This document shows positions 1-64,000 of a stretch of DNA of 64,000 bases, piece by piece. The translations under genes and the position numbers were made by a program. This DNA is from Marsupella aquatica (Eukaryota; Plantae; Marchantiophyta). Below the pieces are notes generated by a model that saw nothing but the letters and a program-made list of their open reading frames with translations, was not told the DNA's origin and searched no databases. Numbering within the stretch: the stretch's first letter is position 1; every line of letters begins with the position of its first letter. The stretch spans positions 2,748,430-2,812,429 of the forward strand of contig OZ316893.1 of NCBI GenBank assembly GCA_973895155.1. The letters run 5' to 3'.

Positions 1-939
1 ACTCCCCTTTGTATTAGTGGGCCTGTGGATGGCCCAATGTTCTTTTCACAGAGCTATCAATTCGAACCACCCTGAAGTGGAGGTGTTACAGCTCCACTAC
101 AACTGCAAATGCATGAAACCGCATTTTTGAAGTGACAGTGGAGACGCGGCGTGTTTTGGAGTCATGTAACAAACACAGGAGAATCGCACTAAGTACCATT
201 CCAGCCGGCCCATTCTTCAATGACAGACAGTTCTGCCCAGATCCGTAGCAAGGTTTCCCCCTCGACTCCAAGGCTCACAAGTCTGGAATTGTAACCGGGG
301 AATTTGTTTGGGCTATAAAATTTTAAGATTTAAAAGGATTTGTCATACCAAACTCTGACTCAACCTGGTCCCGTCCATGGGTCTGCTACAAACTGTTCAG
401 AAAGAGTCGATGAGCCCAACCAAGTCACCAATTGAATATGCAAGTGCTCTGCGAGTCCACGAGCCTTAAGGCAGCCATGCACACCTCCGGAGTTGATACC
501 CAATGCATCAATCACTATCTTCGTTGGGTCTGTGATTTTCTTCTGTGTCACGAACACAGCCTGTCTGAGTATTGTGGATTACAGATATCTACGGTAGTCA
601 TGGACCCACTTGTGTGATGTTCCTTCAAAGCATGGACAACTTTATTGTCGGTTTTGCAATGTCCCTTGAGCTCCTCAAGCTAGAGTTGCTTGCAGTTTTC
701 TCACACTCCATACGAACAGGACTGATTATTATGCAGCTAGGACTTTCTCACAATGTGAACAACCCTTGATTGTGCATCCGACCAGGATTGATGATTAACC
801 TGCTAGGACTTTCTCACAACACGAACAAGATCTCATGATTGTGCTGTTTGGAGTTTCGTACATTGCTTACCAACAGGACTGATGATTGTGTTTTTGTTGC
901 TTTGTGTCAATTTTATATATTGGCTGCAAGAAGAGGTAC

Positions 940-1910
940 TTTTCGTACATATGTATTTGAGATTTTCTATATTTTCATTCTTTCTCATATAATAATTATT
1001 TATCGATAAATTTTTTATATTTATCATAATATTATTGTTTTTATTTATGAATTAAAAAATAAGTAATTTAGATTAATTTCATTACATTTACTGATAATTA
1101 TCAATGTACATAATTTAAAATTGAATTACTTATATATTTTTTAATATTATATTAATTATTTCGATAATTTATCAATGTGGAAGTTAAATATTTTCATTCT
1201 CTCAATTTTTATTAATGTTTTTATTCAAAGTTAATCTCGTAAAATATATAATCTCTATATTCATATAAAATAGATTCAAAATTATTTTCAAAGAAATTAA
1301 ATTTATTTATTACATTTTTAATATAATAATAATTATTAAAATAAAATAAATAATAATTAATTTATTTATGATAAAATAATTTTATAATTTTATAATTTTT
1401 ATAATTTTATAATTTTTATATATTGTTAAAATTATACTTTATAATAATATTATATATAAAAATTAAATAAAATATAAATTAATTTTTAATAATTTTTTAT
1501 TTTAATTTCCTTTATTTTTAAATATATTATTTATATAAAATATTTTAAAAATTATATTTATATTTAAATTTCTTTACAAATCCATATATTGTATATGATT
1601 AAATTATTTCATAAAATACAAAAATATAAATTTAAAAAAATTAAAATTTTAAATAATTTTATTATATATCAATAAATATTATTTAATGATAATTAATTAT
1701 AAATAAATAAATCATATTAAATCAATAATATGAATTTAAAAAAAATTAATTTAAGAATTTCTAAAATTATGTATATTTAATTATAATTCAAAATTTAAAT
1801 TGAAACTCTAAATTTTGAAAACATTATATATATTTTATAATACTTCGTAAATATGACAAAATTATAATAAATATTTATTTTAATTTTTTTTATAATATTT
1901 AAATACAAAC
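940..1910. repeat. Extremely AT-rich low-complexity island, including (TTTTTATAA)n around 1378-1420
   Basis: Almost only A/T for ~1 kb; no credible ORF; boundaries approximate. Confidence 0.85.
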
Positions 1911-3550
1911 CTTTGACTATAGTATGTCCATTGTACTCATTACAAGAGCATTATAAGATTTTGTCACCTAGTTGTCCCCTGGTAAAGAAAGTACAATTTG
2001 AATTTACATGGATTGGTTTGTCTTTTAGTACAAAGAGAGGAACAGAATAACAAAAAATAAAGATGATTTTTTTTATTTTTTTATTTTTTTTTATAAATTA
2101 TGATTATCTTTTGTTTTTTTTTGGGTTACAGTGTACTAACCTTGTGACAAGTTCCTCAGACCAAAATAGAGATGAAGTGAAAAAAACAAACTTTCCAAGA
2201 GGATTTCATGTTATTTAATGTTCATCTCTGCCCCATCCCTCTTTTTGTTATGAACTCTCAGTTTTAGTTATGCCCTAACTTTAGAGTCATGGTCTGGCCT
2301 TCACTCGGTGGGCCCATGGAGTAGCTTTTGATAGGGTTGTATTAATTATATTACCTAGGGCATTATGGTTGACACTAACCAAAATTCACGAGCTTTCACC
2401 TCTCTAGAAAGCTTCCGCAACTTTTGGTTAAATTGGCTATCATTATCCATAATCTAACACGAGCCTTAAATCTAGGGAGTCCACGCAGCTTAAATCTAGG
2501 GAGTCGTACAGTTAGAAGTCATCTAGAAAACACTATCAGATGAAGAATATTCTTAGCAATTTTTTGGAGAAAGTAACCTTAGCACATTCATTTGGCAGCA
2601 AACAAAAACCCTTAAAAATTAAGCATATAAGAGGCCCTCAAAATTGGGTGCAGCCCTTGTTATGGACCCCATGATAAGTCCTTTCCAGATGTCCTAGCTC
2701 CTCATGGAGCCATGTCATCAACTTTTGCCAAAATGCATGTTTTGAGTTTCCATAAACATGTCTGTTTGTGTGTGGGGCCACCCGAAAAAAAATGGTAATG
2801 CCTGGTAACTGTAAATTGATTTCAAAAGAATGAAAATTACTTAATAAATAACAAAAATCCATTTTTGTAAAATGCGGTAAAAAGGCAAAATGCAACCATT
2901 TCTCAGACTATCTAAGTTACATTAATTCCAATTTTTGCAAAAGAAAGTAAATGACTTAAAATTTCTAACTAGTAGCTGAAAATCAAGCTTGATACAGGTA
3001 CGCATCAGTGTCCAACATTAAAAATAATACTCCCTAGAAGTATTAAGTACAAACCTCAAGATCAATGCTAATAAATGTAGCCCCAGTATCCTTGATATTG
3101 GTATAAGAATATATATTGGGCGCGAATCAATCTAGACACCAGCTGCCCCCAGGTTAGGTGGTAGAGGAGCTCAATGGGGCGAGGTTGGTTCACTCCACCC
3201 AAAGTGGGGATCATTCATCTCTAGTCATACTTAGGAAAAATATGGATAATGAAAAGAACGGAAAACATGCTCGAACAATGTGCGACAAAAGAATACGAGA
3301 GCTTCAAAGTTGTCTTTTGTCTTAAATCTAGAAGTTGGAGTCTGTTGATTTCTATTGTGGCTTGATTCTTCAATCTACACCTGCTTAGGTTATGTGTAAC
3401 AGAGCTCACCTCTCCTACCTTCATTCACATTGCCTTGCTATTGTCTTTGCTTCCTATGGCTGTTCATTCAAATTAACATCTTGCAATCAATGTTGCACCT
3501 GGACTTGGTTCATGATCTCCCTTTGCTTGTAGCATTGATCAACACTCGGG

Positions 3551-3835
3551 CTCGGGGGTTTCATTTTCACCAAAATGGCACATCACGTGCGACAAAGGAT
3601 AGGGTCATTTTATTGGTTCAAAGTGAAAACTTAAAAAAAAATTGTAGAGGAACAATAGGGTCTTTAAATCCAATTTTTGAAACTTATAAGAATAATCGGG
3701 TCATCTGACCAAAATTTTGGAATATTCTAACTTTATAGGGGTTTAAAAAAGAAATTTTTTCTTACATTTTAGGGGGTCCGGGGCCTAGAAACGTTGCAGG
3801 TGATGGGGAGGCCTCCATATAGTGAGACCCCCGAG
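3551..3835. mobile_element. MITE, subfamily A (CTCGGGGG termini)
   Basis: TIR ctcgggggtttca / tgagacccccgag; flanks cactcggg / cacgaggg (degenerate 8-bp TSD); interior similar to copies at 4974 and 15935. Confidence 0.8.
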
Positions 3836-3846
3836 CACGAGGGGGG

Positions 3847-4160
3847 CGCGAGGGGGGCACTTCCATGGAAGTGGCACATCACGTGCGAATATAGGCCCAT
3901 TTAAATGCGTATGGCGGTTCCAAAGTTTTAGGGAAGAACAAATATGACATGTGTTATTGATTGGCCGGCTTGAAAGAACAAATAGGCCTATTTAATTAAT
4001 TGTAAAAAATATTTTCTATAATGTTTTTAGAGTTTTTTAGTTAAAAATGGCAAATTTTAAAGAAAGAAAGGGTTTTGAAAAAAATCACTAACAAGTTAGG
4101 GGAGTCAAACCCTAAAACATCGTACGCAATGTATAGCCTTGCAAATAGTGACCCCCTCCC
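3847..4160. mobile_element. MITE, subfamily B (degenerate copy)
   Basis: Collinear with 5817-6143 (cacatcacgtgcga...ataggcccatttaaat...aaaccctaaaac...tagtgacccc); ends approximate. Confidence 0.75.
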
Positions 4161-4973
4161 CCCGGATCAACAACCTATTAGTTTGTTGCTACCCTTGGAT
4201 GTCTTTCTCATTTTGCAATAGCATTACCTAACTTTGGCTGCTTGTTTTTGTTAATGTCCCAGTTTACTTGGTTATTGCTATGCCCCAACTTTGCTTACCA
4301 TTGCTCAGTCTCTTGGATCGGCTATTTTTTCCGACATTGCTTTATGGCAAATCCACATGACCTGCTCATGAATGCTATTTTCATAGTAGTTATTTCATTT
4401 TTAATTTGCTTTAGGGTCCATGCTTTGTAGATCCTGACTTTTTGAATATAAACAAACACCCGTTTAAATTTTTCCCTCCCTTTCATTCTTCTATGTGAAT
4501 TAATATGTAAGGTACTCTCACCTCTGTCCCAATGCCTTGGAATTTCCTCATTGAGAGGTTATGTCTTCTACAAGCTTCAAACTCTTGACCTTCACTCCCC
4601 AACCTTCTCCTTCAACCGTTAAATTCAAAATTCTATGAGTGCCTCTATACTAAACAACGGGCTAAACAAGCCCTCATTGTCATAAGTACTATTGTATCTC
4701 ATTAGATTTGTACCTGAATGCACCATGAGTCGCTGTCATTCTCTTAGAGCGTCTCTATCAGTGTATGCTATATGCTTAGTGTATACATGACATATAGCGT
4801 AAAAGTTGTCTTTTTTTAGATTGTTGTATGTAGCAAAGATGATATGTCATAAAGCAACCCCAATTGTTGTTGGGTTTCTTAGTATCTTGTGACATATGCA
4901 CCATTGGATGCTAATCATTGGATCTTGGAGAACCCAAGAATGAATCATGCTTTCAGTCAATGTGCTATATAGA

Positions 4974-5261
4974 CCGAGGGGGGTTTCACTTCCATAAAAA
5001 TGGCACACACGTGCAACAAAGTATAGGTCATTTTATTGGTTCTTAAGGAAGACTTAAGAATTATTTTCTCAAAAGAACAATAAGGTCTTCTAATCCAATT
5101 TGGAGACTTCTAAAAATATTAGGGTCTTTTTAATCAAAATTTTAAAATATTCCAAGAATATTCTAACTTTACAGGGTCATTTAAAATTTTTTAATCTTAC
5201 ATTGTAGAGGATCCAAAGCCTAAAAACCTTGCGGAGGATGGGCAGGCCTCAAGACCCCAAG
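4974..5261. mobile_element. MITE, subfamily A (degenerate copy)
   Basis: Collinear with 3551-3835 and 15935-16240; termini eroded, TSD not clear. Confidence 0.7.
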
Positions 5262-5816
5262 TATACAATGTTCAACTCATATACAGATTGAGTAACCAAA
5301 AAACCCAATAAGATGAGGAATGAGTAGCATGTAAACCATTGGGGTTGCTTTTTTGTTGACCTAGCTTACTCGGTTTGGTCAACATAAAGTTAGAATAGGC
5401 CAACCAAGTCAACGGTGGACATGCTCTTACACTCCCCAATCAATGTTTTTTTTATTCTTATCTCACTATTCATGTAGAAGTTTTTTTTTCACTTTAGCAA
5501 TCTGCAACATTTAATATTCATCAATAAAGATACAATAAATACTCTTTTTTAATACTTCCAATAAAACAAAATAGCTATGTCATAGAATGGGCTAGCTACA
5601 TCTCTTGGATCAAGTTTCCAGATCTTGCTTGAATGAAGTGTCCAATTTGATTTCTTGGCCACTTGTAGGCTACTGTGCAATTTGTCTCACTCTCATTCCT
5701 TTTCTCTTTCCAATTTGCTATGCCATGTCAAGCTCCTTCAATGTCCATTTGTTGGTTTTGGCATTGAGTGCTTCCTCATTAATTAATTCCCCTTCTACTT
5801 ACAATCAAATAAATAT

Positions 5817-6143
5817 CTCGGGGGGGTCACTTCCACGGAAGTGACACATCACGTGCGACGAAGTATAGGCCCATTTAAATGGGTGTGGCGGAAGACTTCC
5901 AAAGTTTGGTGGAAGAACACATAGGGCATGTTTTATTGATTGGTCGACTTTAAAGAACACATAGGCCTATTTAATTGCAAAAAATACTTTCTATAAAGTT
6001 TTTAGGGGTTTTTTAATAAAAAATGACAAAATTTTAAGAAAGAAAGGGCTTTGCAAAAAAATATTTTTCACTTTAAAGTTAGGGGGTCAAACCCTAAAAC
6101 GTCGCACGCGATGTATGACCCTCCATATAGTGACCCCCCCGAG
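5817..6143. mobile_element. MITE, subfamily B, inserted at the 3' end of the CRE-like element
   Basis: Perfect 15-bp TIR ctcgggggggtcact / agtgacccccccgag; perfect 8-bp TSD ataaatat (5809-5816, 6144-6151). Confidence 0.92.
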
Positions 6144-6389
6144 ATAAATATACACACTTTTTATATACAAAGGGACCAACCAGAGTACAAATGAACAAAC
6201 AAAAGAGGGCCCAAGTGGACAAAACCAATCGAAAAAGAAGTGAGCAAAAGGGAACCACTAAACACCAAGAAAGAGGAACTAAAAGTAAGAAATGAGCAAT
6301 AGGGAACCCCTAAAAACCAAGAAAGAGAGACTAAAACTAACCCAAGCGGACCGAGGTCCTCAATCATTCCTAGCAAATGAGGCAAAAAG

Positions 6390-9300
6390 CTACTGGTCCA
6401 CATCAAGGGTCAAAACTAGATCGGCAAGTGGGATTGGAACATCCTCTAGGGGAGCTAGCCAGTGCGGAGGCACACTAGCACCCACTGTAAGAGATCGACG
6501 ATAGATGGCCCGAGCTTGAGCATGCTGCAAGGTGACTGAAATGCGTTGGCGAAAGTGCGTGGTCAAAATAGAAAGTGGGGGTCCGGTGAGACCCATGCGG
6601 CCATGAACATCCCAGGCAGCTTGCCAAAGAAGCCCATCAAACTGAGGATGAAGACGCCCAAATAGCTCCAGAGCAAGGGGGAGGAAGCTGTCGGATGAAG
6701 CTCGTGCAGCATATTTGGCCTCCTTCGTTGTTGCCGCACGTGACGCTGCTGCCCCTGCCGTAGTTGCCGCTGTCCCAATGATGTCTTGGCGCAATGGGTT
6801 TGCCACCACTACATCTGCCAATGTACGTTGACCCTCACGGACCATGGTAAGATCCACCCGTAACCGCTGTGATGGAGGACCAGGTAACTCGAGTACCACC
6901 TCCCGCCGCACGCATACCAAAGAGCCAGAGAGAACCTGAGCAGTCGCATCTCGCACAGCGTCGTGAACTATAATGGTTTCACCTCCCAAACTGCATCGAA
7001 GAAGATGGACACCTGTGGCATCACAAGGCTTCCCACAAGTGCAAGAAGGAGGTCAACCTGCAAGAAGTGGATGGGGCAGCCCCATACGAAGACGCATGGC
7101 TGTGGAGAACTCCGTTGAAGACATCCGCAAATGAGGAATGACTGGATTGGCCTGAAGCCATCCACCTGCGCCCTTCCCTCCGGAAGAAAGAATCCGAGCT
7201 CAGTCCGTGTCAGGTGCCTCGGAGAGGATGCTAGAAAGGGTGAAAGCGTGCATACGCCCAGCAAGGTCTGCCTGAAGATGAACGGGATCCAAGGATAAAA
7301 ACTCCTGAAAAGAAGGTAACGTGGCGCGAACGGGATCTGGTAATGAGGACCGCGCTGCGTGCAAATGAACCTGAAATGGGAGGGAACCCTCCTCTACCTC
7401 CATGAGAGATGAAAGTAAAAAAGGGCAATCCTCAATAAGAAAACGATCGGCCAACAATGAGAAGGCGGCCGCCCACGCACCCAAAAAGGCCAAAGGTGCA
7501 AGGCTCTCAATGGAAGTAAGCCCAAAACCACCCTATGAAATAGGAAGACTGAGTTGTCGATGAAGCCACGGAGATGAGAGCAACGTACCCGGCCCCAAAA
7601 GAGAGGCCAGGGTCTGACGAATGGAGACATCAAATGCTCGAAGGTGGAGACAAAGATCCTCGGTAGGGGGATGCGTCCTAGCCAGATAAGACGCACGAGG
7701 GTGGATGCACCTCAACAACATCCCAAATGCTGCCTGAAATCTGCTAACTTAGGGAGCATAAGAGTAGAGGCAAGGCAGCCTGTAGAGAGTCAGCAATGAA
7801 AGAGGAGCAAAAAGAGGCGGTACCGACTGGGGAGCCAAGGACCCAAAGACCATCGGCTGGACGTAAGAACCCTGGGGGAAGCGTAAGATCAGAGGGTAAC
7901 CCAGCTGGACTCCATGCACGACTCTTCACAGGCTGAACTCGTAAACCGAGGCCCATCAAATGGGTGGAAAGAGTGGCAAGGGCAGAAGTAACTGCGGCAG
8001 GAGGACCAATGATGTGGGTGTCATCTGAAAGGGAGGGGAAGATACACTGGGGGTGGGCCATGGCAGCTTCCCGTAAAGCTGTAAAATGGGCAATGGCAAA
8101 AAGAGGCCCACCCAAAGGGTCACCCTGATGAGTACCTTCTGTAGAGGAAAGAGTGGGAGTGATGACTATAGAAGAGTGGGGCCTCGAGTCCATAAAAACA
8201 ACGGACAAAGGGGATCAAGGACTGGATGTCTGGATCCTCCGCCCTCAAAGCACGAAAAATGGCTGCCCGAGAAACCGTATTAAAAGCGTTAGAGACATCA
8301 ACCTGGAGGACAACCCAATCAGGGTGGAGGTCCAAGGTAGCTCGAATACCCGCAATAACTGTCTCACAACCGCCAGGAACGCCAACTGCAAACTGATGTG
8401 GAGAGAGATGATCCGATAGTGCAGAGCGAAACTGCGAGGAAAGTGTGTGAGACACAAGCCGAAGAAAAACCTCCCCAATAGCAATTGGCCGAACACCCGG
8501 TGAAGACTTAGCCATGGCCAATAAACGAGAAGCACTCAAGAGCCGAGAGACGGGAGGAGGCAAACGACCGGCTGCAATACACTGGCAAAAGGAGAAGAAG
8601 ACTGGAAAACCAAACTGAGGATCCTCAAGGGGGAATAAATCCCGAAAATGCTCAAAGACATAGCCGGAGGGGCCACCAGCAGCGCAACACGGGGCATGGA
8701 GGAAGGCAAAGGTGAAGTAGTCCCTACTAAACTGAAGATCCTCCTCAGGCTCAAAATCCTCTACGAACAAAGGGAGCTGATCAGGGGGCTGCCAAAGGAG
8801 ATCCTGAAGGGCCGACGAGGTGACCTCGCCAGGGGGGGCTGGTGTGGTGGGAGAAAGGGCCTGGACAGCCCGATGATATTCACCAGCCTAGGCTAAACGA
8901 CAAGAGCGACGAAGACGTCTATGCTCAGGGGGATGAGAGTGGCGGGCTGGGTCAGACAAAGCACGGGCGGTAAAAGATCGAGCGCGAAGAAAGTACTCTA
9001 ATGAAGCTGCTCCCAATCTCCCCGCAAAAAACGATGGATACGAGAGGCAATCTTACGGTGACCCACACGACCACCATGACTAGGGAGGATAAGAGACCAC
9101 TATGGAAAAAGCATCAGTAAAGACCAGTAGGAGACCTCCATAGGATGCGCCAAGATAAGCTGCATGAGTTGCAACAAGGAGGATCGAACTAAAGGGCGCA
9201 GCGCCAGAGGAACGTGGTTATAATGTACCCTGGATGGTAGGCTGTAAGGGGGTCTAGAGTGCGAACCCAACTCCATGCCTGCTCGGGAGCCTCCAAGGAG

Positions 9301-9764
9301 GGAGGGGTAGAGCTAACCGGGTCAATAGGGGGCTGAGGCTGGGATTGTGCCTGCTGGCGACGATGGCACCGGCCCCGCCCGCGATGATGAGGGAGGGAGA
9401 TGCCAACCCATCCACAATCAGGACAAGTATGCAGGGGACGCTCATCCGGGGAGGGAGCATGGAAAGACTGGACAGGAGGTGGGGGTGGAACAGATGTGGA
9501 CGAGGAGGCCGGAGGAGGATGATGAATGGGTGGAGAGGGAATGGGGTGGGGAGAGGAGCCAGGGCGACAATGGGGTGGGCAGTAGACGGGGGGGACTGGC
9601 AGAGCATCGGGCATGGGGTCATCACAAAGATGAGAGAGATCCAGTGAAGAAGAGCAAACACGAAGACGGCCACGAGGGGGAGGGGAGGACGGGGGAGAAG
9701 TGTGGGGTGGGGCTGGGCGCTTACCCCGCACCAACACTCTCAACGCAGACATAACAGGCCGCAA
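6390..9764 (-). pseudogene. Fragmented single polyprotein ORF of the CRE-like element (N-terminal Cys/His finger, RT, zinc knuckle, RLE)
   Basis: ORF-track pieces 9189-9764 (HTCPDCGW...HH...C), 8120-8770, 7744-8208, 7533-7721, 7200-7493 and 6390-6989, separated by stops and frameshifts. Confidence 0.85.
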
Positions 9765-10073
9765 TCCGATAAAAGCAAAAACGCATCAAGAAGCAACAAA
9801 AGGCCCAACTGAGGCAGGTGAAAAGAAAGGGGAGGCGATGGAGAGAGCCCACCGCATCAGGCCGAGAAATGGCGCCACCACTAGCCTAGGAAACCGTTGA
9901 GCAGGTGCAGGAATAGTAAGGAACAAAGCTGAAGCGCCCGTCGAGCTGTCCGCTGGGGAGTCGACGCGAGTGAAGATCCGTCCTCTGGATTGAGCGTGCG
10001 GCTACAGCTCTCGAAGGCGACAACCAATTGGAGGAGAAAGCGATGGCCTAAAGCCGATGTGACTCGCTCATAC

Positions 10074-10867
10074 GTTGACCCAAATCGAGTCGTGAAGACG
10101 CCAAGATCGCCAAACGCGCAGCCAATGTGAAAAAATGGCGAAACCTAAATCTGACGTAACTCGCTCAATTGGTGATCGTTTGGGGCGCAATTCATTTCGA
10201 TCTTCACTGTCTCGCCAAGATCTTTCCAAAGCCGTCAAGAACACCCAGATCCGAAACTCCTGGAGAAAGTTATGAACCAAATTGAGTCGCGAAATCGCCA
10301 AAATCGTCAAACGCGCAAAAAAAGTGAAAAAACGGCGAAACCTAAATCCGATGTAACTCGGTCATAGGGTGACCGTTTGGGGCGCAAGTAGTATCGATCT
10401 TCACCGCCTCGCCAATATCTTTCCAAAGCCATCAAGAACTCCCAGATCCGAAACTCCTGGAGAGAGTTACGACCCAAATTGAATCGCAAAATCGCCCAAA
10501 TCGCCAAACGCGCAGAAAAAGTGAAAAAACGGCAAAACTTAAATCCGATGTAACTCGCTCATACGGTAACCGTTTGGGGCGCAAGTCGTATCGATCTTCA
10601 CCGCCTCGCCAAGATCTTTCCAAAGCCGTCAAGAACTCCCAAATCCGAAACTCCCGGAGAAAGTTACGACCCAAATTGAGTCGCAAAATCGTCAAAATCG
10701 CCAAACATGCAGAAAAAGTGAAAAAACGACGAAACTTAAATCCGATGTAGTTCGCTCAGACGGTGACCGTTTGGGGCGCAAGTCGTATAGATCTTCACCG
10801 CCTCGCCAAGATCTTTCCAAAGCCGTCAAGAACTCCCAAATCCAAAACTCCCGGAGAAAGTTACGAC
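10074..10867. repeat. Four tandem ~197-bp repeats in the 5' region of the CRE-like element
   Basis: Unit starts near 10076, 10273, 10470 and 10667; shared cgtttggggcgcaa and tctttccaaagcc(g/a)tcaagaac. Confidence 0.93.
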
Positions 10868-11533
10868 TTTGCGAATGAGTTTGCGAGATCAGGCGTTTGT
10901 CCTCCAAAACCTGAGGGCCCTAATGCAGAACCCATGCCCGTCTGGACGACAGAGAACAACACTCTAAGAAGGAACAGATCAGAACAGCGAATAGAAGGAG
11001 TGCAAGTAGAATCGAAGGACTACTTGCACTCCTACAATGCAAGGCAATAGCTTTGATTGATTGCCAATTGGTTGAAAACTAGTTTGGCCTAGATCTACAA
11101 GTATAATAGACTATCTTGTAATAGACTATCTCGCCCATTTTTGTCCTTTGTCTCGTTACAAAATGCATTATGGGTAGGAAACATTTCTGGCCATTAGATC
11201 ATGCCTAAGTTTTATTTCAACTGCATGATCTCAAAACAAAGGCTATTTCATTGAACTAGGTGTTTTCCTTGATGTGCCCTGCCCTCCTGTATTAATACCC
11301 TGGTACTCCTCAATCCTGACATACAATTAAAAATACAAAATAATAAAAATGCATTGAAGAATTAAAGGCCTAATGGTTCAGCCAAGGGACATTGCCCTCT
11401 GTGGGCTTACACTATGTATCTCCATGCTTGAATCACATTGACAATTTTTCATGACAAGTATTATGGGCCTTGATAATTTAGTGCCCAAAATTCTCTTTGA
11501 ATGCAATGAGTGAATAGTAACATATTTGGATTT

Positions 11534-11683
11534 TTAAATTTTTTAAATTTTTAAATTTTTATTAAATTTTAAGGGGAAATCTCTGAAACCCCATAGAAAG
11601 GGAAGAGTCAGCCACAATAGTTAAATCCAAGACCTATAAGTCTCTACTCAAGTGAGCTACCACAAAGTCATGACTCTACGGGC
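11534..11683 (-). mobile_element. Degenerate SINE-like retroposon
   Basis: 14-bp direct repeat acatatttggattt at 11520-11533 and 11684-11697; A-rich tail on minus strand; weak A/B-box-like words (gtggtagctca, ggatttaact). Confidence 0.6.
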
Positions 11684-12099
11684 ACATATTTGGATTTAAA
11701 AACAAACAATATGCTTTTTTGCCTTTCTATCTTTCACTTTTCACTTGGTATAAAGGGAACAATAGAAACAGACAAAAATCTAGCAAAATATAACCTTGAT
11801 CAGGAAAACAAGTAAAGTAAAAAAAATTATTGGCTTGTGATATCAAGCACTACAATGTTTTATTCTGCCAAATGTTTTTGTCTATTTCCAAAATGAGAAA
11901 CATAAATGAGCAAATCCTAGCACATAATCACAAAACAACTTTTTAGCATATATCGTGAGATCCACCCATACACTAGTTTTATTTTAATTGTCAGCCCAAA
12001 CCCTAAGCCTATAAAAACATTAATTATTTCATGGAGAAGAATATGGCCATTCTAATATGCCCAACAACTAGGTAACCCATGAACATTATTCTAATCTTT

Positions 12100-12393
12100 A
12101 TATATTTTCTTGTCTTTAGCATCTTTAACTTGCAATGATATCTTTTTCTCACCTCATATTTTTTTTTACTCACATTGATATCTTTATCTCACCACAACAT
12201 TTTTTGTCACTCTCGACAGTCATCTTTTTTCTCCTTGAAATCTTTTTCTTTCCTCAAGGATTTTTCCTCCTGGCTTGATATCTTTTCCTCACCTTGACAT
12301 CTTATCTCAACACAAAATCTGTCCCTCCCACTCAACATCTTTTCTCTCCCCAACACATCTTTCCCCTTATCTTTACATCTTTTTCTCACCGTT
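12100..12393. repeat. Degenerate (ACATCTT...CTCACC) minisatellite, left part
   Basis: Recurrent catctt words; the array resumes at 13964-14085 on the far side of an insertion. Confidence 0.7.
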
Positions 12394-13963
12394 AACAAGG
12401 AGCCAAAAAGGATGGGTAATAAGCCCAAACTAAAAGAACTTTTGCTCAAAAAGCTCAAAATTGCCCAAAAATGAACCTAAAAAACTATCCGTTTCTTTGC
12501 AAAATCTTCATGGATGAAAAAATGCCCAAAATATGTTATCATTTTTGAGCCATTAAAAACATAAAATGGACCATAATAAATTTTTAATCTCCGGATGATC
12601 TTCAATCTTTACAATTTACACTTGCACGTGTTCAAGAGATCATTTGTCTAGATTATCCTTAAAATACCATCTTAAAATTGATTGAAATCAGAAAATATCT
12701 AAAACACTTCAAATATATACTAGAAATTTTTAAATGAGTCTTGTAATGAATTGTTTGTTTTTAACCCATCTCACACAAACCAATTATAAAATTATTAATT
12801 TCAAAGTGTGACCCTTTAGAAATGATTCATGAATTCACGAGTTAATCATTTAAATATTTTTGAATCTCAACAAATTTAAGTAGCAATAGTTACTCCAACT
12901 CTCTCATTCCCAAATCTCTAATGTTCACATAAGTTTAGTGGATTGGAATACTTATTTGCATTCACTTAGAAAGAAACTTCAATTTTAAGAAATTTTTAGT
13001 TTTTAATTCAAACCTTGCATAGTAAAATATCAAAATTTTCCTAGCATTTATAATACTCTTTGTTTTTATTGGAGTTGATATTTTCTTGTACTTTATTCCA
13101 AAGTAATCATTCGTTACTCTCTTTGTCTTTATTTGAGTTTGTGTTCCTTGTCAAATTCTTCATTCATAACTCTTTTAGTCTTAATAAATTGAATCATTTT
13201 TTGTTCCTTTGTTGTCATTTTTTTGGTCTGGAGTAGTCTTTCTTCTAATTATTTTCTTTATGTTTGTATGCACTTTTTTCTTTCTTTTCAAGATTCCTAA
13301 AGTTGATGCCAGATTCTCTTCATGAATTCATGAAAAAGAATCTTAGATCAAGATTAAGGAATCTTGAAAACAGGGTTCATGAATTCATGAAGCTTTTGGA
13401 TGCACAAGCTTCATGAATACACTAAGCTTAGGGTTTTAAAAGGCAAAGGGAAAAGTTGGGCAGCAACAATTCATGATGGACAATGAGTGAGCTCAGGAGT
13501 GAGCTATGATAGGCACATTGCAATGGATGAGTTGCGACCAGGTGCGATGCAAAAATGACAACATGTAACCCATAAAGGATAGAGGACAATGGGCAATTAG
13601 CGATTAAACATAGGTTGGCAATTGAGGGTTGATTTGTGATGGGTGAAGGCTTTTGATCTCTGATGTTGTTAGTGACTTTATTCATAAAGAGGATATTTTC
13701 TTGTAACATTTAATTTGTTGGTGATCTTTGAGCCCAAACTCTAATGTTGAGACTTATATCGAGGAGTTAAATTTGGAAAATAATATTAATTATGGAAAAA
13801 CTTGTGACTAAAGCATTGTGTTAATTATGGTGTGAAATCCAAGGTGAGGAAAATTTAAATATATGATAATTTTTTGTGTTGTTTTTTTATGACATTTTGG
13901 AAAATCAGAAAATTTTGAAAAAGAGAATTAAGGCCTTGGACCCATCCTTTAAGGTTTCTTGTT
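12394..13963. mobile_element. Non-autonomous TIR element with 4-bp TSD
   Basis: TIR aacaaggagccaaaaaggatgggt vs reverse complement aacaagaaaccttaaaggatgggt (20/24); TSD cgtt at 12390-12393 and 13964-13967; removal rejoins the minisatellite. Confidence 0.7.
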
Positions 13964-14773
13964 CGTTACATCTTTTCTCATCTCAACATCTTTGCCTCTC
14001 CTCAACATCTTGCCCAAGATCTTGCCCTCACCTCGACATCTTTGTCACTCCTTGACATCTTTCCTTCACCTCAGCATCTTTCATGCAAAGCACAGGCATG
14101 GGGCTAGGCTTACTTATAAAGCTCAAAGGGGGAGCTAGAGCTAGGATCTCGGCTTCTAGAAGCCTCTAGCTGGACTGTGACTCAGGGCCCCACCAAAGTT
14201 TATGTGCATAGACATGATCTAGTATATTATATATGACATGAATGAGAGTATATGTGCATGTAAAGAAATGTGCAAAGACATGATGATATGTTATGTATCA
14301 CATGAATGATTATATTTCTATCATTTTATTAATATGTTAAGAATTAGAATAATGAATATTTTTTGTTACATTTTATTGTCTTCTTCTCTACACAAGTTCA
14401 AAGAAAGGGTAGTTGGGGCGAATTGATTTAATCAATACTTGCAATTACGCAAAGTTTCCTTCTCTAATCCACACTCTCATTAATTTGAAATGTGAATACT
14501 TTTTGTGAAGGGGATGAGGGTATCACTTTTGTGAAAATAACCACAAAACATAAGGTCATTTTATTGATTCTAACGGAAAAATTATAAATTTTATTTAAGA
14601 ATATTAGAGTATAGTATATCCAATTTGTTGACATTTATAAAGAAAATAATATTTTATAAACCATTTTTGTGGTAAAATGACTTAATTGTTTTTTAAGTGT
14701 TAAGATGTACTCGACATAAAAATGTTTTGTGATACTCTTTGCTCCTAAATCAAGTGATACTTTGGCAAGATTT

Positions 14774-15770
14774 GGGATGTTGTTGAAATGCCTCTGCCCT
14801 AGGGCATCTTAAATGGCTAGGAGTATGTCCATACTAAGTACGGATTGTTGTCTAAACCTACACAAGTTTGATCTCTCCATTCAAGAGATTTTGGCTCTTT
14901 TCTATGTCCTTGTTCTTTGCTCTCATCTTTGTAGCTTCATTGACATTTCTCTCTTCCTATTTCACAAATGGGCTTACGTCCATTGAGAGTGTAGCAACTT
15001 TGGCCTTTTTGGGATCATGGGCAGTATAGCAACCTCATTCCTTGCCGAGGAGAGACCTTCTTTTCTTAGTTGAATCTGTCATGTAGGTCAAGGAGGGTGC
15101 TACGTTCCCTAACATTCTAGAGTCACTTGGGAGGGGCGCAGTCATCATTACTTGAACTCGTTCAAGTTGCAAAAGCTTGATTTTAGGGGTTAATTTTGTC
15201 CTTGGACCCTGTCCGCCATTAAGCCCACATAGGCAAGCCTATGCACACTTCCACCCCGCTTCCACCATTTCTAGCGTACTCACCAAGGCACTTGCAACGG
15301 ACCAAGCTAAAATTCTTTTATGAGGATGAATGGCACAAAGAGTCACTAGTTTGGCTTCAGGCCAATCTTGCCTGAAGCCAAACTTTCTTCATTATTTTGC
15401 AAATATCTTCAAAGGAGTTGTCTGCATACATGCATCTTTGTAAGTATGGGGTTAAGTATTTAACCCATTTCTAGTAGGTATACCTACATCTGGGACACGT
15501 GGGAAGCCTTGTGATGCCATATGACTAGGTCCATCTTCTTTCGAGTAGTATAGATGAATAGATGAGACCATGGACGGTCATGATGCTCTGAAGGAAGCCA
15601 TTGGTCAGGTTCTCTCCCAGGACTTTGGTACACATGTGGTGGAAGGTGGTAGTCAATTTTCCTGGTCCTCCACTATAGTGATACTGGGCAGACTTTGGCA
15701 GATTTTGCTTATTATTGTTGCCCTTATTTGTCTTTGTATAGTTTCACCATGAACTAGCTTGTGCAAGAAA
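14774..15770 (+). mobile_element. Highly decayed CRE-like fragment (RT C-terminus to RLE region)
   Basis: Words shared with the sense strand of the other copies: tcttcctatttca, gggcttac.tccattgagag, ctttggcctttttggg, ggcttcaggccaatc, gtgggaagccttgtgatgcca, gtccatcttctt. Confidence 0.75.
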
Positions 15771-15934
15771 GAAATAGTTGTTAGAATTGGCTTTTAGCTA
15801 CATTGCCATTACAGATGTTCCAATTTACAATATTGTCACGTTTTATTGTATTTACCAATATGCCACTATTTTTGTATTTGACTACCATGGTTATTTTACA
15901 TGGTGAATCCATATACAAAACCATGACATACTTG

Positions 15935-16240
15935 CTCGGGGGTTTTACTTCCACAAAAATGACACATCACGTGCGACAAAGTATAGGGTCATTCGAGGGG
16001 TCATTTTATTGGTTTGAAGGGGAGACTTAAGAATTATCTGAGAAGAACAATATGGTCTTTTAAATCCAATTTTGAGACTTATAAGAACATTCTTGTCCTC
16101 AGAACCAGATGTTTTGAATATTCCAAGAATATTCTAGCTTTATAGGGGTTGAAAAATAATTTTTTCTTACAATTTAGAGGGTCCGAGGCCTAAAAATGTC
16201 ACAGGTGATGGGGAGGCATCCATATAGTGAAACCCCCAAG
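15935..16240. mobile_element. MITE, subfamily A
   Basis: TIR ctcgggggttttact / agtgaaacccccaag; 8-bp TSD catacttg / catacttt. Confidence 0.85.
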
Positions 16241-16511
16241 CATACTTTAAATACAGAAAAATAGTGGCAGTGTTATCAATTGAAATATCTTTAGTGCAAA
16301 GTAATCAAAAGTTGTCATTAAAATTTTGTACCTAACTGGCAAAACATTTCAGAGTGCTTGTGAAACATCTGAATCATTTTGTGATGCAAATTTATATGTA
16401 AGCATTACTTTTTAAAATTAAAATTAAAAAGTAACAAAAACAGTAGAGCATGTATTAGGCTGGTTAAAGGCATTAAAACATACATAAGTAGGGGTAAACA
16501 AACTAAGTTTC

Positions 16512-16613
16512 TGGGCATTACAGCACACAACAATGTTTTGGGCATTATAGCACACAACAATGTTTTGGGCATTATAGCACACAACAATGTTTTGGGCATT
16601 ATAGCACACAACA
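16512..16613. repeat. 27-bp minisatellite, ~4 copies
   Basis: (tgggcattatagcacacaacaatgttt)n. Confidence 0.9.
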
Positions 16614-17070
16614 AACATTAAAATTTAAGCTTAGAGCATCTCCAACGGTAGGGTCAAATGCACCCATAACCTTTAAAACAAGCATATAGGGGTTGGTATA
16701 TGTTGGAGTGATGGCTTCCCAGGTGTGGCCCCTATCCCTAAATAAATGGCAGCCAGCCTCCATCTTCATAGCCACTGACATATTTGGTAGAAATGGCAGC
16801 CTGGAGAGAGACCTTTATCCTGACTTCCAATCCCATTGACGTCAGAGATTCCAACCACATGTCACAAGATCCCAGATATTCTGATATTCTCAAGATGTGG
16901 AACCTGGGCATGTGACAACACATCATTTTGGAGGAATAGAGGTCAAAGAAGGGGAGGGGGTCAACTTGGGAATGGATGCCAGTCAGAGGAATAACTGGTT
17001 CTGGCAACGCTGAAGATGGTGCAGCTGACGATAATTGATCTCTCTTTATGGACCTGGGCCTTGTCTCCGT

Positions 17071-17285
17071 ATGAAGCACGAAAGACAATCTCGAGGACAA
17101 TCAATGCCCCTAATTGTGCTAATCCGGGCAGGGAACCCTTCGGGCAGTTTTTGCTGCCACGTTGCCCTTTCAGGACCGGCCCATGTCCTGCACACCAGGC
17201 AAGCAGGTCCCGCTTGCCTTGGCGCCCTCCACCCTACAAATGCCCTCCGCCAGCCCTCCGTCCGCCCTTCACCCGTCCGTCAACC
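17071..17285. repeat. Left terminal inverted repeat (GC-rich, 215 bp)
   Basis: atgaagcacgaaagacaatctcgaggacaatc...ccgtcaacc. Confidence 0.92.
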
Positions 17286-17824
17286 GCAGGGAAAGTTTTA
17301 TGACCAACTCCATGCCAAAATGCCAAATGATGAACCCCAAAGTTAAGAGGAATGTGTCTCCCCTTGAATCTCACATTTGTGAGCGTTGGACTATTTGGTG
17401 GGTACGCTGTCACAAGCTCTTGAAGAGCTTTTAATCCTTGGAAGGTAGGGTCATTCTTGAAAGGTCTTTGTAGGGCATTTTTCAGAAAGTAGAACAATGG
17501 CTTCTCATTAGAATCCTTAATGATAATATCTTCACCATGCCACATTGGTAGATCAACAATGGAAAAGAATTGATGCTTTTGTTGAATCAAGTCTTCAACA
17601 GTGGTGTCGATTTTGTTTACCTGAAATTTTCCCAATAAAAACCTGAAAATCTTCCAAAACCTTGGATTCTGCTCCCATTCATAAGTTGCAGATGTTTTAG
17701 GTCGTCTAGAACCTAATCCTTCACTTTTCTCAAAGTCTTCATCTCGCTTCCTCTTTCCAGGTTGCCCTGAAAAATAATCCACATTCTTTCGATCTTCTTT
17801 TACTTCTTTCTGTTTTGGTTTCAT
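17234..17824 (-). pseudogene. Truncated TET/JBP-like 2OG-Fe(II) dioxygenase (N-terminal half only); the ORF runs into the TIR
   Basis: Segments DIIIKDSNEKPLFYFLKNAL and FGVHHLAFWHGVGHK resemble, from memory, the pre-catalytic motifs of basidiomycete TET/JBP proteins; no HxD/H/R catalytic residues present. Confidence 0.55.
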
Positions 17825-19544
17825 TTTTTTTAAATACTTGGTCCTGGTTGAGATGTACAGTTATACTCCCCTCAACTAGAATGTTAACGCAGTTACGTAC
17901 ACAGGTGACCAAGTATTTTAAAAAAACTGCAAAGAGAGAATTGAAGTAAACAAAGATTTTGATTGTCCTTATGCAGATTGGACCACGGTAATCTATTTAG
18001 AACTCTGCAAAGATAAGTGAAAAAGAAAGGCTTTGTCAAAGAACAGATCACATAGCACATAGACCAAAATCTATTGACAATTTTGCAAATCTATGTAGAT
18101 TTTTGCACAGGCAACTGAAAAGGAAAGTTTTTGTAAAAGAACAGATCACAGAGTCACTCCAACCAAAAGATTGTTTGCCGTCAGCCTTTGCATAAGAAAT
18201 GTGCATTAAACTCAGTAGAGTAAACTGAAAAGCAAATTTTTGTAAAAAAACAGATCAACGAGTCACGGCCACCAAAAACTTTGTCCAAATTGCATATAAA
18301 ATTGCATTAAACTCTGTAAAGTGCCAGATTGTGTACAATGTTGGACTTTGTATGAAAGAATGAATGAAAATTAGAGAAAAAAATGAATGAAAGACAAGAA
18401 ACTAACAAACTTTCTTGGGAACCGATAGTCCACTTAGAGCACAAAAGAAAACTTCTTGGAATAAGCAATATAAGTACCTTGTGAAATGGATTCTGAATTG
18501 TTTCCTTCACGCTTTCACTTGCTGGCTGTTTGGAATCTAGCTTCTCAATAGCCATAGCTATAGATGTCGACCCCACTGTATTCCAAGCAATATCCTTGTT
18601 GCTTTAATTTGATTCTCTTCCAGATCTATTATGTCGGTAGTCCTCTCCAATCTGCTAAGTCCTTATGAATCTGGTTAGTCCTCTCTGACTTTGCTGAACC
18701 TTATGGATGCTAAAAATTTCCAATCCCCGTAGCCATAGTGTCTCACATGGCCCCACTCTAGTCCAAATCATCTAGATGTTGGTGCCTCTTCCAATCCCCT
18801 TAGCCTTTCGACATCGGCTCAATCCAGTCCAATCTACTCAGCCCTTATGAATCTGCTAATTTTCTTGCTAATTTTCTTGCTCAGCTATCGGGTGGATATG
18901 CTCAACACTATTCTTTGTCCCCTTCCACACCTAAAAAGCCTCAACTAGCTCCTGCTGTCCCCAACAAAATCAGACTGGAAAACCAAGCACAGCCCTTCAC
19001 TCCTAATTCTTTTGGGCCCCTTCCTATCCAACATGAAAAGGAGCAACCCTAAACTCCTTTCCCCATTACGGGGTGGATGAGTGGAGTCCTGAGAATTTTC
19101 TCTTCAATAGGTTTAAGCTTTGAAGTAAATTAGCTGGGAAGATAAGGTTGGGATTGAATTTTTCTGACCTCCCCTTAACATATCTTATAGAATAGAATCC
19201 CATTATCATTTATCAATATGATATTTTTAAGTGACTCTCATTAAACTTGAATTGTGTCTTATTAAGGGCTACTCTTTTGTAATTCAAGTGAATTTGAATT
19301 CTATTATACCGTTGAGTTTTTCTGATTAATTAAGTAGGTACTCATTTTATTCCCGTATAAATTTCTCCCTATCCAAATTCTTTTTTGGCTATTTATGAGG
19401 CCCACACTCAATTGAGCCCACGAATGCATCCCCATATCTTAACCACTATCCTATGAAAAAAAATCATTGTAGCACTTAAATCCTTTGTATATCCATATTT
19501 GTCTGCCATTTGAGAGCAATTTTGAAACTATATCAGGCCTATAT

Positions 19545-19887
19545 TGTTAGGTATTTACTCAAGGTCTAGGGTTACGACATGTAACCATAGTTAGACTAAC
19601 CGTAGTCAGAGACGTGGTTAGGTTAACTAGGATGCACACTATATGCCAAGCGGTGTTTGCTTGGATAAGTGGAACTTAGGTTCATTGTTATGGAGTCACT
19701 TGAGAGATGAGGAGAGCTTACACTGTGGAGACTTGGTATAGCCGACGGGCTTAGAGTTCAGTAAAGCTCTATTGTGTGTTCCCGTGGACGTAGCCTCGAG
19801 GAGGTGAACCACGTATCTCTTGTGTCGACTACTTGCGCGTTGGATGTGTCATGTGCTTACCGTTACGAGTATCGTCTATGCTCAACA
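19545..19887 (+). repeat. 5' LTR of copia 1
   Basis: Matches 26140-26482 with 4 transitions counted by eye. Confidence 0.96.
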
Positions 19888-19889
19888 AT

Positions 19890-19901
19890 TGGTATCAGAG
19901 C
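19890..19901 (+). promoter_or_regulatory. Primer-binding site (initiator tRNA-Met) of copia 1
   Basis: tggtatcagagc 2 nt after the LTR. Confidence 0.93.
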
Positions 19902-21639
19902 ATGCCTGGGAGGTGACATTGTTCGTGACAGGATTTTGTGACTGTTTTTTCCAGCGTTGAGTATCGGTGGATTTCCCAGAGTTCTGTCGCATGGAACTTG
20001 GAGTTTATAGGCTCAACGGATAGATCGGGGCAAGGGTTTTCTAACGGTGCGAAGAAATCGCTGAACGGAGATCGTGGGGTGGAGAGATCTAAGTTTTCAT
20101 CGTTCTGGAATTTGTGAAGAAAGTTGGCAACATTCGTGTTCGATGGTTTTTTGGAGGAGCGACCAGAGTTTGTTTTCCCGACGGTGTGAGCTCTACGGTG
20201 AAGGAGGTGTCACATGCTGCAGCTCTGCTTGTAGATCGGGACGAGCTGATCGTTTTGGTAGATGGTTTGTCGCCGAGTGTGTAACAAGTGCATCGCAATG
20301 AGCAAAAGAAGCATTCTGATTTTCTGACCGGCTATGGAGTCCTCTTTTGCCTGAGCGGGGTTTCTTGTCATTGCACTCGACTCGGAGGGAGAGACGTGAA
20401 GTGCTTGGGCTGAACGGATAGATCACGAAGAGGTGATCATTTTGAGTCCAAGATTGACGATTTTGCCCACGGGAGGAAGAAGTTCTGAGTTTTTGCCACT
20501 GATTGACCAGCAAACGGTGCGGGTGCGCAAATCTTTCCAACCCACCGACATTGGTTTCTGATTCCTCACCATAATCCGAACGTTACAAGGTGCAAGCTCT
20601 TCTCGTTTGATTTCCACAAGGTTTTTTGGATTTCTTACGGGCTAATTTTTTATTCAAAAAATACTCCATTTACGACTCTCTCTCTCTCTAGAGACCTCCA
20701 TTCCACATTGGAGAGAATTTTTTGATTTTTTTTCGGACCCTTACCTGTGGTGTGTCTGAATTCGACTTCTTTGGGGTTAAATCCTTTGTATTGTTGAGGG
20801 GCTATAAGGGGCATTTATTGGCACTTTGTGTTTATACACACAAAGTGCGGGTGTGTATACACACCTTACCTCGCCCCTCCCTGCCGTCGACACGTTCCCC
20901 CCCGTTCACCCTCCCCGCGTACACCACTCCCCGACCACGGCCACGCAGCGCCGGCCGTCTGCCCCGCGCCCTCCCCAACCCCGTTGGACCCTCCCCGCGT
21001 ACACCACTCCCCGCTGCACCCTCGCCGGCCCGCCCTTGCCTCTTGATCCTTCCTTGCCAGTATGCGGCAGCATACTGCCGCCGCCCGATACCCCCGCGCA
21101 TACCCTGGCCTTATACGCCTGATTTAAAAAGGGGTCCCCAACCCCCTTTAGACCCTTATTTTTTTAAATTTCTTTTTTCTCCCTTCTGATTGGCTGCCAC
21201 ATCCCGGGACCTGTCGCCCTCCACTTTAACCGCTTGGACAGGGGGAACGGCCCCCTGTAAGCCCTGCTGCTCTGTGTGGGAATATTCCTAAAAAACAAAG
21301 AGTGTGTTTTCGGCCGTCCGTCAAAGATTCCGTCCGTCGAAAGGTAACTTTTTTCGTTCGTCTTTGGCAAGTTGCTAGCCATCGGAGTTGGCAACGCGGT
21401 GCACAAATTGAATTGCATTTCCGACGTCGGGTACTAGTTCACTTTTTGGTTATTCCCCAAGGTGGTCAAAACGGGGGAGAATTCCAAGTTTTACCCACCC
21501 CGACCAAAAAGTGAATAACTTTTACATCGGAGTTCGTTTTTGATTCTGGTTTTCAGCATTGGAGAGCTAGGCTTTTGGGCTATAAGTTTTGAGTTTTTTA
21601 AAGAAGTTGAAAAAACGTCATTTTTTCTTGCATTCTCAC

Positions 21640-24600
21640 ATGAGTGATTCGGAGGAGATTTTTGAAGAAGTGGATCTTGAAGCACGAGGATCACCACGAC
21701 GGTTTGAGGAGGAGAGAGAGAAGCAGGAGGAAGCGCACGTGACACCGGTACAATCACCGGTGCAGCGAGTAGAAGGGATTGTGAAGGAAAAACAGATGGC
21801 ATCCAGGTTCGGAGGTGTCAAGTTTGAGGTGGAAAAGTATGATGGGCGTACGGACTACTTGCTCTGGGAGAAGCAAGTGAAAGGAGTTCTTCGCGCTATG
21901 GGCCTAGATCATCTTCTCTCTACACGAGAGATGTACAATGATAAGGAGGAGATTCCACTAAAGAGGTGGAGGCAAGAACAAGTAATTGCAGTGAATGCGG
22001 TGATGCTTTATCTGAAGCCGCATATCATCAAGAAGTTGGATGACTACGCGGATTGTGCATCTCTATTCAAAGCCCTAAGGGAGAAGTACTATCGGGAGGA
22101 TGCATCAGATCGATTATACAAGAAGTCTCTCTTAATGAGCCTTCGGCTCAAAGAGGGGAACAAGCTCCAGGATCACTTGGATGAATTTGACAGCCTAGCT
22201 GTTGATTTATCTAATCTCGGTAAGGGCGTTGAAGAAGAGGACAAGACCTTGCTTCTTCTCAGCTCTTTACCCCCATCTTATCAGGGTTTGAAGCAGGTTC
22301 TCTTGTATAGAGACTTGAAGTCTATTTCATACGATGAGGTGGTAAACTCTTTGCTGTCAGATGATGCACAGAAGAAGTTGGGTCAAGCCCAAACAGCATC
22401 GTCATCTGGTGCTGCCTTGAATGTGAATCGTGGGAGGTCACAACGGCGTCCCGAGCAGCGCACGAATGGCAAGGGATGAAGTAAATCTAGGACAAGATTT
22501 GCTTCAAGGGGGAAGTCCCAAGAGAGAAAGCCAGTAGTCTGCTGGAAGTGTCACAAGGTTGGTCACGTTAAGAGGGATTGTAAGGGTAAGGCAGCTGAAT
22601 CTTCATCAGCCAATGTGGCTAGTGCTGATGGAGAAGTTGATTTACTCAATGATGAGTATGTTTTATGAAGTCAGGAGTATGCCCTGTGCACATCATCTAG
22701 GAGAGAAAATGATGTGTGGATTCTTGATTGTGCTTGCTCTTTTCACATTTGTTACATTCGCAAGTATTTCAATTCTTATTCTGTGTCAAACGGTTCAGTT
22801 TTGATGGGAAATGATCACTCCTGTCGAGTTGAGGGTATTGGATCTATAAAGATTCAAATATTTGATGGTATTGTGTGCACAGTGTCCGGAGTCAGGTTTG
22901 TACCTGGCATGCGTAAGAATTTTATTTCACTCGGTGTGTTGGATACAAATGGTCATCAATGGCGAGTAATTGATGGTGAACTTCAAGTCATGTCGGGAGA
23001 GAAAGTGATTTTGAAGGGGAGCAGACAGAAGAATTTGTATGTGTTGCAGGGCAATACAGTATGTGGAGAGGCCAATGTAACCAAGTCTCACGAGGAAATG
23101 ACTAAACTATGGCATTCACGGCTAGGCCACATGAGTGAGAAGGGTTTGGCTATCTTACAGAAGAATGGACTCATTTCTAATTTTCAATCTTGTAAATTAG
23201 AGTTCTGTGAGCATTGCATTTTTGGAAAGCAACATCGTCGTGCTTTCGGTGTTGGAACTCATTGTTCAAAAGCGGTTCTTGAGTACATACATAGTGACGT
23301 GTAGGGACCATCCCCGACTCCCTCACATTCTGGAAAATTGTACTATGTATCTTTCATTGACTATTACTCAAGATTTGTATGGATTTATTTCATGATGCAT
23401 AAGTCTGATGTCTTGTCCATTTTTACAAAGTGGAAGGCGGACGTCCCAAGTGGAGAATCAGACGGGAAACACGGTTAAGTGTTTGGATACCAGGGTGAAG
23501 AGTCTGAGGTCAGACAACGGCGGGGAATACACTTCAATAGAATTTGAAGAGTATTGTGCAGAACAGGGGATAACTCGCCATCTCACCATAGTTTATACTC
23601 CGCAACAGAATGGTGTCGCTGAGAGGCTCAATCGAACACTATTGGAGCAGTCACGGAGTATGCTGAGCCAATCAGGTTTACCACAGGAATTTTGGGCAGA
23701 AGCTGTCAATACTGCAGCTTATTTGGTAAATCTTTCTCCTTCTAGTGCAATCAATTTCAAAACGCCGTTTGAAATACGTTATAAGCGGCAAATAGACTAT
23801 CATGGCTTGGTAGTTTTTGGAAGTGATGCATATGCTCTCACCCCAAAGCAGAATAGGACCAAGTTGGATCCTACGTCCAAAAATGTATTTTTCTTGGGTA
23901 TCAAAGTGGTGTGAAGGCCTACAGGCTATGGGATCCTATTGCCTGTAAGCTTGTTGTCAGTAGGGATGTTTCCTTCAATGAATCTAGATTATTGAAGGAG
24001 GGGGAGAATACTCAGGTCTCCCGTACTGACAAAGGGAAATCTCCTATCCCGGATCTCATTGAGGGGGAGATTGATCATGAAGTGCATGATTGGAGAGAAG
24101 GAGGTGCTCCAAGCATGGAGCTGGTTCCTGTGCCAGAGGAACAAGAGGAGTTTGTTGATGCTGGTAAGCAGCAAGTGGATGCTGCTGAGCTTCAAATTAT
24201 ACCAGTAGACGCAATTCAACCGGAGTCATCGGCTAGAAGAACATCTAGTCGCACTGTACGCGTTCCTCCTAGGTATGGACAGTGGGTTGATTCATCTCAA
24301 CTGCAAGAGGACGATTTTGCAGCTGATGATGAGGGTGATGCGTTAATTTTGGAAGAAGGGGAACCTTCTTCATTTCATGAGGCAAGTGCTTCAAAGGAGA
24401 AGCAAAAGTGGACTACAACAATGCAAATGGAGATGCAGTCATTGAAGGACAACAAAACTTGGGAGCTTGTTAAGCTACCTAAGGGTCAGCAAGTGGTGGA
24501 CAGTAAGTGGATATACAAACTGAAGGATCAGTCTACGGGAGGTGGATCAAAGGTCTACAAGGCTAGGTTGGTAGCCAAGGGATTCACACAGGAAAAAGGT

Positions 24601-25947
24601 GTGGATTACAATGAGGTCTTCTCACCAGTTGCTAAGTACTCTACAATACGGCTATTGTGTGTACTTGTTGTAATGTTTGGTTTGCTGCTAGATCAGATGG
24701 ATGTTGTCACAACTTTCCTCTATGGCACCTTGGAAGAGGTGATCTTCATGAGACAGCCGCTAGGTTTTGTGAAGAGAGGACAAGAAGAATTGGTTTGCAG
24801 ATTGCTGAAATCCTTGTATGGGTTGAAGCAGTCACCAAGACAGTGGAACAAGCGGTTTGATGATTGGATTCGGTCACAAGGTTTTCACAGGAGTGTGTTT
24901 GACCCTTGTGTATATTTAAAACCGGTGAAGAATGCTGTCTTTGGGTTTATTGTTTTAGTACTTTATGTGGATGACATGCTTATTGCGACCAAGGATAGGT
25001 CTGAGATTGTTAAGCTTAAGGCACTGCTAAATGCAGAGTTTAAGATGAAGGACCTAGGGCCAGCTAAGAGGATTTTGGGTATGGAGATCACTAGGGACTT
25101 GGAGGCTAGTAAGCTATGGTTGACACAAAGTAGTTATGCGAGGAAGGTAATTGCTAGGTTCAACATGGAGAATAGCAAGCCAGTAAGTACCCCGTTGGCT
25201 CCACACTTCAAGTTATCATCAGCGTTCTGTCCTACGGATGACACAGAGAAGGGGTTGATGTCAAAGGTTCCTTATGATAAGGCAGTGGGAAGTCTCATGT
25301 ATTTGATGACTTGCACTAGACCTGATCTTGCCATGGCTATGGGCAAGGTGAGCAGGTACATGTCGAATCCAAGGAAGGTACACTGGGAAGCAGTGAAGTG
25401 GATTATCAGGTACTTGAAGGGTACCGTGGATTATGGTCTTTTATTTGATGCAAATGCAAAGAATGCAAGATCATTGATTGGCTATGTAGATTCTGACTAT
25501 GGACAAGATCTGGACCGAAGGAGATCAACAACAGGGTACGTGTTCACACTTGGCGGTGGATGCATAAGTTGGAGGTCTACTTTGCAGAAGTGTATTGCTC
25601 AGTCTACTACAGAAGCGGAGTATGTTGCAGCAGCGGAAGCAACGAAGGAAGCGATTTGGTTGGATAGACTTATCACTGAAATGGGATTGCCACAGGGGAA
25701 TGTGAAGCTCCATTGTGATAGTCAAAGTGCGCCCCACCTTGCTGTGAACCAGGTGATGGACAGTAGAGTGAAGCACATAGACATCAGGTACCATTTTATC
25801 AGGCAGGCTGTGTCTGATAATTTGTTTGAGCTAGTCAAGATAGACGGTAAACTCAACCCAACTGATGCATTTACCAAAGTGATTCCTTCGAAAAGTTTTT
25901 CTAGACATCATGACATGCTGCAGGTTTTACAATTGCGTCACAAGTAA
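21640..25947 (+). pseudogene. gag-pol of copia 1
   Basis: gag (LLSSLPPSY, CWKCHKVGHVKRDC), PR WILDCAC, IN LRSDNGGEY/QQNGVAER, RT YVDD, RH; premature stops at 22477 and 23302, frameshifts near 23440 and 23880. Confidence 0.95.
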
Positions 25948-26139
25948 GGGTTTTTCTTAACATTCGTTGTAATTACTGATATATGCTCTTCTTCACTCCT
26001 AGTAATAGGCTACGGTTTAGTTATGGTTTGCTCTAGTTAGAGAGGGGAAACCATGTTGGTTTTCGTCCAGAACTTCCCACTGAGGAATCATATAGGTTAG
26101 CAGTATTACCCTCCCCTAGACCAGAGTCAAGGGGGAGAT

Positions 26140-26482
26140 TGTTAGGTATTTACTCAAGGTCTAGGGTTACGACATGTAACCATAGTTAGACTAACCGTAG
26201 TCGGAGACGTGGTTAGGTTAACTAGGATGCACACTATATGCCAAGCGGTGTTTGCTTGGATAAGTGGAACTTAGGTTCATTGTTATGGAGCCACTTAAGA
26301 GATGAGGAGAGCTTACACTGTGGAGACTTGGTATAGCTGACGGGCTTAGAGTTCAGTAAAGCTCTATTGTGTGTTCCCGTGGACGTAGCCTCGAGGAGGT
26401 GAACCACGTATCTCTTGTGTCGACTACTTGCGCGTTGGATGTGTCATGTGCTTACCGTTACGAGTATCGTCTATGCTCAACA
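26140..26482 (+). repeat. 3' LTR of copia 1
   Basis: Preceded by PPT aagggggagat; followed by TSD tatat. Confidence 0.96.
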
Positions 26483-26693
26483 TATATTACCTCTTAGGAT
26501 TTGTATATCTATATTTGCCCGCCATTTGAGCGCAATTTTGAAAGCGTACCAGGCCTATGTTACCTCATAGGATGTAGAGAATGAATGTATCGAACGACAT
26601 ACTCAATACATTGACAGGCGGATTCGGCCGACGGGGTTGTGCAACGGGCTTGATGCGATGGCTTCCCAACGGGAGTGTTGTGGGACCCATTAT

Positions 26694-26908
26694 GGTTGAC
26701 GGACAGGTGAAGGGCGGACGGAGGGCTGGCGGAGGGCATTTGTAGGGTGGAGGGCGCCAAGGTGAGCGGGACCTGCTTGCTTGGTGTGCAGGACCTGGGC
26801 CGGTCCTGAAAGGGCAACGTGGCAGCAAAAACTGCCCGAAGGGTTCCCTGCCCGGATTAGTACGATTAGGGGCATTGATTGTCCTCGAGATTGTCTTTCG
26901 TGCTTAAT
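26694..26908. repeat. Right terminal inverted repeat (215 bp)
   Basis: ggttgacgga...gattgtcctcgagattgtctttcgtgcttaat. Confidence 0.92.
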
Positions 26909-28426
26909 GTCTCCGTGGTGCAGTGGTTTTCTGGTGGTTAGTTCAGCACAAAATGGACTTTGCAGATGGACTCAGGTTACTGGTGGTGGTTGGGGTGGGG
27001 GGGAGGTGGCACTCACCTTGGCTAGCTCCTATCAGGGTTTTCTTGCTGGGTTCTTGATAATGGGGTTTTGATCTCTTGGGTTTTCGTCTGGCTCTTGTTA
27101 GCGGTTCGTTAGGCTCTTGATAGCAGTTCTCCGCTTCTGGGGACCCTTCCTCCCATTATGTTCTGCCTCCTCCTAGTAGGCAGTTTGGGGGTCCGGTCCC
27201 TTTCTCTTTTCTCTGGGTGTGCACCTTCTCCTGCCCCCGTTATTTTGTTTTGGTTCTCTCCTGTCTCCTCTCTCCAGACAGGTTGTTTCCGCCCTGCTTT
27301 GCTGGGCTCCGTTGCGAATAAAGCTTTGGGCTCATTCCTAAAAAAAGAAAAGAAAAAAGAAAAGAAAAAAAGGGATCACCCAATGGCAAGCAATGGGCTC
27401 TAGTTAATACTGATGTGAAGTGTTTATTTTGTCTAAAAATTTTAGACCACCACCACCACCAGAGGTGGTCCAAACTATTCCAACTTTGGCTCCTGCATTC
27501 AAGGAGTTTGCATTTATTGGAAAAAAAGAAAAAAAAGAAAAAAAAAGAAAAAAAAGGGAGGGGGGGAGTGCACCCACTAGTGACTCAATTCAATATGAGT
27601 ATTTTTCTAATTTTTAGGCCTCCAAATGATATACTACATTGTGAGTTTAGAGATCATTGACCCCTAAACAGCTGGAGATACTCTTACAGCCCCTCAAAAC
27701 TTGGGTACAGCACTCGTATTGGGCTTATAGTACACAACGAAACGCCCTGGAATGGAAAGAGGGCGTTACTATATACGACGATGATCTGGGCATTGGTGAA
27801 AAAGTAAGTCCATTCAGGAATGCACACTCCCTACTGTCATGAAAAGCACGAGCCTCTTTGAATCTCCATTCTTTCGGCCAGTTTTCTGTAGCTGCTGTTG
27901 CTGTTGTGCTGTTGCTGTTGCTACTACTGCAATTGGGGCATGCATTCCGCAACCTTGTTCTACTATTGCTGGGAAGGGAAGGGAAGGGAAGGCAGCAGGC
28001 GACGTCTCCCTTTTCCTCACAGTCTCTCTCTCGGGCCACCTCTGGTTGCCTAGTGAATGGCATGCCGATGACAGGAAGAATCATTTCTATTTCCTCCCTC
28101 TAATTGTTCGTTTGGTCTGGCACTCTTTTCTTCAGGAGACTGGTCATTACAGGAATCTGGTGGCCTGGTGCCGCGCCTCTGCTTTGATGGACCTGCAGAA
28201 GAACCTTTGCCACATGCAGGTGCCCTACCAGGCTTTCAGGAATCGGGCAGAAATGGGTTGATCGAGGGTCTTATATTCCCCAGCAGAGTGGCGACTTTTG
28301 TTCGGTTCAGAGCATCGAGGAAGAGGCCTAATCAGTCGCTCGCTGTGGGATTTACAATTGGAGAGGTTTACATTTGGGGATGAATTTGTAAGGGCTCTGC
28401 CAGTACAGAGAAGGTCGAGGGCTCCG

Positions 28427-31400
28427 ATGGCATTGGAGAACTCAATAACAGAAGACAAGGAGAAGAAAAAGGTTGGGGCGTTCCGGGCCCCTCAGGAAAA
28501 TTTTACATCCAACGATTTCATTTATGGAAAGCTACTCGGATTGGGGTCATACTCGAAGGTACTCTACACTGCTATGGAACAAACTCTCACTCCCGTAGGA
28601 GCATGGATCGTTTCATCTGTTGTAAAATCGATCGGTCTCCTGAGTTTGGGAACTGATGTCTTGCTGGCGTTGGAATTCATAGGTATTCAGGGTGAAGAAG
28701 AAGGACACGGGCCAAGAATATGCACTGAAAGTGATGGATAAGAGGCACATTATGCGGGAGAACAAAGTGCAGTATGTAAAAATGGAGCGTCTGATTCTGG
28801 ATCAGCTTGACCATCCCGGTGTCACTCGATTATATTTCACATTTCAAGATAATCTTTACCTTTGTATCCTCCAAGCATATTCTTTGTGGCACCCTAACTT
28901 TGTCCTTACCGAATGTAGCATTCTACGACTCTTTTTCTGCATCGCTTCAAATCTTGGAGTTTCAACTGTGCAATCCGCTAAACTGAACATATATTTTCAG
29001 TCCAGTTAACTGTCATCTTCTAGTCCTTGCGTTTTGGGTGCTCTTCGTCTGAAACCCTGCGTAGGGCATCTGGGCAATTTCGTTCAATTTGAGTACTACC
29101 GTCATCGTTCTTAGTGGATGTCGTACAGGAGATTATAAAGTCATTAATTCCTTCCATTTCCAATAGAGCATCGTCAGAATTTAGGTGACCCATTGGATGC
29201 AAGTTTTGTCTCTCGGTCTATGTTTCTATTCCCTAACTACGAGAATTTCAGACATGGGAATGGAGTGTTGTAACGGAGGGGAACTCTTCGACCAGATAAA
29301 AAGGGTGGGTCCTAGCTTCACGATTGTCGTTGGTGGATGTGTAACTGTCTGAAACGGAAAGAAAGGAGTTGGGGCAAGCTTGATACTAATTAATACCAGA
29401 AAGAAGCATGGGAGAAAACCCTTTCCTTTCTCTGGTGTGTGGACGACCGTTTAGGATTGAAGGACCACCGGGGGTGAAGCAAGGCATGGGACCAAAACTA
29501 TAAAACTCTTATCGACGTAAGCACGGCTTAGACCTAAAAAGTATCCGGACATGAAAAGTGGTTGATAACCTAATAGCCGACTTAATAGCCGACTTGGGTA
29601 GGAAGAAAGCAGATATTGAAGGACGATGAGTAGGTGCACGAGCTGCAGAGGGGAGTGATGGGTGAGAGGCAGGCGGTAAGGCAGCTGGAGGGTGCAACTT
29701 GAAGAGTAGGAGCTTTGTGAATCGATAATTGGAATTAAATCGATTTCAATGCCGATCAAGACAATGGTGCAGGATATCTACCAAATATTCGATATGTAAT
29801 GGTCGTGTCTACTTGAGCGTATGTTTCCGGCAAAAGGAGCGAAAGTGAACTAATATTTCATCTGGTTTTGATGTCCAGAGAGGTCACCTTACAATTGAAG
29901 AGACGCGCTTTTATGCAGCTGAGATAGTGGACACGCTAGAATATATCCACAGTGAGGGTTTGATCCATCGCGACCTGAAGGTATACCTTTGCTCTTGTTT
30001 CGCTTCCGTGTGACAGGGTGCATTAGTCAAGGGCGTTGTGCGTTAGTCTATTTCTTAATACTTAAAAGGATGGCATATGAGATTGGAGAAACAAGCGGTC
30101 TGAAATGAATGGGGCAAATTCAGTATGCGCATCCCTATTTTGAAAGGAATGAAAGTCACCTTGGTCATCTTATATATGCAATGGCCTTACCAAGTATTTC
30201 TTGCAATGATCATAAAATCGACGGTGAGTTTGATTTTCCATGCCGCAGCCGGAAAATATTCTTTTCACATCAGATGGGCACGTGAAAATTGCCGATTTCG
30301 GAAGCTCAAAAATGCTGAGGTCCTTCACAAATGGCATTATAACGTGTGATCCAGGTATACTGGTGGATGACTTGACTACGGAATCATAAAACCCTAAGCT
30401 CTCATCTCTAATTGCGTTCGAGAGCTGCCCTTTTCCTTTAGTCTGCTGTCTTCACTATCAACTGCATAATGCAGGGAAACACGCAAATCCACTAAGTTAG
30501 ATGCTTTATATGGTGATTGAATCTGCTGGGCACATTTTGAGTACGATTCCATGTTCTGATTTCTTACCTGGTGAGGGTCACTGTTAAATTCGGGGGTACC
30601 ACTTTCAAAGATGAATTGCATTCTCAAATACATTAGCAAGCTGCGTGTGCACTCGTTGATTTGTACTGAACAAATGTACTTGCGTGATGTATTTTCAGAT
30701 GAAAAGAGCTGCACTTTTGTTGGAACAGCGGAGTATGTTGCTCCAGAGGTCCTCAACAGTCAACATGTAACCCCTCGGTAAATTCCTGTCCTCTTCATGC
30801 TGTTACTGCTCACCAATCTGGAAAGTGGATTATAATTGAGTCTGCAGGGATGTTCGTTGTTCGGATGGTTCTAATATTGGCCATCGTTTAGCTTCAGCAT
30901 TAGGTGTTGAGGCATGGAGATTTCTCCAAAGTTAAAATCATACATACCAACAGCGGTGAAAGGTCCCCGCGAACCTTGACGTAGTCTAGTTCTCGAGGCA
31001 TGATTGTTCACTACATGATTTCTGTCAAGAAGGCTGACTATTGTCAAATTAGATAATGTCCCCTGTCGACGAGGTCATCGTGTCGCTTAGTTGTCTTTGG
31101 CAAGCTGTGTCCATATTCAAAAGGTGCACAGCATGGAACTGCATATTTGTCCTACTGCCGCATTTGGAAGGGGAAATTGCTTGATGAGTTTAAGTGTGCC
31201 CTTGGGTACCGAATTAAATTTGTGGTCTGATGTAATATGCAAAATTTCGAAGTATCGAACTTCTCAGTCTCAGTCTCAGTTCTCAGTCTCGTTTTTGAAT
31301 ACTGCCATCTATGTTTCTTCCGTCGAATTATCTGTTTTCGTAGTAAGTTGTGGCATGGACAGTGTTGATATGTGGGCATTAGGTTGCGTCATATTTCAAA

Positions 31401-34400
31401 TGCTGGATGGGAGGCCGCCATTCAAAGCGGCTAGTGAATACCTCACCTTTCAGAAAGTGATGTCGAGGGACTTCGCAATGCCACAACAATTTGATCCGGA
31501 AGCTAAAGACTTAATTGAGAAGTTGCTGGTAAGCACTGTGTTCATGTTTATAGTCACTGTTCTGCATTCAGTTTATCACCTACTGATCAATTTATGAGCG
31601 TTAGGTGTCGGATAATTCTATTAGAGTTGAGACGTCGATCCCTTAGAAGGACCAGAAATTATGCTTCCATTGATACTTGGAAGATCGTTGTCAGAGCACC
31701 TCGTCTGTTCAGATTCTCTTTTTCCTTGTGGAAACATGCAGTCCACTGAGCACACACTAAAGGATTAGCTGAGACTGTAAGAATTATGGATGCTTGGAGC
31801 CTTTTAGATATGCTGTTAGAGAGGCTCTCTGAGATGCCATCTTGGACAAGTGTGCAACCAAGTACCATCTGTCCACGTGATATTCTCTCTGTGAAGTTGC
31901 TTTCTTAATTGGGCTTAGCTGATTCTGTGAATACTTTTAAACCAGGGGTAATTTCCATACTAGTAACGTACTATTGGGTTGAATTCAGTTCTGTCAATGT
32001 GTGAACAGAATTTACTGCCAGAGAAGAGGCCAGATTTTGCGACCATAAAGCAGCACCCCTTTTTTTCAGGGGTGACGTGGAGTGACCTGTGGACGATGCC
32101 AGCGCCGAGCTTGAACCTACCTTCAGGCCAGGTATATTTCAAGGCGTATCCATTTAGCTATATAATCCGAAAGTGAAGTCTTGCTGAAAGAAACCCATGA
32201 ATATTTTGAGCCTCAAATGAATGTAATCGACAGTAATCAAAGAGATACCGAAAAACCTTTCCTGTTTGTTCACCTGCTTTCTAAACGTGTGAACAATGTC
32301 CAAGGACAATAGTTTCTGCAATGGCAAAATTATTACAATGGGGAAAATAAAGTGCTTTGACTGGTATCTAAATTACAATCATCCACATCTTGACAGGAAT
32401 TGTATATTGTCGGTAATCTGCATTCGTATTAGAATCCCTGGAAGGTTGTGTCTCTCATGATTCAGTACCTGAGACTCAGGAGATGTCCTTGTTATCTTTC
32501 CTGTAGCCAGAGCATTATTTTCCTAGAGATTGGGACTGACGATTATTTTGTGATCACCAGACTGGTGAAGATTGGGGTGCTGCACAATTACAAGCTGGCT
32601 TGGAAGCTTTTGAGTTAAGTGAATCGAGTGAATCGGGATCTGCTTCAAACTCGCAAACTTCAAGCCCGAAGGCCTATGTCTCTGGAGAATTTTCTACGAG
32701 TTTTTCTCGAGAACGTAGTTCTTCACCGTCAGGAGGGTTACCTGGGAACGAAAGCTTAACCGAAGACGGTAGATTGGAACAATGGTGAGCTGGCTTGTCT
32801 GCCCCTTTGTGATTGCAAATGAGCTATCTATGCAATTATTCATGGTTGCCTCACTATAAGTGTTGGAGTATTTAATAATTAGACTGATTCTAAATGGCAT
32901 TTTTCTTACCCTGAAAGCATTTCAGTTAACTAAGAGTTCTTTCTGGATGCTTCAGATCAGAGGCTGAACTGTCTCTCCTGCCTAATTCTATTTCTTTAGG
33001 CAGAGATTCCTCAATCCAGGTGAAAAACTTCTTGAGACCTCATTGGTGAAAAAGTACAGCGGAATGGTGACAAAGAGGCTGCAGCTACTACTCACCGATA
33101 AACCCAGGCTGGCCATTATCGATTTGAAGAAACTCATTTTAAAGCAAGAAATTCCGTGGTCTAACAATCCAAAAGAGCTTTATGTTGAGGTTGAGGACCA
33201 CTGGCGGTTTTCGATTCGTACAGTAAGTTACTGTCAGATCAATGCGATGCTGTGATTTGTTGCTCCAACTGAACCTGACTTCATACAGTTTCCCTTGATA
33301 CATAGTGTGCTGTGTAAGCATCAGGGACACTTTGCTCAATGGAGGATTGAGGATTTAAATTTTTGTTGTACGACATCTGTGCCGTGTCCTCGTTTGTACA
33401 ACTCGCAGACGGGTAAGGAAGGATTAGATATAAGTTTAACCTGCCCAAATAGTAACTGTTGAATACTCTAGTGGCATGCGAGCTGGTTGGCGGTTAGAAC
33501 TTCGGCTGTCGCTACAAGGGAAGAATTAGCACAGCCAGCGGTTATACAGACTAATCGATGATTGGAGTTTGTCCCCCGGTACAAAATTTCTCAAGGAGCC
33601 AAATCTGGTCTAACGTGTGTAGGAGAGTTAGGGAGGCTTAAATATGGGCCTACTGCGAATAGTTTGGAACAAGTTTACCATTGTGAACGCATATAGTGTC
33701 TTTGTGGACAAATGTCCATATGTAGACTTATGCTTGTTTCGTTGATTGGTTTTCCAGCCAAACCTGATTTGGCATTTTGAAGATGTGACCGGGGTAGCTT
33801 TTGGCTGGAGATATGCAATTGAAAAACTTCAAAATAAGCATATGTGCAAGGGAGAGCAGCAGCTATCTAAAGAAGAGACTTCCGAAACACATGGGGAACC
33901 AGCTGAAAGGCCAAATGTCCCACGCCAAGCCGATGCATTGCGCCAGACCCAATCGAAGTCTACAATAGAGCCCATGTCAGAAGAGTCACCGTCTGAGATT
34001 CAAGAACCTCATGGCTTCAGCAAACAGCCAGTCGGAAACCAAAATTCTCAGATAGATTTGGGACGAGTCGACCTGCAAGCCAATTCTCCAAGCGATCCGG
34101 AGATACTTGGAGAATCGGCGCTCTACTGTTCGCTTAGTGCTGAGGTGAATCTTGTACAATCAGCTCAAATATTTAATGACATCGACGTAGCTGTGGCTAC
34201 TGTAGCTGACGAGGTAGCATTGGTGAAAGACGATTACGAGGCAGCTCCTGTGGGTAACGAGAAGTTGGTCTTCAACGCCACTGAAGTTGAAGCAGTGTTG
34301 GTGAAGAGTAAAGTGACCATTGAAGACCATGGGTCAGAGTTGGTTTTAGATAGCAATGAAAACGCCGTTGCGACGCAAGTGGACCAGTTCCGGTGCACCC

Positions 34401-34465
34401 AACCAAGTTTTGGCAGCGGAGGTCACCTGTCAGCAGCTCCTCTGGGTTGTGCTGAGGGGAACTAG
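28427..34465 (+). CDS. PDK1: 3-phosphoinositide-dependent protein kinase 1 (AGC kinase + PH domain), 11 coding exons, ~698 aa
   Basis: Exons 28427-28558, 28683-28863, 29252-29304, 29879-29980, 30249-30354, 30699-30777, 31363-31528, 32009-32131, 32561-32784, 33000-33222, 33758-34465; all GT-AG and phase-consistent (2097 nt); motifs [69 protein letters not shown]...LLLTDKPR...AIEKLQNK; start codon less certain. Confidence 0.92.
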
Positions 34466-35194
34466 CAAAAATGCGACTTGGTGCTTCAACATTTGATTAA
34501 TCGAAACTCAAAATTTTTCTGAGCCACGGATCAGTTGAACATCTTCAAGAGGTAGTGAGAGCTGTCCAAACAAATGGTTGATCCTTAAAGAAAGTAAGTC
34601 GAGACAGCCATCACTAATAATGGAACACTGGAGCTCCTAAGCCGAGGCTGCCAGCAGCAATGATGAACCAATACAGCACCTAACCCTTGTCTGCCAGCAG
34701 AACTGATGAATCAGTCTACTAGCCATCCTGAGAGCTATCAACACAAGAGAGCTAAATCACCACCTGAAATTTCAGCCTGATGGTGCCATCGGAAGCCTCG
34801 GCCACGTAAAAATTCTGCACGCAACTTTTTGACTGCGCCAGAGCGAGCAACTATTGTTCTCTGGTCCACATTTGTTTCGCACCTCACTTCCATGATTTGT
34901 GTTTTACTTGCGACTAGACTAAATGTCCGAGTAAATAGATGGTGAGTTTCACCGTTCTACTTCCGCCCAAGTCAGTGTTCTATTTGGAGACAGTAGGCCC
35001 AATCTTAGCTTTAGATCACTCCATAAATTGGTTCAGTCCAGAATGGGCAGCTCATGTAACCGTCTTCTCTGCAACTTATAAGACTCATTTTAGGACTTTT
35101 TTTTGTCTTTGTTGCTTAGGTGGCTTTTAGTTGGGGACCCCTTGGCTTGCTTTTTCTTGAGGCTCTTTCCCCTCTTTTTCTCCCCTTCATTGGG

Positions 35195-35830
35195 CTGTTT
35201 TGCCATTGGGATCTTGTCTCCCTGTTTGGCATTTTTTGCCCTTCTGCGCATTTTTTGCCCTTGGGCACTGCGATATATATTAGAGAAGGGAGAACAAATT
35301 TTTTGCCCTTCTGCGTATTTTTTGCCCTTTTTTGCCCTTTCTGCTTATTTTTTGCCCTTGGGCACTGTGATATATATTAGAGAAGGGAGAACAAATTTTT
35401 TGCCCTTGGGCACTGTCTGTGATATATATATATATATTCAAGAAGGGAGAGTGACATGTTTGGCATGGGATAGGGGAGATGAGGGTGATCGAGGGAGAGT
35501 AATGATTTTGGCATGGGAGAGTAGCACAGTGTGCAAGCTGAGGGTGAGGGAGAGTGATGCCTTTGGCATGCTCCAGTGGCACAGTGTGCACCTTTTCCAT
35601 GGGATAGGGGAGATGAGGGTGGTTTGGCGTTTTTTTGCCTTTGGGCATTGTGATATATATATTCGAGAAGGGAGAGTGACACGTTTGGCATGGGATAGGG
35701 GAGATGAGGGTGATCGAGGGAGAGTAATAATTTTGGCATGGGAGAGTAGCACAGTGTGCAAGCTGAGGGTGAGGGAGAGTGATGCGTTTGAGATGCTCCA
35801 GTGGCACAGTGTGCACATTTCCATGCCCAG
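35195..35830. repeat. Compound repeat: (TTTTGCCCT)-type array followed by a ~225-bp tandem duplication
   Basis: Recurrent ttttgccc and gatatatattagagaagggaga; duplicated block anchored at agaagggagagtgac (35441 and 35666). Confidence 0.85.
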
Positions 35831-37364
35831 TTGATGAACCTTCACACAGGTTTCTTGCTCCATTTTGTGGCGTGACCAAAGGTCCTGTGCAACTGCCTCG
35901 TTGAGGATTTATGCTGGTGTTGTGTACTTTCTGATGTTATATCTTTGTTTCAGTCTGCTAAGCTCACTTTTTGGGGGTATATATCTATTTTTATTTCAGC
36001 CTAGAAGGGCTTTGTTGTTTGAACCCCTCTATATGATTGTGTATTTCAGATTCTATGCAACTTACTTGACGTTTGATGATGTATGCTGGTGTTGTGTACT
36101 TTCTGATGCAGCTGCATGTTTGTTTTAATCCCCTAAGCTCATTTTTTGGTTTTTAATTTTTGTTTGAGCCTACGTTACTTTCCCCTTTGCACTCCCTGGC
36201 ATCTTTATTAAAAGGTTCTCTTTTGGAAGAAGGCTCTAGCCATTGACTTCTAGTTTTCCAATCAAGACAACCATCACTGTGGTGCACTATGATTATGGAA
36301 CATAAGTTCACTTGACATTATGTGATATCATATTTAGTCTTTCGTAGCCTGCACCAGCTCTTCCCGGGTGACACCCCTACACAAGAGGGCACTCTTCTAA
36401 TGCAGGCGCATCAAGTTTCTGTTTTTAATTAGCTATCACCCATCACCATCTCTCAAATGGGTTTAGAAAAATCCATTGCAAACGGGATTGCAAATGTGTG
36501 GCAAGAGACTTTTGTTCTCGTGTCCCCAAGATTGTCTTAATATATAAACGTGACTTTCCATCACTAGAAGCAGCACATTCTTGTGATGTTTAGTAAATAT
36601 ATAGATACATTGTTATAAATTTCTACAGTCTTTTTCAATTTAGAAAAAAAGGAATTTTATTTCCTTTTTCATTATAGGCAGGTGTCAAGCAGACCGGGCA
36701 GGCAGGTGAGGAGGAGAGGCATATGGATGGATCTGATGTTGCAAAAAACAATTTTTGGTGAACCGCTAGGATATTCTCCTGCCTTTTCCCTTTTGGTAAA
36801 CAGATAATCCACCATTTTTGGCAAGATTGTTTATCAACTAAATCTGAAACCAAGTGTTGGCTAGTGAGAGACTACAATTGCAAGCAAAGTGGTTGATATT
36901 TAGGATTTCTGACCTGCATGAGAAAAAGTATGGCGGTAGACCTGTCCGTATTAGTCATGACTTCCTATATAGTGGTGCTTGTTTCGAACAACATTATATC
37001 TATAATTGCTTGCCAGAAAAATTTCCATGCAAATCTATTGTTTAGTGTTGCTTTTGTCATGTTGTGCTACTTTTTGTTCAAAACAACCAAGTAAGACTCC
37101 TATCTTGTCCACAACTAATTGCTCCCATAACGGACTTAATAACCAAAGCCTTGGAACTTGGATACGCGAGAAAAAATGCCAAGGGCTTAGCTCGGGCAAC
37201 CGCCAAGTCGGAATTGGGAACGAAGTTTGGGATGGTGTATCCGCCTAAGTATGGCAATCACTAAATCAAAATGACAAAATGTTTTCAGTTGCTCACGGGT
37301 GAGCCTTTTTATAATCAATAAAGTAGATAGTTTATCACCATCTATAGTGGGAGAAACTATGATT

Positions 37365-40300
37365 TGTTGAACTAAGACGTCATTCGCAACGACCATACAA
37401 CCATGACTTATTCCATGCACACGTAGTCGACACAATCTCTACGTGGTTCACCTCTTCTCCAAGGCTACGTCCACACGAACACTCAAGCTTTACTTCAAGA
37501 GTAGACGAACACACATCCTCTCCCTCTTCCTCAAACTGCTCTGTTACAATGAGTAAGCACCACACACCAGTGGCTTACACTAGCCCTGGTATATACAAGG
37601 TCACACACGACTAACCTAACCTCAGCTAAGATCCTAACTGTGGTTAGCCTAAGTGCCGTAACCTATGAGTCACAAGACTAAGAGCAATCCTTAACAAACT
37701 CCCCCTTGACTCTAGCCTTGGGGACTGCAATTTTTGCTATCCATATGAGATACTCAGCGGGAAATTCTAGACAATCACCTAAAACCATAGGTGTCCCCCT
37801 AAAAACCATTTAAGGTTAACTAAGGGTTAACTAGAATTAAGCCGTAGCCATAACAGGATTGAGTAACCCATATACAGAAATCACATCTTGTTAAGTTACT
37901 CTACTTGTGCTGCAAATGCAAAACTTGCAAAGTAGCACGGTGTCTTGAGTAACTCTCCAAAGGAATCACTTTGGTAAAAGCATCAGCCGGGTTGAGCTTT
38001 CCATCAATCTTGACTAGCTCAAAATTTTTATTAGACACTGCTTGCCTAATAAAATGGTACCTGATGTCAATGTGTTTCACTCTGCTATCCATAACCTGGT
38101 TAATAGCTAGGTGAAGCGCACTTTGGCTGTCACAATGAAAAGTCATTTTTCGATGCTCCAATCCCATCTCAGTGACCAGCTTATCCAACCAAATTGCTTC
38201 CTTTGCTGCTTCTGCTGCTGCAACATATTCTGCATGGTAGATCTCCAACTTATGCATCCTCTTCCAAGAGTAAACACATACCCAGTCGTTGACCTCCTTG
38301 TTTCCAGACAGCCTCCGTAGTCAGAATCTACATAGCCAACCAAAGATTTGGTTTTGTTTGATCTACTATCAAACAACAGACCATAGTCTATTGTGCCCTT
38401 AAGATACCTGAGAATCCATTTCACAGCCTCCCAATGTACCTTCCCTGGATTTGACATGAATCTACTCACTTTGCCCATTGCTAGGGCTAGATCAGGTCTG
38501 GTACATGTCATCAAATATATTAGACTGCCCACTGCCTTCTCATATGGAACCTTAGTCATCAAGCCTCTCTCCACTAGATCCGTGGGGTAGAAAGCCGATG
38601 ATAACTTGAAATGTGGAGCCAAAGGAATACTTACTGGCTTACAATTTTCCATGTTGAATCTTGCAAGTACCTTTTCAGCATACTTGCCTTGATTCAGCCA
38701 CAATTGTCCAGTTTCAAAGTTCCTCGTAATCTCCATACCTAAGATCCTCTTGGCTTTCCCAAGATCCTTCATTCAGAATTCAAAACTCAATTTTGCTTTG
38801 AGTTTGTCAACCTCAGTTTGATCCTTAGCCGCAATCAACATGTCATCCACATAGAGCACTAGAATGAGCAAACCAAACACACCATTCTTGACTGATTTCG
38901 TATACACACAAGGGTCATACACCATCCTAGTGAATCCTTGTGCAAGCATGAAATCATCAAACCGCTTGTTCCACTGTCGAGGAGCTTGCTTCAATCCATA
39001 CAAGGACTTAAGCAACCTGCAAACTAAACTCTCTTGGCCCTTCTTCACAAAGCCCAGTGGTTGCCTCATGAAAATTTGTTCTTCCAAGGTGCCATAGAGA
39101 AAAGCAGTAACAACATCCATTTGATCTAACACCAGATCAAAAAACACAACAAGTTGACACAAAATTTGTATCGTGAAATACTTGGCAACTGGAGAGAAGA
39201 CCTCATTGTAATCCACTCCCTTCTCTTGAGTGAATCCCTTGGCAACAAGCCTTGCCTTGTATATCTTGTCTCCTCCATCTGAAGAGTTGTCCTTCAGCTT
39301 GTAAATCCACTTGTTATCCACAACTTGTTGATCACTTGGCAGTTGCACCAGCTCCCATGCTTTGTTGTCACTTAAAGATTGCAACTCCCTCTGCATCGCT
39401 ACATTCCATTCATCTTTCTCGTCTGAAATGCACGCCTCATGATATGAAGATGGTTCTCCTTCTTCCAAGATCAGTGCTCTGTCATCATTATCAGGTGCAA
39501 TGTCAGCATCATCTAACCTTGATGAATCTGTCCATTGTCCATACCTTGTAGGAGCTTGAGTAGTTTGCCTTGATTTTCTAGCTGATGATTCTGGCTGATC
39601 TTGCTCTGTTGGTTGATTTTGAGGTATTCCAACAACAACCTGCTCCTCTTGTTCCATCATCGGAACCAACTCCATTATCAAAGCACCTCCTTCAACTATG
39701 TCATAAAAACCCTCATGACCAATCTCCCCCTCAACATGGTCCAAGATAGGAGATTTACCTTTTTCAATACGGGAAGTCTGAGCATTCTCCCCCTCCTTTG
39801 ATGATCTGGTTTCATTAAAGGATACATCTCTACTGACAAGCAATGTACAAGCTTCTGGATCCCATAGCTTGTAACCTTTCACACCTGATTGATACCAAGA
39901 AAAAGACACTTCTTGGAAGTAGAATCTAGTTTAGATCGATTCTGCTTAGGTGTGAGAGCATATGCATCACTTCCAAAGACTCTCAAAACCTGATAGTCTG
40001 CGTGCCGTCCATACCTCATTTCAAACGGCGTCTTGAAATTGATTGCACTTGAAGGAGAAATATTTACCAAATAAGTTGCCGTATTTATAGCTTCAGCCAA
40101 AAATTCATGCGGTAAACCTGATTGGCTCAACATACTCCTCGATCGCTCCAATAGTGTTCGGTTTAGCCGCTCACAAACACCATTCTGTTGAGGAGTATAA
40201 ACTATCGTGAGATGATGAGTAATCCCTTGCTTTGCACAATAGAGTTCAAATTCACTTGAACTGTACTCCCCGTCGTTATCTGATCGCAAATATCTCACCT

Positions 40301-43300
40301 TGGATCCAGTCTGATTCTCAATTTGGGCTTTCCACTTCTTAAAAGTGCCAAAAACTTCAGACTTTGCGTGTAGAAATGTGATCCACACATACCGTGAGTA
40401 ATCATCAATGAACGTGACATAGTACAATTTTCCAAAAAGTGAGGGAGTTGGGGCTGGACCCCACACATCACTATGTACATACTCAAGTATAGCTTTGGTA
40501 TTGTGAGTTCCAACACCAAAGGTTCTCCTGTGTTGCTTCCCAAGCACACAGTGTTCACAAAAATCTAGCTTAGTAGATTCCATATTAGAAAGAAGTCCTT
40601 TCCTGCGAAGTACCGCCAAACCCTTTTCACTCATGTGTCCCAATCTGCTGTGTCATAACTGAGTCATCTCGCCTTGAGATCTAATTACATTGGCTTCTTC
40701 ACAAATCACGTTGCCCTCCAACAAATATAGATTCCTGTGCCGCTTACCCTTCATGACAACCTTGCCTCCGGTTGACACTTGAAGAATACCATCAGCATAA
40801 CTCCACCGACATCCATTTGCTTCCAGCATTCCAAGAGAAATCAAGTTCTTTTTCATGTTAGGTATGTATGTGACATTACTCACTGTTCGCACAGCTCCAT
40901 CAAACATCCGAATTTTCACGGATCCAATTCCAACAATTTGACAAGGATGATCATTCCCCATCAACACGAAACTGGTTGATACTGAGTAAGAAGTAAAAAA
41001 CTCTTTCATACAACAAATATGATAGGTACAGGCACAATCTAAAATCCATTCATCACTGTTGTTACTGGATAAAATGCAAAAGGCAACATCTGGACTTCAC
41101 AAGATTTCATCATCAAGCAAGTCAATCATATCAACATCAGTGGCTGCGTTCGCTGATGGTTGATGAGTCTGCTTGACTCGACAGTCTCGTTTCATATGTT
41201 CAGGCTTGTTACATTTTCAGCATATAATTGGTTTCCTTTCTAGAGATTTCTCTCTAGACCTGGATCTAGACTTAGACCGAGCCTTCTCCTTGCCTCTATT
41301 CCATGAGGGGTACATTTGTGAAAAGGACCTATTTTTGCCAGTCATCCGTTGTTGAGTCCTCCCGCTATTCCGTGAGGGGTACGTTTGTGAAAAGGACCTG
41401 TTTTTGCCAGTCATCCGTTGTTGAGTCCTCCCGTAGTTCACATTCAATGCACTGCTAGATGAAGATGGTGTTTGGGCATGACCCAGTTTCTTCTGTGCAT
41501 CATCTGACAGCAAAGAGCTTACCACCTCATCATATGAAATGGTTTTGAGATCTCTATACAAGAGAACCTGCTTCAAACCTTGATACGATGGGGGTAAGGA
41601 ACTGAGAAGAAGGAATGCCTTATCTTCATCTTCCACTCCCTTGCCAAGATTTGACAAATCTACAGCTAGGCTGTCAAATTCATCAAAGTGATCTCGAAGC
41701 TTGCCTCCTTCTTTTAGCCTCAAGCTCATCAAGAGAGACTTCTTGTACAACCGATCTGAGGCATCCTCTCGGTAGTACTTCTCTTTGAGGGCCTTGAATA
41801 AGGATACGCAATCCTCGTAGTCGTCCAGCTTCTTAATGATATGCGGCTTCAGATATAGCATAACTGCATTCACAGCGATCACTTGCTCTTGCCTCCATTT
41901 CCTCAACGAGATCTCCTCCTCACTGCTAGACTCCTCCCGAGTCGATAGCAGATGATCTAGGCCCATAGCACAAAGAATTTCCTTAACCTGTTTCTCCCAT
42001 AGCAAATAATCTGTGCGCCCATCATATTTTTCCACCTCAAACTTGACACCGCCAAACTTGGATGCCATCGTTGTCCTCCCAACGTTCTCCACGTGCTATT
42101 GCTGTGCTGCTCCCTATATACTTTTATCGCTTTTTCCTTCCTTCCTTCTCGTTGACTCAAATCCAAATCATGAAAAAATGTCATTTTCGCAACTTTCCAA
42201 AAAAATTGAAACTTGTCACCACCACTTAGCCCACCAACCTAGCAAGCCAATGCTAAAATCCAAAATTAAAACCGAGTTCCGACAAAAAACTTTTTCACGT
42301 TTCGGTCGGGGTGGGTAAAACTCAAAAATTCTCCCCCGTTTTGACCACCTTGGGGAATAAGAAAAATTCCAAGTACCACCCGTCGTCAGAAATGGAAATC
42401 GAGTGGTGCACCGCGTTGCTAGCTTCAGTGGCTACGGTCTTGCCAAAAAAGATCCGAAAAAAGTTATCATTCGGACCTTGGAATCTTCGACTAAAGGCCA
42501 AAAAATAGCTCTCTGTTTTTTCGGAATATATATTCCTTGGACTGTGCAACAGGTCTCACAGGGGGCCATTCCCCCTGTCCAAGCGGTTAATTTGGTGGGT
42601 CACCGGGCCCGGGATGTCGCTTAACCAATGAAGAGCCTGGAAAGGATTAAAAAACCAGGCCTAAGGGGGTTTAAGCCCCTTAACACAAAAAATACTATCT
42701 TAAAAAAGGCGCATCCGCCTATAGGCGACGCGTGACGGGCCAGGCAGTGCACAGGGGCTGGGGAGTAAAAAACCAAGTCGAAATGGGCAGGGATGAAGCT
42801 ACGACGGCCGGGACGTCCGTGCCGGCTGGGACGTCCGTGCCGGCCGTGACGTCCGGGACGGCCGCGATGGTCGGGACGTCTGGGACGTCCATGATGGGAG
42901 TATTAGCGAGGAGGAGGGGATCGCCAACGGGGTATTGACAGGGGTGCAAGGGTCGGGAGGGTGTGTATACACATCACAAAAAAGACCCTATTCTAAGGCA
43001 AAATGTGCACAAAAAATAAATTTGTTGGGTTACTCACACTGCCGTTATCACTTTACACCAGATAAAGACTAGTTGGCGATGGGAAATATTACCGAATTGC
43101 ACCGGCACCGTTTGCAACTCTAGCAGAGTAAAAAATTCTCGTCACGACTCCTTCACTCTGCGTCAAGTATCAATCTTGGACTCAAAATGACCACTGCACC
43201 ACGATCTCTCCGTTGAGCCGTTGCACTTCCCGTTTCTTCCTCCGAGTCGAACGCAATGACAAGAAACCCCGCTTCAGTCAAAAGAAGACTCCATATATAG

Positions 43301-44087
43301 CCAGTCAGAAACTCAGAACGGCTCTTTTGCTTGGTATATCGCACTCACTACACCCTCGATAGCAAACCAGCTACCGAAATGATCAGCTTTGCCCGATCTA
43401 CGATTTGAGCTAAAGGTTGTGACGCCTCGCGCACCACAAAGCTCACACCGTCAAGAAAATGATCTCAGTTCCCCCCCAAAAGAACCGTCAAAGAAAAACG
43501 TCAAACACGAATCACAAAAAAATCCAGAACGACGGAAACATGAATTCCTCCGCACCACAAACTCCGTTTAGAGATTTCTTTGCACCGTCGAAAAGCCCTT
43601 GCCCCGATCTATTCGTTGAGCCCAACACCTCCAAGTTCCATGCGACAGAACTCCGTGAAATTCACCGACTCTAACCGCTGGAAAAACCGTCACCAACACG
43701 TCACAAAAATTTTGATCACCTCAACGTCACCTCCCAGGCTTGCTCTGATACCAATTGTTGAACTAAGATGTCATTCGCAACGACCATACAACCATGACTT
43801 ATTCCATGCACACATAGTCGACACAATCTCTACGTGGTTCACCTCTTCTCCAAGGCTACGTCCACACGAACACTCAAGCTTTACTTCAAGAGTAGACGAA
43901 CACACATCCTCTCCCTCTTCCTCAAACTGCTCTGTTACAATGAGTAAGCACCACACACCAGCAACTTACACTAGCCCTGGTATATACAAGGTCACACACG
44001 ACTAACCTAACCTCAGCTAAGATCCTAACTGTGGTTAGCCTAAGTGCCGTAACCTATGAGTCACAAGACTAAGAGCAATCCTTAACA
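37365..44087 (-). mobile_element. Ty1/copia LTR retrotransposon 2, full length, disrupted
   Basis: 332-bp LTRs 37365-37696 and 43756-44087 (5 differences by eye), TSD tgatt, PBS reverse complement gctctgatacca 43742-43753, PPT reverse complement ctccccctt after 37696. Confidence 0.97.
37901..42068 (-). pseudogene. gag-pol of copia 2
   Basis: ORF-track fragments 41217-42092, 40653-41009, 39879-40643, 38773-39909, 38143-38772, 37901-38257 with gag, PR, IN, RT (YVDD) and RH motifs. Confidence 0.95.
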
Positions 44088-45197
44088 TGATTGGCTTCAG
44101 CCCCCCCCATCATGCCTGGTTGAGCAAGTTTGCACAGAGGTTCAATTGTTGTCCAAATACACACAAAAGAGGTATCAGTCATATCTGGTGATTCAAAGCA
44201 AGTTTATGGGTAGGTTCAATTGTTGTCCAAGATGCACAAAGAGGCACTATATGAAGCACAAGTACAGGGATTGGTTTTGAAGTGATATAGCATGCTTGTT
44301 ATGGAACATGTTTCATTTTTTGATTGTAGTGATGTGTAACGAGGGGCCGAGGGGTTGACGCACCTTGTTCAGGCACATTGAAATAAAAATACACAACAGA
44401 ATATATATATGTAAGAAAATACTGAAAGGTGGATTTACCATTATTCTACTCTAATAAGTTGATGCTGCAACTAAGAACCGAAATTGAGAAGGGTGGCATC
44501 AGAGCCATTTAGGGGATTCCAAAAATTGGAGTTCAAGGTGTAGGTATCTTGATGAGTGGGGGCTGGCCAGAGGCTCCACATGAGGCAAATGTGAAGAATT
44601 ATGATCAAACTATAGAAAACATTGAATCTAAAATAGACATTGTTGCAATACTATTCCAAACATAGTCATGTTTGGATTCATTTTGAAGCCCTTGACAAGC
44701 CTCATGCAAAACCAAGGTCCTCTGGTTTAGTTCAGGTTTCCACCAAACAGTTAAATCTAGAAGAAATTTAGTGCCTGTAAAATGACAAAATTAGGTAGAC
44801 AGTAATTTACTTGGGATGACTTCAAGAAGGAAGGAGTTCCCACATTTGTGTTCTCTTTCTCTCTTAGTTTCCTCATTTGTGGGGTTTCCACACTTTTTTC
44901 TTTTCTCTCTTTCACACATTGTGGGGCTCCCACATTTCCCCTCTTCCTCTTCCTCATACCAAGGAGGAAGGGATCCCCACATTTCTTTTCCCATTTCCCC
45001 TTCTTCACACCAAGGAAGAAACTCCCTCATCTTTCCCCTTCTTCACACGCTTATTTTATGAAGAGATATGGATTTGGTTTTATGGTTAAAACTTTGTCGG
45101 GTTCCCTTCTTTTGTGATTCCGTTCCTCTAGTGTATTTTTGTTGCTAACAAATCTCACTCCCTACTGCAACTGGGTCCACTGTGTAGAAGAAGGGGG

Positions 45198-45597
45198 AGA
45201 ATAGAGGGGAGAATGGAAACAATATTCATCCAGAGAGAGAGAGAGAGAGAGATTTAATATCCATATGAGGATACAAATAAACACCCTGAGATAAGTCAGG
45301 ACTTATTGTAACCCACCCGACGTTTCATAGATACATCCAGGCATATCAAATTTCTCACGACAGTGTATACCTTATTGTGCACATCGATGATCCGTGATAA
45401 ATAGTACAGTCCTTAGCACATTGCTACCGCAGGTTCAGTATAGCCAGATCAATTGCATAACGGATATGATGAAGCATAATGATATCTTTCAATCATCAAT
45501 CCATAGACCAGTTCGAAAGTTTTTTCATGACATCACTTAGCATTCGGCAAGCATCGATCGTGCGTAGAATAGAGGGGAGAATGGAAACAATATTCAT

Positions 45598-45632
<35 letters not shown>
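45198..45632. repeat. Direct repeat of a 35-bp word plus (GA)n flanking a ~313-bp unique insert
   Basis: agaatagaggggagaatggaaacaatattcatcca(ga)n at 45198-45252 and 45566-45632. Confidence 0.85.
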
Positions 45633-45636
<4 letters not shown>

Positions 45637-45854
45637 ATCAAAAACTTTCTGGTGAGGTAATTGGTAGACTTGATCAAAATTTACATTCTGGGAGCAAAAA
45701 TAAAGATACTCATTCCTACGAGTGAAACAAATGAATCCAGATGGCATCCCTCCACATCCCCGTAATACACACAATAAATACAATCAATGATCAATTTTAG
45801 GGAAGAAAAAGACATATTTCTTGTGTAAATTGTTTGATAACTAAGCATATGACA

Positions 45855-46635
45855 CATGAATATACCCCTCAGTGTTGGGTCACTTAATAGTCTCTATGCT
45901 TGTGTCCAATGATTGCTTTTGACTTTTGCTTTATTGTTTATACTACTTAGTTTGGTCTGTTCAAATACCTGCATTACACCGAGTGACTCTACATAGCTTT
46001 TTTTGACCTTGTCAAGCCAAAATTTAGCTACATGAGTAATGTGTTTCCTTGCAACAGGAAAAACAATTCAGGTTGCCCTCAAGGTAATATACTCCCTTAG
46101 CCTTTGAGGTATAAGCTTAATAGACTCCTGACAACAGTTTCTAGGGGTTACGGTTGTGGATGTAGTCTTTGCTCAACGTAGACCTCTTTTTTCCCACTAG
46201 GCAAGTGAGCAACAAATGAGGCTAACAAATGAATTTCGGGGGTTGATCAAACAAGAGATTGATGCCTTGGGTGTAAGCATATACCTCTCAGCCTTTTGGG
46301 TTACTTTCTCTCTGATTCTTTCCAATCATTGCTTTCAGATTTTGCTATGTTCTTTATAATTTGGTGTGTTCAAATTTCTGAATTCACACTGACTTTATGA
46401 CTATATATGACACCTTGTCAAGCCAAAATTTAGCAATGTGAGTAATGTTTTCCTTGCAACAGGAAAAGCAATGCAGGTTGGTCTCACGATAATATACCCC
46501 CTCTGCCTTTTGAGTTACTTAGTGTCTCTGATTCTTTCCAATCATTGCTTTCAGTTTTGATTCGTTGTTTATAGTTTAGTCTTCTCAAATATTCGACTTC
46601 ACACTCACACAGCTTTATTTGACCTTGTCAAGCAT
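45855..46635. repeat. Degenerate tandem repeats of ~200-420 bp
   Basis: Recurrent accttgtcaagc, tttccttgcaacaggaaaa, tctctgattctttccaatcattgctttcag. Confidence 0.75.
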
Positions 46636-47147
46636 CCACTGTACATTCCGTTCCTTTGCTGGCCACACACAAGGGCCCCTTTTTGTAGAGCGCACAGACG
46701 GAAACAAACAGGGAGCCCCTACGCATATACTTTATTGCCCAGATCTGGTGGCATTTTCCATTTCATTCCGTTACATTCTACTCAATCTACTCACATTCTC
46801 TACGCCCATGGAATCTGGCTTTAGTAGATCCTTATCTTCTGTTGTTGATGAAGTCTGTTGCCCTGTATTTCACTACAAGTTGGCTGAACACAATTCCCAG
46901 GGCCACATATGGGGAGTACTTTTAGGAAGGCAAATTCATTCCCAACCTCAGATTTTAAATCAACGACATAGTAGCAGATTCCTTCAGTATACAAGATGAT
47001 GGGTATGGTCATCAGTGACCAGCATGGTGAGCTATGCTTGGTGATTCTACATTGTTAATGGCACTCACATGGTGAAGCAACATTATGATTACTCAGAAGA
47101 GAAGAACATTTTGTACCTAAAGTCCCAGAGGTATTTGCTTGATGGGA

Positions 47148-47266
47148 CCCCAATATGAAAAGTTTCACTTGATAGGACCCCTGAGTGATCCGGACCGTTG
47201 ATTGACCTTGAATCAATGCACCTAAAACTTCAGGGGTCCTATCAAGTAAAACTTTTCATTTTGGGG
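47148..47266. repeat. 37-bp inverted repeat (fold-back, MITE-like)
   Basis: 47148-47184 vs 47230-47266, 2 mismatches. Confidence 0.85.
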
Positions 47267-48115
47267 GTTTGTTTGGGGGTGGCCTCACATGTACACGTGT
47301 CAGCATGTCAGCTGCAAGAGTACATCCTCGGCTTTCACTCCCCAAAATGAAAGCTGGAAATATAGGCACAGAAGGCTTTTTCAGTTTGCCATTGAGTAGG
47401 GTGTTAGTTTGCACGTGTGGGCGACCCAGTAGGGGAGTCAGTTTTCTTTGGCTCTCTGGTCTTCCTGGTTTCCCCTTATTCTCTCCCTTTATTGGGCCTT
47501 CTGCATGTGCAATCCTGTCTCCAGATTTGACTCATTTTGTTCTTATTATACATACCTGGGAGGAAAGACAAAGAGGGGAAAAGGCCCACAGGACAACAAA
47601 GCTTGTTGTTTATTTTCTCGCCAAATAGTAAAAGTAAAGGTTGGAATCCTAATCGAGAGAGAATCTATCCTAATGTCACCCTTTCGTCACTTCTTTGGGG
47701 TTTCCTTGTTTGTTTTGGGGTTCATTACACACAACCTAGTTGTCTAGTGGATCTATTGCTTTCCAGAAGGGTTTTTGGAGAAACTACCGTGGTATGCTGC
47801 GTTTATCGTCTAATAACCACCAACATTTTTTAAATTGAAGAACTCTTTTGTCTTCAAACATGCATGATGACACACCCGATGAACTTCTATTAATGGGCTT
47901 TGGTTCATTAGTTTGTTCTGGTATTTGTTTGGCATGATAGTGACGCCTTTGGAATGAACGACATTTTGGCTTAAGTTAAAGCCCTCAAAGGTACACATGA
48001 CACAATTTCCAATTATTATATAAAACATAGCACAGCATTGCCAAAGGGCAAAGAAAATCAAAACAGGAGACATGATTTTAAAGGCAGCCCAATAAAGAGG
48101 AGAAAACCAGGGAAG

Positions 48116-48204
48116 ACTCCCTTATTCTTCCTTCCTTCCTTTTGCATTGCTAGTTTATTGAATCATTCATCAATGCAAAAGGAAGGAAGGAAGAATAAGG
48201 GAGT
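48116..48204. repeat. Perfect 34-bp inverted repeat with 21-nt loop
   Basis: actcccttattcttccttccttccttttgcattg / caatgcaaaaggaaggaaggaagaataagggagt. Confidence 0.93.
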
Positions 48205-50768
48205 TTATTCATCTAGCACTAGTTTATTCCTTCCACTGTTGAATAGATCCAGGTCACATCATTTATATGTAACAAGTTGTTTCCAGGGCATCAACCACTA
48301 AAATAAGGTATCCTGCCAAGATCTGTTGCATCGAACTTAGAAAAAAGAGCAAAACTCTGTCATAAGATGTTTACTAGGGCTTTCTGGCACACTTGGATTG
48401 CCTGAAATGCCTAAGAAGATATCCTTGCTTTTACTGCCGGGTACAATGCACATGTGCTGTGCTGGCTGTAGTACAGTTAACTCTCTCTAAGTGCACACTT
48501 GGGAATATGGACCAGTGTGCACTAAACCAGTTTCCACATTCCTTCATAGGACACTAATCCCCTAAAATTTGCACTTGAATGTCAACAAGTGGGCCCCTCT
48601 GCCAATGAGCAGTCATCCATTGTTGCACAAACTGTACATCTCTGCCCTAAATTTAGTGCCCGACTCCAAAGGTGTATTTTTTACTCTAGTAAGAAAGGGT
48701 GTCCACTTGTCAGTAAATGCAATCTGATGGGATGGTGAGCTTACTCATAAGTACAAACCCTACTTTAATAGCGTACACTATACAATTATCAAGTTTTTGC
48801 ACTTATAAGTTGTCATTTTAGCAAAATGATACCAGGCTTTTTCACACTTAGAAAAGGTGCAAAAATGGGCAAGCTTCATGTAAATAAAAGGGAAGAATAG
48901 GATGCCTTGCACTAAACCTGGTTTTGCGCTTAATTTGGAATTTGTGCTTAGAGAGAGCTGACTGCATATGCCAGTACATAAATACTTTCTAGCATGCACC
49001 AAGCGGTACATTGGCATACTAGATTTTTGGCCTTTTGTTGTGGAAGAGCAGAACTTTGATTATTTTGCGGTAAATTTTAGTTTTCCTCCCTTCTTTCTCT
49101 TCCATTTATAATATGTTTGGAAGGAAAAACAGGGTTGGGATATTTTTGGTTTGTAATTTTTTTAGGATGTGGGGAATTCATGGGGCCAAGGTGAATCCTT
49201 GCATAGCAGCCTCCCACCTTGTTTTTTTGTTTTGTTTTTGCTGTGGGTGCATTTCTCTTTATATTGCAACACAAGGGGGGCGGAGGGGGGGGGGGGGGTG
49301 ACAATTGATGTGGCCAAGTGATTTGAGCTTTCACATCCCGGGGTCCTCACTTATTGCCTTTCTACATATCACGTGGAAGTAAATATAGGGTTTGTTTATT
49401 GGGTACCGTTGAGAAGAAGACTTTTAAATTCAAGTAGAAGAACATTCGGGGTTACTTTTTAAATTCAATTTTGAGAATTGTAAGAAAAAATAGTGTTTTA
49501 AAAAACAATTTTGAGAAATAGGGGTAGAAAAATAGTTCAATTTTTTTCTTATTTTCTATGGTGTTTATGTTAGATATTGCTCTAGTCTTGTGACTCATGA
49601 GCTAACTACAGTTAGGCTAACTCGGGTTAGGACTTAGCTAATGTTAGCGGTAGTGCTATTGTGCATATAGCCAGGGTTGATGCCAGACCCTGGTGGAACT
49701 TAGGCTCATTGTTACGGAGCTAGTTGAGAGATAGGAAGAGCTTGTGCTGTGGATGCTTGGTATGGCCGGTCGGCCTAGAGTGCAGTAAAGCTCTTGTGTG
49801 TTCCCGTGGACGTAGCCTCATGTGGAGGTGAACCACGTATCTCTCTGTGTCGACTCTTGTGCGTTGGATGGTTCATGGGCTTGCCGTTGCAAATGTCGTC
49901 TATGCTCAACAAGTGGTATCAGAGCATGCCTGGGAGGTGACGAGGTTTTTTCGTGACAGGTTTTTCCAGCGTTCATTGTCGGTGGCACATTCGGAGTTTT
50001 GTCGCATGAAATTTGAATGTGTGTGGCTGAGCGGATAGGTTAGTGAGAGGGCTTTCTAACGGTGGTTAGAACTCGCTGATCGGTGTCCGTGGTGCGGAGG
50101 AATTGAAGTTTGCGTCGTTCAGATTTTATTCGTGTTCGACGGGATTTTGGGGGAGAGACCAGAGTTTGCGTTGTTCAACAGTGTGAGCTGTGCGGTGTTC
50201 AGGGGATCGCACATTATAGCTTAAGTTGAAGGTTGAAGCGAGCTGGTCGTTTCGGTAGCTGGATTGCTGTCGAGTTGTTATCGAGTGCGTCGTGACGAGT
50301 GAAGGAGGCGTTCAGGTTTTTTCACAAGCTATGGAGCTTGTTCTCATCTGAACCGGTTTTCTCTTCGTGCCGTCCGACTCGGTGGAAGAGACGCGAAGTG
50401 CCACGGCTCAATGGTTTGATCGCGGTGAGGCGGTCGTTTTGAGCCCGGGATTGGCACTTGACGCGGAGTGAAGACGTTGCGGCGGAAGTTTTTACTCTGT
50501 TGGAGCTGCAGACCGTGTCGGTGTAATTCAACAACATTTCTTGTCGGCGGAGTTCACTTTTCTCGTGAGGAACAGTGGCTGATTAGAGGATACTGGAAGA
50601 ATTGGCGTCGGTGGAGCTTCAGGATCGCGAAGGTCAGACGGAGAGTCTGAGGAGGAGCTGCTACCATTTGAGGAGGAACAAGTAACACCGGTACGATCAC
50701 CGGTGCGGCGTGCAGTGGAGGAAGTTGTACTACTACCAAAGCTGTTGGTAGTTGGGAAGAAGAGGGAG

Positions 50769-51629
50769 ATGGCTAGATTCGGAGGAGTAAAGTTTGAGGT
50801 GGAGAAGTACGATGGTCGTACTGATTACTTGCTGTGGGAGAAGCAAGTGAAGGGTGTTCTTCGGGCCATGGGCTTAGCTCATCTGCTCTCTGCGCGAGAG
50901 CAGTATGATGGAGAGGAGGAGATCTCAGAAAAGCAGTGGAGACAGGAGCAGGTGATTGCTGTTAATGCAGTGATGCTTTATTTGAAGCCGCACATCATCA
51001 AACAGCTGAATGATTATGCGGATTGCGCATCACTGTTCAAGGCTCTAAGAGAGAAGTATTACCGGGAAGATGCGTCAGACCGGCTATACAAGAAGTCTCT
51101 CTTGATGAGCCTCAGGCTCAAGGAAGGGAGCAAGATGCAGGATCACCTGGATGAATTTGACAGTCTAGCGGTGGACCTGTCAAACCTGGGAAAAGGAGTT
51201 GAAGATGAGGATAAGGCCTTGCTTCTACTAAGCTCCTTACCGCCGTCATATCAGGGCTTGAAACAGGTGCTCTTGTATAGAGATCTGAAGTCCATTTCGT
51301 ATAATGAGGTGGTGAGCTCATTACTGTCTGATGATGCTCAGAAGAAGCTGGGTCAATCACAGACAGCATCTTCTTCTGGCACTGCGCTCAATGTGAACAG
51401 GGGAAGAGCAGCGCAGCGCACGAATGGACAGAACAGGTTTAGATCTACATCACGGGGGAGATCTAAATCCAGAGGGAAATCGCAAGAGAGGAAGCCTCTT
51501 GCATGTTGGAATTGTGGCAAGCCTGGCCACATGAAAAAGGATTGTCGAGTAAAGGTCCCTACTGCCTCTGCTAACGCGGCATCGAGCTCGCATGAGGTAG
51601 ATTTACTCGATGATGATGACATATTGTGA
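50769..51629 (+). CDS. gag of copia 3 (open; ends at the conserved UGA)
   Basis: MARFGGVKFEVEKYDG...LLSSLPPSY...CWNCGKPGHMKKDC...DDDIL*. Confidence 0.9.
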   Translation: MARFGGVKFEVEKYDGRTDYLLWEKQVKGVLRAMGLAHLLSAREQYDGEEEISEKQWRQEQVIAVNAVMLYLKPHIIKQLNDYADCASLFKALREKYYREDASDRLYKKSLLMSLRLKEGSKMQDHLDEFDSLAVDLSNLGKGVEDEDKALLLLSSLPPSYQGLKQVLLYRDLKSISYNEVVSSLLSDDAQKKLGQSQTASSSGTALNVNRGRAAQRTNGQNRFRSTSRGRSKSRGKSQERKPLACWNCGKPGHMKKDCRVKVPTASANAASSSHEVDLLDDDDIL

Positions 51630-54600
51630 TGTCAAGGTTATGCTCTCAACGTAGTGTCAAATCCAGGTAGTGATGACTGGATTCTAGATAGTGCATGTAC
51701 TTTTCACATTTGCTCTAGGAGAGATTTTTTCAGTTCTTACACGGTTTCCAACGGGTCAGTGTTGATGGGAAATGGAATCCCATGTCAAGTTGTTGGACTT
51801 GGATCTGTAAGATTTCAGATGTTTGATGGTGCTGTGAGAACGTTGAGGAATGTAAGACATATTCCCAGCATGATGAAAAATCTCATTTCACTTGGAGTTT
51901 TAGAAGCAAATGGCCATCAGTGGAGTTCTGCTAATGGTGTCCTTCAGGTTTCAACTGGTACTAAAGTTGTATTGAAGGGAAAAAGACATTGCAATCTATA
52001 CGTTTTGGAGGGCAGTGTAGTCAATGATGAAGCCAATGCAACCTTATCTCATGAGGAGACGGCCCGGCTGTGGCACTTCTGTTTGGGCCACATGAGTGAA
52101 AAAGGTTTGGTTATTCTTCAGAAGAAAGGATTACTTTCTAATTTGCAGTCTTGTAAGTTAGAATTTTGTGAGCACTGTGTGCTAGGGAAGCAGCACAGGA
52201 AACCCTTCGGAGTTGGAACTCACACCAGCAAGGAGGTACTTGAGTATGTACATAGTGATGTGTGGGGTCCAGCCCCTACTCCCTCACATTCTGGACGGTT
52301 ATACTATGTCACGTTTATAGACGATTACTCAAGGTATGTGTGGATATACTTTCTACACAATAAGTCTGATGTTTTTGCCATTTTTAAGGAGTGGAAAGCC
52401 CAGGTTGAGAATCAGACTGGTAATAAGGTGAGATATCTTCGATCGGATAACGGCGGTGAATACAGTTCCGGGGAATTTGGAACGTATTGTAAGGAGCAAG
52501 GGATTACCCGCCATCTCACAACAAGTTATACTCCTCAGCAGAATGGTGTTTCTGAGAGACTCAACCGAACACTATTGGACCGCTCGAGGAGTATGTTGAG
52601 TCAATCATGCTTACCACATGAGTTTTGGGCTGAAGCTGTTAACACTGCAGCTTATTTGGTAAATTTTTCTCCATCCAGTTCTATTGGATTCAAGACGCCA
52701 TATGAAATGAGGTACGGGCGTCCAACAGATTATTCACATCTGAGGATTTTTGGATGTGATGCTTATGTGCTTACACCTTCCCAGCTTCGATCCAAGCTGG
52801 AGTCCAAGTCGAAGAAGTGCATTTTCCTTGGCTATCAGAAAGGTGTGAAGGGTTATAGGTTATGGGATCCAGTAACCTGTAAGCTAATTGTCAGTAGAGA
52901 TGTGTCCTTTAATGAATCCAGATCATCAAAGGAGGGGGAGAGTTCTCAGGACTCCCATACTGACAAGGGAAAATCCCCCATCCCGGACCGGGTTGAGGGG
53001 GAGATTAGTCATGATGCAGTTCATGACAGGAAAGATGGAGAAGCTCCGAGCTTGGAGCTGGTTCCTGTGATGGAACAAGAGGAGCAAATTGTTGCTGGGG
53101 TACCTCAAATTCAACCAGTAGCAGCAACAGATCAGCCTGAGTCATCTACTAGAAGAACTTCCAGTCGTTCTACTAGAGCTCCTACCAGGTATGGTCAATG
53201 GGCAGACTCATCTAAGCTAGATGATATTGACATTGCACCTGATGAAGATGATATGGCTTTGATCTTGGAAGAAGGAGAGCCTTCTTCGTATAGTGAGGCT
53301 TGTGCTTCAGAGCAGAAGCATGAGTGGAATGCAGCAATGCAGAGGGAGTTGCAATCTTTGAGTGACAACAAGACATGGGAGCTGGTGGAGCTTCCAAGAG
53401 GTTAGCAAGTGGTGGACCATAAGTGGATTTACAAGTTGAAGGACAGTCCTTCAGAGGGTGGAGATAAGATCTACAAGGCAAGGCTTGTTGCCAAGGGGTT
53501 TACTCAGGAGAAAGGAGTCGATTACAATGAGGTCTTTTCACCGGTGGCTAAGTATTCCACAATTCGGATCTTGTGTCAGCTTGTTGTGTTTTTTAATCTG
53601 GTGATGGATCAGATGGATGTTGTTACTGCTTTTCTCTATGGCAACTTGGAAGAGATGATCTTCATGAGACAGCCACTAGACTTTATGAAGAAGGGCCAAG
53701 AGAACTTAGTTTGCAGATTGCTCAAATCCTTGTATGGATTGAAGCAGTCTCCCAGACAGTGGAACAAGCGGTTTGATGATTTCATGCTTGCTCAAGGTTT
53801 TACAAGGATGGTGTATGATCCTTGTGTGTATACGAAATCAGTCAAGAATGATGTATTTGGTTTCATCATTCTGGTGATCTATGTGGATGACATGCTGATT
53901 GTGGCTAAAGATCAATCTGAGGTTGACAGTCTCAAGGCGAAATTGAGTGCTGAATTCAGGATGAAGGATCTTGGTAAGGCCAAGAGGATCTTAGGGATGG
54001 AGATTTTTAGGAACTCTGATACTGGACAGTTGTGCTTGAGTCAAGGCCAGTATGCGAGGAAAGTACTTGCACGATTCAACATGGAGAACTGTAAGCCAGT
54101 GAGTATTCCTTTAGCTTCACATTTTAAGTTATCATCGGCTTTCTCTCCTACGGATGCTGTGGAGAAAGGTTTGATGGCTAAGATTCCTTATGAGAAGGCA
54201 GTAGGCAGTCTGATGTATTTGATGACTTGTACTAGGCTTGACTTAGCCCTAGCGATGGGCAAGGTTAGCAGATTCATGTCAAATCCAGGGAAGGTACATT
54301 GGGAAGCTGTGAAATGGATTCTCAGGTATGTGAAGGGAACACAGGACTATGGATTACTATTTGATAACAGATCAAATAGAACGTTAGTTGGCTATATAGA
54401 TTCTGACTATGGAGGCTGTCTGGATACAAGGAGATCTACAACTGGGTTTGTATACACTCTTGGAGGAGGATGTATCAGTTGGAAATCTACCTTGCAGAAG
54501 TGCATATCTCAGTCTACTACAAAAGCAGAGTATGTTGCAGCAGCAGAAGCTGCAAAGGAAGCAATTTGGTTGGATAAGTTGATTGCGGAGATGGGTTTAG

Positions 54601-54848
54601 AGCATGGAAAAATGACTCTAAACTGTGATAGTCAGAGTGCTCTTCACTTGGCTGCTAACCAGGTGATGGATAGCAGGGTGAAGCACATTGATATCAGGTA
54701 CCATTTTATCAGGCAAGCAGTGTCTGATAAAACTTTTGAGCTAGTCAAGATTGATGGAAAGCTCAATCCCGCTGATGCTTTTACCAAAGTGATTCCTTTG
54801 GAGAGTTTCTCAAGACACCGTGCTACTTTGCAGGTTTTGCAGTTGTAG
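51630..54848 (+). pseudogene. pol of copia 3, in frame with gag; single CAG>TAG stop at 53403-53405
   Basis: PR WILDSAC, HHCC, IN DDE motifs, RT YVDD, RH NPADAFTK all in one frame. Confidence 0.92.
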
Positions 54849-56139
54849 TGCAAGTAGAGTTATTTAGCAATGTGTGACTATTTGTATATGGATTACTCAT
54901 TCCTGTTAGGCTACGGCTTAGTTCTAGTTAACCCTTAGTTAACCCTTGTGGTTTTTAGGGGGAGACCTGGTTTGGTGATTGTCTAGAACTTCCCGTTGAG
55001 GATTCCATATGGTAGCATTTAGTCTAGTCCCCAAGACAAGAGTCAAGGGGGAGTTTGTTAGATATTGCTCTAGTCTTGTGACTCATGAGCTAACTACAGT
55101 TAGGCTAACTCGGGTTAGGACTTAGCTAATGTTAGCGGTAGTGCTATTGTGCATATAGCTAGGGTTGATGCCAGACCCTGGTGGAACTTAGGCTCATTGT
55201 TACGGAGCTAGTTGAGAGATAGGAAGAGCTTGTGCTGTGGATGCTTGGTATGGCCGGTCGGCCTAGAGTGCAGTAAAGCTCTTGTGTGTTCCCGTGGACG
55301 TAGCCTCATGTGGAGGTGAACCACGTATCTCTCTGTGTCGACTCTTGTGCGTTGGATGGTTCATGGGCTTGCCGTTGCGAATGTCGTCTATGCTCAACAG
55401 TTTAATAGCTAAATTCGTTGAGCATAATATGAGATACCTTTAGAGTAAGGCCCCCTAGTTTCACATTGCTTCTTGTTGGCCCCTATCCCAAATTTTGTTT
55501 ATCTAGCTTTGTATCCCTTTATAGTTTGGTTGCATTACCTGGCTTATTATTTTTGTGCACGAGGTTTACCTTTAGTTTTTTCTACAATATATATTTTTGC
55601 CCTACCCATGGCAGGGTATTATTTTATCCTAGCAATTCACCGGCACATTGCACATAGACAATTTGAGTAACCCTGACAATCACAAAAATTCCCAACAACA
55701 ACACATTTGCTAAGGACACACCTTCCACAATGACAGTTTCTGTTCCAACACACTTCCCCAATGACAAGTGACCCGATTGCAACAATTACTTGCCAGGGCA
55801 GTGGAGTATTTGTGGGCTACAATACTATGAGAATGTTTGTTACGGACCCCACTAGAGGTCCCTTCCAAAATTACTGGCACCACAGCGTGCCACGTCAACA
55901 ACAACTGCAACAAACAAGACTCTTCGGTTTTGTGAATCAAACTTATAGTTTTCATTCGTGTTTATGTCAATTTGGGTGTAAATTTTGGGACGCCGTGCCG
56001 TAAAAAGAAAAGTAAAAACATTGGAAATGCAAAGAGCAAGACGGTTAAAACTGTCACAATGTAACCATTTCCAATTTCCAATTTTAAAACTTATATTCAA
56101 AGATTTATAAAAAATATTTTTCATACAATAAATAATGAC

Positions 56140-56804
56140 CCCTGGGCCCCCAACATTATTAATAATGGGTTGGACGTGCGAACGGATGAAGGGTGCAAAA
56201 AATCTGATTTGAGATTAATTTTTATAATTGACTTAGAAATATCAAGGGATGGTTTTATTCAAAGAACCCTTTCTAACTAATATAGGCTTATATAAATGTC
56301 GCCCAAGTTAATATGCTTCAAGAGGTGATGTAATATGGATGTGACACGCGTCACAATAAGATTGGTCCTTGTGGCCACCCTTTATTGGAACATGTGTATA
56401 TGACATATAATTATGCTTGCAACATCTATGATTCAGAGTAGTTTAGGACTTTGGAGCTTTTGAACCCTGACTACCCTGCCTTGTGGTTTAGAAATACCCC
56501 AAAGTTGAAGTTTGGGGTTAAAGGGTCACGAACACAAAAATGTATGTACCCAAAACCCTTCCAAAACACTCCCGTCAGTTTTAGAACCATTTGCACATGA
56601 TGAATTTATAACTTTTCAAGGCTTTCATAAATGGTGTAAAATGTGAAATTATAATATCTCAAAGGGGCAGATTTATTCTCCAAAATTAAGTTTTTAAGAA
56701 TAACAAGAGAAATTTTTATAGGCTTCCAAAAATAATAAGGGGTACTAGGGAGGGGGGTGTACGCACGTATACCTCTTTAGTTTACAAAGGCTGGGGGCCC
56801 AGGG
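56140..56804. mobile_element. 665-bp non-autonomous TIR element with 8-bp TSD
   Basis: TIR ccctgggccccca / tgggggcccaggg; perfect TSD ataatgac (56132-56139, 56805-56812). Confidence 0.88.
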
Positions 56805-59800
56805 ATAATGACTAATAACTAACTTGATAACTTCCTTGTTAAACCGCAACTCCCGGTATGTAAGGACCTCTCGTATTGTATGGCATTAATGCTGGGAAGA
56901 GCACATAGAAACCCAGGATCGGGGAGGAGGAATGGCTGGAATCTTGAAAGTTTATCAAATTTTATACTCAAAACTATTTACTCATTCTCAAAACAAAAAA
57001 TACCCAGTCGTAGATCTCATTGAGATCTTTCTTTTGCACCCTAGATCGCCTTCTAAAATTGATGAATAAGATTTCTAGAGGCATTACAAAATGGACGGCA
57101 AAGATCGTAAAATCAACAAAATCGATGGCTAGGAAGGTTTGGATTTGTTTAATTTTTCATTTGAAAAATATTAACCATTTGCAAAACGGACAGAACCCAT
57201 CCATAGATCTATTTGAGATCTTTCTTTTGAGCCATAGATTGGCCATTATGATGGACGGATGAGATTTCCGAAGATAAGAGATGGAGACGACTCAGATCGA
57301 CTCTTCCCGTCCACGAACTAATTTTAGCCTAAGTTTTGAGGAGCTATTATAGTCCATGGTAAAAATGAATTAATGCATAATTATGATACTCTACAATTAA
57401 AAATGCACCTCAATCCTGAAAGAGGTTTTTTAATCAAGGACGTGGTTAAATAAAAATGACTGTAAGGGCACTTTACGAAACGAGAGGAGGCAGCAATTTG
57501 CAATTTTTCATTTGCATATATCTCAATCTATCCGCCAGAGATTTTAGGTCTTTGGCCAAAGCTCACCGAACAAAATGAGAGGAATTACACCTTCTTAGTT
57601 GGGTTGAGGTGGGTCCCAGACAAAATGTCTACTTGACTGTGTGTCATATTTTCTGGGTCTATTTTTAAAACTCGGATTGTAAGTTGCAAATTTGACAAGA
57701 GTTTACGCTTTTGTTTAGTGGCAAAAATGAGCTAGATTCCACCTCTCTAAAAGTATTGGCCCTAATGTGTCATATTCTCTGGGTCTATTTTTATAACTGG
57801 GTTGGAAGTTGCAAATTTGCAATGAGCATCAGCTCTTGGTTAGTGGCCACTAGATTCCACCTCGCTAAACATTGGCCAAAACTCACCAAGTTTTCTGCAA
57901 TCCAATAGCCAATTCCCACTTGGCCATTGACCCCAATCGAAAGAACTGTCGTACTTCAATCTAGGGAGATCGAACCATCCGAAAATAATATAGTAAGAAT
58001 GTGGTAAGGAATCTCCGAAACATCTACTCCTTGGCACAATCCTAAATTAATCTAGTAAGGAATCTTCGTAGAGTGTACTCTTGGGCACAAGCCATCACTC
58101 GTCACACTGTCGAAAAAGAAAAAAAACATTGAAAATGAAGAAACTGTGCTCATGAGGTCATGAGTATCGATTACAAGAGCAGAAAAGCATCACTCATTCT
58201 CTACAGATGTGTTCATTTATTGCGTTTGGTCAGACTGTGATTCTCAGCCGCAGAGGACGGTCTGGGCGTCAATGGCTTGACTCAGTCGCCGACAGTGTCG
58301 TTCTTCCTGAGTTCCTGCAGGCTCAGAAAGCCGGCTGCCTGCCTGGTGGGCCTCGAGGGCCGAGGTCCACGGTCCACGGTCCTCCACTCCTCCGAAGCAA
58401 TTCGAACTCAGACTCCGTTTTTTCCCTTTTCTTTTTGAGTCGAGCATTAAGTTCTTCAATTATCTCAGACTCCAATTCAACAGCCCAGTTGTAAATGCCG
58501 AAGCCTTGCTGCGAGCGCAGGGCAAGCATGTCTGGCATGGTGCAGGGCGATTATTGTTAATTAATGCATGTGGTGAACCGAGGGTCGAGGGATGACGGGG
58601 TGCCTCCTCCCTGAATTAGAATTTAGCTGATGTCACTCTTTTCCAGTATACGACTGTAATGAAAGTTCCGTCATAGGAGTTTGCAGCATCGGCACACTCG
58701 CCAGTCGCCATTCACATGCATGCATGACGCTTGCCCACAAGTGACCAGTGACCAGTCACCAGTCCACCACCACACCAACCTTTTGGAGAAGAGCAATCAT
58801 CAATCGAGCGAGCTGCTGCTGCCTCTTTCATCCCGGGAGGAGTGCCAAGCATCGAGGGAGGCTCTGTGAATGGCCGTGATCGGTATATTGCGGAACCCAA
58901 AGGAGGGAAAGGGACTCTAAGAAAGGGACTCTAAGACTCTAAGTAGAGATTAGGAGCCCAACCCAGAGCCGGTGACCGATCTAGACTCTCTAGTATAGCT
59001 CCGTCTCCTGTAGCATTCTAGCCTCATCTTTCGATGTGGGTGCCACTTCATTGTAAGTAGCGGTTATCTCCTTTCGTCGCTTTTTCAGATTAATGCAGGT
59101 TTCATTCGTCGAGCAGCTCTATTCGTATTGCGTATCTTCCCTTTCGAAAAATTCCTATTTCCCATGGTAACAGTATTCGATTCGAGATGACGGCCATCCT
59201 CTTCTACTTCAGCTACGGTAGCATACAATTTGGCTTCTGCATCATCTACGCATCTACCAAAGCAACCATTCGAGGCTCGAGAGGGAAGAGGTCATAAGCG
59301 AGGAGCCGACCTGGGGTGGCTATCCCAAATCTGGTATACCCGATCGCCGTCGAGGTCATTGGTTGCATGGTTGAATGATGGAATGATAGCCTTGCAACTA
59401 AACATATATATTGACTGCAGAACAGAGGGATGCAGCACTTCTCGTCGGACTCTGAAACGTATCTATCATTTCACTCTCACTCACTCTCGCTTCAGTGGGC
59501 CGTAGTGTGTAGCATAGTTGCAATGCCAAGGTTGTTTGTTTGCTGAGAAGGTGTCGGCCTTTGCATGTTTGACACCGTGATACAGGCAATAGGATGAATG
59601 ACCTGGTGAGCTCTTTGGATTCAGTCTATTTGGTGCTTCGGACACCAAGTGATAACGATGCACAAAGACTTACCCGACGTGAGAACTAAAGGATTGTCGA
59701 GGGTCCAGGCCTGCTCAGTGTGGCCGGCTATTGGCACATTTCACTAGTCTCAGGAATGTTGTGCTCAACGACTTCTAGCGTCAGTTGCCCATCTTGCTTT

Positions 59801-59939
59801 CGGCCAGTGTGTGCAGCTGGGAGGTACGACGACGTGCATTTGGGGTAGCAGAAGAAGCAGCAATGGAAAGAGGGATTTCTGTGACGACGTTCTGTTAACG
59901 AAGTAGAAAACAAAGAAACTGGGTAACGACTTGGTGAGG

Positions 59940-60716
59940 ATGTCGAAGTCAGCAACACAGCAGGGGATGGATACAGAAGTAGGAGAGAAAGAGTCGGTAG
60001 CTGTTGTAGAACAGGCGAGAGTGAATTCCGAAGCTGATGAGAGTTTTACCAAGATCGACTCCCCAGATGGTGTGGTTCTTTCACGCAGTGAGAGGAGGGG
60101 GCGAACCAGGGCAGTCCGTCGAGCTTTAGTCCGCTATCTGAGAAAAATGTCCCCAGTCCAAATGCTTAAGAAAATGCGGGATTGTTATGTTGGTACTCTC
60201 GGGAGCTGCGCTCACAATTACGTCTCTGGTTACACTCCCTACGGTGTGGGTGTTATTAGCAGCCACGCTTCACCCATACCTCCGAGGTTGAGCATGTCCG
60301 TGCATGATCGTGGGGATCTTTATGGTTCCGAGTTTTGTCTGAGTCCAGCTTTCAGGAAGTCGTTCAATGAGTCGCTCCTCGAATTGAAGAGCTCGGGAGA
60401 TTTTCTAGATTCCGATCGTGGGGCTATTGCATTTAGGAAGTCATTTTCCGATTTCGAGAGTTCAATGAGCCCGAAAATGCGGAGAACATATAGCGATGCA
60501 GCAGCTCTTTACTCGAGGCCGCGTCTAAGTGCTGGACAGTATCGGCGGTCCCCTGGCTGGGCTCCAAGCGGTGCGTTGGGAGGGCAGGCTCTGATGATAT
60601 TTCCTATCCAAGAAGCTCCGGAGCTCATACTTGCATCGTTTCGCAAAGAAGCTCAAGAGCTGCGTCTGAAATCGTTTCGAAAGGAGGCTGCGGAATCAGG
60701 GCTCTCACATATTTGA
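59940..60716 (+). CDS. Intronless uncharacterised plant-type protein (~258 aa)
   Basis: Long open frame in non-repetitive DNA; SPVQMLKKMRDCYVGTLGSCA and repeated RKSF/RTYS motifs resemble, from memory, small plant-specific proteins with an SP..L.K.RD.YV motif. Confidence 0.7.
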   Translation: MSKSATQQGMDTEVGEKESVAVVEQARVNSEADESFTKIDSPDGVVLSRSERRGRTRAVRRALVRYLRKMSPVQMLKKMRDCYVGTLGSCAHNYVSGYTPYGVGVISSHASPIPPRLSMSVHDRGDLYGSEFCLSPAFRKSFNESLLELKSSGDFLDSDRGAIAFRKSFSDFESSMSPKMRRTYSDAAALYSRPRLSAGQYRRSPGWAPSGALGGQALMIFPIQEAPELILASFRKEAQELRLKSFRKEAAESGLSHI

Positions 60717-62474
60717 GATAGGGATCTGCTTGTGGTCACGGAAGAGGGCAACCCAGCACTACCGAAGTTCCGAGTGAAGGAGAGCTTCGAAGCTTCTCAT
60801 GCCTCGACGGAGGTGCCTTTAGCCGTGAAGTTATAGATTGTTTGTTATGCGGAGTCTTCAGTCCTTATCACGCGATCATCCGAAGGAATGCGAGACACGT
60901 GTACAGTCTGCAAAGTTGCACGGCCTTGGACATAATATACTTCACATGTCTAGCAAGCTTCTCCCAGGTCTTTACCGAGATTGATATTAACAAGGTAACA
61001 CTTGCATGCACTGAGCTTACGATCTTCAAAACGCTGTGTACCCGGCATGAGCATTGAGGCTATCGCACTCTCTGAAAACTTAAGGATGAGCTCATAATGC
61101 TATGTGGCAGATTTCATGGGCTCGAACCTTCTGCGGTCAAAGGCTGCAATTAAATCTCTCATTGCTCTGGTCAGTGCTGCTGGACCGCACTCTTGAGCTG
61201 ACGAGTACCAGTTACTCGGGGAACTACCTGGATGCGTACCGTGTTGAGCCATATTGCTGCTTGTCAGCTACGTATGAGGTGAAGTGTTTTGTTCAACCCC
61301 TCGGTAACGCAAGAACGCAATCCAGCTCAAAGGGACGAAAGGTGCGACGGACGAGGTCAGGCAGGTGGAGGACCAGAATGCGCTCTCTACTGCCAACGGT
61401 GCCGTCAGTCAGGTGTATGCACTTCAAAAACAGGGCCTCCTGACCTGCGATGTCAGTGCGACAACGAGGATATGCGTCTTACGAAAGCTTTGCCGATGAA
61501 TTGATTTCTGATCGAGCTTCATTGCTATTTAGGCCAAAGATCTCTTGCCCGAATTGATACAAGCCGGGCAATGGACAGAGTGGGAGGAGTCTCCATTAAT
61601 GTTTATGAACTCCGGTGGCCAAGGATTCGGCTATTTAGTCATTTGTCAGTGCACAAGTAGCCAATTAGCCGTATTGACAAGGAGCTTCGTCCATAGTCTG
61701 TCGCTTGTTTAATTTCCATGGGGAGGGACGGAAGTTAAGCTCAGCTTTCGCCAGTTTTGAAGATGACTAAACCCTCTCGACCGGCTTTCCGTCGTCAGAA
61801 CCGCCGCACTCGGCACTCGGCACTCGGCCTAATAGGGATTTAAAAACGGTCTTCATCCAGTTAGTTTCAGCAGCTTCGAATCTTCCATTATTTTCCTTTT
61901 TAACTGTCGAATTGTCAATCTAGCTTGTTTCTTTCTTCGGTGGAGGTTCCCTTGCTCCGTGGTATCTGAGAAAGAAAGGATCTTTCTTGGAGTGCTCCTG
62001 TGCTGTTTTTACGTCCAAATTGAGCATCAACACACTACTGAGCATCAACACACATAAAGGCTTTTGACGGTACACCAACAACTGGACGACGTTAAATATA
62101 TGACTTGCAGCAGAAGACAGTGTACATCTGTTCATTGAGATATGGCAGTGCGTTGATTCCTACCGTAGAGCTACGGAGATCAGGTGAGTTGCTTGGCTCA
62201 AGATGATGACAGTAATACCGAGATGCCGAATATGGAATCCAGTACTGTACCAAGACTTTTGAGGTTGTTGTGTTGTACCGGGCTGTCCCACATAATTATC
62301 TGTTCGGTGAGGAACCGTGTCCTTCTCTTTGAAGTGGGGTCTGGTACAGCAAATGGGTACTTTGCCCAATCAGGTGGCCCAGTTTTGAGTTTCAATCCTT
62401 CTCCGAGAAGCTTCCATGTATGATTGTGAACTTCCAGTTTCCTACCTAAAAGAGCGAGATAGAGGGAGCAGTTT

Positions 62475-64000
62475 ATATGCATGGATAAAAGTATACACAT
62501 ACTTTATACAGAAAAAGGCCAAATAGAGAACAAAAGAATAAACAAGAGAGGTCCCAAGTGGACAAAACCAAATGCAAAAGAAGTGAGCAAAAGGAAACCC
62601 TAACAATCAAGAAAGAGGAACTAAAAAAAGTGAGCAAAAGGAAACCCCTAAAAACCAAGAAAGAGTAACTAAAACTACCGCAAATGGACCGAGGTCCTCA
62701 TCATACCTAGCAAATGTGGCAACAAGTTAGTGGTCTACATCAAGTGTCGAAACTAGATCGGCAAGTGGGACAGGAATGTCCTCTAGGGGGGCTAGCCGCT
62801 GCGGAGTCACACTAGCACCCACTGTCAGAGATTGACGATAGACGGCCCGAGCTTGAGCACGCTATAAGGTGACTGAAATGCGTTGGCGAAAGTGCGTGGT
62901 CAAAACAGATAGTGGGGGCCCGATGGGACCCATCCGGCCGTGAACATCCCGAGCAGTTTGGCGAAGAAGCCCGTCGAACTGATGATGGAGACGCCCAAAT
63001 ATCTCAAGAGCAAGGGGCAGGAAGCTATCAGATGAAGCTCGTGCAGCATATTTGGCCTCCTTCGTTGTTGCTGCTCGTGATGCTGCTGCCCCTGCCGTTG
63101 TTGCTGCTGTCCCAATGATATTTTGGCGCAATGGGTTTGCCACCACTACATCTGCCAAAGTACGGTGACCGTCACGGACCATGGTAAGATCCACCCGTAA
63201 CCGTTGTGATGGAGGACCAGGTAACTCGAGCACCACCTCCTGCCGCGCATAGACCAAAGAGCCAGAGAGAACCTGAGCAGTCGCATCTCTCACAGCGTCG
63301 TGAACAAAAATGGTTTCGCCGCCCAAACTGCATCGAAGAAGATGGACACCTGTGGCATCACAAGGCTTCCCACAAGTGCAAGTAGGAGGTAAACCAGCAA
63401 GAAGTGGGTGGGGCAAGCCCATACGAAGACGCATGGCTGTCGCAAACTCCGCTGAAGACATCCGTAGGTGAGGAATGACTGGATTGGCCTGAAGCCAACC
63501 TCCTGCGCCCTTCCCTCCGGAAGAAAGAATCCGAGCTCGGTCCGTGTCAGGTGCCTCAGTGAGGACGCTGGAAAGGGTGAAAGCGTGCATACGCCCAGCA
63601 AGGTCTGCCTGAAGACGGACGGGGTCCAAGGATAAAAACTCCTGGAATGAAGGTAACGCAGCTCGAACAGGATCGGGTAATGATGACCGCGCCATGCGCA
63701 AATGAACCTGAAATGGGAGGGAACCCTCCTCGACCTCCATGAGAGATGAAAGTAAAAAAGGTCGATCCTCAGTAAGGAAACGATCAGCCAACAATGAGAA
63801 GGCGGCCGCCCACGCGCCCAAGAAGGCCAAAGGTGCAAGGCGCTCAGTGGAAGTAAGCCCAAAACCACCGTGAGAAATAGGAAGACTGAGCTGTCGATGA
63901 AGCCACGGAGATGAGAGTAAAGTACCTGGCCCTAAAAGAGAGGCCAAAGTCTCACGAATGGGGACATCAAACGCTCCAAGGTGTAGATAAAGATCCTCGG
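62475..64000 (-). mobile_element. Second CRE-like non-LTR element, 3' part (cut by the window edge)
   Basis: Collinear with ~6145-7665; 361-aa ORF 62862-63947 with CTCGKPCDATGVHLLRC and RLE motifs; premature TAG at 62862-62864, natural stop at 62727-62729. Confidence 0.92.

Follow-up and report, generated by a model that had tools for sequence, protein, structure and literature searches.

How part of a gene for a TET/JBP dioxygenase came to lie inside a DNA transposon of a land plant, and what the complete enzyme might have done for its carrier, are the questions raised by the locus analysed here. The window, i.e. the whole stretch of 64,000 nucleotides that was studied, contains on its minus strand an open reading frame (ORF) of 196 codons (Table 1). 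The ORF keeps its native start and has gained a stop inside the left terminal inverted repeat (TIR) of the surrounding element; it can be said to run into the TIR because codons 181–196 and the stop consist of left TIR letters. When the first 540 nt of the ORF were shuffled 20,000 times, the frame was never open. An earlier note on this DNA had described a 196-residue minus-strand ORF that lies within a TIR element and ends in its left TIR, and both the translation and the motifs quoted there were reproduced.

The family of the fragment was recognized by way of its relatives. The 196 residues alone gave no match in Pfam, none in a sequence search of the PDB (E ≤ 10), none among 281 and 31 candidates of a word-index protein search and no identifying match in the ESM Atlas (best 0.84). 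An exhaustive phmmer search of 1.84 billion proteins yielded 14 matches at E ≤ 1e-3 (best 5.8e-17), 13 of them true relatives; the fourteenth, P0013, an 899-residue repeat protein, was judged spurious and excluded from all alignments. Three of the 14 pass the gathering score of the Tet_JBP family with their C-terminal half and a fourth scores lower, the remaining relatives being short N-terminal pieces. A profile search added further full-length members, three of the four tested also passing Tet_JBP. The full-length Tet_JBP relatives comprise 295–349 residues, and the window ORF is 30–45% identical to its relatives, the closest pair being that with P0028 (43% over 151 residues). A profile built from seven relatives, the query left out, matched residues 29–179 of the ORF with 143 bits (E 6e-46), as against 9.1 bits for the best of 1000 shuffles scored with the same profile; the match spans from the N-terminus (P0057 residues 2–181) to the edge of the TIR. 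The homology of the window ORF to PF12851 (TET/JBP) is accordingly significant via relatives, and the family call is right because of this transitive evidence through full-length proteins.

The predicted fold points in the same direction. An AlphaFold model of P0028 (pTM 0.79) found CcTet of Coprinopsis cinerea (7VPN, 7W5P, 8JKK) as its best match in the PDB (Foldseek E 1.8e-13), and the two align with Z 19.8 and rmsd 4.1 over 270 residues at model positions 17–318, the N-terminal half included; TET2, NgTet1 and then CMD1 rank below. The model of the fragment itself, which represents half of one fold, is poor, with a pTM of 0.43; a fold search with it ranked CcTet first with a weak E of 0.24, and upon realignment CcTet did not appear at Z ≥ 2. 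Both CcTet and NgTet1 (4LT5, 5CG8) are distant from the family (identity 13–17%), although the relatives share the H-x-D...H triad with CcTet. On the sequence comparisons, the assignment of ORF 17234–17824 as the predicted pre-catalytic half of a TET/JBP dioxygenase holds, as the earlier note had proposed, with the profile match, relatives that carry HxD...H...R and the CcTet-like fold of P0028 behind it. The profile and structure check called for there was thus positive through the relatives (Tet_JBP, CcTet fold) and negative for the fragment alone, which lacked any Pfam match. The direct motif likeness to Coprinopsis TET put forward at the time did not stand, being undetectable by sequence in the PDB search; the link is transitive.

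What the window copy has lost is clear from the same alignments. HRD, the distal H and the R are present in all seven aligned database relatives, the motifs of the family reading H-R-D-x-x-D and, towards the end, F-[ST]-H; in one relative, P0014, the C-terminus diverges past the HRD motif. The window protein stops at V181, which aligns with V164 of P0028. Since homology ends at the inner edge of the left 215-bp TIR, every catalytic residue is gone, and a six-frame profile search found no catalytic half within the 64-kb window. CcTet and NgTet1 carry the catalytic half, whereas the window copy is without all of it and cannot be catalytic, in agreement with the inactivity that had been assumed from the absence of HxD...H...R. 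Codon 162 (17339–17341) encodes Phe in the window and Ser in the contigs of three sequencing runs described below (X1, X2 and X4), and is therefore a private change of the window copy, within the conserved G-x-G-V-H-H region.

Table 1. Features of the transposon, its cargo and the neighbouring gene, in window coordinates
Feature	Position	Strand	Remarks
Left target site duplication (TSD), GTCTCCGT, 8 bp	17063..17070	.	identical copy at 26909-26916
Left TIR, 215 bp, GC 60%	17071..17285	+	begins ATGAAGCAC
TET/JBP fragment ORF, 196 codons	17234..17824	-	codons 1-181 = N-terminal half of dioxygenase
Break point	17282..17285	.	AACC (+), TIR inner end = part of codons 180-181
Element interior, upstream of TET gene	17825..19544	.	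~100-bp repeats at 17990-18322
Nested Ty1/Copia	19545..26482	+	LTRs 19545-19887 and 26140-26482
Right interior of TIR element	26483..26693	.	
Right TIR, 215 bp	26694..26908	-	8 differences from left arm
Right TSD, GTCTCCGT	26909..26916	.	direct repeat
PDK1 gene, introns, kinase and PH_3 domains	28429..34462	+	starts ~1.5 kb right of TIR element

The element spans 17071–26908 and measures 2,895 bp without the nested Copia. Its TIR arms are 96% complementary over 215 nt. The right TIR and other copies begin with ATTAAGCAC, the left TIR with ATGAAGCAC, and a loose-end consensus from run X1 ends with ATT immediately before 17074. Counting one extra T would give a TSD of 9 bp, a solution that was set aside, the left and right termini then becoming unequal. 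The nested Copia, with 343-bp LTRs that differ at four positions and a TATAT duplication, is a later and young insertion. No transposase was found in the element, the interior ORFs of at least 40 residues being without a Pfam match, and none emerged from tblastx comparison of the interior with the nine metagenome loci discussed below. A further open stretch of 98 codons (18310–18603), which shares the strand of the TET gene and is located upstream of it, is likewise without a Pfam match; it may be what is left of an exon from a second cargo gene.

The surroundings are those of a plant chromosome. The gene to the right is a PDK1 of plant style, which together with the Copia elements we take to mark the DNA as that of a land plant; a long acidic open stretch after the PDK1 domains (33746–34462) possibly represents a C-terminal exon of an unusual kind. 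The TIRs, the 8-bp TSD and this neighbour agree with the earlier placement of the fragment in a plant DNA transposon. Two further Copia elements, kin to the nested one, are located at about 38100–42100 (minus strand) and 50500–55000 (plus strand). Degraded non-LTR retroelements with reverse transcriptase (weak RVT_1) occupy 6393–8887 and 62865–63998, both on the minus strand; from a motif, their C-terminus is presumably of the restriction-like endonuclease type. Tandem repeats of 197 bp (four to five copies, 10049–10967) and 27 bp (four copies, 16498–16632) were also seen, as was a separate dispersed repeat to the left of the element (16600–16950), with high depth and many variants in X1, X2 and X4.

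Public sequencing runs bear on whether the shortened element is real. The element's words are present to 56–62% in four runs, which represent two organisms and two studies and one of which may be the source sample; contigs were compared in four of the six matching runs (X1, X2, X4 and X6). No RNA run was among the matches listed, which is no evidence on expression. In X1, a contig of depth 14 joins the left flank to the TIR (16785–17103) with 0 differences, and the TET part has a depth of 88 against 14 for the flank. The corresponding values in X2 are 137 and about 30, and in X4 a contig across the TIR–TET junction (17229–17403) has a depth of 197 against 59–74. Element depth is 3–6 times that of the flank in these three runs, contig depth being a rough guide that differs from copy number; X6 gave low-depth scraps alone. 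The contigs are 98–100% alike among element copies, and in X2 and X4 they connect 19545 to the right interior, the Copia being absent. The bridging contigs, the excess of depth and the Copia-free forms therefore argue that the shortened element is genuine, is present in a few copies and predates the Copia, and the suggestion that it belongs to a repeated family was borne out by the depth above flank in X1, X2 and X4.

Run X2 also contains a diverged contig, of depth 1014, which aligns from 17310; in place of the window's TIR it runs on for no less than 255 nt beyond the break. By hand translation, the 30 nt beyond the break are in frame and read T-G-H-K-S-F-P-G-V-(L/F), the window counterpart being V-G-H-K-T-F-P-A-V-D; this in-frame stretch covers 30 nt and ends about 85 codons before HxD. 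Among the rows listed, three of the five codons with private changes are synonymous and none is a stop. A second loose end in X2, at 17452, is in frame with a one-codon insertion, and the main contig of this run begins exactly at 17286, the first base beyond the TIR, a hint that the junction is a branch point. The loose ends are leads to putative full-length, high-copy paralogs.

Taken together, the locus is best explained, with somewhat better than even confidence on our part, as a non-autonomous 2.9-kb cut-and-paste transposon of a land plant that has the 5′ half of a TET/JBP gene as its cargo and likely arose by internal deletion from a longer TET-carrying element, likely of ascomycete derivation. 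An internal deletion would have joined codon 181 to the left TIR, the inner end of which falls within codon 180, and the 4-nt AACC overlap at the break is possibly a microhomology by which this occurred. Such a deletion would have cost about 140 codons, the part that in the relatives contains the H-x-D...H triad for Fe(II) binding and the Arg that binds 2-oxoglutarate, and would probably also have taken any transposase located between the TET gene and the TIR. With both TIRs intact, the shortened element could then have reached several sites with transposase supplied in trans, as contig depth suggests, and the Copia would have entered the window copy later.

The nature of the carrier is less easily fixed. 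TSDs of 8 bp are the rule among hATs. The earlier note had pointed to a KDZ or Plavaka transposase. In passages of PMC12730594, Zisupton and Dileera are given 8-bp TSDs with TIRs, features that the window element shares, and a KDZ transposase may have resided in the deleted part; none was recognized by Pfam among the interior ORFs of the element as it stands. Plavaka elements, with TSDs of 2–3 bp and TGT..ACA or CATCA..TGATG ends (PMC12730594, section 3.2.2), are excluded by the 8-bp TSD, and Kyakuja elements, with 7-bp TSDs, CA..TG ends and no TIRs (section 3.2.1), by the 8-bp TSD and the 215-bp TIRs; within these section-level definitions, the combination of an 8-bp TSD with long TIRs therefore fits neither Plavaka nor Kyakuja. 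The ATTAAGCAC termini found no match among the Zisupton/Dileera, hAT7 and IS3EU starts in about 21 of the 165 rows of Table S1 in PMC12730594. The fungal DNA transposons listed as TET-carrying in the part of that paper considered here (Kojima 2025) are Dileera, Kyakuja, Zisupton, hAT7, IS3EU, PHISTA, EnSpm, ESTA, Plavaka and Helitron, in a survey that, as described there, spans three fungal lineages. Like the fungal elements as presented in it, the window element has a TET/JBP gene enclosed by TIRs and a TSD; it differs from them in its land-plant host, its truncated TET gene and the absence of a transposase.

Alternatively, a plant TIR element that had no need of TET may have acquired the gene's 5′ half in the manner of a Pack-MULE, from a host gene or from another mobile element, in which case the fragment would be a passenger unrelated to silencing of its carrier. 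This is the main rival, albeit in our judgement an unlikely one. According to passages of PMC10741241, MULEs have long TIRs, TSDs of 7–12 bp and captured gene fragments; the 215-bp TIRs and the TSD of 8–9 bp fit this description, and long TIRs, such a TSD, a gene fragment and the lack of a transposase are all shared by Pack-MULEs and the window element. Passive movement of TET genes among transposon families, as set out for fungi in section 4.1 of PMC12730594, would also suit a capture. The cargo here is nevertheless no typical plant host gene. Just one fragment can be identified in the window element; it retains its native start together with about 1.7 kb of the DNA upstream, and its truncation coincides exactly with the TIR. 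The high-depth paralog in X2 moreover suggests that the longer gene itself lies in a repeated element, and even under capture the plant lineage would have to contain a donor of TET.

Where the TET gene itself came from may be judged from its relatives. The sole relative with an organism name is from Watsoniomyces obsoletus (Ascomycota, Lichinomycetes). In metagenomes, nine of 143 candidates are relatives, at loci of 1.3–5.2 kb, and two of the nine have an intron-like frame break; their neighbours include a JmjC-like gene and a PhyH gene. For the JmjC-like gene adjoining the relative P0002, look-alike clusters are mostly from Ascomycota. No recognizable transposase was found at the nine metagenome loci (contigs of 1.3–5.2 kb), and a 29-mer of the TIR had no match in metagenome contigs. 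Two of the fungal-like TET genes adjoin oxygenases of the 2OG-Fe(II) type, JmjC-like or PhyH-like (L005, 3367–5049, minus strand; L009, 1859–4771, plus strand), and possibly form a mobile cargo cluster with them. None of 10 candidates in viral contigs and none of 63 in prokaryote genomes is a relative, and no named plant protein appeared among the protein-search matches to the family. A tree was calculated from 18 sequences over 142 columns, unrooted and with no outgroup, P0006, P0011, P0013, P0015, P0029–P0031 and cluster duplicates being left out; its inner support is weak, and in it P0028 is the partner of the window protein (83/85). The nearest relatives thus belong to a soil/lichen ascomycete-like subfamily other than the Coprinopsis (AG) type, to which the fragment had previously been compared. 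From these sequence affinities, a fungus-to-plant transfer of the TET gene is likely the simplest reading.

A vertically inherited, old TET gene of seed-free plants, its fungal likeness being due to sparse databases or to plant-to-fungus transfer, appears to us distinctly improbable. P0028, the nearest relative, is intact and comes from a sequencing-run assembly, so that it could be from a plant; an organism name is attached to just one of the relatives looked up, and identities amount to only 30–45%. On the other hand, ascomycete affinity is shown both by the relative that has a name and by the gene adjoining a second one, and named plant proteins are missing from the search matches. The green lineage does possess a TET/JBP member in CMD1 of the green alga Chlamydomonas, which by fold lies below CcTet, TET2 and NgTet1 (Z 14.7 versus 19.8 for CcTet); the window family, in contrast, is compact, without a zinc finger and ascomycete-like. 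This dissimilarity to CMD1, together with the ascomycete affinity, makes it likely that the window family entered plants independently.

There is very little to recommend the view that the truncated ORF has a function of its own, for instance that it acts as a decoy that binds DNA or gives rise to small RNAs regulating intact copies. It offers 196 open codons with a native start and a stop inside the TIR, and the shortened form is repeated; its product would nonetheless be half of one fold (pTM 0.43), and the open frame requires no selection because the family is young (TIRs 96% and contigs 98–100% alike). An assembly chimera or fungal contamination, as the fungal-like relatives and the frequent presence of fungi in samples of seed-free plants could suggest, is largely refuted and close to negligible, given that the fragment lies inside a TIR/TSD element with a plant Copia and beside a plant gene, and that, in material of two organisms from two studies, contigs span both the flank–TIR and the TIR–TET junctions and depth is above that of the plant flank.

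If the TET gene was once complete, its chemistry can be predicted. By alignment, the second Asp and the final His of the relatives correspond to Asp234 and His297 of NgTet1, which, in the portion of PMC11040006 considered here, grip the 5-methylcytosine (5mC) base and disfavour 6mA; the Asp is kept in the relatives as in NgTet1, giving the conventional pyrimidine pocket, whereas CcTet, which tolerates 6mA, has Gly331 there. The relatives read HRD, and the PE type of TET/JBP with HxE in place of HxD, as defined in section 3.4 of PMC12730594, was ruled out. The equivalents of Asp234 and His297 therefore make it likely that the intact enzyme is a predicted oxidase of 5mC (or thymine) in DNA.

By analogy with the fungal TET-carrying transposons, where this role is hypothetical too, an intact enzyme of this kind would remove the silencing methylation from the element that encodes it. 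A plant parallel may be seen in VANDAL/VANC, where a plant DNA transposon bears a gene against its own silencing by methylation; the window cargo, if intact, would act likewise. VANC is a sequence-specific DNA-binding factor, while the window cargo is an oxidase homologue. VANDAL/VANC elements are cited as anti-silencing MuDR elements of Arabidopsis in the part of PMC12730594 considered here. It is tempting to speculate further that a multi-copy transposon of land plants took a complete TET gene from a soil or lichen ascomycete and still encodes an active 5mC oxidase, represented by the high-depth paralog of organism B, which would write 5hmC, 5fC and 5caC on the element's own copies and so let them escape silencing. 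We regard this as possible, if on the doubtful side; it would be the first enzymatic source of oxidized methylcytosine in an embryophyte.

To our knowledge, plants are said to be without TET enzymes. A TET/JBP gene in Physcomitrella is reportedly mentioned, perhaps, in papers from the Aravind group. Our search of the literature, most subscription papers falling outside its scope, returned no title or opening of an abstract that concerned a land-plant transposon with a TET gene, and the main text of the bryophyte pangenome paper (PMC12513842) mentions neither TET nor a dioxygenase, its transfer tables being a place that could bear on novelty. DNA transposons that carry TET genes are already known in fungi, as passages of PMC12730594 attest. 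By its sequence relationships, a TET of fungal type carried by a plant DNA transposon would then be a new setting for a known partnership. It extends the association of TET genes and transposons from fungi to land plants, suggests that an anti-silencing module crossed kingdoms and makes the question of 5hmC in plants testable in a named family.
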